Source: Clostridia bacterium (GTDB lineage Bacteria; Bacillota; Clostridia; TANB77; CAG-508). Taken from it: a stretch of 64,000 nucleotides of DNA. The stretch covers positions 1,783 through 65,782 of the forward strand of contig JAGBJN010000004.1 of the NCBI GenBank assembly GCA_017934475.1, read 5' to 3'. Positions 1 through 64,000 of this stretch are shown in pieces. Made by a program: the position numbers and the translations under genes. Under the pieces are notes generated by a model, which worked only from the letters and a program-made list of their open reading frames with translations, had not been told where the DNA came from and did no database searches. The number at the start of each line of letters is the position of its first letter. Positions within the stretch are counted from its first letter, which is position 1.

Positions 1-3000
1 TGTAAGTAATAAACTTTTCCACCCTCTAATGTAGTTCTTGTTCCATAGCTTGATGTATAGTTATTACTATGTACAAGTCTACCTGATACGTCTGTATGTA
101 ATGGTGCTACAGGACTATCTGTAATTGTTAAATATCCATAATCATTCCAATACGCTTTAACATAATATCCAATATTTAATGTATAAGTTCCTTTATAATT
201 TGTTAAATCAATTGGTACATATGAGTTTGCAGATGTTCCTTTTCTTGCTTTATTGTTTGATACCCATGCACCTGTTGAATCTTGCACAAAGTAATATGTT
301 GAACCTTCACATCTAGTAACATCTCCTATTGCATTTGCATTTGCATCTACTCCCCATTCTTCACTATAATCCCAAATCTTAAATTTAGCACCTGTTAATG
401 GTTCATTTGTATCTTCATCTACTTTTTGAATTTCTATTGGTTTTTTAGCGAAAGTAACTGCTACAAGCTTGTTTTCATCCATTTCATTGAAATATCCTGC
501 TTCAAGTACAACTTTACTTCCTACCATTTTACTTGCAAAGTCAATTTTCTTATTATTTACAGTTAAATTAGTAATTGAATAATCTTCAGCAGCCTCAACT
601 TCTATTACTTTTGTATTATTCTCTCCAGCTTCAACTGTTTCATAAATTACTGTATCAGATCCAGAGATTGTTCCACCTTCTTTATTTCCATCTATTCTTG
701 TTGAAATAAAGTAATCATCTTTATCATTTGTAATATTTATTTCTGTTGCTTCACCATATACTGGTGTTTTCATCATTAATGTTGGTGGTAAATTATTTCT
801 AATATACCATACTCCATTAGAATTTAATTTTGTATAAAATTCCATAGATTTCATATAGTCATAACTTACTGGTGTTCCTGTAGTATCTACAGTTGCTGAA
901 TTTAATTCTATACTATCTAAGTAAAATGCATTTGCATCATCTGCTATAACATTATAGTTTTTAATTTGTTCATATTCGCCTGTTTCTTCGTTATATACAC
1001 TATCCCAGTTAAATCCAAAAGCTGTTATTGCACCTATATAGTTACTATATGGCTTTTTAGATTGAGCATTTAAACTTGTTACATTTCCTAAATTATATAC
1101 ATTTGTAATTTGATTTTGAGAATTGTTATATCCTACAATACCTCCTACTTGATGTCCTCCTGTTACATCTCCTTCATTATAGCAATCTCTTATAAATACA
1201 CCATAAGCATAACCTGCAATACCTCCTGCACAACATTCATAGTATTCTGTGCTAAGGCATATTATATCTCCAGTATTATAGCAACATTCTATTGCATTGT
1301 TATTATTATTTGAACATTGTCCTGCAATACCTCCTGCGCGAGATGCAGATTCAAGTAATATATCAGCTTTATTAAAGCAATTCTTTATATTACCATAACC
1401 ATAACCTACAATACCACCAATTTGTTTTGATCCTGTAGAAGTAGGAGCACCATCAGGACTTATCATAGTAATATTTCCATAATTGAAGCAGTTTTCCATA
1501 TCTCTTACTGAATATCCATAACCTGATATACCGCCAACATAACCTGAAGCTACATTTATTTTTCCATAGTTTGTACAATTTCTCATTGTATCTTGTGTAC
1601 TATCATATTGATAACCAGCAATACCGCCTGCATCAGATGCTCCAGGATTTTTGCTAACAATATTTCCTTTATTGTAGCAATTTTCTATTAATTTAGCACT
1701 TCCATAACCAATAATTCCCGCAGAATACTCATAACTTGTATAATCTGAAGCTACATTATTAGTTATATTTCCTAAATTATAGCAATTTTTAATATATGAA
1801 TTATCTCTTCCAGTATATGCTTCTGCTATAATTCCACCAGCATAGCAGTATGCAGTTCCTTCCTCATTATATAAATTACCTTTGTTATAGCAATTATCAA
1901 ATTGATATGTTGTACCATTAGTTCTAATACTACCAACTAAACCACCTAATTTTGCTGAATAGTTCAAAGAAACAATATCTCCTTCATTATAGCAATTTTC
2001 AAATGTATTTACTGAACTTGATTTTGAAATATCACCAATTAAGCCTGCTACTGCTCCTGAACCTGAAATTTTACCTGTGTTATATGAATTTTTAATTTCT
2101 AAAGAATTTGTATTATAGGGCGAACCAATAAATCCAGCAATTCCATATGCTGATGTTCCTCCTAATACATCTCCTTTATTAGATGAATTATATATACGTA
2201 CTTTATTTGTATAACTACCACCTATAGAACCGATAAATCCTCCAACATAAGATTGACCAACAATATTTCCTTCATTTGAACAATTTACAATATCCAAATA
2301 ATCAGATTTCATATCATAATAACCAACAAAACCACCTATATTGCTTTGAGAAGATGTTCCTCCATTATAAGCTCCTTTATTTATACAATTATAGAACTTA
2401 ACATTTACATCATAATTATAGCTATATAATCTATCAAAAAATACACCATGTTCAGCTTCGTTTTTACAATTAATAAATTCCCATAATCCAGATGCATTAT
2501 ATCCTTGAATTTGATTTGAAATAACAAAGAATACATCTCCAGTATTTTTAATATTTTTGAATTTTATATTTGAGAATCCAGTTCCATTTGCATACATCCA
2601 GCCAATCATAGCACTTCCTGCTTCTGCATTATTTGTACAATCAATTACTTGAACAGTCGGAATATTGTAGTCATACAAATATCCTATCATTCCTCCAGAA
2701 TATTGAGTTTTACTTATATTTCCGTTATTTGTACAATTCTTAACCCATAATGAATTATATGTTTTAATTGATGAAGAATCACTTCCATAGAAATAACCTA
2801 CAAATCCACCTGCATAGTTTCCTCCAATAGTTCCATTATTTGTACAATTTATTATTCTAAATTCACAAGATTGTGTTAATGCACTCTTTTCTGCTGATGT
2901 GAGCTGAGTTATATCTATATATCCTATTAAACCACCTGCATAACTTCCAGATACATTTGCATTATTTTCACAATTTTCTAGATATACATCTTCTATTGCT

Positions 3001-6000
3001 CTTGAAGCTATACTACCTGAATAGTTTCCTGCAACTGATCCAGAAATTTTTAAATTCTTAACAACAGCATTTCTTAAAAGTGCAAATAATCCGCTAGATT
3101 CATAACCTTGTTTAATATTTTTTATCTCATGATTTTGTCCATCAAATGTTCCTGAGAATGGTTTAAATTTCCAATAAGAATCATAATATAAACCAATTGG
3201 CTTGAAACCAATTCCAGTTGTAAGCTCAGTTAATAAAGACTCTACTTCTTCATTTCCATTTAAATCTCCATAGTCTATGCTTTCTGAATTTCTATATGAA
3301 CTTGGATCATTAAAGTCTAAATCATTTTTTAATATTACTTTTGTATCTGAATAATTATTATCATTTTCAACCATATCTGCTGCTAAAGCTAATAAATCTT
3401 CTATATATTGAATTTCTAATGTTTCTGTTCTTTCTGGTTCAACATATGTATCTTCTATATTGCTTTCATTTAATGTATATTCTACTTCTGTTGATATAGC
3501 ATCTGTTTGATTATTTAGTTCAAAAGTTTGAACTCCTGCTCCTGTATATCCTCTTGGAGCTTCAACTTCTTCAATCTTATATTTGCCATCTCTTAATGGA
3601 ACTGTTATTTCTCCTGATTCATTTGTATACACATAATATGGAGAATCTTCATCAGAACCTGGATCTTGCTCTCCAACATAGTTTCCATATACATCTTTAC
3701 CACAGTCAACTACATTTCCATCATTGTCTAATTCATAAATAACAAATTTAGCATTTGGAAGTAGCGCACCTGTTTCTGAATCTGTTTTTATTAATTTGAA
3801 GTAAGCAGTATCTTGAATTACAAGTATTACCTTTCCTTCTTCTACAATGACATCTTTAATAGAAGTTAGAGAATCTCTATTTTCTATCTCTACCTTTAGT
3901 CCATCATTTTCTTTTGTAACAACAAATCCTATTTCTTCTGTATTTTCAATATACCCTTCTGGTGCTGTTATCTCTTGTAGAATATATTTTCCAGTAATAG
4001 GTTTATTTTCTACATATTGATATAAACCTTCTGCTATAGCTAAACCATTTTCGTTTGTTGTTAAATTATCTTCAAATTCGTTATCGTCAACTCTTTCTAG
4101 GCTAAATACTGCTCCTTGTACTTTTTTCATTGATGATAAATCTTTTTTACTTGCATCTTTCTCAACTTTTACAATTTCTAATGTATAAGTAGGATTAGAT
4201 TCTTTTTCTATTCTTACATTTAATTGAATTAAATGATTTTCATCATTATTTTCAATACTTTCTAATGTCATGCCATCATCTAGAGTTGCTACATATGTAT
4301 CTCCGCTTCTATCAAGTTTAAATGTATAGTTTTGTTTTGTATTTCCTTTTACTTGAACTTCTTGAAGTTCATATTCAGTTCCTTGAATTAATCTCGAATA
4401 ACTTAATTTTCCATTTTCATCTGTATAATTTAGTTTACCATCTAATCTTGTAACGACAGAATATAATGGTCTTCCTGTGTTTTTATCTACATATGTAACA
4501 TTTAATTGATATTTTGGTTCATCTTCAATTTCAATATATACTATATCATTTTCTTCAGCATCTTTGCTTACCGCTTCTGCTCTAAAATGATTATTAGAAA
4601 TATATTCAAATTCTAGTGTTCCATCATCTTTTTCTTTTACTCTAAATTCGTAAACTTTATCATTTAATAAGTAATCTTGTGGTGCACTTGTTTCTCTTAC
4701 TCTATATGTAGCATTTACATATATACCTTGTGCACTAAAGTTACCATTACTATCACTTATTAATGCTGTTTTCTTTACAACATCTCCTATTGAGTTTAAT
4801 TCTTCAAGTGAATAAATAGCACCTTTAACTTTTAAGTCTTTTCCTTCTTTAAACTTAATACCTGTTAAATTATATAATCTTGCTATTTTTAAACCTACTT
4901 TTGTTGGTTCTGTTTCTAGATGTATTGTACCATTTGGTGAATTATAATCATATTCAACTGCATGTGTTGCATATGAAGAATCATTATAATTTAATCCTTC
5001 TGGTATTGTAACAGGATAATAGAATTCATATTCATATCCTGAATATAAAGTTACTGCACTCATATCAATTAAATAAGATTTAATTTTTGACCAATCTGTT
5101 ATTTCATCAGCTGTTTTCCATCCATTTGCTGCATCTGTTACATCTTTTCCTGGTTCTCCAGCTTCTGAATAATATACTGTAGTTTTATCTTTTATAGAAT
5201 CAGGAACAACAATTGGTCCAGTCATAGCTGCTGTAAAGTCTGATCCAATTTCTCTATCTATTAATACATATTTATTTCCTTCATAAGGAACTCTTCCTAA
5301 TAGTTTTGTTCCAGTAACTAATGCTTTATAGTTATTTGCAACAGAAATATTTAAATTTGCACTTCTTGTTTCTTTACTTAATTCTGCTGAATTTGGTGCA
5401 ACTGTTATACTTCCTAAATCATCATAATCTGATACTGTTTGTACAGTGATTAATGTTTCTGATGCTGTTATAGCTGTAGAACATTTTGCATAACCTACTC
5501 TATCTGATTTGCTACCATTATTATTTGCATCATAAATATCAACTGCTGTATTGTAGTATTTATCATTATTTGGATTATAATAATATAACTCTAATAGTGA
5601 TGTTTTTGTTCTAGATCTTGCATCTGGAACAATATCTATATTTACTGTTATACTCTCTTGTTTTACTTCTGCATCATTTTCTGTTAATATTTTCAAATAA
5701 TATCTATTATTAGTTTTATCTTTATTTAATGTCCAACCAGTTACATTTACATTATTTCCTGTAACTTCTTTTACTTCTACATTTGCGAATTCAGAAGGTA
5801 ATACTGCAACAAATTCTCCATCTTTCCATTTTGAGTATAATAAATCATCAGAATAACTTGTATTAATTGTAAATGTTCTATTTATTACTGGATTATCAAC
5901 ATTTTGTGTTTCAATTTTTGAACTATCATACCAATTGATATTTGCTTCTGATTTTACAAATGCAAGTTGGATACTTGCTCCCATATCATTATCCATATAT

Positions 6001-7871
6001 GTACGCATTGTTCCTGCATTTAGTATCTCTTCTCTAGTAAATGCATTTCTTACTAAATCCATATTTAAACGTTTAACAACGCTAATTGTCATATTTGAAT
6101 GAGGTTTCATTGGTGATGTTTCAATTTTTACCCAAGTTGGTGATATATCTCCATTAACAATATTTCCATAATCTTCACCAGTTATTATAAAATCCCATTC
6201 AGAATATCTAAGTTCATTAAATATATCATTTGTAAATTTCTTTCCAAAATAATCATCTAAATATACTTGTACAAATGTTGAATCTCTACTTGTATTGTTC
6301 AATACTCTTTTTCCATAGCTTAAATCTCCTGCATGTTGATAACGTGCATTTTCTAAACTATGTCCCATAATTGGAGTAAGAGGATCCATTTCATTAACAT
6401 ATTCTACTCCATAGACATCAACTGTTCCTTCTTCACCTAATGCATATAAATGATCATTTTGATTCATAAATATGAAGCAATCTGTTTCATATAATTCTAA
6501 ACTTTTAGCTCCTAGTTTATCTTGTTCTATATTATGAATTGTGATTGCTTGTGATTCACTTTTGCCATTTTCTATATTGTAATCAACAACATAATAAAAA
6601 TATTTTTCTTCTTCATTATCATATGCACTAAGTAGTTTATTTCCATCAAAATATCTTGAACCATTACTTGATTTCACATATAAATCTTTATGAAAATCTA
6701 CATTTCTTTTTACAATTTCTATTGGTTTTGGGCCACCTCTATCTAGATTAATTATTACACTTAATTTAGATGAAGCATAAGATGTATATGGGTTTGTGTA
6801 ATTTGGATTATTTTGTCCACTATATGATGTATTTATTTCAAATAGAAATTCTGCTTTTGCATCTTCCATCCATTCATGATTATTTCCATAAAAACACCAT
6901 TTATATGCTGCTAAAGGATATTTAATTACAAAACTATATGTTGATTTAGTTGCTGGATTTCTGCTATTTGAAAATGTTACAGTATGTGTTTCTTCATCAT
7001 AAGTACCACCTGAAACATTTACATATTCAGGATAATAACCATTAAGGCGAGGGACTTTAACAGTTGTTGTAGTGCCTATTAAAGGTAATTGTTCTGCTTT
7101 ATCCCCTGTTTTTATTTCTACAGTAAATGGCGCAGCTGTATAATCAGGCAATGTATCAACTCCAAAATCATCTCTTGCATATTCTTCATCTTCTTGTATT
7201 ATTGGTCTGTAAATTGTTCTTGAAGGTGCATCAATATATGCTTTTGTTGTTCCATACCAATCTACAGTTAATGTAATTTCTTTATTAATTGGTGTTCTAA
7301 CTGTACCATCTGAAGATACATGTGTACCTGTTAATGTTACCTTAGAATCTTTTGTAAAGTTACTTCCATCTTTCTTTACATTTGGTACAATGGTACTAAC
7401 TATTAATCTTTGAGTACCTGCATTAACATTATCCAATAATATTTCATTAGCATCTTTTACATCTATGTAATTTTGGGCAAAGAAACCATCTTTTAGAAGA
7501 TTTTTTAGTTCTACCTTATAGTTATTTCCTTCACTAAAAGTAATCGCTCCATCTTCTAAAGTTCCATCACTTATTACATTAAGTTCTAAATAAAGCATAT
7601 CTGTACTTGACATATCTTTTGACGTTCCGCCAAGTTTTTCAGCTATACCATCCTTATTTAGATCTCTTGTAAAATAAGCTAAAAATTCGACATTCTCACA
7701 TCCTTCAACTTTTTTATCAGCATCTGTGAATTGTGGATATGTCATTGCTAGCCTATCTTCTTCAGACATCATTAACTTAGTTACATTTGGTGCGATAACT
7801 GCAAATACAAGTGTAACTATCATTAATATTGCTAGTCCAATCCATACAATTTTGTTTCTTAAAGTATCCAT
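1..7871 (-). CDS. Giant cell-surface adhesin-like protein, paralog 1 (N-terminal ~2623 codons; C-terminus lies beyond the left window edge)
   Basis: It is not in the ORF track because its stop is outside the window. My reverse-strand translation from ATG 7871 (RBS AAGGAG 6 nt upstream) gives MDTLRNKIVWIGLAILMIVTLVFAV..., colinear with the 3410-aa neighbour. No stop-bounded minus-strand ORF of 60 aa or more is listed in 1..7871, which fits one continuous frame. Confidence 0.85.
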   Translation of the reverse strand, partial: MDTLRNKIVWIGLAILMIVTLVFAVIAPNVTKLMMSEEDRLAMTYPQFTDADKKVEGCENVEFLAYFTRDLNKDGIAEKLGGTSKDMSSTDMLYLELNVISDGTLEDGAITFSEGNNYKVELKNLLKDGFFAQNYIDVKDANEILLDNVNAGTQRLIVSTIVPNVKKDGSNFTKDSKVTLTGTHVSSDGTVRTPINKEITLTVDWYGTTKAYIDAPSRTIYRPIIQEDEEYARDDFGVDTLPDYTAAPFTVEIKTGDKAEQLPLIGTTTTVKVPRLNGYYPEYVNVSGGTYDEETHTVTFSNSRNPATKSTYSFVIKYPLAAYKWCFYGNNHEWMEDAKAEFLFEINTSYSGQNNPNYTNPYTSYASSKLSVIINLDRGGPKPIEIVKRNVDFHKDLYVKSSNGSRYFDGNKLLSAYDNEEEKYFYYVVDYNIENGKSESQAITIHNIEQDKLGAKSLELYETDCFIFMNQNDHLYALGEEGTVDVYGVEYVNEMDPLTPIMGHSLENARYQHAGDLSYGKRVLNNTSRDSTFVQVYLDDYFGKKFTNDIFNELRYSEWDFIITGEDYGNIVNGDISPTWVKIETSPMKPHSNMTISVVKRLNMDLVRNAFTREEILNAGTMRTYMDNDMGASIQLAFVKSEANINWYDSSKIETQNVDNPVINRTFTINTSYSDDLLYSKWKDGEFVAVLPSEFANVEVKEVTGNNVNVTGWTLNKDKTNNRYYLKILTENDAEVKQESITVNIDIVPDARSRTKTSLLELYYYNPNNDKYYNTAVDIYDANNNGSKSDRVGYAKCSTAITASETLITVQTVSDYDDLGSITVAPNSAELSKETRSANLNISVANNYKALVTGTKLLGRVPYEGNKYVLIDREIGSDFTAAMTGPIVVPDSIKDKTTVYYSEAGEPGKDVTDAANGWKTADEITDWSKIKSYLIDMSAVTLYSGYEYEFYYPVTIPEGLNYNDSSYATHAVEYDYNSPNGTIHLETEPTKVGLKIARLYNLTGIKFKEGKDLKVKGAIYSLEELNSIGDVVKKTALISDSNGNFSAQGIYVNATYRVRETSAPQDYLLNDKVYEFRVKEKDDGTLEFEYISNNHFRAEAVSKDAEENDIVYIEIEDEPKYQLNVTYVDKNTGRPLYSVVTRLDGKLNYTDENGKLSYSRLIQGTEYELQEVQVKGNTKQNYTFKLDRSGDTYVATLDDGMTLESIENNDENHLIQLNVRIEKESNPTYTLEIVKVEKDASKKDLSSMKKVQGAVFSLERVDDNEFEDNLTTNENGLAIAEGLYQYVENKPITGKYILQEITAPEGYIENTEEIGFVVTKENDGLKVEIENRDSLTSIKDVIVEEGKVILVIQDTAYFKLIKTDSETGALLPNAKFVIYELDNDGNVVDCGKDVYGNYVGEQDPGSDEDSPYYVYTNESGEITVPLRDGKYKIEEVEAPRGYTGAGVQTFELNNQTDAISTEVEYTLNESNIEDTYVEPERTETLEIQYIEDLLALAADMVENDNNYSDTKVILKNDLDFNDPSSYRNSESIDYGDLNGNEEVESLLTELTTGIGFKPIGLYYDSYWKFKPFSGTFDGQNHEIKNIKQGYESSGLFALLRNAVVKNLKISGSVAGNYSGSIASRAIEDVYLENCENNANVSGSYAGGLIGYIDITQLTSAEKSALTQSCEFRIINCTNNGTIGGNYAGGFVGYFYGSDSSSIKTYNSLWVKNCTNNGNISKTQYSGGMIGYLYDYNIPTVQVIDCTNNAEAGSAMIGWMYANGTGFSNIKFKNIKNTGDVFFVISNQIQGYNASGLWEFINCKNEAEHGVFFDRLYSYNYDVNVKFYNCINKGAYNGGTSSQSNIGGFVGYYDMKSDYLDIVNCSNEGNIVGQSYVGGFIGSIGGSYTNKVRIYNSSNKGDVLGGTSAYGIAGFIGSPYNTNSLEIKNSYNTGKISGSGAVAGLIGDISKSSSVNTFENCYNEGDIVSLNYSAKLGGLVGSIRTNGTTYQFDNCYNKGNLYNEEGTAYCYAGGIIAEAYTGRDNSYIKNCYNLGNITNNVASDYTSYEYSAGIIGYGSAKLIENCYNKGNIVSKNPGASDAGGIAGYQYDSTQDTMRNCTNYGKINVASGYVGGISGYGYSVRDMENCFNYGNITMISPDGAPTSTGSKQIGGIVGYGYGNIKNCFNKADILLESASRAGGIAGQCSNNNNNAIECCYNTGDIICLSTEYYECCAGGIAGYAYGVFIRDCYNEGDVTGGHQVGGIVGYNNSQNQITNVYNLGNVTSLNAQSKKPYSNYIGAITAFGFNWDSVYNEETGEYEQIKNYNVIADDANAFYLDSIELNSATVDTTGTPVSYDYMKSMEFYTKLNSNGVWYIRNNLPPTLMMKTPVYGEATEINITNDKDDYFISTRIDGNKEGGTISGSDTVIYETVEAGENNTKVIEVEAAEDYSITNLTVNNKKIDFASKMVGSKVVLEAGYFNEMDENKLVAVTFAKKPIEIQKVDEDTNEPLTGAKFKIWDYSEEWGVDANANAIGDVTRCEGSTYYFVQDSTGAWVSNNKARKGTSANSYVPIDLTNYKGTYTLNIGYYVKAYWNDYGYLTITDSPVAPLHTDVSGRLVHSNNYTSSYGTRTTLEGGKVYYL
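1000..3135 (-). repeat. Coding array of GLUG-like beta-helix rungs in paralog 1 (approximate bounds)
   Basis: The DNA is colinear with 11650..13790 of paralog 2. Spot translations such as ENCYN plus Gly-rich GG[IL][IV]G segments recur about every 60-75 nt. Confidence 0.5.
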
Positions 7872-8105
7872 CTTTTTTCTCCTTACTTCCCTTCTGGACT
7901 TATCCATTTGGGTATTTTGTTTATACTCAAAAATTAACACATATATAATAAAAAAAACAAGTCTGTATCTATTGAAAATAAAGACTTTTATTTAATAAAT
8001 ACTTGCGGATATTCAACTTCAACTTTAAGATTTACATTTTACTAACAATTTCATTATTATGTTACAAAATTAGACTTTTTTTGAAATATTACTGTAAATT
8101 TTTCC
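7872..8105 (-). promoter_or_regulatory. Conserved upstream leader/promoter region of giant adhesin gene, copy 1
   Basis: It shares blocks with 18576..18830 (coding-strand TTGTAACA.AATAATGAAATTGTTAGTAAAATGTAAA, ATATCCGCAAGTA, ACTTGTTTTTTTTATTATATAT, TTTGAGTATAAACAAA). I could not assign an exact -35/-10. Confidence 0.4.
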
Positions 8106-8312
8106 ACAATAAAAACACCAAATGTGGATTATCCCTAGCATTTAGTGTTTTTTCAAATTTTAATAAAAAAATTACTATCAATTGCACAAATAAAAACATA
8201 TCTGTTTATTTTTTATATGTATTTTTATAATTTTTTTATATAGTTTTTATAATTTTTTATATTTTTTAACTTTATTTACTTTAAATTATAACTTTAATTT
8301 TCTATAGCTAAT

Positions 8313-8341
8313 GAAAAGGCAGCTATACTAGCTGCCTTTTC
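8313..8341 (-). terminator. Hairpin immediately after the stop of giant adhesin paralog 2
   Basis: It is a perfect 13-bp stem, GAAAAGGCAGCTA / TAGCTGCCTTTTC, with a 3-nt loop. The U-tract is only partial. Confidence 0.55.
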
Positions 8342-8342
8342 A

Positions 8343-11300
8343 TTATTTTTTCATTTTATATACTATGAATAATGTTCCATTTGCTACTACAATTATTGCT
8401 ATTGCAAACATCGCATATAAGAATACATTTATACCTGTTTGTGGAATTATTCCAGTTGCTTTCTTAGCATAGTAGAATGTTACCACGTTTTCTCCTGGTT
8501 TCATTGTTCCTTCTGGATTTCCGTCTATTTCAATTAATTCATATCCATCTATATCTTTAGGATCTACTGAGTATTCTTTTCCTTCATATCCAGGTATCTC
8601 TTCTTCGTCTGCTATATCTTTTCCACCATATTTTACAACATATTTTGCTTTTACTTTAGCATCTTTTGCTACATAGTATACTACCTCTATTACTTCTTCT
8701 GTCATTATTCCTCTTTCATTCTTTGGCATTATACTATTTCCATCTTTATCCTTTTGAATTAGTACATAACCTTCAACTTTTCTTGGAGCAATATCATATT
8801 TATCTCCAACTTTTCCGTTATGGTCATAACTTTCTACTACTTCTCCAGAATTAATATCAACATATTTTTCTACTACTTTTGTGTCTGGAATTGGAACTTC
8901 AATTTTCTTGTATTCATATCTTACGACAATTTCAGTATTTCCGTCTTCACCAATTCTCATTGTTCCTGATGCATTTGATGGAACTTCAACAAGTTCATAT
9001 CCATCTACATCTTTAGCTTCTGTTTCATATGCTTTTCCTTCATATCCTGAAATTACTACATCTTCTGCAACTTTATTTCCTTCAGGATCAACATATATTG
9101 CTCTTACTTGCATATTTCTTGCATATTTGTATGTATATACTTGTTCTTCTTCTGCGTATTTAACTCTTGTTTCTTCTGGTCTTTCTCTTAATGTATATCC
9201 ATCTATTTCTTTACTATAATCTCTTATATCAATTTCTTCATCATATTTTCCATCTAATTCTTCTCTATCGATTTCTTCTTCTGAATAGATATCAATATAT
9301 TTAATTATAATCTTGCAATCCTTTGGTTCATAAATGTAATATACATCTATTGTAGCTTCAGTCATACGACCTGTAGCATTTAATGGTGTTGCTTTTAGTT
9401 TATATCCTGGAATTGTAATTGCTTCTGTTCTATATTCATCTCCAACAATACCTTCGATAATAACTGTTTGATAATCTTCACCTTTTCCTTCAATTGTATG
9501 GTGTACTAATACCATAGCATCTTTTGGTATTGGAGCAAATGTTACAGAAACTGTTTTATGTGCATGTACATCTTCAAATGTTGTAAGAGTAATTCCTCTT
9601 TCATCACCTGTATATGTTACTTCACATTCTTCCGCTTCTTCTCCATATAGAACTTTTGCAGTTTCTACTCCATCATCATCTGTAGATATAATCTTAACAT
9701 TGTTAATTGTATATCCGTCATCTGCTGTAATCACTATATCTTTCGTAGCATCTTCTCCTGGTAATACTTGTTCATATACTGGTAAATCTTGTCCAGAGAT
9801 TGTACCACCTGCAACTCTTACTTGAGTTGTTTCTCCTGTTTCAGAATCTGTTACTGTTTCGATATGAGTATTTACTTGTGTCTTAATATCATAAATCTTA
9901 TCTTCATAAGTATATGTTAATTGAGCATTTGCACTATAATGTAATGTTTTACTTATTGTTAATGCTTCTTCAGCATCTGAAAATACATCAACAAATTTGT
10001 AATTTCCATTAATTAATGTATTATATTTTTCATTATTTTTAATTACATATTCTTGATTTAAAGATAATGTATAAGAATTATTTTCTACTACTATACTTGG
10101 AGTTGTTGTTACAACTTCATCTGGAACAATTGCTGTAGTTGTTCCTTCTTTATAATGATGAATTGTTAAATCAATATTATCAATATCATAATAGTAATTT
10201 ACTTCTATTATTTCATTTGAGAATACTCCAACTGCATTTTCTGGGAATTCATCCGCATTTACAGTTAGTCCCTCTAATTTTTTAGGAGAAGTGCTATATT
10301 CTTTTCCTATTAATCCACGTAATGTTTCATCTTCAGCAACTTTATTTGTTGTTTTAACCCCATTATTAATTAGGTAATGATGAACTATTACTGGTTGTTG
10401 AGTATCATCTACTTTATTTGTAAATCTAATTTGACGACTTTGTGTTAAATCATATTCATGAACTGTATCATCTAATTGATATCCCATAGGTGCTTCAACT
10501 TCTTGAATAAATAATACATCAGTTGGTATATCAACTACAAATTTACCATTTTCACCAACTTCTATTTCTTGATCTATGTTATTTCCAGCATCAATTGTAA
10601 GTTGTAAACTTGTTACTTTCATACAATCATCATATCTATTAGATGAATATTGACTCTTGAAATATCCCATATGTAGATAATATACTTTTCCACCTTCTAA
10701 TGAAGTTGTTGCTCCATAACTACTTGTGTGATTATAATCATGTGCAAATCTTCCTACTACATCTGAATGTGTAGGTGCAACTGTATCTTCTCTAATTGTT
10801 AAATATCCATAATCAGCATAATCTGCTCTTACGTAATATCCTACTTTTAAAGTATACACTCCTTTATAATCTCTTAAATCAATTGGAATATAAGAGTTTG
10901 CACAAGTTCCTTTTCTATATTGGTTATTTGATACATATTCACCATTTGAATTTTTTACAAAATAATATGTTGAACCTTCACAAGCTGTTAATTCTCCAAA
11001 TGCATTTTGATTAGCATCTTCTGCCCATGCTGTATCATAATTCTTAATATGTAATTTTGCTCCAGCTAATGATTCTCCTGTATCTTCATCTACCTTTTCA
11101 ATTTCTACTGGATTTTTAGCAAATGTAACTGCTACAAGCTTGTCTTCATCCATATCATTGAAATATCCAGCTTCTAAGACTACTTTGTCATCAACCATTT
11201 TACTTGCAAAATCTATTTTTTTGTTATTTATTGACATATTTAATAATGTATAATTTTCAGCAACTTCAACTTCAATTGTTTTCTCGTTGTTTTCTCCAGC

Positions 11301-14300
11301 TTCTACTGTTTCATATATAGCAACATCTTGTCCTGAAATAGTACCACCATTTTCGTCACCTATTACTCTTGTTGCAATTATATAGTCATTTTTATCGTTT
11401 GTTACCTCTAATTCAGTTGCTTCACCATATACTGGTGTTTTCATCATTAATGTTGGTGGCAAATTCTTTCTTAAATACCATACTCCATCAACATTTAGTT
11501 TATTGTAGAATTCTACTGTTGTCATATAATCATAATCAACAGCAGTATCATTTACATCTACACTACTTGAATCAACTAAAATATCATTTGAATAATATGT
11601 ATTTTTTAATACATCATAAACTTTTACTTCATCATAGTTATCTGTATCAGGGTTATATATATAATCTGTCCTTGAAGGATATGCTGTTATAGCACCAATT
11701 CTATTAGCATTTTTAACTAATGAATCTGACAATGTACTTATTACATCTCCAGTATTATACGCATTTACAATACTTTCTTGTCCACTAATATATCCTACTA
11801 TACCACCGCATTGACCTGATCCAACGATTTTTCCTTCATTATATACATTTACAACTTTAGTTCCTGAAGACTGAGCTATAATACCAGCTGATTTACAATA
11901 TCCACCATATTGGCTATCATCAGGTTTTAAGAAGATAACATCTCCTGTATTATAACAACATTCAACTCTTCCGCTATAACAATATGCTGTTATACCAGCT
12001 GCATAAGATCCTCTATCTGCAAGCATATTACCTTTATTAAAGCAATTCTTTATTTCTACATTATCAGCAGCATATGCATCAATACCGCACATATATCCAT
12101 TTGTTCCACCAAGCATTGTAATATTTCCATAGTTGAAGCAATTATTTATTTCATTAATACCATAACCATATCCTACAATTCCTGCAGTATATGATTGTTT
12201 TAAATTAATTTTTCCATAGTTTGTACAATTAGATATTACTTTTCTAAAAGATCCAGATTGCCATGTATATCCAATTATACCTCCAACTCCATTTTCACTT
12301 GCTTCATAACTTGTTATATTTCCTTTATTGTAACAGTTGTCTATTAACTCAAATGGTCCCCATCCAATGATACCACCAAGTCCACCAGCTTGAGTTCCAT
12401 ATTTTGTAATATTTCCTAAATTGTAACTATCTTTTACATAAGAACCTTCTGCTGTTCCTGATACAAAAAATCCAGCAATACCACCCATATAATAACAACT
12501 TGTTTCTTCAGTAGTATGTATATATCCTTTATTATAACAATTTTCTATTTGCACTAAATGTGCATCACTTGCGTATCCTATTATACCACCAAGTGAATAA
12601 GTTCCTTCAATTTCTCCCTCATTATAGCAGTTCTTAAAGCTTTCTGATCTATTTAAATGTACATATCCAACTATACCTGCCATAGTTCCACTTCCTGAAA
12701 TTTTACCTGTATTATAGCAGTTTCTAAAATCTAAATTTGGATTTCTAATTTCACTTGCTCCTATAAGACCTGCTGTAAATTGTGTTCCTTGTATGTTTCC
12801 AGTATTGTATGAATTATATATAAGTATATCGTCTGCATTGTTGTTGCCTATAAATAATCCAATAAGCCCTCCACAATCCATACTTGGCCCAATATTTCCT
12901 TCGTTACCACAATTTATAATATGTATATAATCTGAGTCTACACTATATAATCCAACTAAACCACCTGTATAACCTGAACTATATACAGAAGAACCTTTAT
13001 TTATACAATTGTAAAATACAACATTGATTTTTTTATCTCCTGAATAACCATACAATTGATCCATAAATACACCGGTTTCACCATTATTATAACAATCAAT
13101 AAATTGTACTGTACCTTCACAGTTATACATGTACATATTTTTACCAATTAAGAACGTTACATTACCTGTGTTTTTTATATTCTTGAATTTTACTTTTTGA
13201 AGTCCACCCTCTGAATAAATATTACCCATTATTCCGCCAAATGTATTTGCAGTATTAGAACAATTTATTACTTGTAAATTTTTAACTGTATAATCGTTAA
13301 AATCTCCTATAATTCCTCCTGAGTAATTGTTATATCCACTTTTTACATTAATCGTTCCTGTATTTTTACAATCTTCAATAAATATTGATTCATACATCTT
13401 TATTGATGAACTACTATTATTGAATCTTCCAACAATACCACCTGCATTTATTCCGTCTATTGTTCCTGAATTTTTACAATTTTTTATTTTTAATATATCG
13501 CTTTGTGTTAATGCATTTGTTTCTTCAGAACTAAGAGCATATCCATCAACATTTCCAATTAATCCTCCGGCATAGTTACTATTTACTGATGCTTCATTAT
13601 TACAATTTTCTAAGCTTATGCTATTTACTGCCTTTGCAGCAATACTTCCCGCAGCTAAACTATAATCAGATCCTCCAGTTACAATTGTTCCTGATATCGT
13701 TAAATTTTTAACAACTGCATTTTTTAGCATCGCAAATAAACCTGCATACTCTCTTCCAGATTGATTTATATTTTTTATCTCATGTCCATTACCATCAAAA
13801 GTTCCTGAAAATGGTTTAAATTTTGACTCTGTTCTTGAATAATGTTGATCATTATAATCCCATTCTTCAGTGTAAAAATATAAACCAATTGACTTAAATC
13901 CATTTCCAGTTGTAAGCTCTGTTTTAATATCTGATACTTCACCATCTTCGTTTATATCTCCATATGTTGTTGAAGTTGCATCTCTATATGATTCTTCATC
14001 ACTGAAATCAATATCATTTGCAAGTACGAATTTAGTATCTGCATATGTATTATCATTATCAATCATTTCATTGTCTATTGCTAATAAATCTTCTACATAT
14101 TGAATTTGAACTGTATTTTCTCTTACAGGTTCTACATAATTATCTTCTATTTCAATTTCATTTAATTCATAAGGAGCTTCATTTACCACTTCTCTGTGAT
14201 TATTTAATTCGAATGTTTGGCTACCCTCTCCTGTATATCCATCTGGTGCTTGAACTTCATCAATTCTATACTTACCATCTCTTAATGGTAATGTTATTAC

Positions 14301-17300
14301 ACCTGCTTCATTTGTATATACGTAATATGGACTATCCTCAGGTGCTCCTTCATCTTGCTCTCCAACATAGTTTCCATATACATCTTTACCACAATCTATT
14401 ATATTTCCATCATTATCTAATTCATAAATAACGAATTTAGCATTAGGAAGTAATTCTCCTGTTTCAGAATCAGTTTTTGTTAATTTAAAGTATGCAATAT
14501 CTTGTATAACAAGAGTTACTTTATTTTCTTCAATTATGACATCTTTAATAGAAGTTAGAGAATCTCTATTTTCAATCTCTACCTTTAATTCATCATTTAT
14601 TTTTGTTGTAACAAATTTGATTTCTTCTGTATTTTCTATATATCCATCTGGAGCTTCTATTTCTTTAAGTATATATTCACCTGAAATTGGAACTCCTGGT
14701 ACATATTGATATAATGCTCTAGCAACTGCTACACCATTTTCATCAGTTACTAAATTATCTTCTAATTCGTTATCATCCACTCTCTCAAGACTAAATACAG
14801 CACCTGGGATTTTCTTCATAGATGCTAAGTCTTTCTTGCTAGCATCCTTTTCTACCTTTACAACTTCCAATGTATAAACTGGATTTGATTCTTTTTCTAC
14901 TATAACATTAACTTGAATTAAATGATTTTCTTCATTATTTACAATACTTTCTAGTCTCATTCCTTCATCAAGTGTTGCTGTATAAGTCTCTCCATCTCTT
15001 TCTAGTATAAAGTCATAATTTTCCCTTATATTTCCTTTTACTTGGACTTCTTCAAGTGTATATTCTGTTCCTGGTAATAATCTTCCATAACTTACTAGAC
15101 CATTTGCATCAGTTGCTTTTATATCTTCTCCAAGTTTAGTAACAACAGAATACATTGGTTCATTTGTGTTAACATCAATATATGTAATATTTATTTGATA
15201 TTTTGGTTCATTTTCAATTTCAATATATAATAAGTCATTATCTTCTGTATCTTTAGTTAATCTTTGAGTTCTGAAATGATTATCTGTTACATATTCAAAT
15301 CCTAAACTTCCATCATTATTTTCTACAACTTTAAATTCAACTTTTTTATCACTTAACAAGTAGTCGTTAGGTGCTTTAACTTCCTTAACTTGATATACAG
15401 CATTTACATATAAATTTTGAACATTAAATGCTCCATCATTTCCACTTATAAATAATTTCTTTTGTTCTAGATCTCCTATTACATTCTTTTCTGCAATTTG
15501 ATATATAGCACCTTTAACACTTAAATCAAATCCTTCTTTTAATTTAAGTCCTGTTAAATCATATAATCTTGTTATTTTTAATCCTACTTTTGTAGGTTCT
15601 GTTTCTAAATGAACTATTCCATAAGGTGAATTATAGTCATATTCTACAGCATGTGTAGCATATGAAGTATCATTATAATTTAATCCTTCAGGAATTGTTA
15701 CTGGATAAGTAAATTCATATTGAATTCCAGTTCTTAAAGTTACACTACTAAAGTCAATTAAATATGATTTAATTGTACTCCAATCAGTAATTTGATCTGC
15801 TGTTTTCCAACCATTTTCTGCATTTTCAATATCTTTTCCTGGTTCTCCTACAGCTGAGTAATAAATTGTTGTATTTTCTTGTAAATCTTCAGGTACAACA
15901 ATTGGACCAGTCATAGCTGCTGTAAATACAGAACCAAGTTCTCTATCTCTTAATACATATTTGTTTCCTTCATAAGGAACTCTACCTAATATCTTTGTTC
16001 CTGTAACATTTTGCTTGTAATTATTTACAACTGAAATATCTATATCTGCACTTCTTGTTTCTTTACTTAATTCAGCAATATTTGGTGCAACTGTTATACT
16101 TCCATCGTCATCATAATTTAATACAGTTTGAACTGTTATTAATGTTTCTGATGCACTAATTGGTGTATTACATGTAGCAAAACCTACTGTATCTTCCTTG
16201 CTTCCATTATTATTTGTATCATAAATATCAGTATTTACGTTATAATACTTATTATTATACTCATTGAAATAATATAATTTTAATTGAGAATTTGTGCTTC
16301 TAGATCTTGCATCAGGTACAATATCTAAATTAACATTAATGCTTTCATATGCTGTTGGTTCAGCATTTTCAGTTAATATTTTTATATATTGTTTCTTTGT
16401 TGTCTTATCTTTAAGTAAAGACCATGCTACAACTTCACCATTGTTCATAGTAACATCTTTTACATCAACTTTTACAAATTCAGATGGTAATTCAACAACA
16501 AATGCACCATTTTGCCATTTTGAATGTAATATAGCATTTCTATAAGTAGTGCCTATCGTAAATGATCTATTTAATGTTGGATCATTTTCTTGTTGTGTTT
16601 CAAAAGCTTTATTACTATCCCAACTAATTTTTGCCTCTGATTTTGAAAATGCAAGTTGTACTGAATCACCTTTATCTTGATCTAAATATGTTCTTATTGT
16701 TCCTGCATCTTCTATTTGTTGTCTTGTAAATGCTCTTCTAACAAGATCCATATCTAAGCGTTTTACAACATGCACATTTAATGCTGTATGAGCTTTCATT
16801 GGTGTTGTTTCAATTTTAATCCATGTTGGTGATGGGTCACCATTCTCTATATTTCCAAATGTTTCTCCTGTAATAATATGATCCCATTCTGAATTACTAA
16901 TTTCATTAAATATTCTATCTACAAAACTTTTTCCAAAAACATCATCTAAATATATTTTTGTATAATCACTATTTCTTGTTAAACCAAAAGGTCCTCTCAT
17001 TTTATACTCTAATTCAGCTGCATGTTGATATTGGGCATTTTCTAAACTATGATAGGTTGTATAAGGCATTTCATTTACATATTCTATACCATATATATCA
17101 ATTTTACCTTCTTCTCCTAATGCATATTTTAATGATTCACTATTAGTATATATGAAACAATTTGATTCATATAAATCTAATCCATATGATCCTATTCTAT
17201 CTTGTTGTAAATTATACATTACAATTGATGTATCTTCATCTGTACCATTTACTACATTATAATCTACTACATAATAATAATATTTTTGATCTTCATTATC

Positions 17301-18575
17301 ATAAGCACTTAATAAAGTATTTCCATCAAAATATCTATCTGTTATTCCCCAAGTAAGTGGATTTCTTTCTATGGTAGCATATGTATTTTCATGGAATTTT
17401 ACCTCTTTTGTTACAACTCCTATTGGCTTATCTCCACCTCTATCCATCATTATAATTACGCCTAAATTTCTTTGTGTTTCTGATGAAATAGGGTTTGTAT
17501 AATTTGGATTATTATATCCTGTATATGATGTATGTACTTCAAATAAAAATTCTGCTTTAGCATCTTCAAGTATCTCTCCATTTTGGTAAAAACATTGTTT
17601 AAAAGCCTCTAATGGATATTTAATATCAAAGGCATATCTATTTCTATTTGAAACAGAATAATTATTATCATTATAAGATATCGTAATAGTTTTTGTTTCT
17701 TCATCATAAGTTCCTACTGTTGGTCTTACCCATTCTGGTTCATATCCATTTAAGTTTGGTATTTTTATTGTTGTAGATGTACTTTTTATAGGTAATACTC
17801 CTACTCTATCTCCTGTTTTAACCTCCACAGTAAATGGAGCAGCTGCATATTCTGGTAATGTGTCTACACCATAACTTGGACTCGCATATTCTTCATCTGT
17901 TTGAGTTATATATCTTGTTCTAACATCAGATGGTGCGTCTATATATGCTTCCAAACTACCATACCAATCAACCTTTAAGTCAATTTCTTTGTTAATAGGT
18001 GTTCTTGTTTCACCATCTGATGATACATGAGTACCTGTCAATGTTATTTTAGAATTTTTAGAGAAATAATCTTTATTTAAAATTTTTGCTGTAATTGAAG
18101 ATAATATTAATCTTTGTGTACCAGCATTAACATTGTCCAAAAGTATTTCTTTTCCATCTTCTATATTAATGTAGTTTTGTGCAAAGAAACCATCTTTTAT
18201 AAAATTATCAAATCTAACTTTATAGTTATTTCCTTCACTTATAGTTATTTTTCCATCTTCTAATGTTCCATCACTTACTACATTAAGTTCCATGTATAGG
18301 ACATCTTGGCCGGCAACGTTCATTGTCGTTCCTGCTAGCTTATCTGCTATTCCATCTCTATTTAAATCTCTTAAGAAATAAGCTAAGAATTCAACATTGT
18401 CGCAACCCTCAACCTTCTTATCCTCATCTGTGAATTGTTTGTATGTCATTGCTAATCTGTCTTCTTGAGACATTGTTAGTTTTTGTACATTTGGTATTAA
18501 TATACTTGCAACTAATGCAACTAAAACTAGTAATGCAACTCCAATCCATAAAATTTTGTTTCTTAAAGTACCCAT
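8343..18575 (-). CDS. Giant sortase-anchored adhesin-like protein, paralog 2 (3410 aa from the preferred start)
   Basis: The track ORF is 8343..18662; I prefer ATG 18575 (MGTLRNKILWIG...) with RBS AAGGAG 6 nt upstream. The order is an N-terminal TM segment, Cna-B/SpaA-like modules (e.g. TKTDSETGELLPNAKFVIYELDNDG...DGKYRIDEVQAPDGY), about 19 GLUG-like rungs, and MucBP-like modules (VIVHHY..., VLVHHT..., VRAIYVD...). The C-terminus is IPQTG plus a hydrophobic stretch plus KMKK. Confidence 0.9.
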   Translation of the reverse strand: MGTLRNKILWIGVALLVLVALVASILIPNVQKLTMSQEDRLAMTYKQFTDEDKKVEGCDNVEFLAYFLRDLNRDGIADKLAGTTMNVAGQDVLYMELNVVSDGTLEDGKITISEGNNYKVRFDNFIKDGFFAQNYINIEDGKEILLDNVNAGTQRLILSSITAKILNKDYFSKNSKITLTGTHVSSDGETRTPINKEIDLKVDWYGSLEAYIDAPSDVRTRYITQTDEEYASPSYGVDTLPEYAAAPFTVEVKTGDRVGVLPIKSTSTTIKIPNLNGYEPEWVRPTVGTYDEETKTITISYNDNNYSVSNRNRYAFDIKYPLEAFKQCFYQNGEILEDAKAEFLFEVHTSYTGYNNPNYTNPISSETQRNLGVIIMMDRGGDKPIGVVTKEVKFHENTYATIERNPLTWGITDRYFDGNTLLSAYDNEDQKYYYYVVDYNVVNGTDEDTSIVMYNLQQDRIGSYGLDLYESNCFIYTNSESLKYALGEEGKIDIYGIEYVNEMPYTTYHSLENAQYQHAAELEYKMRGPFGLTRNSDYTKIYLDDVFGKSFVDRIFNEISNSEWDHIITGETFGNIENGDPSPTWIKIETTPMKAHTALNVHVVKRLDMDLVRRAFTRQQIEDAGTIRTYLDQDKGDSVQLAFSKSEAKISWDSNKAFETQQENDPTLNRSFTIGTTYRNAILHSKWQNGAFVVELPSEFVKVDVKDVTMNNGEVVAWSLLKDKTTKKQYIKILTENAEPTAYESINVNLDIVPDARSRSTNSQLKLYYFNEYNNKYYNVNTDIYDTNNNGSKEDTVGFATCNTPISASETLITVQTVLNYDDDGSITVAPNIAELSKETRSADIDISVVNNYKQNVTGTKILGRVPYEGNKYVLRDRELGSVFTAAMTGPIVVPEDLQENTTIYYSAVGEPGKDIENAENGWKTADQITDWSTIKSYLIDFSSVTLRTGIQYEFTYPVTIPEGLNYNDTSYATHAVEYDYNSPYGIVHLETEPTKVGLKITRLYDLTGLKLKEGFDLSVKGAIYQIAEKNVIGDLEQKKLFISGNDGAFNVQNLYVNAVYQVKEVKAPNDYLLSDKKVEFKVVENNDGSLGFEYVTDNHFRTQRLTKDTEDNDLLYIEIENEPKYQINITYIDVNTNEPMYSVVTKLGEDIKATDANGLVSYGRLLPGTEYTLEEVQVKGNIRENYDFILERDGETYTATLDEGMRLESIVNNEENHLIQVNVIVEKESNPVYTLEVVKVEKDASKKDLASMKKIPGAVFSLERVDDNELEDNLVTDENGVAVARALYQYVPGVPISGEYILKEIEAPDGYIENTEEIKFVTTKINDELKVEIENRDSLTSIKDVIIEENKVTLVIQDIAYFKLTKTDSETGELLPNAKFVIYELDNDGNIIDCGKDVYGNYVGEQDEGAPEDSPYYVYTNEAGVITLPLRDGKYRIDEVQAPDGYTGEGSQTFELNNHREVVNEAPYELNEIEIEDNYVEPVRENTVQIQYVEDLLAIDNEMIDNDNTYADTKFVLANDIDFSDEESYRDATSTTYGDINEDGEVSDIKTELTTGNGFKSIGLYFYTEEWDYNDQHYSRTESKFKPFSGTFDGNGHEIKNINQSGREYAGLFAMLKNAVVKNLTISGTIVTGGSDYSLAAGSIAAKAVNSISLENCNNEASVNSNYAGGLIGNVDGYALSSEETNALTQSDILKIKNCKNSGTIDGINAGGIVGRFNNSSSSIKMYESIFIEDCKNTGTINVKSGYNNYSGGIIGDFNDYTVKNLQVINCSNTANTFGGIMGNIYSEGGLQKVKFKNIKNTGNVTFLIGKNMYMYNCEGTVQFIDCYNNGETGVFMDQLYGYSGDKKINVVFYNCINKGSSVYSSGYTGGLVGLYSVDSDYIHIINCGNEGNIGPSMDCGGLIGLFIGNNNADDILIYNSYNTGNIQGTQFTAGLIGASEIRNPNLDFRNCYNTGKISGSGTMAGIVGYVHLNRSESFKNCYNEGEIEGTYSLGGIIGYASDAHLVQIENCYNKGYIHTTEETSCYYMGGIAGFFVSGTAEGSYVKDSYNLGNITKYGTQAGGLGGIIGWGPFELIDNCYNKGNITSYEASENGVGGIIGYTWQSGSFRKVISNCTNYGKINLKQSYTAGIVGYGYGINEINNCFNYGNITMLGGTNGYMCGIDAYAADNVEIKNCFNKGNMLADRGSYAAGITAYCYSGRVECCYNTGDVIFLKPDDSQYGGYCKSAGIIAQSSGTKVVNVYNEGKIVGSGQCGGIVGYISGQESIVNAYNTGDVISTLSDSLVKNANRIGAITAYPSRTDYIYNPDTDNYDEVKVYDVLKNTYYSNDILVDSSSVDVNDTAVDYDYMTTVEFYNKLNVDGVWYLRKNLPPTLMMKTPVYGEATELEVTNDKNDYIIATRVIGDENGGTISGQDVAIYETVEAGENNEKTIEVEVAENYTLLNMSINNKKIDFASKMVDDKVVLEAGYFNDMDEDKLVAVTFAKNPVEIEKVDEDTGESLAGAKLHIKNYDTAWAEDANQNAFGELTACEGSTYYFVKNSNGEYVSNNQYRKGTCANSYIPIDLRDYKGVYTLKVGYYVRADYADYGYLTIREDTVAPTHSDVVGRFAHDYNHTSSYGATTSLEGGKVYYLHMGYFKSQYSSNRYDDCMKVTSLQLTIDAGNNIDQEIEVGENGKFVVDIPTDVLFIQEVEAPMGYQLDDTVHEYDLTQSRQIRFTNKVDDTQQPVIVHHYLINNGVKTTNKVAEDETLRGLIGKEYSTSPKKLEGLTVNADEFPENAVGVFSNEIIEVNYYYDIDNIDLTIHHYKEGTTTAIVPDEVVTTTPSIVVENNSYTLSLNQEYVIKNNEKYNTLINGNYKFVDVFSDAEEALTISKTLHYSANAQLTYTYEDKIYDIKTQVNTHIETVTDSETGETTQVRVAGGTISGQDLPVYEQVLPGEDATKDIVITADDGYTINNVKIISTDDDGVETAKVLYGEEAEECEVTYTGDERGITLTTFEDVHAHKTVSVTFAPIPKDAMVLVHHTIEGKGEDYQTVIIEGIVGDEYRTEAITIPGYKLKATPLNATGRMTEATIDVYYIYEPKDCKIIIKYIDIYSEEEIDREELDGKYDEEIDIRDYSKEIDGYTLRERPEETRVKYAEEEQVYTYKYARNMQVRAIYVDPEGNKVAEDVVISGYEGKAYETEAKDVDGYELVEVPSNASGTMRIGEDGNTEIVVRYEYKKIEVPIPDTKVVEKYVDINSGEVVESYDHNGKVGDKYDIAPRKVEGYVLIQKDKDGNSIMPKNERGIMTEEVIEVVYYVAKDAKVKAKYVVKYGGKDIADEEEIPGYEGKEYSVDPKDIDGYELIEIDGNPEGTMKPGENVVTFYYAKKATGIIPQTGINVFLYAMFAIAIIVVANGTLFIVYKMKK
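8433..8447 (-). other. IPQTG cell-wall sorting motif of paralog 2
   Basis: The motif is followed by INVFLYAMFAIAIIVVANGTLFIVY and a KMKK tail, the classic tripartite sortase signal. Confidence 0.8.
11650..13790 (-). repeat. Coding array of ~19 GLUG-like beta-helix rungs (approximate bounds)
   Basis: Rungs follow the pattern N-C-x-N-x-G-x-I ... [AG]GG[IL][IV]G, for example RNCYNTGKISGSGTMAGIVGYV and KNCYNEGEIEGTYSLGGIIGYA. Confidence 0.6.
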
Positions 18576-18830
18576 CTTTTTTATCTCCTTCTTTTGCAGT
18601 TGAAATTTAATTTTTTCCTTTCCTTTATCAACCGCTATTTGTTTATACTCAAAATTTAGCATATATATAATAAAAAAAACAAGTTCATATATGTTGGAAA
18701 TAAAGGATAATATTTAATATGTACTTGCGGATATTTATTTTTAATATTAAACTTTACATTTTACTAACAATTTCATTATTTTGTTACAAAAAACTACTTT
18801 TTTAGAAATATTATTGTAATTTTTTCTTTT
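18576..18830 (-). promoter_or_regulatory. Conserved upstream leader/promoter region of giant adhesin gene, copy 2
   Basis: It has the same conserved blocks as 7872..8105. Confidence 0.4.
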
Positions 18831-18948
18831 TCAAAATATTGTTTTCTTTTATTTCCCTAAGTTTTTCTTTTTTATATATTTCTATTGATTTTTATCCACA
18901 TTTTCTATACAATAGTGTTGATAATTTTACAAAAGAGATGGTGAAATA

Positions 18949-21219
18949 ATGAGTAAAAAAATTAATAAAAATAAAAACAAAATTAAGGCTAAAAATACCT
19001 CAATCAATAAAAACAAAGTAAGTAAAGAAAGTGATAATAATATATCAAATTATTCTATATCCAAAAGATTACTTGTACTTCTTATTTCTATTATTGTTTT
19101 ATTTCTTATACTTGCAGGTAGACTTTTTTTCATTCAGTTTTTTCAAGGCTCTGAATTAAAAGAAGCTGCAAACCGCCAGCAAACCGCAAATAGAATAATA
19201 AGTGCTAAAAGAGGAAACATCTATGACTCAACAGGAAAACTTTTAGCAGCAAGTGCTTCAGTCGATACAGTAAGTATTAACCCTAGTAGAATAAAAGACG
19301 AAAACAAAGAAAAAGTAGCCAAAGCATTTGCAGATATATTTGCTCTTGATTACAATGAAATGTTAACAAAAGTTAAAAGCGAAAAATCTACTGAAGTTAT
19401 TATTAAAAAAGTAGAACAAGATAAAATAGAACAATTAAAAACATGGATGGAAAACAATAAAGCATATTCAGGAATAAATATAGATGAAGATGTTAAAAGA
19501 TATTATCCATATGGAACTCTTGCATCAAACCTTATAGGTTTTTGTAACACAGATAATGTTGGTCAAGAGGGACTTGAAAGATATTGGGATAATATACTTG
19601 CAGGAACATCTGGCAAGATGGTAACAGTTGAAAATGCTGCATCTAGATTAATACCAGATAAAAATGAATCATATGTACCTGCTGAAAATGGAAGTAATTT
19701 AACTCTTACAATAGATGCAAATATTCAAAATATTACAGAAAAATACTTAGAACAGGCTTGTATAGAAAATGGATGTAGTAAAGGTGGAGTTGCTATTGTA
19801 ATGAATCCTCATAATGGTGATATCCTTTCAATGGCAAATTATCCGTATTTTGATTTAAATTCACCTAGAGAGCCAAATTCAACACTAGCACCAACATGGG
19901 AAGAACTAAATGATGAAGAACAATTAAATGCTTTATTCAAAATGTGGAGAAATAGAGCAGTTGCAGATACATATGAACCTGGATCAACATTTAAAGTTAT
20001 TACGGCTGCTGTTGGATTAGAGGAAAACTTAGTTACAACAGACGAACCAGGAGATTTCTATTGTAGAGGATATGAATTAATTAATGGCGTAAGAATAAAC
20101 TGTTGGAAATATGAAACAACTCATGGTTCTCAGTCCTTAAGAGAATCTTTGATGAATTCATGTAACCCAGCTTTAATGCAACTTGGAAATAGAATTGGAG
20201 AGGAAACATTATATAAATATTATGATGCATTTGGTCTATTTGACAAAACAGGAATTGCAACATCAAGTGAAGCAAACAGTCAATTTTGGCCACTAGAAAA
20301 TGTTGGAAACATAGAACTAGCAACTATGTCATTTGGCCAACGTTTTCGTATTACCCCTATTCAACTTATAACTGCAGTTTCTGCAATCGCAAATGATGGT
20401 GTTCTTGTACAACCTAGAATTGTAAAATCAATTGAAAATACAGATACAGGTGCAATTACTCAAATTGATCAAAAAAATGTTAGACAAGTTGTATCAAAAG
20501 AAACAGCAAATAAAATGATGGATATGCTTGAATCCGTTGTTTCAAGTGGAACAGGTAGATATGGACAAGTTAATGGATATTCTGTTGCTGGAAAAACTGG
20601 AACATCAGAACCAGATAGCAACGAAGGTTCTTATTATGTAGCATCATTTATATGTATTTCACCTGTTGAAAATCCTGAAGTTGTTGTTTTAGTTGCTTTG
20701 CATGATCCTTCTGGTACAGCATCTGGTGGTTCTATGGCAGCACCAGCAGCATCTCAAATTCTTACAGAAGTTTTACCATATTTAGGAGTTCCTTCTGATG
20801 ATCTTTCATCTGAAGAATCAAGTGAAGTTGAAACAACAACACTAGTTGACGTTAGAAATAAAACAGTTGCAGAAGCACAAAAAATTATTGAGGAAGCAGG
20901 CTTTAACTGTAACATATCTGGTGAAGATACAACAGTTCTTGTTACAGACCAAGTTCCAAAACCAGGAACAGCATTAGTAGATGGTGCAAATGTATATTTA
21001 TATACTGCCGGAAATGAAACGAGAGTTTCTCAAGAAGTTCCAAATTTAAGAGGAATGAGCTATTTAGAAGCAAGAAATGCTTTAAGAGAAAAAAATTTAA
21101 ATATAGGAATCTCAGGAACAGGTAAAGTTATATCTCAAGATCCAACAGCTGGGTCTTCTGTAGAGGAAGGTTCAATAATACATGTTAACCTAACTCAAAC
21201 TTCTGGAGATTCACATTAA
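18949..21219 (+). CDS. Class B penicillin-binding protein (SpoVD/PBP2B/FtsI-like) with two C-terminal PASTA domains
   Basis: It has an N-terminal TM segment and the transpeptidase motifs STFK, SCN (MNSCNP) and KTGT. There are two PASTA-like repeats (TLVDVRNKTVAEAQKIIEEAGF..., VPNLRGMSYLEARNALREKNL...). Confidence 0.9.
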   Translation: MSKKINKNKNKIKAKNTSINKNKVSKESDNNISNYSISKRLLVLLISIIVLFLILAGRLFFIQFFQGSELKEAANRQQTANRIISAKRGNIYDSTGKLLAASASVDTVSINPSRIKDENKEKVAKAFADIFALDYNEMLTKVKSEKSTEVIIKKVEQDKIEQLKTWMENNKAYSGINIDEDVKRYYPYGTLASNLIGFCNTDNVGQEGLERYWDNILAGTSGKMVTVENAASRLIPDKNESYVPAENGSNLTLTIDANIQNITEKYLEQACIENGCSKGGVAIVMNPHNGDILSMANYPYFDLNSPREPNSTLAPTWEELNDEEQLNALFKMWRNRAVADTYEPGSTFKVITAAVGLEENLVTTDEPGDFYCRGYELINGVRINCWKYETTHGSQSLRESLMNSCNPALMQLGNRIGEETLYKYYDAFGLFDKTGIATSSEANSQFWPLENVGNIELATMSFGQRFRITPIQLITAVSAIANDGVLVQPRIVKSIENTDTGAITQIDQKNVRQVVSKETANKMMDMLESVVSSGTGRYGQVNGYSVAGKTGTSEPDSNEGSYYVASFICISPVENPEVVVLVALHDPSGTASGGSMAAPAASQILTEVLPYLGVPSDDLSSEESSEVETTTLVDVRNKTVAEAQKIIEEAGFNCNISGEDTTVLVTDQVPKPGTALVDGANVYLYTAGNETRVSQEVPNLRGMSYLEARNALREKNLNIGISGTGKVISQDPTAGSSVEEGSIIHVNLTQTSGDSH

Positions 21220-21247
21220 TATTTATATAATTTTAATTATAAAAAAT

Positions 21248-21279
21248 AAAGAGTATTTGAAAATACTCTTTATTTTTTA
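21248..21279. terminator. Bidirectional rho-independent terminator between convergent PBP and SDR genes
   Basis: The stem AAAGAGTATT / AATACTCTTT has a 4-nt loop and is flanked by A-run and T-run. Confidence 0.75.
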
Positions 21280-21300
21280 TTTTACTTTTTAAATTCTTAT

Positions 21301-22074
21301 TTATTCTTTTATCTTCCTTTCTTGAATATTATAGCAAAATCTTGCCAAAAATGAATCAGGAAGCATCTTGCTAAAAATTCTTACCATTTTTATTTTAAAT
21401 CCTGGCACGAGAATCGATTTATTTCTTAATAATTTTTTTATTGTATAATTTGCTATATATTGACTTGAAAATCCGTCCATAGCGAATCTCACGTTAGCTA
21501 CATTATTAAAATTTGTATTTACTGGTCCAGGACATAATGCACTTATCTTTACATTTGATTTTTTTCTTCTTAATTCTTCCTGTATACTTTGAGTTAATCT
21601 TAATACATAACTCTTACTTGCATAATACGTTGCCATTAATGGTCCTGGCATAAATCCTGCAATAGAAGCAACATTTAAAATTTTTCCTTTATCTTTTTCT
21701 ACCATATCTTTTAGGAATTTTTTCGTTAATATATGCATTGCTTTAATATTTGTATCTATCATTGACAGTTCCATATTTAAATCTGTTTCTGTAAATTCTC
21801 CGCATAAACCAAATCCAGCATTATTAATTAAAATATCAACTGAATTATATTTTTCTTTAACCTCATTATATAAGCTAATGCACTCCTCTTCTCTTCCCAA
21901 ATCCCTAGGCATAACATCCACTTTAATATCATTTTCACTTTCTAATTCTTCTTTTAATTCATCCAATTTTGCCCTATTCCTAGCTGTAATAATTAAATCA
22001 TATCCATATTTACTTAATGTTCTTGCCATATCTCTTCCTATTCCAGAAGAAGCACCTGTTATTAAAGCAATCAT
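21301..22074 (-). CDS. Short-chain dehydrogenase/reductase (SDR) family oxidoreductase
   Basis: It has TGASSGIGR cofactor motif, NNAG, and the YASK catalytic motif, with RBS GGAGG before the ATG. Confidence 0.85.
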   Translation of the reverse strand: MIALITGASSGIGRDMARTLSKYGYDLIITARNRAKLDELKEELESENDIKVDVMPRDLGREEECISLYNEVKEKYNSVDILINNAGFGLCGEFTETDLNMELSMIDTNIKAMHILTKKFLKDMVEKDKGKILNVASIAGFMPGPLMATYYASKSYVLRLTQSIQEELRRKKSNVKISALCPGPVNTNFNNVANVRFAMDGFSSQYIANYTIKKLLRNKSILVPGFKIKMVRIFSKMLPDSFLARFCYNIQERKIKE

Positions 22075-22099
22075 AATTCCTCCTACACTTTCTTTTGCT

Positions 22100-22135
22100 A
22101 AAAAAAATTAGGACAAGATGTCAATTCATTTGTCC
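22100..22135 (-). terminator. Terminator downstream of ftsH
   Basis: On the minus strand it reads GGACAA-13 nt-TTGTCC followed by TAATTTTTTTT. Confidence 0.6.
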
Positions 22136-22150
22136 CAACTTTTTTACATT

Positions 22151-23956
22151 TTATTCTTCATTAAATATTCTATCAAATTCTTCTCCACCGATTTTTTCTT
22201 TTTCTAGAAGTACGCCTGCAACTGCATGTAATTTATCGATGTGTGTATTTAATATTTCTGTCGCTTTTGCATAAGCTTCATCAACAATTCTTTTTACTTC
22301 TGCATCAACTAAAGCTGCTGTTTCCTCTGAATATTCTTTACTATGAGCAAAATCTCTTCCTAAAAATACTTCTTCTTGTCCAGAACCAAGCATTATAGTT
22401 CCAACTTTTTCACTCATACCATATTTAGTAACCATTCCTCTTGCAATTTGTGTAGCTCTTTCTATATCATTGCTTGCACCTGTTGAAATATCTCCAATTA
22501 TTAATTGTTCTGCAACACGTCCACCAAGAAGAGATACTAATTTTTCTTCCATTTCTGTTTTAGACATAAAGTTTTTATCTTCAGTTGGACGATACATTGT
22601 ATATCCACCTGCCATTCCCCTTGGAACTATTGATATTTCATGCACTTCGTCTTGTGTTGGTAAGAATTTACTTACAACTGCATGACCAGCTTCATGATAT
22701 GCAACCAATCTATTTTCCTTTTCACTTCTAACTCTTGTCTTCTTTTCTGGTCCCATTGTTACTTTTACCATTGCATCTTCAATTTCTTTCATTGTGATTT
22801 CTGGTAAATTTCTTCTTGCAGCAAGTAAAGCTGCCTCATTAAGAATATTTTCTAGATCTGCTCCAGCAAAACCTGAAGTATTTTTAGCAATTGTTCTTAA
22901 ATCAATATCATTTGAAATTCTTTTCTTTCTGCTATGAACTTCTAATATTTGTTCTCTTGCTTTTACATCAGGTGCACCTACAACAATTTGTCTATCAAAT
23001 CTTCCAGCTCTTAATAATGCTTTATCTAAGATATCTGGTCTGTTTGTTGCAGCTAAAACTATAACTCCTTCATTTTCAGCAAATCCGTCCATTTCAACAA
23101 GTAATTGGTTTAATGTTTGTTCTCTTTCATCATGTCCTCCACCAAGTCCTGCTCCTCTTTGACGACCTACTGCATCAATTTCATCTATAAATACTATACA
23201 TGGTGCTTTTCTTTTTGCTTCTTCAAATAAATCTCTAACTCTTGATGCACCAACTCCTACAAACATTTCTACGAAATCAGATCCACTTATTATAAAGAAT
23301 GGAACTCCAGCTTCTCCTGCCACAGCTTTTGCAAGCAATGTTTTACCAGTACCTGGTTGGCCAACAAGTAAAACTCCTTTTGGTATTCTTGCACCCATAT
23401 CTGTGAATTTTCTTGGATTCTTTAAAAATTCAACTATTTCTTCTAATTCTTCCTTTTCTTCATCTACACCAGCTACATCTTTAAATGTAACTTTTGCTTT
23501 ATCTTGTGGATTTATCATTTTAGCTTTGCTCTTGCCAAATGTCATTGTTTTGCTTCCACCATTTTGGTTATTATTCATAAATAAGAACCAGAATATTACA
23601 AATATAGCAAGTATTCCAAATGGTGTAAGAAGACTTAATGCCATCATTATTATAGATTGAGATTTTTCTGTAACTTTGATACTTTCTGTTTTCATTGAAT
23701 CTTCTAAATCATCCATTAAACTTTCTATACTTGGAATATTTACTTCTTTTTTTGCACTTTCACTTTTCAAAACAACTTCTGCTTTCTTACCATCAGCTGC
23801 TATCTCGATTTCTTTTACATCTCCAGCTTCTATCTTAGCAACTAATTCAGAATATGCAAGTTTATTTGCTGTATTATCTAAAATAGACGTAATTACTACA
23901 ATGGCAATTACAATTATAATTAACCACATAGCTAATGTTTTTATTCCACTTTTCAT
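22151..23956 (-). CDS. ftsH: ATP-dependent zinc metalloprotease FtsH
   Basis: It has Walker A GQPGTGKT, the AAA second region of homology, the HEAGHA zinc motif and two N-terminal TM segments. I prefer the start MKSGIK at 23956 (RBS GGGAGG 6 nt upstream) over the track start 23977. Confidence 0.95.
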
Positions 23957-24102
23957 TTTTTGCCTCCCTTTTTCCAATAGGAATCAATTTTACTTTTTGC
24001 AATATAACATATAATTTTTTTGTTTGCAATACTTTTTTTCAAACTTTTTTCTTTGAAAGTATTGATATATAAGCATTTTTATTACGGAACTTTGTTTTTA
24101 GA

Positions 24103-25119
24103 TTATACTTCTTTTATAAAAAAAATTTTTCCTTTTCCTACAAAAACTTTAATTCTTTTGTTAGGAACTAAAAATTTATTTCCAATATTATTTTCACATA
24201 ATTTAACAATGTCTGAAACATGAACTTTTTCAATATTTTGCATACTTCCAGTTGCTTTATTTATAGTATATCTAATTAATCTATTTTTTATTACTTTTTC
24301 TTCTTTATTAAATTTTTTTAAATCAAGTATTATCTGCTCTTTTCCTTCAAGCTTATTATTCCCTAAATGTTCCTCTATTAAAACATCCTTATATTTATTT
24401 TCTACAACCTTTTGTATATATTCATCTTCTTCATTAAGAAGTTCAGACAATCTATTTAATGAAGTTACTATATTAGGATTGAATTCTTTTTCAATTGAAG
24501 GAATTAGTTCATTTCTTATTTTATTTCTTGTATATATATTTTCAAGATTTGTCCTATCTATTTTGGGATTCAGTTTATTATCTTCACAATATGTTTCTAT
24601 TTCTTTTCTTGTTATTTTTAAAAGAGGTCTTATAAACTTATCGTCTCTTTTTATTTCGATTCCCTTTAATCCTGATGTTCCAGATCCTCTCATAATATTC
24701 ATAAGTACTGTTTCTGCGTTATCGTTTGCATTATGCGCTGTTGCAATCTTATTTGCATTTTCTTTATTTGCAACTTCATCAAAAAATGAATATCTAAGTT
24801 TTCTACCTGCTTCTTCTGTTCCTACTTTCTGCTCTTTTGCAAGTTCTTCTACTTTTTCTCTTTTTATATAACATGGAATACTATTTGAATCACAAAAATC
24901 TTTAACATACTTTGTTTCTTCTTCTGCCTCTTCTCTTATTCCATGATTTATATGTGCAACTATTAATTTTGCATCAATTTTGTTTTCTTTTCTTAAATTA
25001 ATAAGCATATTTAATAAAGCCATAGAATCTGGTCCTCCAGATACCCCTATGACTATATTATCACCTTTTTGAATCAGGTTATATTCAGTTATTGTTTTTA
25101 ATAATTTTTCTTCTAACAT
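24103..25119 (-). CDS. tilS: tRNA(Ile)-lysidine synthetase
   Basis: It has the PP-loop motif GVSGGPDS and sits directly upstream of ftsH. Confidence 0.85.
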   Translation of the reverse strand: MLEEKLLKTITEYNLIQKGDNIVIGVSGGPDSMALLNMLINLRKENKIDAKLIVAHINHGIREEAEEETKYVKDFCDSNSIPCYIKREKVEELAKEQKVGTEEAGRKLRYSFFDEVANKENANKIATAHNANDNAETVLMNIMRGSGTSGLKGIEIKRDDKFIRPLLKITRKEIETYCEDNKLNPKIDRTNLENIYTRNKIRNELIPSIEKEFNPNIVTSLNRLSELLNEEDEYIQKVVENKYKDVLIEEHLGNNKLEGKEQIILDLKKFNKEEKVIKNRLIRYTINKATGSMQNIEKVHVSDIVKLCENNIGNKFLVPNKRIKVFVGKGKIFFIKEV

Positions 25120-25138
25120 GTATATTCCTTTTTATTTT

Positions 25139-26473
25139 TTATTCATCATAATGACGTCCAAGATTTGCAAACTTAGTGTAATTTCCAAGCCAAGCTAAAT
25201 CTACAGTACCTGTCGAACCAGAACGATGTTTTGCTATTATAACTTCAGCTTGATTCTTTTTCTCGCTATCTTCGTTATAATAATCATCTCTATATAAGAA
25301 CATTACTATATCCGCATCCTGTTCTATTGCTCCAGATTCACGAAGGTCAGAAAGCATAGGTCTATGATCAGGACGTTGTTCAGGCGCTCTTGAAAGCTGT
25401 GACAATGCAATTACAGGAACATTTATTTCTTTAGCAAGTATTTTTAAAGATCTACTAATTTCCGAAATTTCTTGTTCACGTGAACCGCTTCTTCTACTTG
25501 ATCCTTGTACTAATTGTAAATAATCAATTACAACTAATCCAATATTTTGTTCAAGTTTTAACTTTCTACATTTTGCACGTATTTCCATAATTGAAATACC
25601 CGGTGTATCATCAATAAACATTTTTGCTTCTGATAAAGTACCTGATGCTTCCGCAAGTTTTGCCCAATCTTCATCATCTATTTTTCCTGTTCTAACTTTA
25701 TTACTATCTACCATTGCTTCACTACATAAAATACGATTTACCATCTGTTCTTTAGACATCTCCAAGCTGAATATTGCAACTGGAGTATTTCCTCTTGTAG
25801 CAGCATAACTTGCAATATTTAAAGCAAATGCTGATTTTCCCATTGCAGGACGAGCAGCAACTAGTATTAAATCAGAATTATGAAGTCCTGCTGTTTTATA
25901 ATCCAAATCAGAAAAACCTGTTGGCACACCTGTAATATGTTGTTTTTGATTATATAATTGTTCAAGTTCAGTAAATGTATCTACTAAAATATCTTTTATT
26001 GAAGAATACCCTTTTTGATTTCTTGATTGTATAGTATCAAATATCTTTTTTTCTGCTTGATCCATTATTAAATCTACTTCTTGTGATTCATCATATCCAA
26101 GTTTTATTATTTCATTAGCTGTTTTTAGCAGATTTCTTAATACTGATTTTTCTTCGACTATCTTTATATACTTTTCAACATTGGCTGTTGTTGGTACTTT
26201 TTCAGGAAGCTCAACTAAATATTCTAGTCCACCAACAGCATCAAGTTTACCAAGTGATGATAATTCTGATTTTAATGTTATAACATCTATAGGTTCTGCT
26301 CTATTATATAAATTAAGTATTGCACCATATATTGCCTTATTATCTTCTCTATAGAAATCTTCTTCTTTAAGTACTTCAACAGCAGAAACTATCGCTTCTT
26401 TATCCGTTAACATACTTCCTAGTACTGCTTGTTCTGCTTCTGTATCATGTGGTGGTACCTTGCCTAATTCCAT
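25139..26473 (-). CDS. dnaB: Replicative DNA helicase
   Basis: It has the N-terminal PPHDTEAEQAVLGS motif and Walker A ARPAMGKSAF, and lies next to rplI as expected. Confidence 0.95.
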   Translation of the reverse strand: MELGKVPPHDTEAEQAVLGSMLTDKEAIVSAVEVLKEEDFYREDNKAIYGAILNLYNRAEPIDVITLKSELSSLGKLDAVGGLEYLVELPEKVPTTANVEKYIKIVEEKSVLRNLLKTANEIIKLGYDESQEVDLIMDQAEKKIFDTIQSRNQKGYSSIKDILVDTFTELEQLYNQKQHITGVPTGFSDLDYKTAGLHNSDLILVAARPAMGKSAFALNIASYAATRGNTPVAIFSLEMSKEQMVNRILCSEAMVDSNKVRTGKIDDEDWAKLAEASGTLSEAKMFIDDTPGISIMEIRAKCRKLKLEQNIGLVVIDYLQLVQGSSRRSGSREQEISEISRSLKILAKEINVPVIALSQLSRAPEQRPDHRPMLSDLRESGAIEQDADIVMFLYRDDYYNEDSEKKNQAEVIIAKHRSGSTGTVDLAWLGNYTKFANLGRHYDE

Positions 26474-26513
26474 ATTTTACATCCTTTCTGTTTGAATATT
26501 TTCTTTTCTATTT

Positions 26514-26957
26514 TTAGCTATTTACTTCTACTTTTAGTTTTCCAATTACACCTTCAAATAGTTTTATTTCAACATTAAATGTTCCAACATTTTTTATAGT
26601 ATCTTTTAATAATATTTTCTTTTTATCTATATCAATATTATATTGGTTTTTTAAATTTTCTGATATTTCTTTTGCTGTTACACCACCAAATATCTTACCA
26701 TTTTCTCCTGCCTTAACTTTTATTTTTAATGATAATTCATTTAATTTATTTGCTAATGCTTTAGCATCTTCTCTTTCATTATTTCTTTTAAATTCTTGTG
26801 AATTTTGTTTTGCTTTTAATTTCGACATATTCTCTGCATTTGCTTCAACTGCTAATTTCTTTGGAAATAAATAATTTCTAGCATATCCATCACTTGCATT
26901 TATTACTTCATCCTTTTTTCCTACACCTTTTATATTATCTAATAAAATCACTTTCAT
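26514..26957 (-). CDS. rplI: 50S ribosomal protein L9
   Basis: It begins MKVILLDNIKGVGKKDEVINASDGYARNYLFPKKLA, is 147 aa, and has RBS AAAGGAGG. Confidence 0.95.
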   Translation of the reverse strand: MKVILLDNIKGVGKKDEVINASDGYARNYLFPKKLAVEANAENMSKLKAKQNSQEFKRNNEREDAKALANKLNELSLKIKVKAGENGKIFGGVTAKEISENLKNQYNIDIDKKKILLKDTIKNVGTFNVEIKLFEGVIGKLKVEVNS

Positions 26958-27021
26958 ACTTATTTACCTCCTTTAGTTTCCACATTATATCATAAAATGT
27001 GGAAATAATAAATAGTAAACA

Positions 27022-27059
27022 CAAAAAAGATAGTATAAACTTTCGTTCATACTATCTTC
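27022..27059 (-). terminator. Terminator downstream of the 549-aa dockerin protein gene
   Basis: On the minus strand it reads AAGATAGTAT-13 nt-ATACTATCTT followed by TTTTT. Confidence 0.7.
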
Positions 27060-27064
27060 TTCTA

Positions 27065-28714
27065 TTACTCAAATGTTTCCCAATAAATATTATCTGTATC
27101 ATATGATAAAGAATTTAATTCTACATCACCATCATATATTTTATTTATGCCATTTAAATTTATAGCTTCTCTTGAATATTTAGGGCCATTTGTATTGCTT
27201 ACAGAAATATTAGCATATTCTGCTGGCATATAAAAATCTATTTTTCTTCTTCTTGAATAATCTGTTATATTATTAGCATCTTTTACTCCATATATTGCAC
27301 CACCGCTTCGTAACCAAAATACATCGTTACTTGTATTTACAGATATTTTTTCACCTGTTCTAACAATTGTATTTATGCTTTTTTCGTAATAGTAGTAAAC
27401 TCTAAATTCGTAATGATATTTTCCTCCACTTTGGCTACTATTGCACTCTACTTTGCATCCATTGGCTTGTGCTCCTGTTAAATCATATTCTTTTCCTTCT
27501 GCTGTAATAACTAACCAATTTGGATCAAAAGCATCATTTTTAGTTGCACTTTCATTTGAATTCCCACTATTATTTATTCTTTGATATAATTCTTCAATTT
27601 CTACAGGAGAAATATTATTTGCTCCTGAAATTTTATTTGAAATTAAAAAGTAGTATTCAATTACATCTACATATCCCATTTGAGCAACAAATTTATATTC
27701 TTTTTGATGCTTAGGTTTATATCCTGTAATTGCTCTTAAATTATTATTAACTTCATATCTACCGGTATCAAATCCATTAGATACAGTCATCTCAATATCT
27801 TCACTTGGCATTTCAAATGATATACCATAACCATCTTCTAATTTTGAACCATAATACATCCAACTTGTTTCTGAAGATAAATTATCAGTTCTTAAACTTA
27901 TTTTTGTACCTGGTTCTATATAAAATGTTTTTACCTTTTTTAGTCCTGTAAGTGTTAGTGAATCACTTTGCTTTATTTCTGTTCTTTCTGCATCTGTTAA
28001 ATCATATTCAGTATTATTAATTATTACTTTAGTATTTCCTATATCACTGCTTGTTTCTGTTGGCGTATAATCATTACCTGGAGTTTTATATCCACCATCA
28101 TAACCAATTATAGTAAATGTAAATTCATAAGTTCCTTCTGGTCTATTATTTTCATTTTCAGTTTTCAAATATTCTATATCTTCTGTAACAATATATCTAA
28201 TTAATTTTGTTAAATCAATTGTATTAATCTCTGTATCATTATTTATATCTGCTGATTTAAGTTCTTCAGGTTCTGTTAAAATACAATTTTCTAATCCAAT
28301 ATAATGTCTTATAAGTAAGCTTAAATCTCTTTGGTCTGATATTCCATCACCATTAATATCTCCAATAACAGACAAAACATATGGCTCAGCAGCTGACATC
28401 ATAGCATCGCCTGAAGTTATTGTTTGCTTAAATTCTGCATAATCTCCTGTATAAACAATTTCATTTGTTTTTTCAATTGTAAAATGTTTGTCACGAACTA
28501 TTTTTTTTGTTGTCCCACCATCTGTTATTGAAAATGCATTTAAAAAATCATTTGCTGATGTTCCAGGTAGTATTCTAGAAATCATGTGGTTTTCCTTATC
28601 AAGTGTATATTTAGTATTTTCAATTGTAAGTGCATTGCATATTGAAGAGGTTAATAAAACAAAAACTAAAATGAAAAATAATATTAAACTAAATTTTAAT
28701 AATTTGTTTTTCAA
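27065..28714 (-). CDS. Secreted dockerin-bearing protein with an internally duplicated C-terminal region (function unknown)
   Basis: It has a TTG start with RBS AGGAGGG and a signal peptide ending ICNA. A dockerin follows (GDINGDGISDQRDLSLLIRHYIG ... ADINNDTEINTIDLTKLIRYIV). The rest is two related ~170-aa halves (...TFYIEPGTKISLRTDN...FEMPSEDIEMTVSN / ...NTIVRTGEKISVNTSN...FYMPAEYANISVSN). Confidence 0.75.
   Translation of the reverse strand: MKNKLLKFSLILFFILVFVLLTSSICNALTIENTKYTLDKENHMISRILPGTSANDFLNAFSITDGGTTKKIVRDKHFTIEKTNEIVYTGDYAEFKQTITSGDAMMSAAEPYVLSVIGDINGDGISDQRDLSLLIRHYIGLENCILTEPEELKSADINNDTEINTIDLTKLIRYIVTEDIEYLKTENENNRPEGTYEFTFTIIGYDGGYKTPGNDYTPTETSSDIGNTKVIINNTEYDLTDAERTEIKQSDSLTLTGLKKVKTFYIEPGTKISLRTDNLSSETSWMYYGSKLEDGYGISFEMPSEDIEMTVSNGFDTGRYEVNNNLRAITGYKPKHQKEYKFVAQMGYVDVIEYYFLISNKISGANNISPVEIEELYQRINNSGNSNESATKNDAFDPNWLVITAEGKEYDLTGAQANGCKVECNSSQSGGKYHYEFRVYYYYEKSINTIVRTGEKISVNTSNDVFWLRSGGAIYGVKDANNITDYSRRRKIDFYMPAEYANISVSNTNGPKYSREAINLNGINKIYDGDVELNSLSYDTDNIYWETFE
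28187..28369 (-). other. Dockerin module (two EF-hand-like Ca-binding segments)
   Basis: Both loops fit D-x-N-x-D-x(6)-D followed by a helix (LIRHYIG / LIRYIV). Confidence 0.75.
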
Positions 28715-28766
28715 TTAATTCCCTCCTTTCAGTTTTATAAATAAAAACTATTTTTACAAAATATAT

Positions 28767-28799
28767 AACATATATGGAAAAATTTTTTCCATATATGTT
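28767..28799 (-). terminator. Palindromic hairpin downstream of the 683-aa cohesin protein gene
   Basis: It is an AACATATATGGAAAAA / TTTTTCCATATATGTT inverted repeat. Confidence 0.5.
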
Positions 28800-28819
28800 A
28801 ATATTTATTTTTTATACTT

Positions 28820-30871
28820 TTATATTCTGTTTTTTCTGTATCCTATAAAAGCTCCTACTGCAGATATAGTTAAACCACCAAATATTGCAACTAATATCAT
28901 TTCATTTGTACCAGTTTGTGGTATTTCTTTGTCTGCCTCTTTCTTTCCATCATCTTTTCCGCCGTCTTTTCCATCTTCTGCTGCATCAACAAAATCAGCC
29001 CATTTGAAATCTTCTGCTCCATAGAACATTAATGACCAACTACCTTCTGTAAGTGTTGGATATGCTTTTGATAAAGCAAATGTAACAGCCTCTTGATTTA
29101 TATATTTACCATTTTCATCATCAGCTTTTACATATAAGAAATAATATGATCCATCATCTATTTTTGATAAGTCAATAACTGATTTTCCATCAGCCGTATT
29201 ATAAGATATAGTATATACATCTTGGCTAGCACTAGTTGTTTGATCATAAATTCCACTATTAGATTTAGCATATTTTAATAAATCTGCAAATCCTGAAGAA
29301 TCTTGATTTTTAATCTTTTTCAAAATAGAATAATCTGTTATTTTGCCAACTTTTATTTCAATATTTCTATTTGCATTTGAGTTATGTGTAAATGTTGTAA
29401 CGATTTGTGTTGCTTTATTAGACATAAATGTAGCAAAAAAGCCATCACTATATTTTGGTTCTGAATATTTTGTTAGTTTATTTCCATATGTAACATATTT
29501 TTCTTCACTATTTTCTGTTTGTTCAAGTATAGAAATGTATACGTCTTGATTTAACTCTACAAATTTAGCAATTTCATTGTAGTCTTTGCAAACAAATATA
29601 CCTTTCTCACTATTATACTCAAGTTTCCAATAATTTGCACTTAATTCTGTAGCTGAAGCAGTTGGCATATTACTATTATTAGAAACCATATAATAATAAT
29701 TATGATCTTCTTTAGGTGTTACTCCAGAAATTTCAATACTAGCTTGTGATGTTCCAAATTTTTTCAATTCATATTTTGCACTTGAAAAATCTGTCCAATC
29801 TCCCTCAGGTAAATTTGGATCATCTGGATTGTTTGGATCATCTGGATCATCTGAATCTTTTGGATATACAGTTACCTGACAAGTTGCTGTTGCTGATTCT
29901 CCTCTTGCTGTTATTGTTGTTGTTCCTACACTTACTCCTGTTACAACACCTGTACTACTAACTGTTGCGATACTTGAATTACTACTTGTCCATGTTATTG
30001 TTGCACCCTTTGATGATGTTGCAGCTAGTCCTATAGTTTCACCTACTTTTACTGATGCAGTAGTTTTAACCATATTTATTGTTTCATCAGATACACCTGG
30101 ATCAACCTTTGGAAGAACAGTTACTGTGCATGTTGCTGATTTAGATTCACCTGTAGCTGTTATAACAGCAGTTCCTGCACTTTTACCTACTACAAGTCCT
30201 GAACTATTAACTGTAGCTACAGAAGTATTACTACTTGTCCATGTTATTGTTGCATTTTTTGAAGATTCTGCTCTTAATTGTACTGTTTCATTTACATTTA
30301 TTGATGCTGATGTAGGTGTAACTGTTACAGTTTCTTCTGTTGGTGTAGATCCTCCTTCAAAAGTATATGATATTGATTTATCTGTTTCATCAATTAATTC
30401 ATTTCCAACGCATCCTTGAATACCTCTAATCTTGAATGGTTTAGCATTTGCTTTTACTGAATCAGATAAATTAGATTTTACAGTAAAAGTAACAACACCG
30501 ATTACTTTATCTGTTGTAACTCCTCCTGCCATAGTAGATAATAACATATGTCCTTCACTTTCATTGCCTTCTTCTTTGTTGATTTCTATTGACCAGTTGC
30601 CTCTTCCTTCTACGTCATCGTCAGTAAGATGTTCAAATACATTTTTATCATATTCTAGATAAGCTTCTAATGTATTCATTCCAAGTTCACCCATATCGAT
30701 GTTCATTAATTTAAATTGAAGTTCAACAGTATCACCTTCAGAAATTACAGAATTTGATGGTGATTTAATTGATACATCTAAATTAAAACTATAAGCTTTT
30801 ACACAACATGGTATAATAAAAGTTAATACCAAAGTTGTAATTAATAAGATTGAAATAAATTTTTTCATCAT
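28820..30871 (-). CDS. Sortase-anchored surface protein: cohesin-like domain, two Big_2 Ig-like domains, Pro/Asp linker, ~280-aa unknown domain, IPQTG anchor
   Basis: It has a signal peptide ending CVKA and a cohesin-like domain at ~30356..30793 that aligns with the other two cohesins. Two Big_2 repeats follow (...ITWTSSN.S.ATV...G.V.G.S.GT..ITA.GES..A.C.VTV) at ~29867..30331, then the linker DSDDPDDPNNPDDPN. The C-terminus is IPQTG (28910..28924) plus a TM segment plus RKNRI. Confidence 0.7.
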   Translation of the reverse strand: MMKKFISILLITTLVLTFIIPCCVKAYSFNLDVSIKSPSNSVISEGDTVELQFKLMNIDMGELGMNTLEAYLEYDKNVFEHLTDDDVEGRGNWSIEINKEEGNESEGHMLLSTMAGGVTTDKVIGVVTFTVKSNLSDSVKANAKPFKIRGIQGCVGNELIDETDKSISYTFEGGSTPTEETVTVTPTSASINVNETVQLRAESSKNATITWTSSNTSVATVNSSGLVVGKSAGTAVITATGESKSATCTVTVLPKVDPGVSDETINMVKTTASVKVGETIGLAATSSKGATITWTSSNSSIATVSSTGVVTGVSVGTTTITARGESATATCQVTVYPKDSDDPDDPNNPDDPNLPEGDWTDFSSAKYELKKFGTSQASIEISGVTPKEDHNYYYMVSNNSNMPTASATELSANYWKLEYNSEKGIFVCKDYNEIAKFVELNQDVYISILEQTENSEEKYVTYGNKLTKYSEPKYSDGFFATFMSNKATQIVTTFTHNSNANRNIEIKVGKITDYSILKKIKNQDSSGFADLLKYAKSNSGIYDQTTSASQDVYTISYNTADGKSVIDLSKIDDGSYYFLYVKADDENGKYINQEAVTFALSKAYPTLTEGSWSLMFYGAEDFKWADFVDAAEDGKDGGKDDGKKEADKEIPQTGTNEMILVAIFGGLTISAVGAFIGYRKNRI

Positions 30872-30972
30872 TTTCTTTTTCTCCTTTTCTCTTGTTTTTA
30901 TATATTTTTACTTTTGTTTTTCAGTATTTTATACACCTTATCATTAAAAAACTGAAACACATAATATAATAA

Positions 30973-31686
30973 CTATTTAATAATTATTTTTTTATAGCGT
31001 ACATATGTATATATTCCTATTACACTAATAGTACCTACTATAAATAATAATATAACTTCATTTGTACCAGTTTGTGGTACACTACCTTCTGCAACTGTTT
31101 TATCATTTGTTTTATTTTCATTAACTTGAGGCTCTTGATTATTAATGTCAACCTGTTTCACTTCACTTGCTTCCACAACTTTATCAAATTGTAATGTTAA
31201 TGGAATATTTTTATCGACCTCATTTATTATTGCTGTACCATTATTTGTAGAAACATTTACCAATTTAACCTCTGTTTGCTTAGTTAATGTCGTACTAGTA
31301 AGATCATCTTTAACCCTTAACTTTACGCCTCCAATTTCCTGGTCATTTTTAACTCCAGCTGATAAAATCATTGCAAGCATTTTGCCTTTTTGAATTGTAT
31401 TCTCATCATTATATGTTAAAGACCAATTATTTTTACTACTGACATCATCCTGGCTAACTTTTTCAAATACTGATTCATCATATTGCAATTTAGCTTCAAG
31501 TGCGTTTATTCCATTAGTTCCAGCATTTATATCTGAAATTTTAAGTGTAATTTCAACTTCATCTCCTGGCTTTAAAGATGATTTATCAGGAGTTGCTGTT
31601 AATGTAAAACTATCAGCTAAAACAATTGTTGAAAAACATAATAACATTATACAGAGAACTACAAGTATCCCTAGCTTTTTTTTCAT
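30973..31686 (-). CDS. Sortase-anchored single-cohesin surface protein
   Basis: I prefer the start MKKKLG at 31686 (RBS GGAAGGAA) over the track start 31710. It has a signal peptide ending IVLA and a cohesin-like domain at ~31186..31614. The C-terminus is VPQTG (31066..31080) plus a TM segment plus RYKK. Confidence 0.7.
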   Translation of the reverse strand: MKKKLGILVVLCIMLLCFSTIVLADSFTLTATPDKSSLKPGDEVEITLKISDINAGTNGINALEAKLQYDESVFEKVSQDDVSSKNNWSLTYNDENTIQKGKMLAMILSAGVKNDQEIGGVKLRVKDDLTSTTLTKQTEVKLVNVSTNNGTAIINEVDKNIPLTLQFDKVVEASEVKQVDINNQEPQVNENKTNDKTVAEGSVPQTGTNEVILLFIVGTISVIGIYTYVRYKKIIIK

Positions 31687-31718
31687 TTGTTCCTTCCTTT
31701 CTATAGTCATTTAATCAT

Positions 31719-31747
31719 ATTTTAAAATATATAAACTTAAATTTCAA
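31719..31747 (-). promoter_or_regulatory. Sigma-A-type promoter for the 245-aa cohesin gene
   Basis: It reads TTGAAA-17 nt-TAAAAT on the minus strand. Confidence 0.5.
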
Positions 31748-31810
31748 CAGTTGTAACGGTAATATAATATAAATGTATAAATAAAAATATTTTTGTAATA
31801 TTTTTGTAAT

Positions 31811-31846
31811 ATAAAAAAGATTTTGCAATATTTTGCAAAATCTTTT
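31811..31846 (-). terminator. Terminator downstream of the 1079-aa dockerin/Big_2 gene
   Basis: A perfect 14-bp stem, AAAAGATTTTGCAA / TTGCAAAATCTTTT, is followed on the minus strand by a T-run. Confidence 0.75.
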
Positions 31847-31869
31847 CCTTTATTCCGTAAGGATTTTTA

Positions 31870-34800
31870 TTATTCTATACAAGTTACTACATAACATGTA
31901 CTTGCTCCTGTATACGCATTATCTTCTGGCGTTATAAGTGTAATATGAGAAGTTCCAGGTTCTCTTCCATATAAAGTTATTATACCATTATCTATATGAG
32001 CTTCTACCACATATGCATTATCATTGTGTAGTTCTACTTTATTTCCTGTCTTTTCTACTATATAAAATCTAATTTCCTGTCCAACTCTAATTGTTCCCTC
32101 ATATTCACTTAATCTTATATATCCTTCTCCTTTATTTACTCTTATTTGATATACAGCACTTCCTGAAGTATAATCATCCGTTTCTTCACTACTTACATGA
32201 ATATAAGCCACACCTTGTCCTACTGGAGTTACAGTTATTGTCGAACCACTTACACTTGCTGTTGCAACACCTGTATCAGATGTTTGAACTGTAATTTTAC
32301 CTCCTGTTGGATTTGTTACTTTAAATGTTTTTACATTTGGACATGTAGTTACTCCATAATTTTCTGATAATTCCATTGTATAATCCTCTTGATTCGATAT
32401 ACAAGTAACTGAATAAGTAGCAGATGCCTCTGTATAATAATCATCTTCTTGTGCAGTAACTGTTATTGTTGATGTTCCTGTTTTCATTCCAATAATGGAT
32501 ATTTGGTTATTAAAAATATCAGTGTCTACAACTGCCGAATTCGAATTTTTAATTTTTACACTTGTACCATGCATATTTGTAATATTAAAATAAATCATTT
32601 TCCCAACATTAACTATTCCATTTGTATCACTCAATGTTATAAATCCTGTTCCTTTATCTACTCTTATCGTGTAAGTAGCATTTCCGGCTTTATAATACTC
32701 TGTTTCTGCACTTGATATAGTAATCGTAGTTGTTCCTATTCCTTTTGGTGTTATAGTTATTGTTGACCCACTTACACTAGTTGTTGCTATTTTACTGTTC
32801 GAAGTAACAGCCATAACTCTTCCTCCAGTTGGATTTGTTACCGTAATTGTTTTTGTATTTGGATATTTTATTGTTCCACTTGTTTCTGATAATCTCATTG
32901 TATAATCTTGTTGATTTGATGAATTAGTTATGCATGTAACATTATAAACAGCTGTCGCTTCTGTAAAAGCATTATTTTCAAGTTCTCTTACCGTGATTTT
33001 AGTAGTTCCTACTCCTACTCCTGTTACTGTTACAACATTATTTTCTATTTTCGCTGTTACAACTTTTGTATCAGCAACATCAATTTCTGTTCTATTTCCA
33101 TGTTTACTTGAAATATTAAATGTAATTTTTTTATCTTTTACAACAGTTCCCTCATTTGCACTTAAAGTAATATATCCTACTCCTTTATTTACTGTAATTG
33201 TATATTCTGCAAAACCAGCTTTATATTTGTCTGTCTCTTCACTTGTTACTACTATTGTAGTTGTTCCTTTTCCTACTGGCGTTATCAAAATATTAGATTC
33301 ATTAACACTTGCTGTTGCTATATTCCCATCATAGGATAATGCTGAAATTTTGCCACCAGTTGGATTTGTTACTATAATTGTTTTTGTATTTGGGCATGTT
33401 GTTGTTCCACTTATTTCTGATAATTGCATTGTATAATCTTGTTTGTTTGTTACTGATCCTTCATTTACTGTAATTATATATGTTGCAGTACCCGATTTAT
33501 AATTTGCTGTTGCATCACTTAATACTGTAATTATTGCTGATCCTACGTTTTGTGGTATTACAGTTATTGTTGTACCACTTACCCTTGCTGTCGCTATATT
33601 ACTATTTGATGTTGCTACAGTTATTGTTCCTCCTGTTGGATTCATAATAGTAAATGTTTTTGTATTTGGAATTGATGTTACACCACGTGTTTCTGATAAC
33701 CTCATTGTATAATCTTGTTGATTATTTTGTTGATTTTGACTTGCATTATTAACTTTTATTGTGTAAGTCGCATTTCCAGCTTTATAATTTGTTGTTGCTG
33801 CACTTGACACATTAATTGTCGTTGTTCCTACTCCTTTTGGAATAATCGTTATTGTTGAATCACTAACAACTGTTGTAGCAACATTATTATTTGATGAAAC
33901 TGCCGATATTTTGCCACCAGTTGGATTTGTTACTCTAAAAGTTTTTAAATATGGATAAGTTGTTTCTCCACTTGTTTCTGACAGTTGCATTGTATAGTTT
34001 TGTTGATTTGAAGAATTTTCTATACATGTAACATTATAAACTGCAGTTGCCTCTGTATATGAATCATTTTCAGGTGCTGTAAGTGTAATTTTGGTATTTC
34101 CTGCATTTATTCCAGTTACAGTTACAAGACCATTTGATATTTTTGCATCTGCAACAAGAGCATTATCTATATGTAATTGTGTTTTATTTCCATGCTTACT
34201 TGTAACATTAAATGAAATTGTTTCATCTTTTACAACTACACCTTCCGTAGCACTTAAAGTTATATATCCTATTCCTTTATTTACCATTATAGTATATGTA
34301 GCACTTCCAGCTTTATATTTAGCTGTTTCCTCACTTGTAACTTTTATCGTTGTCGTTCCAGGTGCAATTGGAGTAATAGTTATTGTTGAACCACTTACAC
34401 TTGCTGTTGCTATATTTCCATTTGACGTAATAGCTGAAATCTTACCACCTGTTGGATTTGTTACTGTAAATATTTTTTCATTTGGGCATGTTGTTTCTCC
34501 ACTTGTTTCTGATAAACTCATTGTATAATCTTGTTTTTCTATATTTGGGAAAGTACCATTTAAAATATATCTTATTAAATAAGTAATATCTATTGGATTT
34601 ATAACATCATCATCATAAAAATCAGCAGATTTTAATAAGTAACCATCTGTAATTACGTAATTACTCAATCCTATATAATGTCTAATTAATGCAGATAAAT
34701 CAATAATATTTGTTTCACCGTCTTCACTAATATCTCCTATTACAGAAGCCTTATAAATTCTATCTGCATTCATACTATATCTTCCATCTCCTACATCATT

Positions 34801-35109
34801 AATCGAATGAAGGTTTTTTACAGCAAGCATTCCAGATTTTACAATGCCACTAGATACTTCCTCGTATCCACTTTCTCCAAACTTATATAATTTAATTACA
34901 TCTGTATCAGAAGTTTTTAATTTAGTAGTAATATTCGTAAGAAACTCTGACGCATTAGTTTTTGGTTCTATTCTATAAACAATTTTCGGATTTTTATCAT
35001 CGTCAAATTTATAATTAGAACTTGCAGCATAAATTTCTTTTGTTAATAAATTAGTACATATTATAACAATGGAAAAAAATAGTATAGTTATAAATATTTT
35101 TTTCTTCAT
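31870..35109 (-). CDS. Secreted dockerin-bearing protein with an array of ~10 Ig-like (Big_2-type) domains
   Basis: After a signal peptide comes an N-terminal ~90-aa module related to that of the 549-aa protein, then a dockerin. Six units begin Q(Q)DYTM.LSE.SG...; four of them are followed by a second Ig-like unit (KG.GYITLS...VYNVTCI). Confidence 0.75.
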   Translation of the reverse strand: MKKKIFITILFFSIVIICTNLLTKEIYAASSNYKFDDDKNPKIVYRIEPKTNASEFLTNITTKLKTSDTDVIKLYKFGESGYEEVSSGIVKSGMLAVKNLHSINDVGDGRYSMNADRIYKASVIGDISEDGETNIIDLSALIRHYIGLSNYVITDGYLLKSADFYDDDVINPIDITYLIRYILNGTFPNIEKQDYTMSLSETSGETTCPNEKIFTVTNPTGGKISAITSNGNIATASVSGSTITITPIAPGTTTIKVTSEETAKYKAGSATYTIMVNKGIGYITLSATEGVVVKDETISFNVTSKHGNKTQLHIDNALVADAKISNGLVTVTGINAGNTKITLTAPENDSYTEATAVYNVTCIENSSNQQNYTMQLSETSGETTYPYLKTFRVTNPTGGKISAVSSNNNVATTVVSDSTITIIPKGVGTTTINVSSAATTNYKAGNATYTIKVNNASQNQQNNQQDYTMRLSETRGVTSIPNTKTFTIMNPTGGTITVATSNSNIATARVSGTTITVIPQNVGSAIITVLSDATANYKSGTATYIITVNEGSVTNKQDYTMQLSEISGTTTCPNTKTIIVTNPTGGKISALSYDGNIATASVNESNILITPVGKGTTTIVVTSEETDKYKAGFAEYTITVNKGVGYITLSANEGTVVKDKKITFNISSKHGNRTEIDVADTKVVTAKIENNVVTVTGVGVGTTKITVRELENNAFTEATAVYNVTCITNSSNQQDYTMRLSETSGTIKYPNTKTITVTNPTGGRVMAVTSNSKIATTSVSGSTITITPKGIGTTTITISSAETEYYKAGNATYTIRVDKGTGFITLSDTNGIVNVGKMIYFNITNMHGTSVKIKNSNSAVVDTDIFNNQISIIGMKTGTSTITVTAQEDDYYTEASATYSVTCISNQEDYTMELSENYGVTTCPNVKTFKVTNPTGGKITVQTSDTGVATASVSGSTITVTPVGQGVAYIHVSSEETDDYTSGSAVYQIRVNKGEGYIRLSEYEGTIRVGQEIRFYIVEKTGNKVELHNDNAYVVEAHIDNGIITLYGREPGTSHITLITPEDNAYTGASTCYVVTCIE
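34561..34743 (-). other. Dockerin module
   Basis: The sequence is GDISEDGETNIIDLSALIRHYIG ... ADFYDDDVINPIDITYLIRYIL. The second loop is partly degenerate. Confidence 0.7.
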
Positions 35110-35124
35110 AATTATCTCCTTAAA

Positions 35125-35727
35125 TTATTTACTCTTTTTTCTTAATATTGAAAATCCTCCTAATATTATTGCTATAATTGCAATAATAACTACTACAATA
35201 ACTACTGGATTACTTTCTTTATATTGTACTTCAAGTGGTACAGATATTTTTTTGTCTTGATCAAATACAAGACTTGTACCATTATTAGTTGCAATATCTT
35301 TTATAACAATATCTGTAGCATTAGCAGCTTTTTTCACACTATCTCTTACTTTTAAAGTAATTGTTCCTATTTCTTGTTCTTCTTTAATACCATTGCTTAA
35401 AATCATTCCAACAAACTTTCCTTTTTTCCCAGTTGTTGTATCATTGAAAGTAAAAGTCCAGCCATTTTTCCCACTAAAACTTGATGTTGAAACTGTATCA
35501 AATAAATCTTCATCATATTCCAACACACCTTCAATTGTGTTCATTCCATCATTACCTACACTTATGTTTGAAATATTAAGATCAATCTTTATTTCATCAT
35601 TTTCCTTATAAACCTTTGATTCTGTTCCCTCAACAATTTTAGTTTCTAGACTAAATGAGTCTGCAAATACTACTGTTGGTAGCATTAAAACTATAATTAA
35701 CATTAAAAACAATAATTTTTTCTTCAT
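35125..35727 (-). CDS. Membrane-anchored single-cohesin protein
   Basis: It has a signal peptide ending VVFA and a cohesin-like domain at ~35233..35661. The C-terminal TM segment is PVVIVVVIIAIIAIILGGFSIL plus RKKSK, with no PQTG motif. It lies 15 nt upstream of the 1079-aa gene, so the two are probably co-transcribed. Confidence 0.7.
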   Translation of the reverse strand: MKKKLLFLMLIIVLMLPTVVFADSFSLETKIVEGTESKVYKENDEIKIDLNISNISVGNDGMNTIEGVLEYDEDLFDTVSTSSFSGKNGWTFTFNDTTTGKKGKFVGMILSNGIKEEQEIGTITLKVRDSVKKAANATDIVIKDIATNNGTSLVFDQDKKISVPLEVQYKESNPVVIVVVIIAIIAIILGGFSILRKKSK

Positions 35728-35761
35728 AATAAATTCTCCTTTTTTTGATAAATTTGAATAT

Positions 35762-35789
35762 ATTATAACATATTATTTCCGTAATGCAA
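35762..35789 (-). promoter_or_regulatory. Sigma-A-type promoter for the cohesin/dockerin gene pair
   Basis: It reads TTGCAT-16 nt-TATAAT with a TGn extension (TGTTATAAT). Confidence 0.55.
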
Positions 35790-35816
35790 ATGGAAAATTT
35801 TAATAAAAAAAAGCAC

Positions 35817-35847
35817 AAAAAAAAATTGCAAATAAATTTGCAATTTT
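35817..35847 (-). terminator. Terminator downstream of the DUF4870-like gene
   Basis: The stem AAAATTGCAAA / TTTGCAATTTT is followed on the minus strand by a long T-run. Confidence 0.7.
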
Positions 35848-35874
35848 TTAATTTAATATTAATTTTTATTCTAA

Positions 35875-36264
35875 TTAAGCTAATTTGCTTTTGAATATTT
35901 TTTGTGTTAATCCTGTTATAACTGGAATATTGTGATCTTTTTCTTGATATGCTTTTACCATTCCCATTATAGCAAATATCATGTAAGTTACATATGCAGC
36001 GAAATTTACTAATCCTAATAGGAAACTGAATATTCCAACTATAATACTTATTACATCATTTCCTGCTACTCCAGAAATTAATCCAAGTATAAAGCTTATA
36101 ATAGAAATTACTATATTAACTACTATAAGTGTTACACTTAAAACTATTGCTTGGCATGCATTTTTGTTAGTTTCTTTAGTATTGTCTTTGAATGCAACTA
36201 ATACTATTAATCCTCCTAGCCATCCAAATAAGTATGAAAGTAATCCTCTAACTTTTTGATCCAT
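35875..36264 (-). CDS. Small integral membrane protein, DUF4870-like
   Basis: It has the N-terminal LSYLFGWLGGLIVLVAFKD motif, 3-4 TM segments and RBS AGGAGG. Confidence 0.6.
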   Translation of the reverse strand: MDQKVRGLLSYLFGWLGGLIVLVAFKDNTKETNKNACQAIVLSVTLIVVNIVISIISFILGLISGVAGNDVISIIVGIFSFLLGLVNFAAYVTYMIFAIMGMVKAYQEKDHNIPVITGLTQKIFKSKLA

Positions 36265-36361
36265 TTTTTCTCCTCCTTTTATTTATATATATTATGCTAT
36301 ATATTTTGTTTCTTGTTATAATTTACCATATTTTTTTTTATTTGTCTAGTACCTTTTTTCT

Positions 36362-38404
36362 TTAATTTGAAATTTCTGCAAAATATTCATTTATTCTTAT
36401 AATTAATTCTGTTCTAACCTCATCCATTGTCATTCCCTCAACCTGTGCACCCGCAAGTGTTATATGACCACCGCCGCCTAATTTTTCAAGAATAATTTGA
36501 ACATTTATATCTCCAATAGATCTACCACTTATACAGATTTTATCTCCAAGTCTTCCAAGGACGAATGATGCAGTTATATCACTTATAGTAAGCAATTCAT
36601 CTGCTGCTTTTGCACAAACAACATTTGCATTTTCATCTTCCTTATCATATATTGAAATTGCAATTGTATCATTTGTTATTTCAGCATCTGAAACTATTTG
36701 TGATATTTTATTATATGTTTCTAAATCACTTTGGAACCATTTTTTTACTTTTATAATGTCAACGCCACATTTTCTCAAATAAGCTGCTGCTTCAAATGTT
36801 CTTACACCTGTTTTAAATGTAAAATTCTTTGTATCCATCATAATTCCAGCATATAAACTTTCTGTTTCAAGTTGTGTAAGTTCAACTTCATTTTCTGAAT
36901 ATTCTATAAGTTCTGTTACAAGTTCACATGCAGATGATGCATAAACTTCATGGAATGTAAGTATTGCATTCTCTATAAAATCCGTGCTTCTTCTATGATG
37001 ATCTATAATAACTATTTTGTTAGTTTTGTCTAATAATTCAGGTACATCCACATAGTTTGTTTTATGAGTATCTGTAATTACAAGTAAGGTTTCAGGTGTT
37101 ATAAGTTCTAATGCTCTGTCTTTACCAATAATTGTTTCACTATATTCTTCATCTTCTTTTGCAAGTTCAATAAATTTTTCAAGTCCAGCATTTGCAGATT
37201 CATTAACTACATATGCCTCTTTTCCATTTACTTTTGCAAGTCTGTATATTCCAAGTCCAGATCCCATTGCATCTATATCACTATTTGTATGTCCCATTAT
37301 TATAACTTTTTCAGCTTCTCTCATTAGTTCTTCTAATGCATGAGCAACAGTTCTAGCCTTAACCTTAGTTCTTTTTTCAACTTCCTGAGTTCTTCCACCA
37401 AAGAATGTATATTTTCCATCTTTTTTAACAATCGCTTGGTCTCCACCTCTACCTAAAGCAATATCAATCATTGCTTGTGCTGTTTTATATTTTTCATAGT
37501 TTGAGTCTCCCTCTGTTGCAACCGCAATTGAAAGTGTAGATTGTAATTGTCCTGGTATATCAATTTCTTTGATTTGATCTAATATTTTAAATTTTTCTTC
37601 TTCTAATACATCAATATATTGTTTCTCAGCAATTAATACAAATGTATCTCTATCACTTTTTATAATTAATCCTTTTATTTCTGAAGCCCAATCATAAATA
37701 GCTTTTTCAAGTTGTGCTATTACTGCTGGCTTATCTTCATCTGCAACTCTTTGTATGATTTCATCATAATTATCTACCATTGCAATACCAACACATAATT
37801 TTGATGATTCGTATTTATTTTCTATTTCAATATTTTCTGTTTCATCAATAAAATATAGTGTTGTCATATATTCCGCTTCTTTTTTCTTATCCTTTTTGTC
37901 TTTACTTTTTGATTTAACATATTCACCATAAATTTTATATTTCTTATCACCAATTTCTATGTGTTTGCATATTAGTTCTTCAAGTTCCTTTTTTACATCA
38001 TCGCTACCATTTTCAAGTTCTAATCTTATTTCTCTTACAATTTCATTTAAATATGTATTTATATCAACATTAGCAAATTCTTGTATAAATTTTGAACTTT
38101 TCCATATAATGTTTCCATCAGTTTCTACTATTACTAGTGGAAATGGTGAATTTATTAATGTACTTTTAGCAGCATTATCAACATTTAAAGTTAATTCTCT
38201 AATATGTTCAGAAAGTTCTGCTCTTCTTTTATTATTTGTCCAAAAAGTGTACATCAAAACTAAAGCATATATTATAATAGCAGGCATTATGAATCTTATT
38301 TCATACACACACAATGCTATTAATAATATTGCTATAATAACTAAATATATCTTCGTTTTAGATATTATTCTATCAAATTTATTTCCATTTAAATTGTTTG
38401 GCAT
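36362..38404 (-). CDS. gdpP: Cyclic-di-AMP phosphodiesterase GdpP (DHH/DHHA1 family)
   Basis: It has two N-terminal TM segments, a central PAS/degenerate-GGDEF-like region, DHH motifs (GHTNSDIDAMGS, IIDHHRR) and the DHHA1 GGGH motif. I prefer the start MPNNLNG at 38404 (RBS AAGGAAG); the track ORF starts at a GTG at 38431. Confidence 0.85.
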   Translation of the reverse strand: MPNNLNGNKFDRIISKTKIYLVIIAILLIALCVYEIRFIMPAIIIYALVLMYTFWTNNKRRAELSEHIRELTLNVDNAAKSTLINSPFPLVIVETDGNIIWKSSKFIQEFANVDINTYLNEIVREIRLELENGSDDVKKELEELICKHIEIGDKKYKIYGEYVKSKSKDKKDKKKEAEYMTTLYFIDETENIEIENKYESSKLCVGIAMVDNYDEIIQRVADEDKPAVIAQLEKAIYDWASEIKGLIIKSDRDTFVLIAEKQYIDVLEEEKFKILDQIKEIDIPGQLQSTLSIAVATEGDSNYEKYKTAQAMIDIALGRGGDQAIVKKDGKYTFFGGRTQEVEKRTKVKARTVAHALEELMREAEKVIIMGHTNSDIDAMGSGLGIYRLAKVNGKEAYVVNESANAGLEKFIELAKEDEEYSETIIGKDRALELITPETLLVITDTHKTNYVDVPELLDKTNKIVIIDHHRRSTDFIENAILTFHEVYASSACELVTELIEYSENEVELTQLETESLYAGIMMDTKNFTFKTGVRTFEAAAYLRKCGVDIIKVKKWFQSDLETYNKISQIVSDAEITNDTIAISIYDKEDENANVVCAKAADELLTISDITASFVLGRLGDKICISGRSIGDINVQIILEKLGGGGHITLAGAQVEGMTMDEVRTELIIRINEYFAEISN

Positions 38405-38534
38405 AAAATCTTCCTTTCTTTTTACAACCACCTTATATTTTACTATTTTTTAGCTATTTTGTCAAATTTCAGTACTCATTAGGGACCTTTTCAAAAAGTA
38501 AATCAATCCATTTTGAGTATAAAGATAACCTTTT

Positions 38535-39821
38535 TTAACTAATTCTATCAATTATCGCCTTACAATTCTTTGTAATTTCTTTCGTATTAATATTAATTTT
38601 TTTATTTTCCATTAATATTTTTCCATTTATTATTGTTGTTTCAACATTTGTTCCCTTTGCATTATATACTATATCTGAAACCACATCATTTATAGGCTGT
38701 AAAACTATATTTTCTAAATTAAGAATTATTATATCAGCCTTTTTTCCAATATCTATACTTCCAATTTCACTTTCTAAATCTAGTGCCTTTGCACCATTTA
38801 TAGTTGCCATTTTTAATACTTCATATGCAGGTATAAGCATTGCATCTTCATTTATTCCTTTTTGAAGTAATGCAGCAAATTTCATTTCTTCAAACATATC
38901 TAAACTACTTCCGCTTCCTTGTCCATCTGTTCCAAGAGCAACATTTATTCCATTATTCAACATTTTTGATATATTTGCAACTCCACAACCAAGTTTTAAA
39001 TTACTTACAGGGCAATGTACTATACTTACATTTCCCATTTTAGCAATTCTTTCAATCTCCTCATTTGATAATTTTACACAATGTGCTAATAAAACTTTAT
39101 TTGTATTAAATTCCTCTTCTAATACTTCAATAGGTAATTTTCCATATATATTTTTAATATCTTCTATTTCTTTTGAATTTTCGCAAAAATGCATATGTAT
39201 ATTTAGATTTTCTTTTTTTGCTATTTTCATACATTCTCTAATATAATCTGTATTTATTGTATAAAGACCATGAATTCCCATATTTAAAGTAATATTTTCA
39301 TATTTATTATTGTATTTTTCAATTATATCTTTTAATTCACTAATTCTTTTTTCTTGACCTTTTCCATCCTCATGTTCTGCTTGAGTTCTAGTCGTCTGAA
39401 GTCTAATTCCAGTATCTAATGCTGCTTTTATAATATCATCTGTCATAAAATACATATCATTCATTGTTGTACATCCTGTTTCTATCATTTCTAAAAATGA
39501 TAAACAAGATGCCCAATATATATCCTCTTCAACAAGTTGATCTTCCATTGGCCAAATTTTCTCATGTAACCACGCTTGTAAATCATATCCATCCACTGTT
39601 TCTCTAAAAATACTCATAGGAGCATGGCAATGTGCATTAATCAAACCAGGTAAGACTACTTTTCCTGTTGCATCAATAACTTTTTCTATATTTTCATTAC
39701 TTAAATTATTTCCAATTTTACTTATTATATTATCATCAATTAATATATCTATATTGTTTTCTATTTTTTCTCTTTCTTCACTCATTGAAACTAATGTAGC
39801 ATTCTTAATTAATATTTTCAT
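38535..39821 (-). CDS. Amidohydrolase, MtaD/SsnA-like (5-methylthioadenosine/S-adenosylhomocysteine deaminase family)
   Basis: It has the metal-binding motif LPGLINAHCHAPMS plus HMHFCE, HCV, GTDG and a C-terminal GSIDIGKKADIII. Confidence 0.75.
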   Translation of the reverse strand: MKILIKNATLVSMSEEREKIENNIDILIDDNIISKIGNNLSNENIEKVIDATGKVVLPGLINAHCHAPMSIFRETVDGYDLQAWLHEKIWPMEDQLVEEDIYWASCLSFLEMIETGCTTMNDMYFMTDDIIKAALDTGIRLQTTRTQAEHEDGKGQEKRISELKDIIEKYNNKYENITLNMGIHGLYTINTDYIRECMKIAKKENLNIHMHFCENSKEIEDIKNIYGKLPIEVLEEEFNTNKVLLAHCVKLSNEEIERIAKMGNVSIVHCPVSNLKLGCGVANISKMLNNGINVALGTDGQGSGSSLDMFEEMKFAALLQKGINEDAMLIPAYEVLKMATINGAKALDLESEIGSIDIGKKADIIILNLENIVLQPINDVVSDIVYNAKGTNVETTIINGKILMENKKININTKEITKNCKAIIDRIS

Positions 39822-39904
39822 AATAAATCTCCCCCAAGTTTATCTTATCATATCATATATAAAATAAAAAAGATAGATTTATTTAAAAAAACAGCATAAT
39901 TAAT

Positions 39905-39939
39905 AAATATAAAAGAGACGACTTAAATTGTCGTCTCTT
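39905..39939 (-). terminator. Terminator downstream of rpoC
   Basis: The stem AAGAGACGA / TCGTCTCTT is followed on the minus strand by TTTATATTT. Confidence 0.7.
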
Positions 39940-39943
39940 AATT

Positions 39944-42900
39944 TTATTCTTCAGTTGTTTCTGCAATAAGTTCTGGTTGATCTTGTACTTCTTGCTCTGT
40001 ACTAATATGAGTATTTCTATATTTATTTAATCCAGTTCCGGCAGGAATTAATTTACCTATAATAACGTTTTCTTTTAGTCCTAATAATTCATCTACCTTA
40101 CCTTTAACAGCTGCTTCTGTAAGAACTCTTGTTGTCTCTTGGAATGAAGCTGCTGATAAGAAACTATCTGTTGCAAGAGATGCTTTTGTAATTCCAAGTA
40201 ATACTCTCTTACCTGTTGCTGGTCTCTTTCCTTCTTCAACTGCTTGTTTATTAATATCTTCAAATTCATACATATCAACTAATGAACCTGCAAATAAATG
40301 TGTATCTCCATTATCTTCAACTCTAACTTTCTTAAGCATTTGTCTACCGATAACTTCAATATGTTTATCATTGATATCAACACCTTGGTTTCTATAAACT
40401 TTTTGTACTTCTTGTACAAGATAATTATAAACACCTTCTGGTCCTTTGATTGCAAGTAATTCATTAGGGTTAATTGAACCTTCTGTAAGTGGTTGACCTG
40501 CTACTACTTCGTCTCCATCTTTTACTTTTAGTTTAGAACCAAATGGAATAACATAAGTTTTAGCATCATCTTTAGATTTAACAACAACGCTCTTTCTCTT
40601 CTTGTCTTCTGTAGTTTTTACTTTACCGTCAATTTCAGAGATTATTGCAACACCCTTAGGTTTTCTAGCTTCGAATAATTCCTCGACTCTAGGAAGACCT
40701 TGAGTAATATCGGCAACACCGGCAACACCACCAGAGTGAATAGTTCTCATTGTAAGCTGTGTACCAGGCTCACCTATTGATTGAGCTGCTATAATACCAA
40801 CTGTTTCACCTATACTTGCCTCTTGTCTACTTGCTAATCCCATACCATAACATTTAGCACAAACACCATGTTTTGTTCTACATCCGAAAACTGAACGAAC
40901 TCTAACTGATTCAATTCCTGCTTCAACAATCTTGTCTGCAGTTTTATCTGTTATTAATGTGTTTGTATCTACTATAACTTCCTTAGTATTTGGATCTATA
41001 ATATCTTCTAATGGATAACGTCCTATTAATCTTTCTTGTAATGTTTCAATTACTTGATTTCCATCTTTAATTGCTGATAATTCAATTCCATCATGAGTTC
41101 CACAATCTTTATCTCTAATGATAATATCTTGTGATACATCAACTAATCTTCTTGTTAAATATCCAGAGTCAGCTGTTCTTAACGCTGTATCTGATAAACC
41201 TTTACGAGCACCATGGGCTGAAATAAAGTATTCAAGAGCATCTAGTCCCTCTCTGAATGATGACTTGATTGGAATCTCAACTGTTTTACCAGTTGTTGAA
41301 GCCATAAGTCCACGCATTCCGGCAATTTGTTTTAATTGGTCTAAGTTACCACGGGCACCAGAATCAGACATTATATAGAATGGGTTAGATTCGTCAAAGT
41401 TTTCTTTCATAGCAACCTTAACATCATCTGTTGCTTTTTCCCAGATTTTGATTACTGATTGATATCTTTCATCTTCAGTAATTAAACCTCTTCTATATTG
41501 TTTTGATACATTTTCTACTTCTTTTGCTGCTTCTTCAAGTATTGTATTCTTAGCTTCTGGAACTTTAGCATCATCTATAGATACTGTAATACCAGATGTT
41601 GTTGAATTCTTAAATCCAGATGCTTTGATATAATCAAGTACTTCAGCAGTTTTTGCTAAACCATGTTTATCTATACATCTTTCAATTATTTTTCCTAATT
41701 TTTTCTTATTAGTTACAAAGTTGATTTCTGGTTCAAATTCGTTTTCAGGATCACTTCTGTCAACAAAACCTAAGTCTTGTGGAATACCTTTATTGAACAT
41801 TATTCTACCAACTGTTGTTTCAACTTTCTTATGTCTTTCATTTCCTTCTTCATCTACTTTGCTCATTCTAACAAATATTTTAGCATGTAATCCTACTTCT
41901 TTGTTAGCATAAGCCATTTCAGCTTCTTCAGGAGATGAGAAGTAATTTCCTTCACCTTTTTCACCTTTAACATCCATTGTAATGTAGTAGTTTCCAAGGA
42001 TCATATCTTGTGATGGTACTGTAACTGGTTTACCATCTTGTGGTTTTAATAAGTTATTTACAGAAAGCATTAAATATCTTGATTCTGCTTGTGCTTCTGG
42101 TGATAATGGAACGTGAATAGCCATTTGGTCACCATCGAAGTCAGCATTGAACGCTGTACAAACTAATGGGTGTAACTTAATTGCTCTACCTTCAACAAGT
42201 ACTGGTTCGAAACTTTGAATACCAAGTCTGTGAAGTGTTGGAGCACGGTTTAACATTACTGGATGATCTTTAATAACATCATCTAATATATCCCATACTT
42301 CTGGTCTTAATCTTTCTACCATTCTTTTTGCATTTTTGATATTATGTGCTATTCCTCTACCTACTAATTCTTTCATAACAAATGGTTTGAATAATTCAAC
42401 AGCCATTTCTTTTGGAAGACCGCATTGATAAATTTTAAGTTCAGGTCCTACAACGATAACTGAACGTCCAGAGTAGTCAACACGTTTTCCAAGTAAGTTT
42501 TGACGGAAACGTCCTTGTTTACCTTTAAGCATATCTGATAATGATTTTAATGGTCTATTACCAGCACCTGTAACAGGTCTTCCACGTCTTGAGTTATCTA
42601 TTAAGGCATCTACTGATTCTTGAAGCATTCTTTTTTCATTTCTCTTAATGATTTCTGGTGCTCCAAGTTCGATTAATCTTTTTAATCTGTTATTTCTGTT
42701 TATAACTCTTCTGTATAAATCATTTAAGTCTGATGTAGCAAATCTACCACCATCTAATTGGACCATAGGTCTTAATTCTGGTGGAATAACTGGAATTGCA
42801 TTCATTATCATCCATTCAGGTCTATTTCCTGATAATCTAAATGATTCTACAGTATCTAATCTTTTTACTAGTTTAGCTTTCTTTTGCTCACTAGCTCCTT

Positions 42901-43489
42901 CTAATTCTTTCTTTAATTGAGCTGATAATTTTTCAACATCAACTTCTTTTAATAATTTTTCAAGAGCTTCTGCTCCCATTTCTGCTTTGAAGCTTCCTGC
43001 TCCATATTTTTCTACTGCATCATGATATTCTTTTTCTGTTAAAACTTGGCATTTTAATAAATCAGATGTACCTTTATCAGTAACAATGTATGATGCAAAA
43101 TAAACTATTTTTTCTAGATTTCTTGGTGAAATATCAAGCATTAAAGCAATTCTTGATGGTATTCCTTTGAAATACCAAATGTGAGCAACTGGAGCAGCAA
43201 GTTCAATGTGTCCCATTCTCTCACGTCTTACTTTAGATTTTGTTACTTCAACACCGCATCTATCGCAAACAATACCTTTATAACGAACTCTTTTATATTT
43301 ACCACAATGGCATTCCCAGTCTTTTGTTGGTCCAAATATTCTTTCACAGAATAAACCATCTTTTTCTGGCTTTAAAGTTCTGTAGTTAATAGTTTCAGGT
43401 TTTTTAACTTCACCTTTTGACCATTCTCTTATTTGCTCATCAGATGCTAATCCTATTTTAATTTTATCAAATATTTCTAATTCATCCAC
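39944..43489 (-). CDS. rpoC: DNA-directed RNA polymerase subunit beta-prime
   Basis: It has the catalytic motif NADFDGDQM and zinc-finger cysteines (CHCGKY...CDRCGVEV), and is 1181 aa. The start is GTG with a GGGGG RBS. Confidence 0.97.
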
Positions 43490-43533
43490 GTTTGGATAGC
43501 CCCCTATTTAATTATTTTTTTTATATATTCTTA

Positions 43534-43581
43534 CTAAGTAGTAATCCACTGCTGGACAACTCCTTTTTGTCTACTACTTAG
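43534..43581 (-). other. Structured rpoB-rpoC intergenic hairpin
   Basis: A 10-bp outer stem, CUAAGUAGUA / UACUACUUAG, encloses an inner GACAA...UUGUC stem on the mRNA strand. Confidence 0.4.
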
Positions 43582-43620
43582 CAAAAATATAAAATATTAA
43601 ATTAAATTCATTTTTTATTA

Positions 43621-46600
43621 TTATTCCATATCATCTATTGAATCTTCTATGTCAGTTTGAAATAAATCTTCTTCATCATCTAAACTTGAGAATAATTCAT
43701 CTTCATCTTCAGTATCCATAAGCATATCATCTGAATCCTCATCTGCTGAAATATAACTATCTTCAAGTTCTGATTCATTGACTATTTCTTCACCAACTTT
43801 TGCTTCTTCGTAATCAATTCCTTCATCAATATATTCTTTTAGTTCAACTTCATCATTTTGTTCTGAATATAGACGTATGTCTAATCCTAGAGATTGAAGC
43901 TCTTTTACAAGTACTTTGAATGATTCTGGAACACCTGGTTCTGGAACATTTTCACCTTTAACAATAGCTTCATATGTTTTAACACGTCCAACAACATCGT
44001 CAGATTTGATTGTGATCATTTCTTGCAATGTGTAAGCAGCACCATATGCCTCTAATGCCCAAACTTCCATTTCACCAAATCTTTGTCCACCAAATTGTGC
44101 TTTACCACCAAGAGGTTGTTGTGTAACTAATGAGTATGGACCAGTTGAACGAGCATGTATCTTATCATCAACTAAGTGGTGTAATTTAAGCATATACATA
44201 ACTCCGACTGTAACTGGGTGATCAAATTTTTCACCTGTACGTCCATCATATATTGTTCTCTTACCATCTTCTGGTAAACCTGCTTCTTTAAGTAATTCTC
44301 TAATTTCTGCATCTGTTGCACCATCGAATACTGGTGTTGCAACTTTCCATCCTAATGCTTTTGCTGCCATTCCTAAGTGAACTTCTAGAACTTGACCTAA
44401 GTTCATACGAGAAGGAATACCTTGTGGGTTAAGTACAACATCTACTGGTGTACCATCCTCTAAGAAAGGCATATCTTCAACTGGAAGTATTCTTGAAATA
44501 ACACCTTTGTTACCATGACGTCCAGCCATTTTATCACCAACAGAGATTTTTCTCTTTGTTGCAATATAACATCTGATTACTTGGTTAACTCCAGGTCCTA
44601 ATTCATCTGAATTATCTCTAGTGAAGATTTTTACATCAACTATTGTTCCAGCTTCACCATGTGGAACTCTTAATGATGTATCTCTAACTTCTCTTGCTTT
44701 TTCACCAAATATAGCACGAAGTAATCTTTCTTCTGCTGTTAGTTCTGTTTCTCCTTTTGGAGTAACTTTACCAACTAATATATCTCCAGGTCTTACTTCA
44801 GCACCAATTCTTATAATTCCGTTTTCATCTAAGTCTTTTAATGAATCATCACCAACATTTGGAATATCACGAGTGATTTCTTCTGGGCCTAATTTTGTAT
44901 CACGGCATTCACAATCATATTCTTCAATATGAATTGATGTATAAACATCTTCTTTAACTAATCTTTCACTAAGTAATATAGCATCCTCATAGTTATAACC
45001 TTCCCAAGTTGTAAAGGCGATAAGTACATTTCTTCCAAGTGACATTTCACCATCTTTTGTAGATGGACCATCTGCTAAGATATCACCTGCTTTAACTTTT
45101 TCTCCTCTTGTAACAACTGGTCTTTGGTTTATACATGTACCACCATTTGTTCTTTTAAATTTACGTAATTTATATGTTTCTATTTCATCATTTTTATTGC
45201 GAACTTTAACTTCATCAGCAGTTACTTTTTCTACAACACCATCATTTGCTGCTGTAACTGTTATTCCTGAATCTTTTGCAGCTCTGTATTCAATACCTGT
45301 ACCAACTATTGGACTTTCTGGCATTAATAATGGAACTGCTTGTCTTTGCATGTTTGATCCCATAAGTGATCTTTTAACGTCATCGTTCTCTAAGAAAGGA
45401 ATCATTGCTGCTGCAACTGATACTAATTGTTTTGGAGAAACGTCTACATAGTCAACTTCACTTGGTCCAACCTCTGTAATTTCTGCTTTATGACGTACAC
45501 GAATTCTCTTGTTTGTGAATTTACCATCTTTATCAAGTGGTTCAGATGCTTGAGCGATAATATAGTTATCCTCTTCATCTGCTGGCATATATTCAACTAT
45601 ATCTGTTACTTTTCCAGTTTCCTTATCAATTTTTCTATATGGAGTTTCAATAAATCCATATTCATTTATAATAGCAAAGCTTGATAATGCTGATATAAGT
45701 CCTATGTTTGGACCTTCTGGAGATTCAACAGGGCAAAGTCTTCCATAGTGAGTATAGTGAATATCACGAACTTCGAATCCTGCTCTTTCTCTTGATAAAC
45801 CACCAGGTCCTAATGCTGAAATTCTTCTTTTATGTGTAAGTTCTGATAATGGGTTTGTTTGATCCATAAATTGTGATAATTGAGAACTTCCAAAGAATTC
45901 TCTAATTGATGACGTAATAGGTTTTGTATTAATTAATGTTTGTGGTGTTACAACATCTAAATCTTGTATTGTCATTCTTTCACGAACAACTCTTTCAAGT
46001 CTTGTTAAACCAATTCTGAATTGATTTTGTAGTAATTCACCAACACATCTAATACGTCTATTTCCTAAATGGTCTATATCATCTACATTTCCAATACCAT
46101 GATCTAAGTTTAATAGATAACTAATTGATGCTATAATATCTTCGTTAGTAACATGTTTTGGAACTAATTCTTCTTTTCTTTCCTCTAAAACTTTGTGTAA
46201 ATCTTTTTTATCAGTAGTATCTAAAATTGATTTTAGTACTTCATAATTTACATATTCTTTGAAATGTAAGTCAGAGATATTCACATCTGTTACAAAATTG
46301 TGGATATTTACTGTTCCATTTCCTATAATTCTAACTTTTTCGTCATTTACTTTGATGTCTACTATGTTTAATCCTGTATTTTGAATTTCTTCAGCTACAT
46401 CTTTTGAAATAACTTCATCTTTTTCAACTAACACTTCACCAGATGTAGGATCAATTATATCTTCAAATGCAACTTTTCCAGCAATTCTTGATGCAAGGCT
46501 TAATTTTTTGTTGAATTTATAACGTCCTACTTTTGCTAAATCATATCTTCTTTCATCAAAGAACAATCCATTAAATAAGTTTCTAGCAGCATCAACTGTT

Positions 46601-47334
46601 GGAAGTTCTCCTGGTCTTAACTTTTTATAAATTTCAATTAATGACTCATCTTGAGTTTTGATTGTGTCTTTAGCAATTGTTGCAGTAAGTTTAGCTTCTT
46701 CACCAAATAATGAAAGAATTTGTTCATCTGACTCAATACCAATTGCTCTTAATAAACATGTAACAGGTATTTTTCTTGTTCTATCAACTCTTGCCCAGAA
46801 AACATCATTACTATCTGTTTCATATTCTATCCATGCTCCACGGATTGGCATAACTGTTGATGTAAATATTTTCTTTCCTGTTTTATCAAATTCTGATGCA
46901 TAGTAGCAACCTGGTGAACGAACTAACTGGCTAACTACAACTCTCTCTGCACCATTGATTATAAATGTACCACTATCTGTCATAAGTGGAAAATCACCAA
47001 GGTAAATTTCTTGTTCTTTTATTTCTCCTGTTTCACGATTAATAAGACGAACTTTAACATGCAATCTTGTTGAATATGTTGCATCTCTTTCTTTCGCCTC
47101 TTCTACTGAGTATTTTGTTTTGTCTTCCATGTAATAATCGAAAAATTCAAGAACTAAATTTCCTGAGTAATCAATAATAGGTGAAATATCATGTAATACT
47201 TCTCCTAGTCCTTCCTCTACGAACCAATCGTAAGAATCTTTTTGAACTTTGATTAAATTTGGCATTTCTATGAAATCGCCAATTTTTGCAAACGTTTTAC
47301 GTGTGCACTTTTCGTGTTTGATATCTTTTACCAA
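43621..47334 (-). CDS. rpoB: DNA-directed RNA polymerase subunit beta
   Basis: Conserved beta-subunit blocks are present (e.g. [28 protein letters not shown]). I prefer the TTG start at 47334 (LVKDIKHEK..., RBS GGAGTGA 6 nt upstream). The track start at 47391 adds an implausible hydrophobic 19-aa extension. Confidence 0.95.
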
Positions 47335-47605
47335 AACTGAATCACTCCTATAAAAAAATTTGAGCAAAAAAATAAGCAACCAAAAAAACAATTTCAGAAA
47401 ATTATGAGCATTAATTTTCTAAAAAGCTTATTTGCGTAGCTTTTATGAATAAATATTTTTAAAAAGAAGTCCTACTTGAATTAATTTTCGTATATAAAAT
47501 CAAACTTTTCTGCTCATAAAAAACTTAATTTTATGCGTAAAACTAAACAATTCCTCTTCTTTTAAAATTGTCTAATTTAAATATATAAATATTTAATACC
47601 CCTCT

Positions 47606-47635
47606 ATTATACCTTAAAATCCTACGGCTTGTCAA
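47606..47635 (-). promoter_or_regulatory. Sigma-A-type promoter about 265 nt upstream of rpoB
   Basis: It reads TTGACA-18 nt-TATAAT on the minus strand. Confidence 0.55.
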
Positions 47636-47666
47636 GGTTTAAAAAAATCTTTTATAAAAAATATGT

Positions 47667-47697
47667 ACAAAAAAAGATGGAAAATGAATTCCATCTT
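47667..47697 (-). terminator. Terminator of cassette copy 1
   Basis: The stem AAGATGGAA / TTCCATCTT has a 6-nt loop and is followed by a T-run on the minus strand. It is nearly identical to the element at 50512..50543. Confidence 0.8.
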
Positions 47698-47717
47698 AAA
47701 ATTATTTTTTTATTATT

Positions 47718-48389
47718 CTAATTCCATATTGCTGGGCGATAAGTTACTCCTGCAGCGCCAGACCCATTTCCAGCTGATCCCCATCCTTCAAATCCTAAGA
47801 TGCTTGCTTTTCTTAAACCTATTTGTGGACCATACTCTACTTTAGCATTATACCATCCTGCAGTTTCTCCATAGGCTTTTCCAACATTTTCAGAAGAGTT
47901 ATATGTGCTTCCAAGTACATCTACATATCTACTATTTGTTTCTTCATATAACTTTGAACAATAATCGTTAGAAGATGTCCCTGTTTTATATGCTGCGACA
48001 AAAGTAGCCCAATCCCCATTGTATGATCCTAAATTAATAACACCACTTGCATTCCCTGTTGTTGTATAATAATTTTTTTCATTAATTGAAGTTGTATCTC
48101 CGGTTGCATTTCTTACTGTTCCATAAGAGCTTAGTCCTAAATAAGCTGTTGCTCCCCAATCACGAGCTGTAGACATATGTGGATCCAAACTATTATCACC
48201 TAAAGTAGAAGTTTGATGTCTCATATCAAGGCAATATTGAAAAGCATTATTTGCAGTTACATTTCCTTGTCTTGTTGTACCTGCTTTTATTTCAATTGCT
48301 GCATATGACTGCCCTGATAAAGTTATACTAAATGCAGTACATAAAACTATCAATAATAAATTAACTTTTATAACTTTTTTTATATTCAT
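47718..48389 (-). CDS. Small secreted protein S1 (223 aa), partner of the pilin-like repeat protein; unknown function
   Basis: I prefer the start MNIKK at 48389 (RBS AAAGGAGAG). The signal peptide ends SYA/AIE. It shares with S2 the motifs NDAFQYC.DMR, LDPH.STARDW.A.AYLGLSSYGTVR, TTGN.SGV.N.G, GETAGWY and the terminal TYRPAIWN. Confidence 0.8.
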   Translation of the reverse strand: MNIKKVIKVNLLLIVLCTAFSITLSGQSYAAIEIKAGTTRQGNVTANNAFQYCLDMRHQTSTLGDNSLDPHMSTARDWGATAYLGLSSYGTVRNATGDTTSINEKNYYTTTGNASGVINLGSYNGDWATFVAAYKTGTSSNDYCSKLYEETNSRYVDVLGSTYNSSENVGKAYGETAGWYNAKVEYGPQIGLRKASILGFEGWGSAGNGSGAAGVTYRPAIWN

Positions 48390-48432
48390 ATTTTTCTCTC
48401 CTTTGTATATCATAAGATTTCAATAATTGGTA

Positions 48433-50421
48433 TTAAGTATTCACCCAGCTAGGATCAAACTTGCTCATCCATATTCCTTTTAATTCTGTTGTCGTTCCAT
48501 CTTCATTTGTTTTTGTAAATGCTGGATGTACTATCATTCCTTCTTTTAATGAATCTCCATATGTTTCTTTATCATATGGTTTATTTTCTAAATCTATAAA
48601 TAAAACATCTATTTCCTGGCTTGCTTGACTCACACTATATGCAAATCTTGGTATCCATACCCACCATGCTTCCAAATTATTTGCATTTGTTTTTACATTC
48701 GCCCAAACTTTATTCGAATAATCATACCATTCATTATTTTCATTTGCTGTATTAAGGTCAGCATCTTTTAATGCAGGTCCTTCTGTAAATGTATTTGTTT
48801 CTACATCAAAGTATTCTATATAAGTATTATTTTCATCAAATCCAGACATATCAGGTGCATAGCAATTTCCAGAATTAGCTTTACGATCTGCATTCGTTCC
48901 TATGCTTGGATCAAATTTACTCATCCATATTCCTTTTAGTTCTGTTTTTGTTCCATCAGCATTTGTTTTAGTAAATGCTGGATGAACTATCATTCCTTCT
49001 CTTAACTCATTTCCATACGTTTCTTTATCATATGGTTTATTTTTTAAATCTATAAATATAACATTCATTTCTTGGCTTGCAGGAGTAGCAGTATAAGCAT
49101 ACCTTGGAATCCATACCCACCATGCTTCTATTCCGTTTGCACTTGTTTTTACATTTGCCCAAACCTTATTTGAATAATCATACCATCTCTTGTCGTTATT
49201 CACTGTACTTAAGTTAGCATCCTTTATTAATGGGCCTTCTGTAAACAAATTTGTTTCTATATCAAAATATTCTATATATGTATTATTTTCATCAAACCCA
49301 GACATATCAGGTGCATAGCATTCTCCTGAACTTAATGTATGATTAAAGTTTGTTGTATTGGATGGATCAAATTTACTCATCCATATTCCTTGAAGTTCTT
49401 TAACTTTTTTTACAGTAACTGTATCCTCCACAGTAATACGTTCTGTTTCTGTAAATGCTGGATGAATTATGTATGTTTCATCATTTATTGTTATTGTACC
49501 ATCATTATTTACCGTATATTTATCTTCATACCTTGTTCCAATTGGCTTATTATCCATATCTATAAATACAACATCAACTGGAGGTTGTGAGCTTGTTGTT
49601 CCAACTTTGTACGCATATCTTGGTATCCATACCCACCAACTTTCTAACCCATTTGCATTTGTTTGAACATTTCCCCATATATCACTGTTATATCCATCCA
49701 AAACATATATTTTATCTTCTTCTGTAAAATTGCTTTTTCTACCATTAGTTATATACTCTTCTATCGGTATATATTTAATATCTGCAAAATCCATTGTGTT
49801 ATAATATACAACTTTGCTATGATTTTTATCAAATCCTGTTAAATCTGGTTTTATCCAACCAATATCACCATCATATGCAATTTCAACCTCTGTACTTGCT
49901 TTATTGTTTATTGTTATAACTTCTCCAGAGCCTTCAACACCCAAACCTAATAGTGTATGGTGCCATTTTCCTCTAAAATTTTCTCCTTCTACATCATAAA
50001 TTTGTAAATCACTCAAATCTATAATATATTTATGTGATACATTTGACTTAATCTTTGTTTTGTCAATCTCATATAATTCCAAACTATCAATATCCAAATT
50101 TGAATCTTCTTTTATTGTTCTTATTTCTGCTATCAAAGTATCTTTAAATTCGCTTTTGTTTGCCTCTCCTACTATTGGTAATTTTTCAATTACTGTCCTA
50201 TTTTGCATATTTATAATGTCGTCTTGTTCACAATTTGTCCAATAAAGCATTGTCTTTTCTTGGATTTCAGAAAAATTTGATTTATATCCTGCCTCAACAG
50301 CTCTACTTATCAATCCATCTTCGCCAAGAACCAATGTTAATGTTACACCTGCTAAAATCAATAAAATAATAATTGTAATTACAAGCGCAACAAGTGTAAT
50401 ACCTTTTTTATTATTTTTCAT
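48433..50421 (-). CDS. Protein P1 (662 aa): atypical prepilin-like N-terminus plus three ~140-165-aa repeats; unknown function
   Basis: The N-terminus is MKNNKKG/ITLVALVITIIILLILAGVT...GEDGLISRA. The repeats are at ~49360..49860, 48907..49320 and 48454..48864. Each repeat has PD[LM][ST]GFD, WANVKT.ANG.EAWWVWIPR[YF]AY, HPAFT and GIWMSKFDPS. Confidence 0.85.
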   Translation of the reverse strand: MKNNKKGITLVALVITIIILLILAGVTLTLVLGEDGLISRAVEAGYKSNFSEIQEKTMLYWTNCEQDDIINMQNRTVIEKLPIVGEANKSEFKDTLIAEIRTIKEDSNLDIDSLELYEIDKTKIKSNVSHKYIIDLSDLQIYDVEGENFRGKWHHTLLGLGVEGSGEVITINNKASTEVEIAYDGDIGWIKPDLTGFDKNHSKVVYYNTMDFADIKYIPIEEYITNGRKSNFTEEDKIYVLDGYNSDIWGNVQTNANGLESWWVWIPRYAYKVGTTSSQPPVDVVFIDMDNKPIGTRYEDKYTVNNDGTITINDETYIIHPAFTETERITVEDTVTVKKVKELQGIWMSKFDPSNTTNFNHTLSSGECYAPDMSGFDENNTYIEYFDIETNLFTEGPLIKDANLSTVNNDKRWYDYSNKVWANVKTSANGIEAWWVWIPRYAYTATPASQEMNVIFIDLKNKPYDKETYGNELREGMIVHPAFTKTNADGTKTELKGIWMSKFDPSIGTNADRKANSGNCYAPDMSGFDENNTYIEYFDVETNTFTEGPALKDADLNTANENNEWYDYSNKVWANVKTNANNLEAWWVWIPRFAYSVSQASQEIDVLFIDLENKPYDKETYGDSLKEGMIVHPAFTKTNEDGTTTELKGIWMSKFDPSWVNT

Positions 50422-50477
50422 TTGTTCCCCTTTCTCTATTTTCTCTTACGCATACACGCATTTCGTAAACTATAAAA

Positions 50478-50506
50478 ATTATATACATATTCATTTTTTA
50501 TTTCAA
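50478..50506 (-). promoter_or_regulatory. Consensus-like sigma-A promoter of cassette copy 1
   Basis: It reads TTGAAA-17 nt-TATAAT on the minus strand. Confidence 0.65.
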
Positions 50507-50511
50507 GTATT

Positions 50512-50543
50512 TTAAAAAAAAGATGGAAAATAAATTCCATCTT
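50512..50543 (-). terminator. Terminator of cassette copy 2
   Basis: It has the stem AAGATGGAA / TTCCATCTT plus a T-run on the minus strand. Confidence 0.8.
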
Positions 50544-50562
50544 AAAAGCATATTTTATTCTA

Positions 50563-51243
50563 TTAATTCCATATTGCTGGGCGATAGGTAGTAGCATTAT
50601 TAGCCTCACCATATGTTACTGGAGTTGGATCGTTCGTATATCCAAATGTTCCCATTCTAACCAATACAACATGATCATCCCAAGTAGATGATGAAGCTGC
50701 ACTTGAATACCATCCAGCAGTCTCTCCATCTGCCATACCTATATTTTTACCAGGCAAATTTAGTACATCAACATATTTATTATATGTATTTAAATAAAGT
50801 TTTGATACTGATCCATTTTGTGGACGCTCAACTATCCTATTAGCAACATACGTATATTGATTTCCTCCTAATGCTGCATTATGACCAAAATTCATTACTC
50901 CACTTATATTTCCCGTTGTTGTATGATTTCTTGATTCTATTTGAATGTTATCTCCATTTTGAGCTCTAACTGTTCCATAAGAACTTAATCCTAAATACGC
51001 AACCGCAGCCCAATCTCTTGCTGTAGAAAGATGTGGATCTAAAGAATTGTTTCCTAATGTTGAACTTTGATATCTCATATCATAGCAATATTGAAATGCA
51101 TCATTCATTGAAATACTTCTGTGTGGAGATGTTGTAGGTACAACTTGTATAGCAGCATTTGAATTATTCACTAAAAGCACGTTTAATGTAGCATATGCAA
51201 AAATTGATATTATTAATATTTTTATAAAACTCTTCACTTTCAT
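50563..51243 (-). CDS. Small secreted protein S2 (226 aa), paralog of S1
   Basis: It has RBS AAAGGAGAG and a signal peptide ending SNA/AIQ, with the same conserved motifs and TYRPAIWN terminus as S1. Confidence 0.8.
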   Translation of the reverse strand: MKVKSFIKILIISIFAYATLNVLLVNNSNAAIQVVPTTSPHRSISMNDAFQYCYDMRYQSSTLGNNSLDPHLSTARDWAAVAYLGLSSYGTVRAQNGDNIQIESRNHTTTGNISGVMNFGHNAALGGNQYTYVANRIVERPQNGSVSKLYLNTYNKYVDVLNLPGKNIGMADGETAGWYSSAASSSTWDDHVVLVRMGTFGYTNDPTPVTYGEANNATTYRPAIWN

Positions 51244-51263
51244 ATTTTCTCTCCTTTGTTTTT

Positions 51264-53264
51264 TTAATTATTTATCCAACTTGGCTCATATTTACTCATC
51301 CAGATTCCTTTTAGTTCTTTTGTTTTCGTTACTTCTTCTCCATTTTCTTCTTCTGTCCAAATTTCTGTAAATGCTGGATGAACTATCATTCCAGGTTTTA
51401 ATTCATTTCCCATATTTGAATCATATGGCTTATTTTCTAAATTAACAAATATAACACCTGTATCTTGTCCACCTTGATTAACAATATAAGCATATCTTGG
51501 TATCCATACCCACCATGCTTCTATTCCATTTGCCATCGTTTTTATATTTGCCCATATTTTATTATTATAACTATAAAGTGTATATGTTTCATTTTCATAT
51601 GTTATTTGTCTTTGCATTCCTCCTGCTTTATAGTCTTTTAATAAAACTTCTCTAGATTTACTAAAATCTTCGTTATAGTATACCATCCAACTATTATTTT
51701 CATCAAAGCCTTCAATATCTGGTGCGTAGCACTCTCCTGAGCTTGCATTTCTTGTTTCATTTGTTACATTACTTGGTTCATATTTACTCATCCAAATTCC
51801 TTTTAGTTTTTTTACTATTGTTCCATCAACTGTTTCATTAAATGCAGGATGTACTATCATTCCACTTGGCAATCTATCTCCATAACTTTCTTTATCATAT
51901 GGTTTATCATTTTCATCAACAAAAATAATATCTACTTCTTTTGCTCCTTGACTAATACTATAAGCATAACGTGGTATCCATACCCACCAACATTCAATGT
52001 CATTTGCTTTTGTTTTTACATTTGCCCATACTTTGTTTGAATAATCATACCAATTTGTATTATTATTTTCATTATCCATATTAGCATCAGCAAGTTTTGG
52101 TCCTTCTGTAAATGTATTATTTTCTATATCAACATATTCAATCCATGTATTATTTTTATCAAATCCGCTTATATCTGGTGGATAACATTTTCCTGATGTA
52201 GCAACCCTTGTTTCATTTGTAAGATTACTTGGTTCATATTTACTCATCCATATTCCTTGAAGAGTTTTCGTTTTTGTTTCTGCCTCCTCACCTTCACCAA
52301 CTGTCCAAGTCTCTGTGAAAGCAGGTTGAATAGTATATTCTTCAAACTCTTCATCTGTTATTTGAGCATCATCTTTAAGTAAACGATTATTTTGTGTATC
52401 TAAAAATATTATATCCATAGGAGGATTTGAACTTGTACCATTTATTTTATAAGCATATCTTGGTATCCATACCCACCATGCCTCTATTCCATTTGAATTT
52501 GTCTTTACATTTGCCCATCTTTTATCAACATAGTCATCTAAAATATATTCTTCACCTTCATATGTTATTTTACTTTGTCTACCATCATTTATGTAGTTTT
52601 CTATTGGAACTTCATGTGATTTTGAAAAATCAGAATTATAATATACTAAAAATGTATGATGTAAATCAAATCCTGTTAAATCAGGTTTTAACCATCCTAT
52701 ATTTCCATTCCAAAAACTTTCTTCTGATGTTTGTGCTGGTTTTCCAATTACAGTTTGAGTGTTTTCTCCAGAACCTTCAACTCCCAAACCTCTTAATGTA
52801 TGATGCCATTTTCCTCTAAATTCTTCACCATCTACATCATATATTTGTAAATCTGCCAAATCTATAATGTATTTATGCGATACATTTGAGTTTATTTTTG
52901 TTTTATCAATTTCATATAATTCCAAACTATTAACGTCCAAATTTGAATCTTCTCTTACAGCCTTAATTTCAGCAATCAATGTACTTTTAAAGCTACTTTT
53001 ATTAGCCTCACCTAATATCGGTAATTTTTCAAGTACTGTCCTATTTTGCATATTTATAATGTCATCTTGCTCAGAATTTGTCCAATATAACATGGTTTTT
53101 TCTTGTATTTCAGAAAAGTTTGATTTATATCCAGCCTCTTTTGCTCTCGAAATCAATCCATCTTCGCCAAGAACTAATGTTATTGTTACACCTGCTAAAA
53201 TCAATAAAATAATAATTGTAATAACAAGTGCAACAAGTGTAATACCTTTTTTATTATTTTTCAT
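51264..53264 (-). CDS. Protein P2 (666 aa), paralog of P1: atypical prepilin-like N-terminus plus three repeats
   Basis: The first 35 aa are nearly identical to P1. The repeats carry WANVKT..NGIEAWWVWIPRYAY, HPAF and GIWMSKYEPS. Confidence 0.85.
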   Translation of the reverse strand: MKNNKKGITLVALVITIIILLILAGVTITLVLGEDGLISRAKEAGYKSNFSEIQEKTMLYWTNSEQDDIINMQNRTVLEKLPILGEANKSSFKSTLIAEIKAVREDSNLDVNSLELYEIDKTKINSNVSHKYIIDLADLQIYDVDGEEFRGKWHHTLRGLGVEGSGENTQTVIGKPAQTSEESFWNGNIGWLKPDLTGFDLHHTFLVYYNSDFSKSHEVPIENYINDGRQSKITYEGEEYILDDYVDKRWANVKTNSNGIEAWWVWIPRYAYKINGTSSNPPMDIIFLDTQNNRLLKDDAQITDEEFEEYTIQPAFTETWTVGEGEEAETKTKTLQGIWMSKYEPSNLTNETRVATSGKCYPPDISGFDKNNTWIEYVDIENNTFTEGPKLADANMDNENNNTNWYDYSNKVWANVKTKANDIECWWVWIPRYAYSISQGAKEVDIIFVDENDKPYDKESYGDRLPSGMIVHPAFNETVDGTIVKKLKGIWMSKYEPSNVTNETRNASSGECYAPDIEGFDENNSWMVYYNEDFSKSREVLLKDYKAGGMQRQITYENETYTLYSYNNKIWANIKTMANGIEAWWVWIPRYAYIVNQGGQDTGVIFVNLENKPYDSNMGNELKPGMIVHPAFTEIWTEEENGEEVTKTKELKGIWMSKYEPSWINN

Positions 53265-53322
53265 TTGTGCTCCTTTCCTTATTTTCCCTTACGCATACAC
53301 GTGATTCATAATTCTAAATAAA

Positions 53323-53351
53323 ATTATATACATAATTGTATTTTATTTCAA
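53323..53351 (-). promoter_or_regulatory. Consensus-like sigma-A promoter of cassette copy 2
   Basis: It reads TTGAAA-17 nt-TATAAT on the minus strand. Confidence 0.65.
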
Positions 53352-53433
53352 GTATTTTTAATAAAATAAAACTGGACAAAAAAAATATAATATAGTAAAA
53401 TTATTTTTGTTAATAATTTGGAGGAAAAGTAAA

Positions 53434-53946
53434 ATGATTTTAAAATATTTAATAGTTTTTTTAGTTTCTATGGTTCCACTTGTAGAATTAAGATGTGCAA
53501 TACCTTTTGGCCTAAGTGATGCATTTAATGTAGCATTAAATGATAATATATGGCATATTGTTTTATTATATATAGTTGCAATTTTAGGAAATATGCTCCC
53601 AGTTCCAATTATATTTTTCTTTGCTAGAAAAGTATTAGAATGGGGAGCAGATAAAAAATTCATAGGAAAGTTTTTCACATTTTGTTTAAAAAAAGGTGAA
53701 AAAGCAGGAAATAAATTACAAGCAAAAGCAGGTAGAGGTTTATATTTTGCATTATTTTTATTTGTAGGAATTCCTCTTCCAGGTACTGGTGCATGGACAG
53801 GTACACTTGCAGCAAGTTTCCTAGATATGGACTTTAAAAAGAGTTCAATTGCTGTTATGGCAGGAGTAATTTTAGCAGGTATAATTATGGGGCTTGCATC
53901 AGCTGGAGTATTTGGTGCTTTTGGTGCAATCTTTAACAAAGCATAA
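53434..53946 (+). CDS. Small membrane protein, COG2426 / putative small multidrug export protein family
   Basis: It has the motif PLVELRCAIPFG, 4-5 TM segments and the Gly-rich GIPLPGTGAWTG. I prefer the ATG at 53434 with a GGAGG RBS; the track start at 53407 is TTG. Confidence 0.7.
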   Translation: MILKYLIVFLVSMVPLVELRCAIPFGLSDAFNVALNDNIWHIVLLYIVAILGNMLPVPIIFFFARKVLEWGADKKFIGKFFTFCLKKGEKAGNKLQAKAGRGLYFALFLFVGIPLPGTGAWTGTLAASFLDMDFKKSSIAVMAGVILAGIIMGLASAGVFGAFGAIFNKA

Positions 53947-53953
53947 GTTTTAA

Positions 53954-54067
53954 TTGACAAAATTGGAATAATATGGTATTATAATTATACAATAAAAAAT
54001 GAGTTTTGGGTCATTTGAATTCATTGTAAGTTGTATGTGTATCCGTGAAATACACATACTTTTTTTT
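53954..54067 (+). ncRNA. Candidate small RNA (promoter to terminator; transcript ~78 nt)
   Basis: TTGACA (53954..53959)-17 nt-TATTAT (53977..53982) lies just after the stop of the upstream gene. The terminator is GTATGTGTAT-7 nt-ATACACATAC plus T8 (54033..54067). There is no RBS before the only ATG, and an internal hairpin AAATGA/TCATTT is present. Confidence 0.3.
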
Positions 54068-54078
54068 GCAATAAAAAT

Positions 54079-54101
54079 AAGGCAGACCGTGAATCTGCCT
54101 T
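54079..54101 (-). terminator. Terminator of the 46-aa ORF
   Basis: The stem AAGGCAGA / TCTGCCTT is followed on the minus strand by TATTTTTATT. Confidence 0.65.
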
Positions 54102-54105
54102 ACGA

Positions 54106-54246
54106 CTAATTATGTCTATCAGTCTTAGCTGTGTTTTTATTTTGCATTTGTTTTTGTTGTTTTAATTCATTTTGTAATTTAAAGTTTTTTTCTTTTTCTG
54201 CTATGTACTTATCCACCAAATGCAAAACAAGGTCATTAGAGTTCAT
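54106..54246 (-). CDS. Unannotated small protein, 46 aa, Lys/Gln/Asn-rich (MNSNDLVLHLVDKYIAEKEKNFKLQNELKQQKQMQNKNTAKTDRHN)
   Basis: It falls below the 60-aa cut-off of the track. It has RBS GGGAGAG 6 nt upstream of the ATG, its own promoter (54342..54370) and its own terminator (54079..54101). Confidence 0.5.
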   Translation of the reverse strand: MNSNDLVLHLVDKYIAEKEKNFKLQNELKQQKQMQNKNTAKTDRHN

Positions 54247-54341
54247 TGTCAGCTCTCCCTTCCGCCTTTAAAAAGGCTAGCCTTCTTTTAACGAAAGGTT
54301 GCGTATATGCTACCATAAATTTCCATTTAAAACAAGCGAAC

Positions 54342-54370
54342 ATTATAAATTTATGTTAATTATTTTTCAA
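54342..54370 (-). promoter_or_regulatory. Sigma-A-type promoter for the 46-aa ORF
   Basis: It reads TTGAAA-17 nt-TATAAT on the minus strand. The -35 overlaps the 3' end of the AI-2E transporter gene. Confidence 0.55.
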
Positions 54371-55526
54371 CAAATTTTTCATTTTCCTCTGTTTCGACAA
54401 TTTCCTTCTTTTTTCTTTCCCTATAATCTATAAAGTCTTCAATCAATACTTTCATAATTGCAATAATAGGTACTGCTAAGAACATTCCTATTAATCCAAA
54501 ATATGCTCCACCAACAGTAACTGCAAAAATAACTAATATTGGATTTATTTTTAATGAATTTCCAACTATTTTTGGATTAATTATATTTGCATCAATTTGT
54601 TGTAGTATTATTACTACAATAAGCATCCAAATTGCTTGTTCAAATCCACCTGTAAGAAGTGTAATAATTCCTGCTATTGTAACAGCTATAATTGCACCAA
54701 TATATGGAATTAAATTAAATAATCCTATCATAAATCCAAGTAAAACAGCATATTTTACTCCCATTATACTCATAGCTATCGAAGTTATTATTCCAACTAC
54801 AATAGCATCTAATATTTGACTAAATAAAAAATTAAAGAATATTTCATTTGATCTATTAAAATACTTATCTATATTTAAATAAGTTTTTTTATTAAATATT
54901 GCTCCTGTAAATCTTCTAAAAAATTTTAGTATATCACTTCTACTATTTAAGAAATATACTGAAACTACTATAGCAACAAAAATATCAAATATTCTTCCGG
55001 CAAAGCTCAATGCGCCTTGTGCATATTGTGTTATTTGTTCTATATTTATTATTTGTTTAAAATCAATATGATTTGCTTCGTCAACAATTTTAGTAATAAC
55101 TTCCGCTTTCCAAAAACTATCTTCTGGTAAATCATTTACTGTATTTACTAAAGTTTCATAGTAACTTCCCATATTATTCGCTAAATCAGTTATACTTTGA
55201 ACTATAGGAGGCATAATAACATTTATTACTAAAATGATTAATAATAATGCAATAATATATACTGTTAATATACTAAGTTGTCTTGCCTTATTATTAATTA
55301 TTTTTATTTTTTTTGCTTTTTTAAATAGATTTTCAAATTTCTTACATGGCACATATAAAATATAAGCAATTAAGATTCCTATGCCAAAAGGTGTAAGTAT
55401 TCCAAGTAAGTTTTTAAATCCTTCAGAAATTTGTCCTAAATTATCTATTAGTTTATAGAATATTATTACTACTATAGCAAATGTAATCCAATATAGCCAC
55501 TTACTACCAAATTTCTTTTTTTCCAT
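54360..55526 (-). CDS. AI-2E family transporter (PerM/UPF0118)
   Basis: It is 388 aa with about 8 TM segments and the typical C-terminal PYIGAIIA...G motif region. It has RBS AAGGAG and lies 11 nt downstream of xth. Confidence 0.75.
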   Translation of the reverse strand: MEKKKFGSKWLYWITFAIVVIIFYKLIDNLGQISEGFKNLLGILTPFGIGILIAYILYVPCKKFENLFKKAKKIKIINNKARQLSILTVYIIALLLIILVINVIMPPIVQSITDLANNMGSYYETLVNTVNDLPEDSFWKAEVITKIVDEANHIDFKQIINIEQITQYAQGALSFAGRIFDIFVAIVVSVYFLNSRSDILKFFRRFTGAIFNKKTYLNIDKYFNRSNEIFFNFLFSQILDAIVVGIITSIAMSIMGVKYAVLLGFMIGLFNLIPYIGAIIAVTIAGIITLLTGGFEQAIWMLIVVIILQQIDANIINPKIVGNSLKINPILVIFAVTVGGAYFGLIGMFLAVPIIAIMKVLIEDFIDYRERKKKEIVETEENEKFVEK

Positions 55527-55537
55527 ACTATTCTCCT

Positions 55538-56293
55538 TTACATATCTATATCTAATTCAATAGGACAGTGATCACTACCAAATACATCTTTATGAATTTT
55601 ACTATCTACTATTTTATCTTTTATTGAATCCGAAGTTATAAAATAATCAATTCTCCATCCTATATCTTTTTCTCTTGCTTTAAACATATAAGACCACCAT
55701 GTATATGCTCCTTCTTTATCAGGATACATATATCTATAAGTATCTACGAAACCAGAATTTAATAGCTCACTCATTTTATTTCTTTCTTCATCAGTAAATC
55801 CAGCACTATGATGATTTGTATTTGGATTTTTTAAATCTATTTCCTCATGTGCAACATTTAAATCTCCACAATATATTACAGGTTTTTTCTTATCTAATGT
55901 AGTTAAGTATTTTCTTACTTCATCTTCCCAAACTTGACGATAATCAAGTCTTTCTAATTCTCTTTTTGAATTTGGAGTATAACAATTAACAAAATAAAAA
56001 TTATCAAACTCCAATGTAATTATTCTTCCCTCTTTATCATGTTCTTCTATTCCTAGACCATAAGTAACATTAATCGGCTTTATTTTAGTAAAAACAGCAG
56101 TTCCAGAATATCCTTTTTTTTCTGCATAATTCCAATATTGATTATATCCTTCCAAATTTAATTCTAATTGTCCTTCTTGCATCTTTGTTTCTTGTAGAGC
56201 AACTATATCACTATTTACTTCATTAAAAAAATCCATAAATCCTTTATTCATAACTGCCCTTATTCCATTAACATTCCATGACACTAATTTCAT
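55538..56293 (-). CDS. xth: Exodeoxyribonuclease III
   Basis: It has MKLVSWNVNGIRA, QETK, the DLNVAHEEIDL motif and a C-terminal SDHCPIELD. Confidence 0.92.
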   Translation of the reverse strand: MKLVSWNVNGIRAVMNKGFMDFFNEVNSDIVALQETKMQEGQLELNLEGYNQYWNYAEKKGYSGTAVFTKIKPINVTYGLGIEEHDKEGRIITLEFDNFYFVNCYTPNSKRELERLDYRQVWEDEVRKYLTTLDKKKPVIYCGDLNVAHEEIDLKNPNTNHHSAGFTDEERNKMSELLNSGFVDTYRYMYPDKEGAYTWWSYMFKAREKDIGWRIDYFITSDSIKDKIVDSKIHKDVFGSDHCPIELDIDM

Positions 56294-56387
56294 AATTTTT
56301 CTCCTTTAAATACACTATATATTATACCATGTTTTTCCTAATTTGTATATAGCAAGAAAAAAGACAACCTTTTAGTTGCCTTCTATA

Positions 56388-57323
56388 TTAATACCATCCT
56401 TTACTTTGTGAATGTGCCCATGCATTAGTAGGACTACCATACCTTTTAGCAATATAATTTAATCCCCATTCAATTTGAGTTTCAGCATTTGTTAGGTAAT
56501 CATCACCATATGCAGCCATTTTACTTGCAGGTAAACTTTGTGGTATTCCATATGCTCCTGAGCTTCTATTTTGTGCATATGGATTCCAATGACTTTCTCT
56601 ATTCCATAATGCTACTAAACATACGAAGTCTGTTTCATCCCATCCATAATCTTCACATCTTCTTTCTGCATATGCTTGATATTCTGCAATATCACCTGAT
56701 GATGCTCTTTCTCCTAAACCTCTTGTAGAAATTTGAACAGTTTTTACTTCAACTATTTTATCTACAGGTTCTCTAATTAATTCAGATGAAATCTCAACTC
56801 TTTCAATTTCAACATCATCTTTATACTTTACTTTATAAGTAACTTCTCTTAGTCCATCAACACCATTTTGAACAACTTTATTTTGTTTTGTTCCTTCTCC
56901 TTCTGTCTCTCTAGTAATTGTTTCATATGGTATAACTTCTTCAACTGTTTCTAATTTTTCTACTATAGTTCCATAAGAACTTAGTATTTCTTCCTTAGTA
57001 ATTGTATTTTCTACTTCTGCAACCTCATCCATATTTATTGGATCAGTCGAAATTTTAATTGTTTTATTATCTGTTATTTCCTCATATAATTTTGGATAAA
57101 TATTTTCCTCTGCTAATAACGTTATGTGATTTTCCTCTAATATATCGGAAACCTTAGTTTTCGATGTAACCACTGACATTTCGTAACCATTTGAAAGAAT
57201 AATTTTTACATTTGTTAATTTAACATTAGTGGCTGTAACACCTACACCAGTAATAAAAATAATTGCTAAACTAATAATCATTATTTTTATTAGTGAACCA
57301 GATGCTTTGTCGCTTTTGTTCAT
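56388..57323 (-). CDS. YabE-like cell-wall protein: TM segment, DUF348, G5 domain, C-terminal SLT-type lytic transglycosylase domain
   Basis: The G5-like segment is IPYETITRETEGEGTKQNKVVQNGVDGLREVTYKV. The SLT signature is RESHWNPYAQNRSSGAYGIPQ. It sits directly downstream of tatD, as yabE does relative to yabD in Bacillus. Confidence 0.75.
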   Translation of the reverse strand: MNKSDKASGSLIKIMIISLAIIFITGVGVTATNVKLTNVKIILSNGYEMSVVTSKTKVSDILEENHITLLAEENIYPKLYEEITDNKTIKISTDPINMDEVAEVENTITKEEILSSYGTIVEKLETVEEVIPYETITRETEGEGTKQNKVVQNGVDGLREVTYKVKYKDDVEIERVEISSELIREPVDKIVEVKTVQISTRGLGERASSGDIAEYQAYAERRCEDYGWDETDFVCLVALWNRESHWNPYAQNRSSGAYGIPQSLPASKMAAYGDDYLTNAETQIEWGLNYIAKRYGSPTNAWAHSQSKGWY

Positions 57324-57503
57324 AAAAATATACCTCCTTATTATGCTACATCCGTATTATACTATTGATTTTGCAATATGTCAAATTTTGTCTAAACCAG
57401 TAAAATCAACCATTTTTATTTTTTATTTTATGTTATTAAGTCTGAAACTCTACGGATTTCATGCATTTCTAATATATTATATGCTGCTTGTACAAAAAAA
57501 TAA

Positions 57504-58289
57504 CTATTTATTAGATATTTTTCCAAATAAATCTAAAACATTATTATAAGTTTGCTCTGCAACTTCTTCGATTGATATATTTTTAAAGTCTGCAATTTTT
57601 TGTACTATATGTTTTACATTCATACATTCATTTCTTGTTCCTCTTTTAGGTTCAGGTGCAAGGTATGGACTATCCGTTTCTGTTATTATTCTATTTAATG
57701 GAACCATATTTACAATTTCTTCAGCATTTTTTGAATTTTTAAAAGTTACAGTTCCAGCAAAAGAAATATAAAAACCTAACTTTAATGCTTCTTTTACAAG
57801 TTCTCTATTTAATGGACAACAATGAAACATTCCTTTTCTTTTAACAGGATGTTCTTTTAAAATTTGTATTGTATCCATTACCGCTTCTCTTGTATGAATT
57901 TGTATTGGCAAATCATATTTATTTGCAAGTTCAATTTGTCTTATAAAAAACTCTTTTTGTATTTCTTTATTTTCAGTATTCCAATGGTAATCAAGACCAA
58001 TTTCACCTATAGCTATTATTTTTTTATTTATAGCTAATGTTTCAAGTTCTTTCATTAACTCATCAATATTTTCTAAATTCTCAGGAACATCATTAGGCGA
58101 TATCCCGCACGTCGAATATATAAAGTCATATTTAGAAGATATTTCAATACTTTTTTTTGAAGAATGTATATCATATCCAGCACATATAATCTTTGTTATT
58201 CCTTCATTTTTTGTTCTTTTTATAACTTCATCTAAATCATCATCAAACTGTTCATCATTATAATGAGAATGTGCATCTATAAATTTCAT
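57504..58289 (-). CDS. tatD: TatD family metal-dependent hydrolase (YabD-like)
   Basis: It has IDAHSHY, GEIGLDYHW, IHTREA, and ETDSPYLAP motifs. Confidence 0.9.
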   Translation of the reverse strand: MKFIDAHSHYNDEQFDDDLDEVIKRTKNEGITKIICAGYDIHSSKKSIEISSKYDFIYSTCGISPNDVPENLENIDELMKELETLAINKKIIAIGEIGLDYHWNTENKEIQKEFFIRQIELANKYDLPIQIHTREAVMDTIQILKEHPVKRKGMFHCCPLNRELVKEALKLGFYISFAGTVTFKNSKNAEEIVNMVPLNRIITETDSPYLAPEPKRGTRNECMNVKHIVQKIADFKNISIEEVAEQTYNNVLDLFGKISNK

Positions 58290-58297
58290 ATTTCCTC

Positions 58298-58669
58298 CTA
58301 ATCATCAAATACAGCAACACATGTCGCTGTAGCATATTTTTCTATATGTGATAAACTAACATCTATTTGATTTAATCCCTTTACTTCTATTTTTAAATTT
58401 ACAATAGGCCTTTGATTTTTATCTAATATTATTTCAATATCAGTCCATTTTATATCATATTTATTTTCTAAACTCTCAGATATTGCTTTAAACACCGCTT
58501 CCTTTGCTGCAAATCTAGCTGCAAAATTCTGAAATCTAGTTTCTTTACTATTACAATATGTTATTTCCAAATCTGTATAAACTTTATTTAGAAATCTTTC
58601 TTCAAACTTTTCAATTGCTTCTTTTATCCTATTTACTTCAATTATATCTGTTCCACATTTTATCTTCAT
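58298..58669 (-). CDS. acpS: Holo-[acyl-carrier-protein] synthase
   Basis: It has GTDIIEVNRI, FAAKEAVFKA and SLSH motifs and is 123 aa. Confidence 0.88.
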   Translation of the reverse strand: MKIKCGTDIIEVNRIKEAIEKFEERFLNKVYTDLEITYCNSKETRFQNFAARFAAKEAVFKAISESLENKYDIKWTDIEIILDKNQRPIVNLKIEVKGLNQIDVSLSHIEKYATATCVAVFDD

Positions 58670-58688
58670 GTTATATCTCCTTACTTAC

Positions 58689-58727
58689 AAAATGACACTT
58701 TTAGAAAAATTCCAAAAGTGTCATTTT
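58689..58727 (-). terminator. Terminator downstream of the WG-repeat gene
   Basis: It has a 14-bp stem, AAAATGACACTTTT / AAAAGTGTCATTTT. Confidence 0.65.
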
Positions 58728-58729
58728 CT

Positions 58730-60244
58730 TTATTTTGTATAATAATTTGCATTTATATCTGTTGCTAAATGCCACTGTGCAATAAAATCAACTATAATTG
58801 CGTTATCTAAAGTATAAGTAGGTTCAACAACCACTTTGCCTTTTGAATCTAAGCATCCCCATTTTCCATTTTTCTTTACAGCTACAAATCCATATTTATT
58901 TTGTTCTGTTGCATCTTCATAAATATAGTCAACTACTACTATTCCTTTTTCATTAACATACCCATATTTTCCATCTTTTTTACTTAAGAATATTGTATTA
59001 GTATTTAATATTTCAGTGTTTTCTTTTTCTTCTAACTTAAAGTTATAGTATTTATATTCATCATTTACTCTTAATCTAATATAATTTTTATCTGTATTTA
59101 TTTGTGCAACTATTCCTGTTGCCTTAACTGCAAAATCTTTATCCATTAATTCTGATTGCATATTATCTTTATTAGCTTGTATAAATCCAGCATCCTCGAG
59201 ATATTTTATAAATGTATAATTAAATCCTACTCTTTCGGAATTGTTTATTGTTATAATTCCATATTTACCATCTCTTTTAGCTATATAATAATCTCCAAAT
59301 GCATATGTTAAGTTATCATACTCTGCTGGAATCTTTTCTGTATTATCTTTAGAAACAACTCCATATTTTCCATCTTTTAATATTGTAATATAATCCCCAT
59401 CAATTGATTTAATATCATTAAATCCTTCTGTAATTACATCTTCACCTTTTGTATTTACAAGTTTTAAAGTTCCTGCTTCCACAACAACATACATTTTATT
59501 TCCATATATATGTTTTATTTCATCATATTTTTCTTCTAAAGCAACTGTTCCATCATAATTAATAAGTCCAAATTTACCACTTTCATTTTTTACTATAAAT
59601 CCATTTTCATATTTTTCTGTTAATGGTGCTATAGTAACATATTTATTACTTATGATCTCTTTTCCTAGATTATTTACAATTCCTTTTTGTCCATCATTAC
59701 TTGTAATATATACTGATTTTGTTCCATCAAGAACATCTATTGAATCCTTACTACAAGATAGTGTTTCTTTACCATCAAAATTTATTAAGCCATATTTTCC
59801 ATCTTTTTTTACTTTTATAGCATTTTCATACCAAATATTATTATTTTCATCATGATTATATAATAATTCAACTTTATCATACGATGTAAATATTGGTTCA
59901 TTTTTCTCATTTACAACTTTTGTATCATATGTTTCATCATCATAATTTACATTCTCAAGTACAAAGAATACTGGTTTTGAATTTTCAGGTACAACTATCA
60001 TATCATTATATGTTGGTTTTATAACAGTATTACCTTTTGTATCGATAACACCCCATTTTCCATCTTCATATACTGTATAATATCCAATTGCAAATACTTT
60101 TTCATTAGTATTTGATTTTTCACTAAATAATTCTTTTATTCCCACTATAAACATGATAATAACTAATAAAGCAATCACTACGGCTGCAACCTTTTTCATG
60201 TTTAATTTTTTTTCTTCTTCATCAAATCTCTTTCCTCTACTCAT
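58730..60244 (-). CDS. Membrane-anchored WG (KWG) repeat-containing protein
   Basis: It has an N-terminal TM segment followed by many repeats of DGK[WYF]G[LV][IV]...G..[IV]...Y. Confidence 0.8.
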   Translation of the reverse strand: MSRGKRFDEEEKKLNMKKVAAVVIALLVIIMFIVGIKELFSEKSNTNEKVFAIGYYTVYEDGKWGVIDTKGNTVIKPTYNDMIVVPENSKPVFFVLENVNYDDETYDTKVVNEKNEPIFTSYDKVELLYNHDENNNIWYENAIKVKKDGKYGLINFDGKETLSCSKDSIDVLDGTKSVYITSNDGQKGIVNNLGKEIISNKYVTIAPLTEKYENGFIVKNESGKFGLINYDGTVALEEKYDEIKHIYGNKMYVVVEAGTLKLVNTKGEDVITEGFNDIKSIDGDYITILKDGKYGVVSKDNTEKIPAEYDNLTYAFGDYYIAKRDGKYGIITINNSERVGFNYTFIKYLEDAGFIQANKDNMQSELMDKDFAVKATGIVAQINTDKNYIRLRVNDEYKYYNFKLEEKENTEILNTNTIFLSKKDGKYGYVNEKGIVVVDYIYEDATEQNKYGFVAVKKNGKWGCLDSKGKVVVEPTYTLDNAIIVDFIAQWHLATDINANYYTK

Positions 60245-60406
60245 ATATAAATAACCTCTTTTCCAAATAACTGATTATTTTATAATTTTTTATACTATAT
60301 CATATTTCTACATAAAATTACAATAGTTTACAAATTATTTCTTTTTGTTTCTTTTAAATCCGTAGGTTTTTGGCTTCATTTATTTGTAATTGAAATGAAA
60401 AATTTA

Positions 60407-60435
60407 TTGATATTTTGTTATTATTATGATATAAT
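60407..60435 (+). promoter_or_regulatory. Consensus-like sigma-A promoter of the GC-anomalous ORF
   Basis: It reads TTGATA-17 nt-TATAAT, and the RBS AGGAGG lies at 60470..60475. Confidence 0.6.
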
Positions 60436-60482
60436 AACAAAGTAACTGTAAATTTCGTAACAAAAATTTAGGAGGACAAAAA

Positions 60483-61202
60483 ATGATCAACACGTTACAG
60501 AAACTGAAGGAAATGGCCATTGCAATTCATAATGGAATTATTGCAATGCGGCCTAAGGAGAACAAGAAAGTAATCTTCAATCCTTCGGTTGACAAGAAAA
60601 TGGAGCACTGCTATTGCAGTAATTCAGGCATTGTTTCATTTGTCGCAGATGGAACCATGTATGTTATTCCTTACATGGCTTCAGTTATGGCAGTACTTAA
60701 CTCTGAGGGGTTCGAGCGTAAGGCAATGTATGTTCCCTTCTCAAATGATGAGTATCCCATTGGTGAAAAAAAGAAATGGGATTCACTCATTAAGTTGAGT
60801 GAGTTAGAAAGAGCAGAACGTTTTACTTCTGAATGTAAAAAATATTCAGATAAGCATGGCTATGGCAAAATTGCAGACGATCTTATCAATAACCATTGCT
60901 TAGAGATTCCTGCGACAGGAGTTCATGTAATAAAATTTCAGAATAGTGATGTGTACTATCCTGAAATAACAGGAAGTACCTTCAGCAATTCTGCAGCAAA
61001 CACGATTGGCAAATACTGTATTGAAAAAGGCATATGCTCTTTCGTGTACAGAAACGGAAAAACATATGTTACTAAAAACAGTGATGTAATATCCGCTCTT
61101 CAGGCTGCAGGCTATATGCTTGGTAATCTTCATGTCCCGTTTGCAAACGGTGAAATTATTACAGATACCAAAGAAGCTGATATTTGGAAAAGAATTGCCT
61201 AA
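60483..61202 (+). CDS. Hypothetical protein, 239 aa, compositionally foreign, with an internal duplication
   Basis: Local GC is about 35-42% (my counts on 60-nt samples) against much more AT-rich flanks, with use of CTG/GCC/CGG/GGC codons. The two related segments are GIVSFVADGTMYVIPYMASVMAVLNSEGFERKAMYVPFSNDE and GICSFVYRNGKTYVTKNSDVISALQAAGYMLGNLHVPFANGE. Confidence 0.75.
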   Translation: MINTLQKLKEMAIAIHNGIIAMRPKENKKVIFNPSVDKKMEHCYCSNSGIVSFVADGTMYVIPYMASVMAVLNSEGFERKAMYVPFSNDEYPIGEKKKWDSLIKLSELERAERFTSECKKYSDKHGYGKIADDLINNHCLEIPATGVHVIKFQNSDVYYPEITGSTFSNSAANTIGKYCIEKGICSFVYRNGKTYVTKNSDVISALQAAGYMLGNLHVPFANGEIITDTKEADIWKRIA

Positions 61203-61262
61203 AGTCCGTTTTGTGTTTTTTCTCCTTCTATCTCTAGCAAAAACTCATTTGTTTTTGTTAGC

Positions 61263-61293
61263 AAAAAGACTGGCTCATTTGCCAGTCTTTTTT
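61263..61293 (+). terminator. Terminator of the 239-aa ORF
   Basis: The stem AAAGACTGGC / GCCAGTCTTT has a 6-nt loop and is followed by a T-run. Confidence 0.75.
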
Positions 61294-61319
61294 GCTGCTT
61301 TTTTACCAAAAATATTCTA

Positions 61320-61348
61320 TTGACAATAGTAGTTTTTATTTATAAAAT
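61320..61348 (+). promoter_or_regulatory. Sigma-A-type promoter of trxB
   Basis: It reads TTGACA-17 nt-TAAAAT. Confidence 0.55.
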
Positions 61349-61372
61349 TATTTTAATTAAAGGAGGAATAAT

Positions 61373-62260
61373 ATGTATGATATTATAATTGTAGGTGCAG
61401 GTCCTGCAGGACTTACATCAGCACTATATGCTTTAAGAGCAGGAAAAAAAGTATTAGTACTAGAAGCAAAAACATATGGTGGGCAGATTATAAATGCACA
61501 TAATGTAGAAAACTACCCAGGAATTACAAGTATATCTGGCTTCGATTTTGCAACAAGCCTTTATAATCAAGTTAAAGCTTTAGGATTAGAATACAAAAAC
61601 GAAACCGTTATAAAAATAGACGAAAACAAAACTTTGGTTACAAATAAGGGAAATTATGAGGCTAAAGCTATTATACTTGCTACAGGTGCAGAAAACAGAA
61701 AACTAAATTTACAAAATGAAAAAGCATTAACAGGAAAAGGTATTTCATATTGTGCAACATGTGATGGTAATTTTTATAAAAATAAAATTGTTGCTGTTGC
61801 AGGTGGAGGTAATACAGCTTTAGAAGATGCAATTTATTTATCTAATATTGCTGAAAAAGTTTATTTAATTCACAGAAGAGATGAATTTAGAGGAGAGCAA
61901 AAATATGTTGAAGAATTAAATAAAAAAGAAAATGTGGAATTTATATTAAACACAAATATAGTAAATTTAAACGGAAATGATAAATTAGAAAGCATTGATA
62001 TAAAAGATAATACTGGAAATATAAATACATTAAATATCAATGGTTTATTTATAGCAGTTGGTCAAGAGCCAAAAAATGAAATATTTTCTAATATAATCAA
62101 TATAGACAAATCAGGCTATATTAAATCTGATGATGGTGTTCATACTAATGTACAAGGCATATATGTTGCTGGTGATGCAAGAGTTAAGGATTTAAGACAA
62201 CTTACTACTGCAGTAAGTGACGGCTCAATTGCAGCAACAACAGCAATTAAAGAAATGTAA
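61373..62260 (+). CDS. trxB: Thioredoxin-disulfide reductase
   Basis: It has the FAD motif GAGPAGLT, the redox-active CATCDG, the NADPH motif GGGNTALE and a C-terminal GDA motif. Confidence 0.92.
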   Translation: MYDIIIVGAGPAGLTSALYALRAGKKVLVLEAKTYGGQIINAHNVENYPGITSISGFDFATSLYNQVKALGLEYKNETVIKIDENKTLVTNKGNYEAKAIILATGAENRKLNLQNEKALTGKGISYCATCDGNFYKNKIVAVAGGGNTALEDAIYLSNIAEKVYLIHRRDEFRGEQKYVEELNKKENVEFILNTNIVNLNGNDKLESIDIKDNTGNINTLNINGLFIAVGQEPKNEIFSNIINIDKSGYIKSDDGVHTNVQGIYVAGDARVKDLRQLTTAVSDGSIAATTAIKEM

Positions 62261-62280
62261 TAAATTTAAGGAGGTATAAA

Positions 62281-63039
62281 ATGTTTAATTTAAAAGGAAG
62301 AGTTGCAGTTATAACTGGTGCATCAAGTGGTTTAGGAAAGCAAATGGCTACAGCATTTGCAAAACAAGGTGCTAATCTAGTAGTACTAGCAAGAAGAATT
62401 GAAAGACTAGAAGAATTAAAAGTTGAACTTGAAAAAGATGGAGTTGAAGTTTTACCAATAAAGTGTGATGTTACAAGCACAGATGATATCAATAATGCAG
62501 CTAAACTTGCTGAAGAAAAATTTGGAAAAGTAGATATTCTAGTTAACTGTGCAGGTGCTAGTAAAGATGCAGGTGTACTTGATATGACAGATGAAGAATG
62601 GGATTTCACAATTAATGTTGATCAAACTAGTGTATTTAAAATGACAAGAGCATTTGCAAATATTATGAAGAATAATAATTATGGAAGAATAATAAATATT
62701 GCATCTATGTATGGTTTAGTTGGTAATACTGCAATGGGAACAGTTGCATATCACTCATCAAAAGGTGGTGTTGTAAACTTTACAAGAGCTGTTGCAGCAG
62801 AACTAGCAAAATACAACATAACATGTAATGCAATTTGTCCAGGATATTTTGAAACAGAGCTTACAACTGCTGTATTAAATACTGAAAGCTTTACAGCATA
62901 CATGAAACAAACAGTTCCTATGGGAAGATATGGACATGAAGGAGAATTAAATGCTGGTGCTATTTTCCTAGCTAGTGATGAAGCAAGTTATGTGACAGGA
63001 GTTATTCTTCCAATAGACGGTGGATATACATGTGTATAA
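62281..63039 (+). CDS. SDR family oxidoreductase (FabG / gluconate 5-dehydrogenase-like)
   Basis: It has TGASSGLG, NCAG, the catalytic YHSSKGG, and a C-terminal IDGGYT. Confidence 0.85.
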   Translation: MFNLKGRVAVITGASSGLGKQMATAFAKQGANLVVLARRIERLEELKVELEKDGVEVLPIKCDVTSTDDINNAAKLAEEKFGKVDILVNCAGASKDAGVLDMTDEEWDFTINVDQTSVFKMTRAFANIMKNNNYGRIINIASMYGLVGNTAMGTVAYHSSKGGVVNFTRAVAAELAKYNITCNAICPGYFETELTTAVLNTESFTAYMKQTVPMGRYGHEGELNAGAIFLASDEASYVTGVILPIDGGYTCV

Positions 63040-63044
63040 AAAAA

Positions 63045-63061
63045 GGGAGATACAATCTCCC
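63045..63061. terminator. Bidirectional hairpin between the SDR gene and the convergent small ORF
   Basis: The stem GGGAGA-5 nt-TCTCCC is flanked by an A-run and a T-run. Confidence 0.55.
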
Positions 63062-63066
63062 ATTTT

Positions 63067-63240
63067 TTATATTATTTTTTTTATTCTCTCTTGTTCTCTT
63101 AAAGACAGTTCTTTAAACCATTTAGCCATATTATCTATATCTTTATTTCTAATAAATTCAAAGTATTTTACTCTATCTTCTTTCTCTATTACAATAGGTG
63201 AAATATTATTTTTTAATAAATCTAGTATATTATATGTCAT
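63067..63240 (-). CDS. 57-aa ORF resembling the C-terminal tail of Fic/DOC-family proteins, without the catalytic motif (stand-alone fragment or remnant)
   Basis: The sequence is MTYNILDLLKNNISPIVIEKEDRVKYFEFIRNKDIDNMAKWFKELSLREQERIKKII. From memory, this matches the Fic segment that follows HPFxxGNGR (L..NGYPP..I...DR..YY..L......L..F). It has RBS AAGGGGTGA and falls below the track cut-off. Confidence 0.45.
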   Translation of the reverse strand: MTYNILDLLKNNISPIVIEKEDRVKYFEFIRNKDIDNMAKWFKELSLREQERIKKII

Positions 63241-63263
63241 AAATTCACCCCTTTTACATACTT

Positions 63264-63292
63264 ATTATACAATATATGATATTTATATTCAA
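63264..63292 (-). promoter_or_regulatory. Consensus-like sigma-A promoter of the 57-aa ORF
   Basis: It reads TTGAAT-17 nt-TATAAT with a TG extension (TGTATAAT). Confidence 0.55.
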
Positions 63293-63466
63293 TAATAAAC
63301 AAAAATTTCCCTTCTTTGAATAGGAATTTTGATTGGAGGCTATAATCGGAATAACTAACCTCCATAATTATTGATATTACTAACTTTTAGTTGTAAGAAC
63401 TTTAAATGTTAAGTTCGCGTTAAGTTTGTTTTTCAGGAGAAATATTTTTTTTATTTCCTGATTTTC

Positions 63467-64000
63467 TTACTGTAATAAAAAATCTATTATATTTATAACT
63501 TCAATTCCCTCTATTTGTTTATCCTTTACTTTATCCATTGTTAATATAATTTTCTTATAGTTATCTTTAACTGCAAGTAAAGAATTTTTTTCTCTTTCTT
63601 CAACCTTTTCATCTAACATACTTCTTGTAACTTGATAATAAATTTTTTCATTAGGTTTTGTGGCAATAAAATCAATTTCGATGTCATTATATTTTCCTAC
63701 ATAAACTTCATATCCGTCTGCGAAGTAATTCAATATATATCAAATTTTCGTAACTACTTCCACTATCATATGAAGAAAGTCCATTGATAATATTTTTAAG
63801 TCCATTATCTACAAAATAATATTTTCCTTGGGTTTTTAATAATTGTTTTCCTTTTAATTCATATCTTGGAACTCTATATATAAAATAAGCATTTTCAATC
63901 ATTTTTAAATAAGAGTCTACGGTTTCATTTGTAACTGTACTTCCATTCTTTTGCATAAAATCTGCTATTGAATTAGGAGTAGTTAAATTACCTATACAAG
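63467..64000 (-). pseudogene. Frameshifted AAA+ ATPase (COG1373 type) with a DUF4143-like C-terminal region; N-terminus beyond the right edge
   Basis: Track ORFs 63708..63956 and 63467..63733 are two frames of one gene. The frame stays open upstream to the window edge (..CIGNLTTPNSIADFMQKNGS..). ...YENLIYIELLRRRI* would read ...ELLRRGYEVYVGKYNDIEIDFIA if one C in AGACGGATAT (~63720) were removed. Confidence 0.7.

Follow-up and report, generated by a model that had tools for sequence, protein, structure and literature searches.

A five-gene cluster of an uncultured gut Clostridium and a probable non-cellulosomal cohesin–dockerin system for protein display on the cell surface

The cohesin and dockerin proteins encoded by a compact gene cluster of an uncultured, low-GC gut Clostridium are best read as a non-cellulosomal means of keeping proteins at the surface of the cell, a reading to which we assign a probability of roughly 0.7 on the basis of sequence. 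Three anchored cohesin proteins (sockets) probably hold two secreted, non-enzymatic dockerin proteins (plugs) on the cell. The cluster lies in a stretch of 64,000 nucleotides, which is referred to as the window. An earlier note on this DNA had proposed such a plug-and-socket display, and the proposal is supported by profile and structure matches, by the lack of carbohydrate-active profile matches in the payloads and by the recurrent linkage and fusion of socket and plug genes.

Layout of the cluster and its anchors

The cluster occupies positions 27065-35727 between gdpP and rplI, and all five of the ORFs claimed for it, A, B, C, D and E, are present on the minus strand.

35875..36264, minus strand: DUF4870 membrane-protein gene, between gdpP and E
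35762..35790, minus strand: promoter-like site upstream of E (10/12 matches, with a TG extension)
35125..35727, minus strand: gene E, 200 aa, cohesin with a membrane anchor
31870..35109, minus strand: gene D, 1079 aa, dockerin protein
31815..31846, no strand assigned: palindromic terminator-like hairpin between D and C
30973..31686, minus strand: gene C, 237 aa, cohesin near the wall, VPQTG anchor
28820..30871, minus strand: gene B, 683 aa, cohesin on a stalk, IPQTG anchor
28766..28800, minus strand: palindromic terminator-like hairpin between B and A
27065..28714, minus strand: gene A, 549 aa, dockerin protein
27023..27062, minus strand: terminator-like hairpin directly 3' of A, which ends the cluster before rplI

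The length of gene C is counted from its second ATG, which is also the start picked by independent gene calls. D starts 15 bp past the stop codon of E. The promoter-like site is a candidate start of an E–D transcript; it is a consensus match only, and such sites are no commoner in the region than expected by chance. The scan reported the hairpin between D and C on the plus strand only, and its stem is palindromic. The DUF4870 gene keeps its position in relatives, being duplicated in one of them, and it forms the border of the island and probably lies outside the system.

All five proteins carry Sec-type signal peptides. The three distinct anchors described in the earlier note are readable in the sequences of E, C and B, whereas neither A nor D is itself anchored.

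35662-35727, minus strand: signal peptide of E
35143-35208, minus strand: C-terminal TM segment of E, followed by an RKKSK tail
35026-35109, minus strand: signal peptide of D
30976-31080, minus strand: VPQTG sorting signal of C, separated from the cohesin by a linker of ~35 aa
28823-28924, minus strand: IPQTG sorting signal of B
28631-28714, minus strand: signal peptide of A

The C-terminus of B consists of IPQTG, 23 hydrophobic residues and YRKNRI, and it exceeds the cut-offs of both Gram_pos_anchor (24.4 bits; cut-off 20) and TIGR01167 (21.5 bits; cut-off 15.9). C ends in VPQTG, a hydrophobic stretch and a basic tail, and scores 15.1 bits with TIGR01167, just under the cut-off. No sortase domain was found among the scanned ORFs of the window. 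A neighbouring MucBP/SpaA adhesin of 3439 aa likewise ends in IPQTG.

Cohesins, dockerins and payloads

The domains of the five proteins are arranged as follows.

35227-35661, minus strand: cohesin of E (residues 23-167)
34738-35025, minus strand: N-module of D (residues 29-124)
34558-34737, minus strand: dockerin of D (residues 125-184)
31873-34533, minus strand: Ig-like array of D, 10 domains (residues 193-1079)
31186-31614, minus strand: cohesin of C (residues 25-167)
30356-30793, minus strand: N-terminal cohesin of B (residues 27-172)
30122-30331 and 29864-30067, minus strand: Big_2 domains of B (72.1 bits)
28970-29809, minus strand: tandem FN3-like pedestal of B (residues 355-634)
28364-28630, minus strand: N-module of A (residues 29-117)
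28184-28363, minus strand: dockerin of A (residues 118-177)
27698-28135, minus strand: payload copy 1 of A (residues 194-339)
27125-27697, minus strand: payload copy 2 of A (residues 340-530)

The dockerins of A (38.9 bits, residues 118-175) and D (29.8 bits, residues 125-183) both exceed the Pfam Dockerin_1 (PF00404) cut-off of 22.9 bits, and those of orthologues score 45.7 and 35.7 bits. The Pfam regions map to 28184-28363 and 34558-34737, in agreement with the dockerins that had been placed at 28187..28369 and 34561..34743. By sequence they match solved structures of type I dockerins (4fl4_A, E 1.2e-5). The AF2 model of the A dockerin has a pLDDT of 93-97 and superimposes on 4fl4, 4dh2 and 2vn6 with a TM of 0.71-0.83 and an rmsd of 1.7-2.9 A over 63-65 columns. 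A type I dockerin consists of two segments of ~22 residues, in each of which an EF-hand-like Ca loop (D-x-[DNS]-x-D ... D at position 12) is followed by a helix. By direct reading, the Ca-binding loops are DINGDGISDQRD and DINNDTEINTID in A and DISEDGETNIID and DFYDDDVINPID in D, and both proteins have the two-segment form with a sole deviation, a Y at loop position 3 of the second segment of D. The same reading shows near-symmetric segments, with LIR(H/Y)(Y/I) in both helices.

The N-terminal module of ~90 aa, noticed earlier as common to A and D, is indeed shared: together with the dockerin it is 39% identical between the two proteins (E 3e-26). It is also kept in the A/D orthologues, in five uncultured-Clostridia MAG loci and in 20 fused proteins. 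This N-module adjoins the dockerin on its N-terminal side, as in XMod-dockerin dyads (type II/III, such as the XDoc of CttA). Those dyads end their proteins, with the payload N-terminal; the dyads of A and D come straight after the signal peptide, the payload being C-terminal. The model of the N-module has a mixed pLDDT (54-93) and a beta-beta-alpha-beta4 pattern, and its matches to the solved X-modules 4iu3_B, 4iu2_B and 4wkz_A are weak (E 0.9-1.3, prob 0.16-0.33, TM 0.26-0.29).

E, C and B contain exactly one cohesin each, and these domains are paralogues with pairwise identities of 36-40%. The cohesin of C is above the Pfam Cohesin (PF00963) cut-off (37.7-40.3 bits; cut-off 24.1). In contrast, E reaches 20.2 bits, and full-length B has no PF00963 match at E<=0.1, its isolated domain matching only at E<=10; the cohesin assignments thus pass this profile check for C alone. 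B is matched by independent orthologues at E 2e-29. A profile of 92 sequences of the cohesin family matches only solved cohesins in the PDB below E 0.01, the best being 1g1k_A (4.5e-6), 2vn5_A (5e-6) and 1aoh_A (1.3e-4), followed by 5nrk_A, 4dh2_A and 3ul4_A. The claim of three single-cohesin proteins is upheld by this family profile and by the Pfam score of C. A PDB search with a profile of just the three window domains gave no match.

The array of D, described earlier as about 10 Ig-like domains, comprises exactly 10, six of type a and four of type b in the order a-b-a-a-a-b-a-b-a-b; D also matches T2SS-T3SS_pil_N (61.6 bits). A comparison of A with itself gives only a weak signal for the internal duplication proposed for its payload (27% over 105 aa, E 4e-4), but the duplication is also present in an orthologue and is corroborated by a DNA repeat at 519 nt spacing. 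The model of this payload has a pLDDT below 50 and no recognised fold, so a carbohydrate-binding (lectin- or CBM-like) role is possible. No carbohydrate-active profile matches the payloads of A or D; had one done so, the cluster would have looked like an ordinary cellulosome fragment.

In B, the predicted Big_2 domains are two in number. The 280-aa domain, previously labelled unknown, is present, but the label gives way to a tandem FN3-like fold (model pLDDT 91.3; FN3 pairs matched at E 8.6e-6). This pedestal is common to a family of surface proteins (P0003-P0047; 33-57% identity over 280 aa) with an LPXTG-type anchor, variable N-terminal heads and no Pfam family. B has the pedestal and the anchor type in common with them, but almost all family members lack a cohesin, and at the three loci examined their genes stand alone amid housekeeping genes. 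A cohesin head on the pedestal is found in B, P0152 and P0190, the latter two of which came from the cohesin search.

No CBM profile and no GH, PL, CE, protease or other catalytic profile matches the five-gene cluster, and a profile search of the cluster found no multi-cohesin scaffoldin, as the earlier note had claimed. A and D bear the only dockerins in the window, which encodes no dockerin-borne carbohydrate-active enzyme. Because 64 kb of the genome was examined, the phrase "no recognisable enzymes" applies to the cluster and not necessarily to the organism, and the cohesins could serve in addition for enzymes with dockerins whose genes lie outside the window.

Relatives of the cluster and alternative explanations

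The cluster recurs between gdpP and rplI, or beside one of them, on three other metagenome contigs. An orthologous five-gene cluster with identical gene order ends at rplI in L021, and E–D gene pairs are also found on L020 and L022; in all, the pair recurs in three lineages besides that of the window. The E orthologues are 44-61% identical, each being directly upstream of a D orthologue, and P0050, the orthologue of C, shares 48% of its residues with it. A comparison of the window with L022 gives identities of 97% for RpoC and 88.5% for GdpP, yet only 44% for E and 45% for D. Likewise, D has 10 Ig-like domains in the window versus 2 in orthologues. Such divergence resembles that of surface antigens.

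Loci of other uncultured Clostridia combine the same parts. The five uncultured-Clostridia MAG loci share an operon encoding an N-module-dockerin Ig protein, a secreted protein of ~1070-1090 aa (read in L013 and L014 as one ORF of 190-205 aa and another of 885 aa) and a single cohesin with an LPXTG-like signal. At a sixth such locus, the cohesin gene is immediately preceded by the gene of an LRR protein that ends in a module-dockerin. Among the 150 best cohesin representatives, 20 are fusions of cohesin and N-module-dockerin. Besides these two modules, the fused polypeptides have a degenerate sorting signal, a second TM and, with the N-module-dockerin, FN3/Ig arrays. Of these 150 cohesin relatives, at least 60 have a C-terminal signal of the [LI]P[QK]TG type.

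These data bear on several other readings. The cluster could be the attachment end of a cellulosome- or amylosome-like system that bears enzymes. The main cargo of the cohesins would then be dockerin-tagged CAZymes or proteases from genes elsewhere in the genome, and A and D would be non-catalytic accessory subunits similar to CttA. Such a system would suit the excess of three cohesins over two local dockerins, the type I cellulosomal nature of the nearest cohesins and dockerins, and the precedent of R. flavefaciens ScaE, a sortase-anchored single cohesin that holds both a scaffoldin and the non-catalytic CttA (PMC2930009); moreover, the contig is at least 551 kb long, of which the scan covered 64 kb. 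However, it is made unlikely by a window free of dockerin-bearing enzymes, CBMs and multi-cohesin scaffoldins, and by related loci in which the scanned proteins match no catalytic family and the cohesin partners bear Ig, FN3, LRR or unrecognised payloads. More than one cohesin per protein occurs in only 5 of the 150 best cohesin relatives, and the chromosome of one relative is only 1.70 Mb. An equally unlikely reading is a surface-protein island without cohesin–dockerin pairing, in which beta-sandwiches of cohesin type and EF-hand-like repeats of dockerin type would be separate structural or Ca-binding units in surface proteins unrelated to one another, A and D being released or retained otherwise. 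The sub-threshold Pfam scores of E and B agree with this, as do non-cellulosomal cohesin- and dockerin-like modules, for which a partner has often not been identified (PMC6487960). Against it stand the repeated co-occurrence of cohesin and N-module-dockerin genes across lineages and their fusion in 20 representative proteins, the lack of any other retention signal in A and D, and the complete Ca-loop and helix signatures of both dockerins.

Less probable still is the self-assembly of a lattice or polymer. Cohesin and dockerin carriers would form a coat of several tiers, from E in the membrane through C at the wall to B on its stalk, and the fused relatives could join head to tail in chains that make up an S-layer-like or fibrillar envelope. 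The anchors and linkers do set the three cohesins at three distances from the membrane, fused proteins bear both partners outside the cell, and near-symmetric dockerin segments would allow a dual binding mode. However, no protein of the window has both a cohesin and a dockerin, so that chains would be limited here to one link.

Retention mechanism and known systems

In the favoured mechanism, in which anchored sockets retain secreted plugs, E would stay in the membrane, and C and B would be linked to peptidoglycan by a sortase encoded elsewhere. The N-terminal dockerins of A and D would bind at least one of the three cohesins in a Ca2+-dependent manner, thereby retaining A and D. Because the dockerin is N-terminal, the payload would project outward with its C-terminus free, displaying the 10-domain Ig-like fibre of D and the duplicated domain of A. 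The cohesin of B would sit at the far end of a stalk formed by the two Big_2 domains and the tandem FN3-like pedestal. The most likely pairing includes E with D, which is favoured by the 15-bp spacing of their genes, by the persistence of the pair in four lineages and by their fusion in many relatives. Gene adjacency and fusion are evidence of functional linkage between socket and plug but not of a specific cohesin–dockerin contact. Since the sockets outnumber the plugs by three to two, the genome may encode additional dockerin proteins beyond the 64-kb window, enzymes possibly among them.

The closest known kind of system is ScaE-CttA. In Ruminococcus flavefaciens and R. champanellensis (ScaE-CttA/ScaE-ScaB; XMod-Doc:CohE, PDB 4IU3), the single cohesin of ScaE is attached to the wall via sortase (LPXTG) and holds a non-catalytic adhesin by its dockerin; their genes lie side by side in the sca cluster (PMC2930009; PMC7456326). 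Both systems combine a sortase-anchored single cohesin with a non-catalytic dockerin protein carrying a conserved module directly N-terminal to the dockerin. In CttA, native loading pulls XMod-Doc from the N-terminus (PMC7456326). Unlike in CttA, the module-dockerin of A and D is N-terminal, after the signal peptide, with the payload C-terminal, so that a pull on the payload would reach the dockerin from the C-terminal side, bypassing the N-module. A structural comparison of the N-module with the X-module of CttA yields no clear match (4iu3_B, E 0.9, prob 0.33), the payloads are Ig-like or of no recognised fold rather than cellulose-binding modules, there is no scaffoldin or enzyme nearby, and one socket (E) is TM-anchored.

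Clostridium perfringens, according to Adams et al. in 2008, reportedly assembles toxin and glycosidase complexes through cohesin–dockerin pairs. It is likewise a low-GC, non-cellulolytic Clostridium with non-cellulosomal cohesin–dockerin assembly of secreted proteins; there, however, both modules are on large glycoside hydrolases, whereas here there is no enzyme and the cohesins belong to small proteins dedicated to anchoring. Non-cellulosomal cohesin and dockerin modules, often without an identified partner, are said to have been described by Peer et al. in 2009. In a rumen survey, the function of 63.5% of the dockerin proteins was not known, and all 61 cohesin proteins lacked a functional annotation (PMC6487960). 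The present modules resemble those of such surveys in occurring outside cellulolytic organisms on proteins without CAZyme modules. However, the surveys list scattered modules (PMC6487960), whereas the locus described here is defined and syntenic, with explicit anchors, a conserved N-module-dockerin unit and gene fusions that tie the partners together. In Cellulosilyticum lentocellum, the adjacent genes of ClcC-ClcD encode one cohesin and one dockerin protein, which form a heterodimer that raises cellulase activity (PMC13487519). It is a highly reduced system like the present one, which differs in that it lacks any catalytic domain and has cohesins on three different anchors and dockerins at the N-terminus.

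If the retention reading holds, cellulosome parts would serve surface display instead of fibre digestion. The payloads look like adhesin or coat modules, and the hypervariability of the island between near-identical genomes suggests a swappable, fast-evolving surface layer for adhesion or for evading phage or host recognition. A wider proposal, put forward tentatively and at somewhat less than even odds, is that uncultured non-cellulolytic gut Clostridia possess a widespread, undescribed class of mini-anchor cohesin–dockerin systems with generic sockets and an exchangeable plug-in coat. If so, hundreds of single-cohesin proteins, sortase- or TM-anchored, would be generic sockets into which N-module-dockerin-tagged adhesin-like fibres plug, giving a modular and rapidly exchangeable coat. 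Some lineages would make socket and plug as one precursor, which sortase and signal peptidase could cut at the internal sorting signal and the second, signal-peptide-like TM, thereby freeing socket and plug side by side.

Domain identity of the five-gene cluster

The earlier note described a five-gene cohesin/dockerin cluster at 27065-35727, and this observation is confirmed by the open reading frames and their Pfam domain matches. Within the window, which has a GC content of ~29%, the cluster consists of five consecutive minus-strand ORFs:

27065-28714, minus strand: A, 549 aa, dockerin-bearing protein (plug)
28820-30871, minus strand: B, 683 aa, single-cohesin protein (socket), IPQTG anchor
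30973-31686, minus strand: C, 237 aa, single-cohesin protein (socket), VPQTG anchor
31870-35109, minus strand: D, 1079 aa, dockerin-bearing protein (plug)
35125-35727, minus strand: E, 200 aa, single-cohesin protein (socket), C-terminal TM segment

Independent gene calls on metagenome contigs with an identical locus yield the same five products. All five proteins start with a typical signal peptide, and anchors can be read in E, C and B only. Catalytic and CBM profiles match none of the five, in agreement with the claim that the cluster holds no recognisable enzyme or CBM.

The dockerins of A and D exceed the Pfam Dockerin_1 cut-off of 22.9 bits, with 38.9 bits for residues 118-175 of A and 29.8 bits for residues 125-183 of D, and the coordinates given for them in the earlier note lie within a few codons of the Pfam-derived positions. 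The A dockerin is similar in sequence to solved type I dockerins (4fl4_A, E 1.2e-5), and its AF2 model (pLDDT 93-97) superposes on 4fl4, 4dh2 and 2vn6 with TM scores of 0.71-0.83 and an rmsd of 1.7-2.9 Å. Both Ca-binding loops are legible in each dockerin and deviate at one point only, where the second segment of the D dockerin has Y at position 3 of the loop. An LIR(H/Y)(Y/I) motif is common to both helices of the two domains. On the sequence data, A and D carry bona fide dockerins.

A ~90-aa module, the N-module, directly precedes the dockerin in both plugs, and the combined N-module-dockerin segments of A and D are 39% identical (E 3e-26). The N-module sits where an X-module would. Its identification as an X-module is not supported, because its model does not convincingly resemble solved XDoc structures. 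A metagenome scan with an alignment of D orthologues returned generic C-terminal dockerins without cohesin neighbours, and among its matches the N-module was present in a single locus (L024).

The cohesin of C passes the Pfam Cohesin cut-off of 24.1 bits, with 37.7 bits for the full protein and 40.3 bits for the isolated domain. That of E scores 20.2 bits, under the cut-off, and that of B gives a weak match as an isolated domain only. The three domains are paralogues with 36-40% identity, and the B domain is matched at E 2e-29 by independent orthologues from another contig. A profile built from these three sequences alone has no match in the PDB. Searched exhaustively with HMMER, 1.84 billion representative proteins yield 789 relatives of the cohesins at E<=1e-3. 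A family profile made from a 92-sequence alignment of such relatives matches only solved cohesins in the PDB below E 0.01, the best being the CipC cohesin 1g1k_A (4.5e-6) and 2vn5_A (5e-6), followed in order by 1aoh, 5nrk_A, 4dh2_A and 3ul4_A. The cohesin assignment therefore holds, both by the Pfam match of C and by the reach of the family profile to solved structures.

Genomic setting and divergence of the locus

The genes gdpP, rplI and dnaB are normally contiguous in Firmicutes. Here, A-E and a gene for a DUF4870 membrane protein lie between gdpP and rplI/dnaB and split this block by 9.4 kb (flanks 26514-26957 and 36362-38431, the latter being gdpP). The window GdpP matches the NCBIfam GdpP-L9 fusion model at E 1.4e-94, yet under the model's own cut-off, which fits the usual gdpP-rplI adjacency. 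E and D are separated by 15 bp, and terminator-like hairpins are found 3' of A and in the B/A and D/C gaps. Because promoter-like sites are not above chance (72 observed vs 83.9 expected), the operon structure is treated as tentative. The idea of a mobile element was considered and dropped, since the island shows neither an integrase nor a GC anomaly and is not bordered by direct or inverted repeats. No sortase gene is present among the scanned window ORFs.

The window is rich in surface proteins. Two giant tandem adhesin paralogues (8343-18662 and 1-8258, both minus strand) are 59% identical over ~2680 aa. One is a 3439-aa protein with six MucBP and three SpaA domains and an IPQTG anchor, the same motif as in B; the other has at least 2635 aa and extends beyond the window start, and the final 100 aa of its visible part share 40% identity with a C-terminal module of P0127, a fused cohesin-dockerin protein. 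A two-gene unit in tandem duplication at 47718-53264 (minus strand) has no Pfam match. Its larger proteins, of 662 and 666 aa, are 62% identical and have a prepilin-like N-terminus (MKNNKKGITLVALVITIIILLILAG); the secreted protein that comes next in each copy of the unit has 231 or 226 aa (43% mutual identity). Another putative surface or secreted repeat protein, of 504 aa, is encoded at 58730-60244 (minus strand) and carries WG_beta_rep repeats (77.5 bits).

Word-indexed homologue searches return only A itself and one unrelated triple-dockerin protein for A, and nothing for the N-terminal 165 aa of D. Orthologues of both were reached through cohesin matches and their contigs, so A is not an orphan, though its orthologue is just 29% identical. 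The contig that carries it, L021, has the gene order of the window, namely DUF4870 (two copies), E, D, C, B, A and rplI, with identities to the window proteins of 57.5% for E, 51% for D, 48% for C, 36-47% for B and 29% for A; its D has only two Ig-like domains and its B one Big_2 domain. On another contig (L020), an E orthologue is followed 22 bp on by a D orthologue. A third, L022, comes from a close relative and carries amidohydrolase, gdpP, DUF4870, E and D. In this D orthologue (7156-8553), an extracellular Cys-rich tail with DnaJ-like CxxCxGxG motifs takes the place of most of the Ig-like array (PF00684 18.8 bits, under the cut-off), and the contig stops inside the gene. Protein identity between the window and L022 drops steadily on approaching the island, from 97% for RpoC, 88.5% for GdpP and 76% for the amidohydrolase to 60% for DUF4870, 44% for E and 45% for D. 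Thus, the island diverges far faster than its flanks.

Payloads and the stalk of B

The payload of D, the part C-terminal to its dockerin, consists of ten Ig-like domains, arranged a-b-a-a-a-b-a-b-a-b; identities are 51-73% among the six of type a and 43-62% among the four of type b. The repeats are detectable at the DNA level as well, and they match T2SS-T3SS_pil_N in the window protein and Big_2 in an orthologue. The payload of A comprises two copies of a ~150-190-aa domain. This duplication is weak inside A and aligns convincingly with the two copies in the orthologue; Y, L, A, T, W, F-x-M-P, S-N and G are invariant in the alignment. A profile of the four repeats has no match in the PDB, Pfam gives only sub-threshold noise on this payload (Dicty_CAD 16.6 bits, I-set 15.2 bits), and its AF2 model is unreliable (pLDDT < 50).

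Pfam identifies two Big_2 domains and Gram_pos_anchor in B. The 280-aa domain of B, listed as unknown in the earlier note, is present and can now be likened to tandem FN3 pairs. An AF2 model built from the homologue alignment is confident (pLDDT 91.3); tandem FN3 pairs head its PDB matches (2gee, E 8.6e-6), and RbmA and SiiE are likewise among them. The domain has ~45 homologues of 33-57% identity, nearly all of them LPXTG proteins of 335-490 aa without a Pfam family and without a cohesin, which stand alone amid housekeeping genes at the three loci examined. From the model, we read this domain as a probable wall-proximal pedestal, so that B would be a cohesin atop a stalk of two Big_2 domains and the pedestal. 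LPXTG surface proteins on such a tandem FN3-like pedestal form an unnamed gut-Clostridia family (P0003-P0047; L007-L012), which has no Pfam model and whose consensus includes VELNQDLY, KITD.SIL.KIK and DDENGKY.

Coupling of cohesin anchors and dockerin proteins

Five loci from MAGs of uncultured Clostridia (L013-L017) have a common three-part operon. It encodes an N-module-dockerin Ig protein of 820-1067 aa with a signal peptide, a secreted protein of ~1070-1094 aa without a Pfam family (~6500-9850 per locus; called in L013 and L014 as two ORFs, 190-205 aa and 885 aa long), and a single-cohesin protein of 223-246 aa that bears an LPXTG-like signal. The C-terminal motif of the second protein (..YTFVGYD.AGN..I..I.V) also ends an upstream 1275-aa ORF in L013. 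At a further locus (L019), the gene immediately upstream of a cohesin anchor encodes an LRR/coiled-coil protein of 1574 aa whose module-dockerin is C-terminal.

Among the 150 best cohesin representatives, at least 60 have a sortase-type C-terminal signal (LPQTG 15, IPQTG 14, LPKTG 7, others), 32 have only a TM segment at the C-terminus, and only five have more than one cohesin. In 20 of the 150, the same protein also includes an N-module-dockerin. These fused proteins range from 403 to 5696 aa and have one layout in all 20: after the cohesin come a degenerate sorting motif (e.g. SPKTGD, VQTGD, NTGD) and two TM segments joined by a basic loop, the second of which ends in a signal-peptidase-like site. 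The N-module-dockerin follows, and then FN3/Ig, List_Bact_rpt or other adhesin-type arrays. Joining an anchor gene to a downstream plug gene would yield exactly this layout, and we take the fusions as Rosetta-stone evidence that the partners belong together. In P0121 (680 aa, from another organism), a close cohesin relative is joined to an ART-PolyVal ADP-ribosyltransferase domain (48.1 bits) in place of an anchor, which would put a cohesin on a toxin-like polyvalent protein.

Cohesin anchors and N-module-dockerin proteins are genetically coupled, and this coupling is conserved. At the level of sequence, the plug-and-socket reading of the cluster is supported. Ca2+-dependent contacts between their N-terminal dockerins and anchored cohesins would keep A and D on the cell, with E:D as the most likely pair. 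The sockets would be placed at three heights, E at the membrane, C at the wall and B at the tip of its stalk, and the payloads may be fibres that serve as adhesins or as a coat and evolve under diversifying selection.

The most familiar role of cohesin-dockerin pairs is to hold cellulosomes together. Among known systems, ScaE-CttA/ScaB of Ruminococcus comes closest: its genes are neighbours, and a single, sortase-anchored cohesin binds a non-catalytic adhesin through XDoc (PMC2930009; PMC7456326). In CttA, the force load enters XMod-Doc from the N-terminus (PMC7456326), whereas the N-module of A and D, being N-terminal, would lie outside the force path. Non-cellulosomal dockerin proteins without an assigned function are common in rumen data (PMC6487960), and N-terminal dockerins occur occasionally, as in SIGN-Doc-SERPIN. 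Cellulosilyticum lentocellum has a minimal adjacent cohesin/dockerin gene pair, which differs from the present cluster by its cellulase activity (PMC13487519). The general idea is therefore already known. The new elements are the architecture (an N-terminal N-module-dockerin, three anchor types and no enzymes), a locus that is both conserved and hypervariable, and the series of fusions; literature searches found no description of the locus, the N-module or the fused proteins.

These findings suggest that small-genome gut Clostridia use cohesin-dockerin parts as a general non-covalent hanger for non-enzymatic fibres. If confirmed, this would account for a share of the many dockerin and cohesin proteins in gut metagenomes that lack an assigned function, would establish the N-module as a new conserved module travelling with dockerins, and would give protein engineering and force spectroscopy new orthogonal cohesin-dockerin pairs whose geometry is reversed. 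Phage or host selection probably targets the island, given how extremely it diverges between near-identical genomes.

Follow-up and report, generated by a model that had tools for sequence, protein, structure and literature searches.

The window, by which we mean the whole 64-kb stretch of DNA that was analysed, encodes two copies of a two-gene cassette whose products, a pilin-like scaffold (P) and a Sec-secreted partner (S), probably represent a new form of modular-pilin adhesins. Thousands of relatives have as one continuous polypeptide a unit to whose consecutive parts P and S align: three copies of its N-terminal module (N) are found on P, and its C-terminal module (C), with a predicted lectin-like core, is found on S. 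We infer that each cassette specifies a two-piece surface adhesin in which S would dock on P in trans, and we consider the chances for and against this reading to be evenly balanced.

Both P+S cassettes, each ~2.85 kb long, are encoded on the minus strand and are located upstream of rpoB. The tandem duplication described in the original prediction is confirmed by direct repeats spaced 2,837-2,873 nt apart (mostly 2,843-2,854 nt). The ORFs that we found also agree with its protein sizes (P 662 and 666 aa, S 223 and 226 aa) and with its P-to-S gaps of 20 and 43 nt. The genes are as follows.

51264-53264, minus strand: P2, 666-aa pilin-like scaffold with three N modules (ORF; N region of the fused-unit profile matched three times)
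50563-51243, minus strand: S2, 226-aa Sec-secreted C module with a predicted FGE-type lectin-like core (ORF; fused-unit profile positions 156-351, E 3e-12)
48433-50421, minus strand: P1, 662 aa (ORF)
47718-48389, minus strand: S1, 223-aa Sec-secreted C module with a predicted FGE-type lectin-like core (ribosome-binding site and ATG)
43621-47334/47391, minus strand: rpoB, next after the cassettes
39944-43489, minus strand: rpoC, after rpoB

The ATG of S1 at 48389 is preceded by a CAAAGGAGAGAAAA ribosome-binding site identical to that of S2, and the start codon at 48413, which would give a longer S1 ORF of 231 aa, is probably unused. The signal peptide of S2 ends in ...SNA/AIQVV, where the slash marks the cut. 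The motifs WWVWIPR[YF]AY, [HQ]PAF and GIWMSK[FY][DE]PS occur three times each in every P, and the S proteins end in TYRPAIWN, much as had been noted from the sequence at the outset.

The expression signals of the region, including a leader element in both cassettes, are listed below.

53323-53351, minus strand: cassette 2 promoter, sigma-70-type, TTGAAA-17-TATAAT, 11/12 consensus
53301-53288 and 50458-50445, minus strand: leader 14-mer CGTGTATGCGTAAG, read from the sequence
50520-50543, minus strand: cassette 2 terminator, a 9-bp stem followed by a T run
50478-50506, minus strand: cassette 1 promoter, sigma-70-type, TTGAAA-17-TATAAT, 11/12 consensus
47674-47697, minus strand: cassette 1 terminator, near-identical to that of cassette 2
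47606-47635, minus strand: promoter of rpoB itself, TTGACA-18-TATAAT, 12/12 consensus, outside the cassette

A near-consensus promoter ahead of each cassette and an almost identical terminator closing each (50543-50520 and 47697-47674) had been claimed, and both are present. In a ranking of promoters in the region, that of rpoB comes out best and the two cassette promoters come second and third. The GC-rich 14-mer reported for the leader is also present; the stretch around it is 83-87% identical overall, so the 14-mer is unremarkable alone and was dropped as a special element. Rfam gave no match either. The position next to rpoB had been taken as meaningful. Because rpoB has its own 12/12 promoter, it is transcribed independently, and all other loci, including a third paralog of the same organism, are in unrelated contexts. 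We therefore reject any significance of the rpoB position; the location of the cassettes beside this gene is incidental.

Linkage of P-like and S-like genes across genomes, which had been put forward as a check, was found throughout. S follows P as its neighbour in 10/10 metagenomic P loci, although the neighbouring genes vary among the loci examined. Among loci from GTDB species-level genomes, S lies at most 2 kb from P in 37/37 evaluable cases, and 35 of these 37 have the order P then S with S directly downstream. The number of N copies per P in the split form ranges from two to four.

The relationship between the two proteins becomes apparent from their fused relatives, of which there are more than 4,242 members. 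The three N modules of P1 were delimited as follows.

49366-49866, minus strand: P1 N module 1, ~aa 186-352; hhalign against the fused unit 99.2%, E 9e-20
48910-49338, minus strand: P1 N module 2, ~aa 362-504; hhalign 99.4%, E 1e-21, unit columns 18-148
48433-48882, minus strand: P1 N module 3 and stop codon, ~aa 514-662; hhalign 99.4%, E 1.7e-21

Overall, hhalign places the P repeats on fused-unit columns 18-148 (probability 99.2-99.4%, E about 1e-20 to 1e-22) and the S family on 199 columns further along (162-408; probability 99.5%, E 5e-23). On a profile of natural fused units the P repeats occupy positions 25-159 and S occupies positions 156-351, with E-values of 3e-12 and 3e-11 for the S HMM matches. 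P and S thus tile a single unit. In multi-unit fused proteins N and C alternate strictly 1:1 with a short conserved linker between them, and an invariant W.W.PR..Y...F...G.W..K set is common to all three P N modules and the fused forms. With the single-chain relatives as comparison, the split arose by gene fission, with N multiplied.

Direct family assignment of P1, P2, S1 and S2 with Pfam and NCBIfam returned only a sub-threshold N_methyl match. The FGE-sulfatase family (PF03781) gave no match to any of these four proteins at E up to 1 and matched 0/120 members of the S family, and searches of the PDB by phmmer and with profiles of P and S (13- and 120-sequence S profiles) yielded nothing meaningful. 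The fused relatives provide transitive evidence, which supports placing the C part in the FGE-sulfatase/FGE-type C-type-lectin superfamily. Four of them (P0279, P0280, P0390 and P0395) score above the 23.3-bit cut-off of PF03781 (25.4-31.3 bits), with matches that span profile positions 131-220 only. The fused-unit profile also weakly matches TaqVP (5vf4; E 0.027), in an alignment that takes in the HPAF..W.G.F motif as well as the HLM.N.EW..GN.WEW motifs. The suggested resemblance of S to the C-terminal part of FGE thus holds by way of its fused relatives, S itself being without a direct Pfam or PDB match.

The TaqVP lectin core begins with an HLMTNAEW motif (residue 112), and the region before it wraps around the core (10.1101/432187). 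When this layout is mapped onto the cassette proteins, the entire lectin core and a short lead-in probably fall within S, and the P repeats are probably the N-terminal accessory part, not half of the core. The idea of a fold divided between two proteins therefore stands in so far as the P repeats and S tile one chain elsewhere; 'half a fold' overstates it, because S probably carries the whole core and P only an accessory module. The P repeats had also been likened to the N-terminal part of the FGE fold (V.IP.G.F.MG ... F.I.KYEVT in the Pfam domain), for which we found no statistical similarity: when either the N module or P repeat 2 was compared by hhalign with the first 62 columns of an 81-FGE alignment (human FGE and 80 bacterial formylglycine-generating enzymes), the E-values were 0.5-0.8. 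The full fused unit aligns to the same 81 enzymes only at the GN..WEW motif (E 0.011). The motif-level resemblance of the P repeat remains as a lead only.

An AF2 model of P has an overall pLDDT of 79.9, with ~80-90 in the repeats. Because the repeats are modelled confidently with no S present, they may be autonomous domains that fold by themselves. Foldseek of this model against PDB and BFVD gave no match at E < 1e-3, a search that the multi-domain model may blunt. The model of S, built from only 13 sequences, has a mean pLDDT of 40.7 and is too poor for a fold search. Sequence variation in S is concentrated in two hypervariable loops (aa 121-131 and 181-215 in S1), in which 24 of the 33 differences among three close S homologs lie, and the extreme mature N-terminus (AIEIKPG) and the C-terminal strand (TYRPAIWN) are conserved. 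In the DGR lectin-fold proteins TaqVP, TvpA and Mtd, the variable region likewise lies directly before the C-terminal strand (10.1101/432187).

In the mechanism that we propose, P would be anchored in the membrane or in a pilus-like fibre by its leader, hydrophobic helix and pilin-like module, and would display three beta-rich N modules beyond this anchor. S would be exported via Sec, and cutting of its signal peptide after SxA would leave a mature FGE-type C-type-lectin-like core. Mature S would then dock non-covalently on the N modules, presumably up to three S per P, and by analogy with the single-chain relatives this docking would rebuild the N-C unit in trans. The two conserved ends of S are the likely contacts, the hypervariable loops before the last strand would form the ligand-binding face, and the N-C unit would serve in binding and not in catalysis. 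Since there is one S gene per three N modules, P and S would have to be expressed unequally for all sites to be filled.

Alternatively, P and S could share a process without forming a stable complex. The N modules would then act autonomously on an anchored P, S would be a freely secreted lectin-like bridging or matrix-binding factor, and the fused forms would merely join neighbouring domains. We regard this as somewhat unlikely. It fits the P model, confident without S, the completeness of the TaqVP lectin core from residue 112 with only an accessory N-terminal region (10.1101/432187), the undetectable homology of the N module to the FGE N-terminal half and the gene ratio of three N to one C, whereas docking is favoured by the strict alternation and short linker of the fused proteins, by a P-S adjacency that is near-universal though contexts change, by the conservation of both ends of mature S and by the identical invariant residues in the N modules of fused and split forms.

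The N-terminus of P is, as judged from its sequence, type-IV-pilin-like, with a class III signal peptide that lacks Glu5.

49927-50421, minus strand: P1 residues 1-165, class III-like signal peptide MKNNKKG/ITLVALVITIIILLILAGV followed by a pilin-like globular module

In the anchor of P, a basic leader with Gly as its last residue precedes a 21-residue hydrophobic helix, and a small globular module comes next. This matches the class III pattern as defined for modular pilins (PMC8179133): in the P family, a hydrophilic leader of 6-40 residues is followed by ITL[IV]ALVITII[IV]LLILAGV. Among the family members that have the respective column, position -1 is G in 40/49 and A in 9/49, and position +5 is Ala in 43/49, Ser in 4/49 and Thr in 1/49. 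The first 30 residues are the most conserved part of the P family, which is otherwise 30-60% identical. A PDB profile search with residues 1-175 returned type IV pilins for all of its top five matches (PilE1 8pfb, E 0.004, then two Geopilin chains, MshA and PilA), and NCBIfam GspG matches 10/14 family members (best E 2e-5), both sets of matches being weak and mostly on the helix. The AF2 model of this module contains a long helix and then strands at pLDDT ~90, with helices at 5-32 and 37-71. Pfam N_methyl (PF07963, IPR012902) scores 18.4 and 18.2 bits on the P proteins, under its 21.2 cut-off, and matches 13/51 P-family members at E < 0.01. Pilin-like N-termini also occur on many fused relatives, one of which (L157) has a canonical GFTLIE signal. 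Neither a prepilin peptidase nor a pilus assembly ATPase/platform was identified in the 64-kb window, and the 5-10 kb around each cassette examined likewise contained neither the peptidase nor the ATPase.

Alternatively, P might be a bitopic membrane protein only, with a pilin-looking signal anchor that is never processed by prepilin peptidase nor built into a fibre, so that the S-P unit would sit at the membrane or cell wall. The prevalence of Ala in place of Glu5, the N_methyl scores under the cut-off and the absence of pilus genes near any cassette agree with this; we nevertheless consider it quite unlikely, given the strong conservation of the N-terminal 30 residues, a leader of variable length with G or A as its final residue, as in the class III pattern (PMC8179133), PDB and NCBIfam matches that are best, without exception, to pilins or pseudopilins, and the signal of L157.

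It is very unlikely that the N-C unit is an FGE- or EgtB-type enzyme (an oxidase or sulfoxide synthase) acting on a surface or secreted substrate. The Pfam FGE-sulfatase matches of the fused relatives would suggest such an activity; these are limited to profile positions 131-220, and the closest relative with a solved structure, a DGR variable protein, is not an enzyme. The Cys-oxidising residues of FGE, proposed as a further point of comparison, are missing: in human FGE the catalytic cysteine region is SYMCHRSYC (verified against 1y1e/2aii), and the equivalent region of S is without cysteine and hypervariable. That S is instead a DGR target or phage-derived, its C-terminal variable region being rewritten by mutagenic retrohoming, is extremely improbable despite the TaqVP-, TvpA- and Mtd-like position of its hypervariable segment and 23 identical nucleotides at the 3' ends of both S genes, because the window contains no template repeat of either S 3' end besides these 23 nt common to S1 and S2, a simple Y[AVIL]DD screen of the window picked only two giant adhesin ORFs, no gene in the 10 metagenomic loci has a reverse-transcriptase domain among its Pfam annotations, and S1 and S2 differ along the entire gene.

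The genome has three diverged cassettes, two of them within the window. P1 and P2 are 64% identical as proteins (89% over residues 1-165, 56% across the repeats), and S1 and S2 are 48% identical, with differences scattered across the whole gene, so that conservation within the cassettes is high at the anchor and falls off towards the head. Because the anchors are conserved and the heads divergent, several ligand specificities in the gut habitat are suggested. The window also codes for MucBP/SpaA giant adhesins and cohesin/dockerin proteins. More tentatively, and with considerable doubt, the separately secreted lectin-fold head of a split ligand-binding unit could snap onto the three docking modules of P outside the cell, with heads and scaffolds exchangeable among the three cassettes. 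For a Gram-positive gut bacterium this would amount to a multivalent, combinatorially re-armable adhesin that operates without DNA-diversifying machinery.

The family to which these proteins belong is very large and unannotated (more than 4,000 clusters, no Pfam model, all labelled 'hypothetical'), and it appears to be confined to uncultured gut Clostridia and Bacillota of humans, rabbits, chickens, ruminants and mice. Our analysis provides a domain grammar for it, made up of an N-terminus of pilin-like or signal-anchor type, an N module and a predicted FGE-type lectin-like C module, and this grammar points to a surface-binding role. The split form represents a clean natural gene fission, cut between accessory module and lectin core, with the accessory module multiplied and strict linkage of the genes preserved. 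Should the pieces come together again extracellularly, they would offer a new route to multivalent pilus or surface adhesins and a two-component pair for protein docking that is ready for use. In either case, the colonisation factors of an uncultured gut lineage can now be tested with recombinant proteins.

Among known systems, modular type IV pilins such as those of Streptococcus sanguinis, in which PilB carries a vWA module and PilC a lectin module (PMC8179133), share with P a class III-type signal peptide, a small pilin module with further modules grafted behind it, a monoderm host and a predicted role in adhesion. Unlike these pilins, P lacks Glu5 and falls under curated pilin thresholds, its graft consists of three undescribed N modules with the lectin-like core on the separate secreted S, and pilus machinery is not seen near its cassettes. 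A pilin paired with a secreted protein has precedents among type IVb pili in CofB-CofJ of ETEC (PMC6048534) and TcpB-TcpF of Vibrio cholerae (PMC9565799), where a large minor pilin and a partner with a Sec signal are encoded in one operon and the partner binds the distal pilin domain and mediates attachment. As in both pairs, a pilin-like protein and a Sec-secreted one are encoded together, a parallel that is an analogy only. CofJ plugs a flexible N-terminal peptide into the complete H-type lectin domain of the CofB trimer (PMC6048534), whereas here the secreted S would itself be the lectin-like core, three docking modules would be available on a single P chain, and the two genes form a self-contained cassette in Gram-positive gut Clostridia.

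With the FGE-sulfatase superfamily and its FGE-type C-type-lectin fold, represented by the DGR variable proteins TaqVP (5vf4) and TvpA and by human FGE (1y1e), the C module shares the b1/a1 motif D.HL..N.[DE]WGA..YL, the motif GN..G..D/N..G, a terminal [FY]R.[VA]I strand and a variable surface just before the last strand; as in TaqVP, the N-terminal accessory region bears an HPAF...W.G.F-like motif. Unlike members of the FGE-sulfatase superfamily, P and S are under Pfam and PDB thresholds and lack the FGE catalytic cysteines, with no DGR in the window, and unlike FGE-type lectin-fold proteins they have the accessory N region and the core on separate polypeptides, with the N region triplicated. 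The closest relatives are the single-chain proteins from uncultured Clostridia/Bacillota MAGs, which comprise N-C proteins of ~500-610 aa and giant N-C-N-C proteins (e.g., P0274, P0277 and P0198), all unannotated hypothetical proteins. The cassettes of the window have the same N and C modules and come from the same organism group, and they differ from the 1:1 N-C arrangement in one chain in being split, with N multiplied.

Two tandem cassettes, each pairing a pilin-like protein with three repeats (P1 or P2) and a small Sec-secreted partner (S1 or S2), lie at ~2.85 kb spacing on the minus strand, immediately upstream of rpoB.

53351-53323 and 50506-50478, minus strand: cassette promoters TTGAAA-17-TATAAT, consensus score 11/12
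51264-53264, minus strand: P2 gene, 666 aa
50563-51243, minus strand: S2 gene, 226 aa
48433-50421, minus strand: P1 gene, 662 aa
47718-48389, minus strand: S1 gene, 223 aa
50543-50520 and 47697-47674, minus strand: hairpin terminators at the cassette 3' ends, near-identical in both
47635-47606, minus strand: rpoB promoter TTGACA-18-TATAAT, score 12/12
43621-47334/47391, minus strand: rpoB, the gene downstream of the cassettes
39944-43489, minus strand: rpoC

The duplicated cassette of the original prediction is real and non-random, its tandem copies, promoters and terminators all being confirmed, and every motif listed there for P and S was found in the sequence. The cassette promoters rank next after that of rpoB. 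A leader of ~57 nt separates them from the P gene, and S follows P after a gap of 20 or 43 nt, with a conserved ribosome-binding site (CAAAGGAGAGAAAA) ahead of both S genes. The rpoB promoter lies ~215-270 nt upstream of two candidate rpoB start codons, and rpoB (region 43621-47717) has no rplJ-rplL ahead of it. No Rfam families or tRNAs were found across the whole 64-kb window.

The expected co-occurrence of P-like and S-like genes was borne out in two sets of relatives. An S-like gene follows the P-like gene in all ten metagenome-contig loci examined, where P identity goes as low as 30% and the S matches range from E 1e-24 to E 1e-98, and the surrounding genes differ from locus to locus. In GTDB species-representative genomes, the S gene is ≤2 kb away in 37 of 37 evaluable split-type loci, directly downstream of P in 35 and upstream in two (L130 2196-5170 and L162 475-4662); one locus has two S genes, in tandem after a single P (L104 2367-3933). 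The position next to rpoB, to which importance had been attached, is not conserved in the other loci and is incidental. All hosts are MAGs of uncultured Clostridia/Bacillota, recovered from the guts of humans, rabbits, chickens, sheep, goats and mice. At L004/L005 (8034-8738) S seems to shift frame right ahead of the conserved C-terminal strand, with RSRSVLWVMYIPSSYLE replacing ..FRPVIWN, and at the unrelated L088 (7027-7828) it is broken just before that strand into a ~230-aa main ORF and a short 3' ORF. These apparent frameshifts may reflect phase variation, pseudogenisation or a fault in the assembly.

An exhaustive search with an HMM of the S alignment yielded 1,080 representative proteins. 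Most matches stand alone at ~220 aa, and some are giant proteins in which S-like stretches occur several times; reading these proteins, we found a P-repeat-like stretch directly N-terminal to each S-like stretch. The N part of such a fused unit reads WAN...VWIPRYAY...HPAF...G.W..KFE, followed by a short linker, and the C part reads ...IKPN...D.HLMKNSEWGA.AYL.HS.YG...TGN.TGV.DM.GG..EYV...ETSGWY...RGG...FR.VI. Against a profile built from six natural fused units, the P repeats of the window match positions 25-159 (domain E 1e-6 to 1e-11) and S1 and S2 match positions 156-351 (E 3e-11 and 3e-12), and nothing else in the window matches. By profile-profile comparison, P repeats 1-3 fall on unit columns 18-148 (probability 99.2-99.4%, E 9e-20 to 1e-21) and the S family on columns 162-408, reaching the C-terminus (probability 99.5%, E 5e-23). 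Thus, the P repeat (N module) and S (C module) tile one unit, with no overlap.

The fused unit is abundant (>4,242 protein clusters), and a typical member has 500-610 aa and one unit. Among 398 fetched proteins, the architectures were N-C (116), C alone (113), NNN (88), NN (22) and NNNN (9), together with 19 further C-alone proteins in which a single C module was reported as two matches. N and C alternate in multi-unit proteins, bar occasional doubled profile matches. The P/S family is very large and wholly unannotated.

S1 and S2 have no match in Pfam or NCBIfam, none of 120 S homologs matches Pfam FGE-sulfatase, PDB sequence and profile searches returned nothing for P or S, and AF2, given 13 sequences, modelled S poorly (pLDDT 40.7). 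Among six fused relatives, FGE-sulfatase is above its gathering score in four (25.4-31.3 vs 23.3) and sub-threshold in the other two, all matches covering profile positions ~131-220. The fused-unit profile gave one weak PDB match (E 0.027), to chain 5vf4 of TaqVP, an FGE-type C-type-lectin-fold DGR variable protein, over HPAF..(9)..W.G.F and HLM.N.EW...G..D..GN.WEW. The TaqVP lectin domain begins at residue 112, the HLMTNAEW motif, and residues 1-111 wrap around it (10.1101/432187). By that mapping, S would comprise a short lead-in and the entire lectin core, b1/a1 through b5 (motifs …LDPHLST.RDWGA.AYLGLS.YG…TTGN.SGV…TYRPAIWN), and the P repeat would be the counterpart of the accessory N-terminal region, so that two halves become the accessory module and core of one unit. 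What stands of the original prediction of an FGE-like fold shared between P and S is that a unit is split and its pieces are linked, but "two halves of one fold" was too strong. The FGE-type resemblance holds on the S side, via the fused C modules, but was overstated on the P side, where the N module reaches only E 0.5-0.8 against 81 aligned formylglycine-generating enzymes (80 bacterial ones and human FGE). With the whole unit as query, the GN..WEW motif alone aligns to them (E 0.011).

The main rival to a unit rebuilt from two proteins has autonomous N modules, with S acting as a free lectin-like factor. P gave a good AF2 model on its own (mean pLDDT 79.9, repeats mostly 80-90), for which Foldseek found no neighbour in PDB or BFVD; all three of its N modules carry the invariant set W.W.PR..Y / F / G.W..K, as do fused N modules. 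S as an FGE-type enzyme was rejected: the catalytic cysteines of FGE have no counterpart in S, and where they would fall (S1 residues 181-215) the family varies most and is richest in indels. A second variable loop spans residues 121-131; conservation is seen in the b1/a1 block and at both ends of the mature protein, the C-terminal one reading [FY]RP[VA]IWN. The two loop regions account for 24 of the 33 columns that differ among three close homologs. The variable-loop position is the site of the variable region in DGR variable proteins (10.1101/432187); S as a DGR target was rejected, the window holding no template repeat and no reverse transcriptase.

To judge from their divergence, the two cassette copies are old. 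Protein identity is 64% for P1/P2 and 48% for S1/S2, and nucleotide identity is 83-87% across the promoter, leader and first 165 P codons, 53-75% across the P repeats, and drops as low as 47% over the 3' half of S. Elsewhere, assemblies of the same organism contain a third cassette, also diverged (P0004 and a 236-aa S-like gene). At the 3' end, S1 and S2 have a run of 23 nt in common, TATCGCCCAGCAATATGGAATTA (47719-47741 and 50564-50586), which codes for the invariant YRPAIWN and sits in the most diverged S region (~47% nucleotide identity). Purifying selection may underlie this identity; it may also stem from gene conversion or from a signal for recombination or homing.

The 49 P homologs that include the region have a basic leader, 6-40 residues long, whose last residue is Gly in 40 and Ala in 9; next comes a nearly invariant ITL[IV]ALVITII[IV]LLILAGV, in which position +5 is Ala, not Glu. 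Save for Glu5, this fits the class III signal peptide definition (PMC8179133). The five best PDB matches of a profile of residues 1-175 are all type IV pilins: S. sanguinis PilE1 (E 0.004), two Geopilin chains, MshA and PilA. Within this N-terminal family, NCBIfam GspG matches 10 of 14 members and Pfam N_methyl 13 of 51; P1 and P2 themselves match N_methyl sub-threshold (18.4 vs 21.2 bits), their sole Pfam or NCBIfam match. Many single-chain N-C relatives have the same N-terminus. One of them (L157 4198-5853) has a canonical KRG|FTLIELL signal with Glu5 (MKKRGFTLIELLAVIVILAIIA), which would tie the N-C unit to bona fide pilin N-termini; the Muribaculaceae label of its contig looks odd for the family. 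Other fused relatives (P0294, P0283, P0390 and P0278) start with a signal anchor ending ...GGSLAYYNW or ...GTYAWFTW and a ~170-aa domain, presumably reminiscent of SipW-dependent TasA/camelysin-type signals. On the leader and helix pattern, the pilin matches and the N-termini of relatives, P is best described as a modular pilin-like protein. Genes for pilus machinery were found neither in the window nor beside any cassette examined.

Further surface genes lie in the window.

3-7991, minus strand: giant surface-protein gene, >2,663 aa, running off the window start; SpaA-like domains and GLUG motif
8343-18662, minus strand: giant surface-protein gene, 3,439 aa; SpaA-like prealbumin-fold domains and five MucBP (mucin-binding) domains
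27065-35109, minus strand: surface-assembly gene cluster; dockerin (549 aa), Big_2 (683 aa), cohesin (245 aa), and dockerin plus T2SS-T3SS_pil_N (1,079 aa) proteins

Both giant proteins are probably gut-mucus adhesins, and the cluster makes up a cohesin-dockerin system; the gut Clostridia MAG that carries it has 29% G+C. Surface-protein genes also adjoin some P-S cassettes elsewhere, encoding a Cadherin-like plus dockerin protein and a 1,846-aa CLIPPER-domain protein (L003 4918-5982; L086 2211-7751); a CmpB / GGDEF response-regulator / DUF2752 trio recurs after them in L003 and L086.

The cassette probably encodes a modular pilin-like adhesin whose FGE-type lectin unit is carried by two genes, with a triplicated docking module; the docking of S, its stoichiometry and the adhesin function are what we infer. 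P would be held by its pilin-like helix, in the membrane or in a fibre, displaying three N modules. S, exported by Sec and cleaved after S.A, would dock on these modules and rebuild the N-C unit in trans, with its two variable loops as the ligand-binding face. A role in gut adhesion fits an anchor that is conserved while the heads diverge, the presence of three paralogous cassettes, and the MucBP/SpaA giant adhesins and cohesin/dockerin genes nearby. Modular pilins (PMC8179133) and the CofB-CofJ pair, a minor pilin and a secreted protein from the same operon (PMC6048534), are precedents by analogy.
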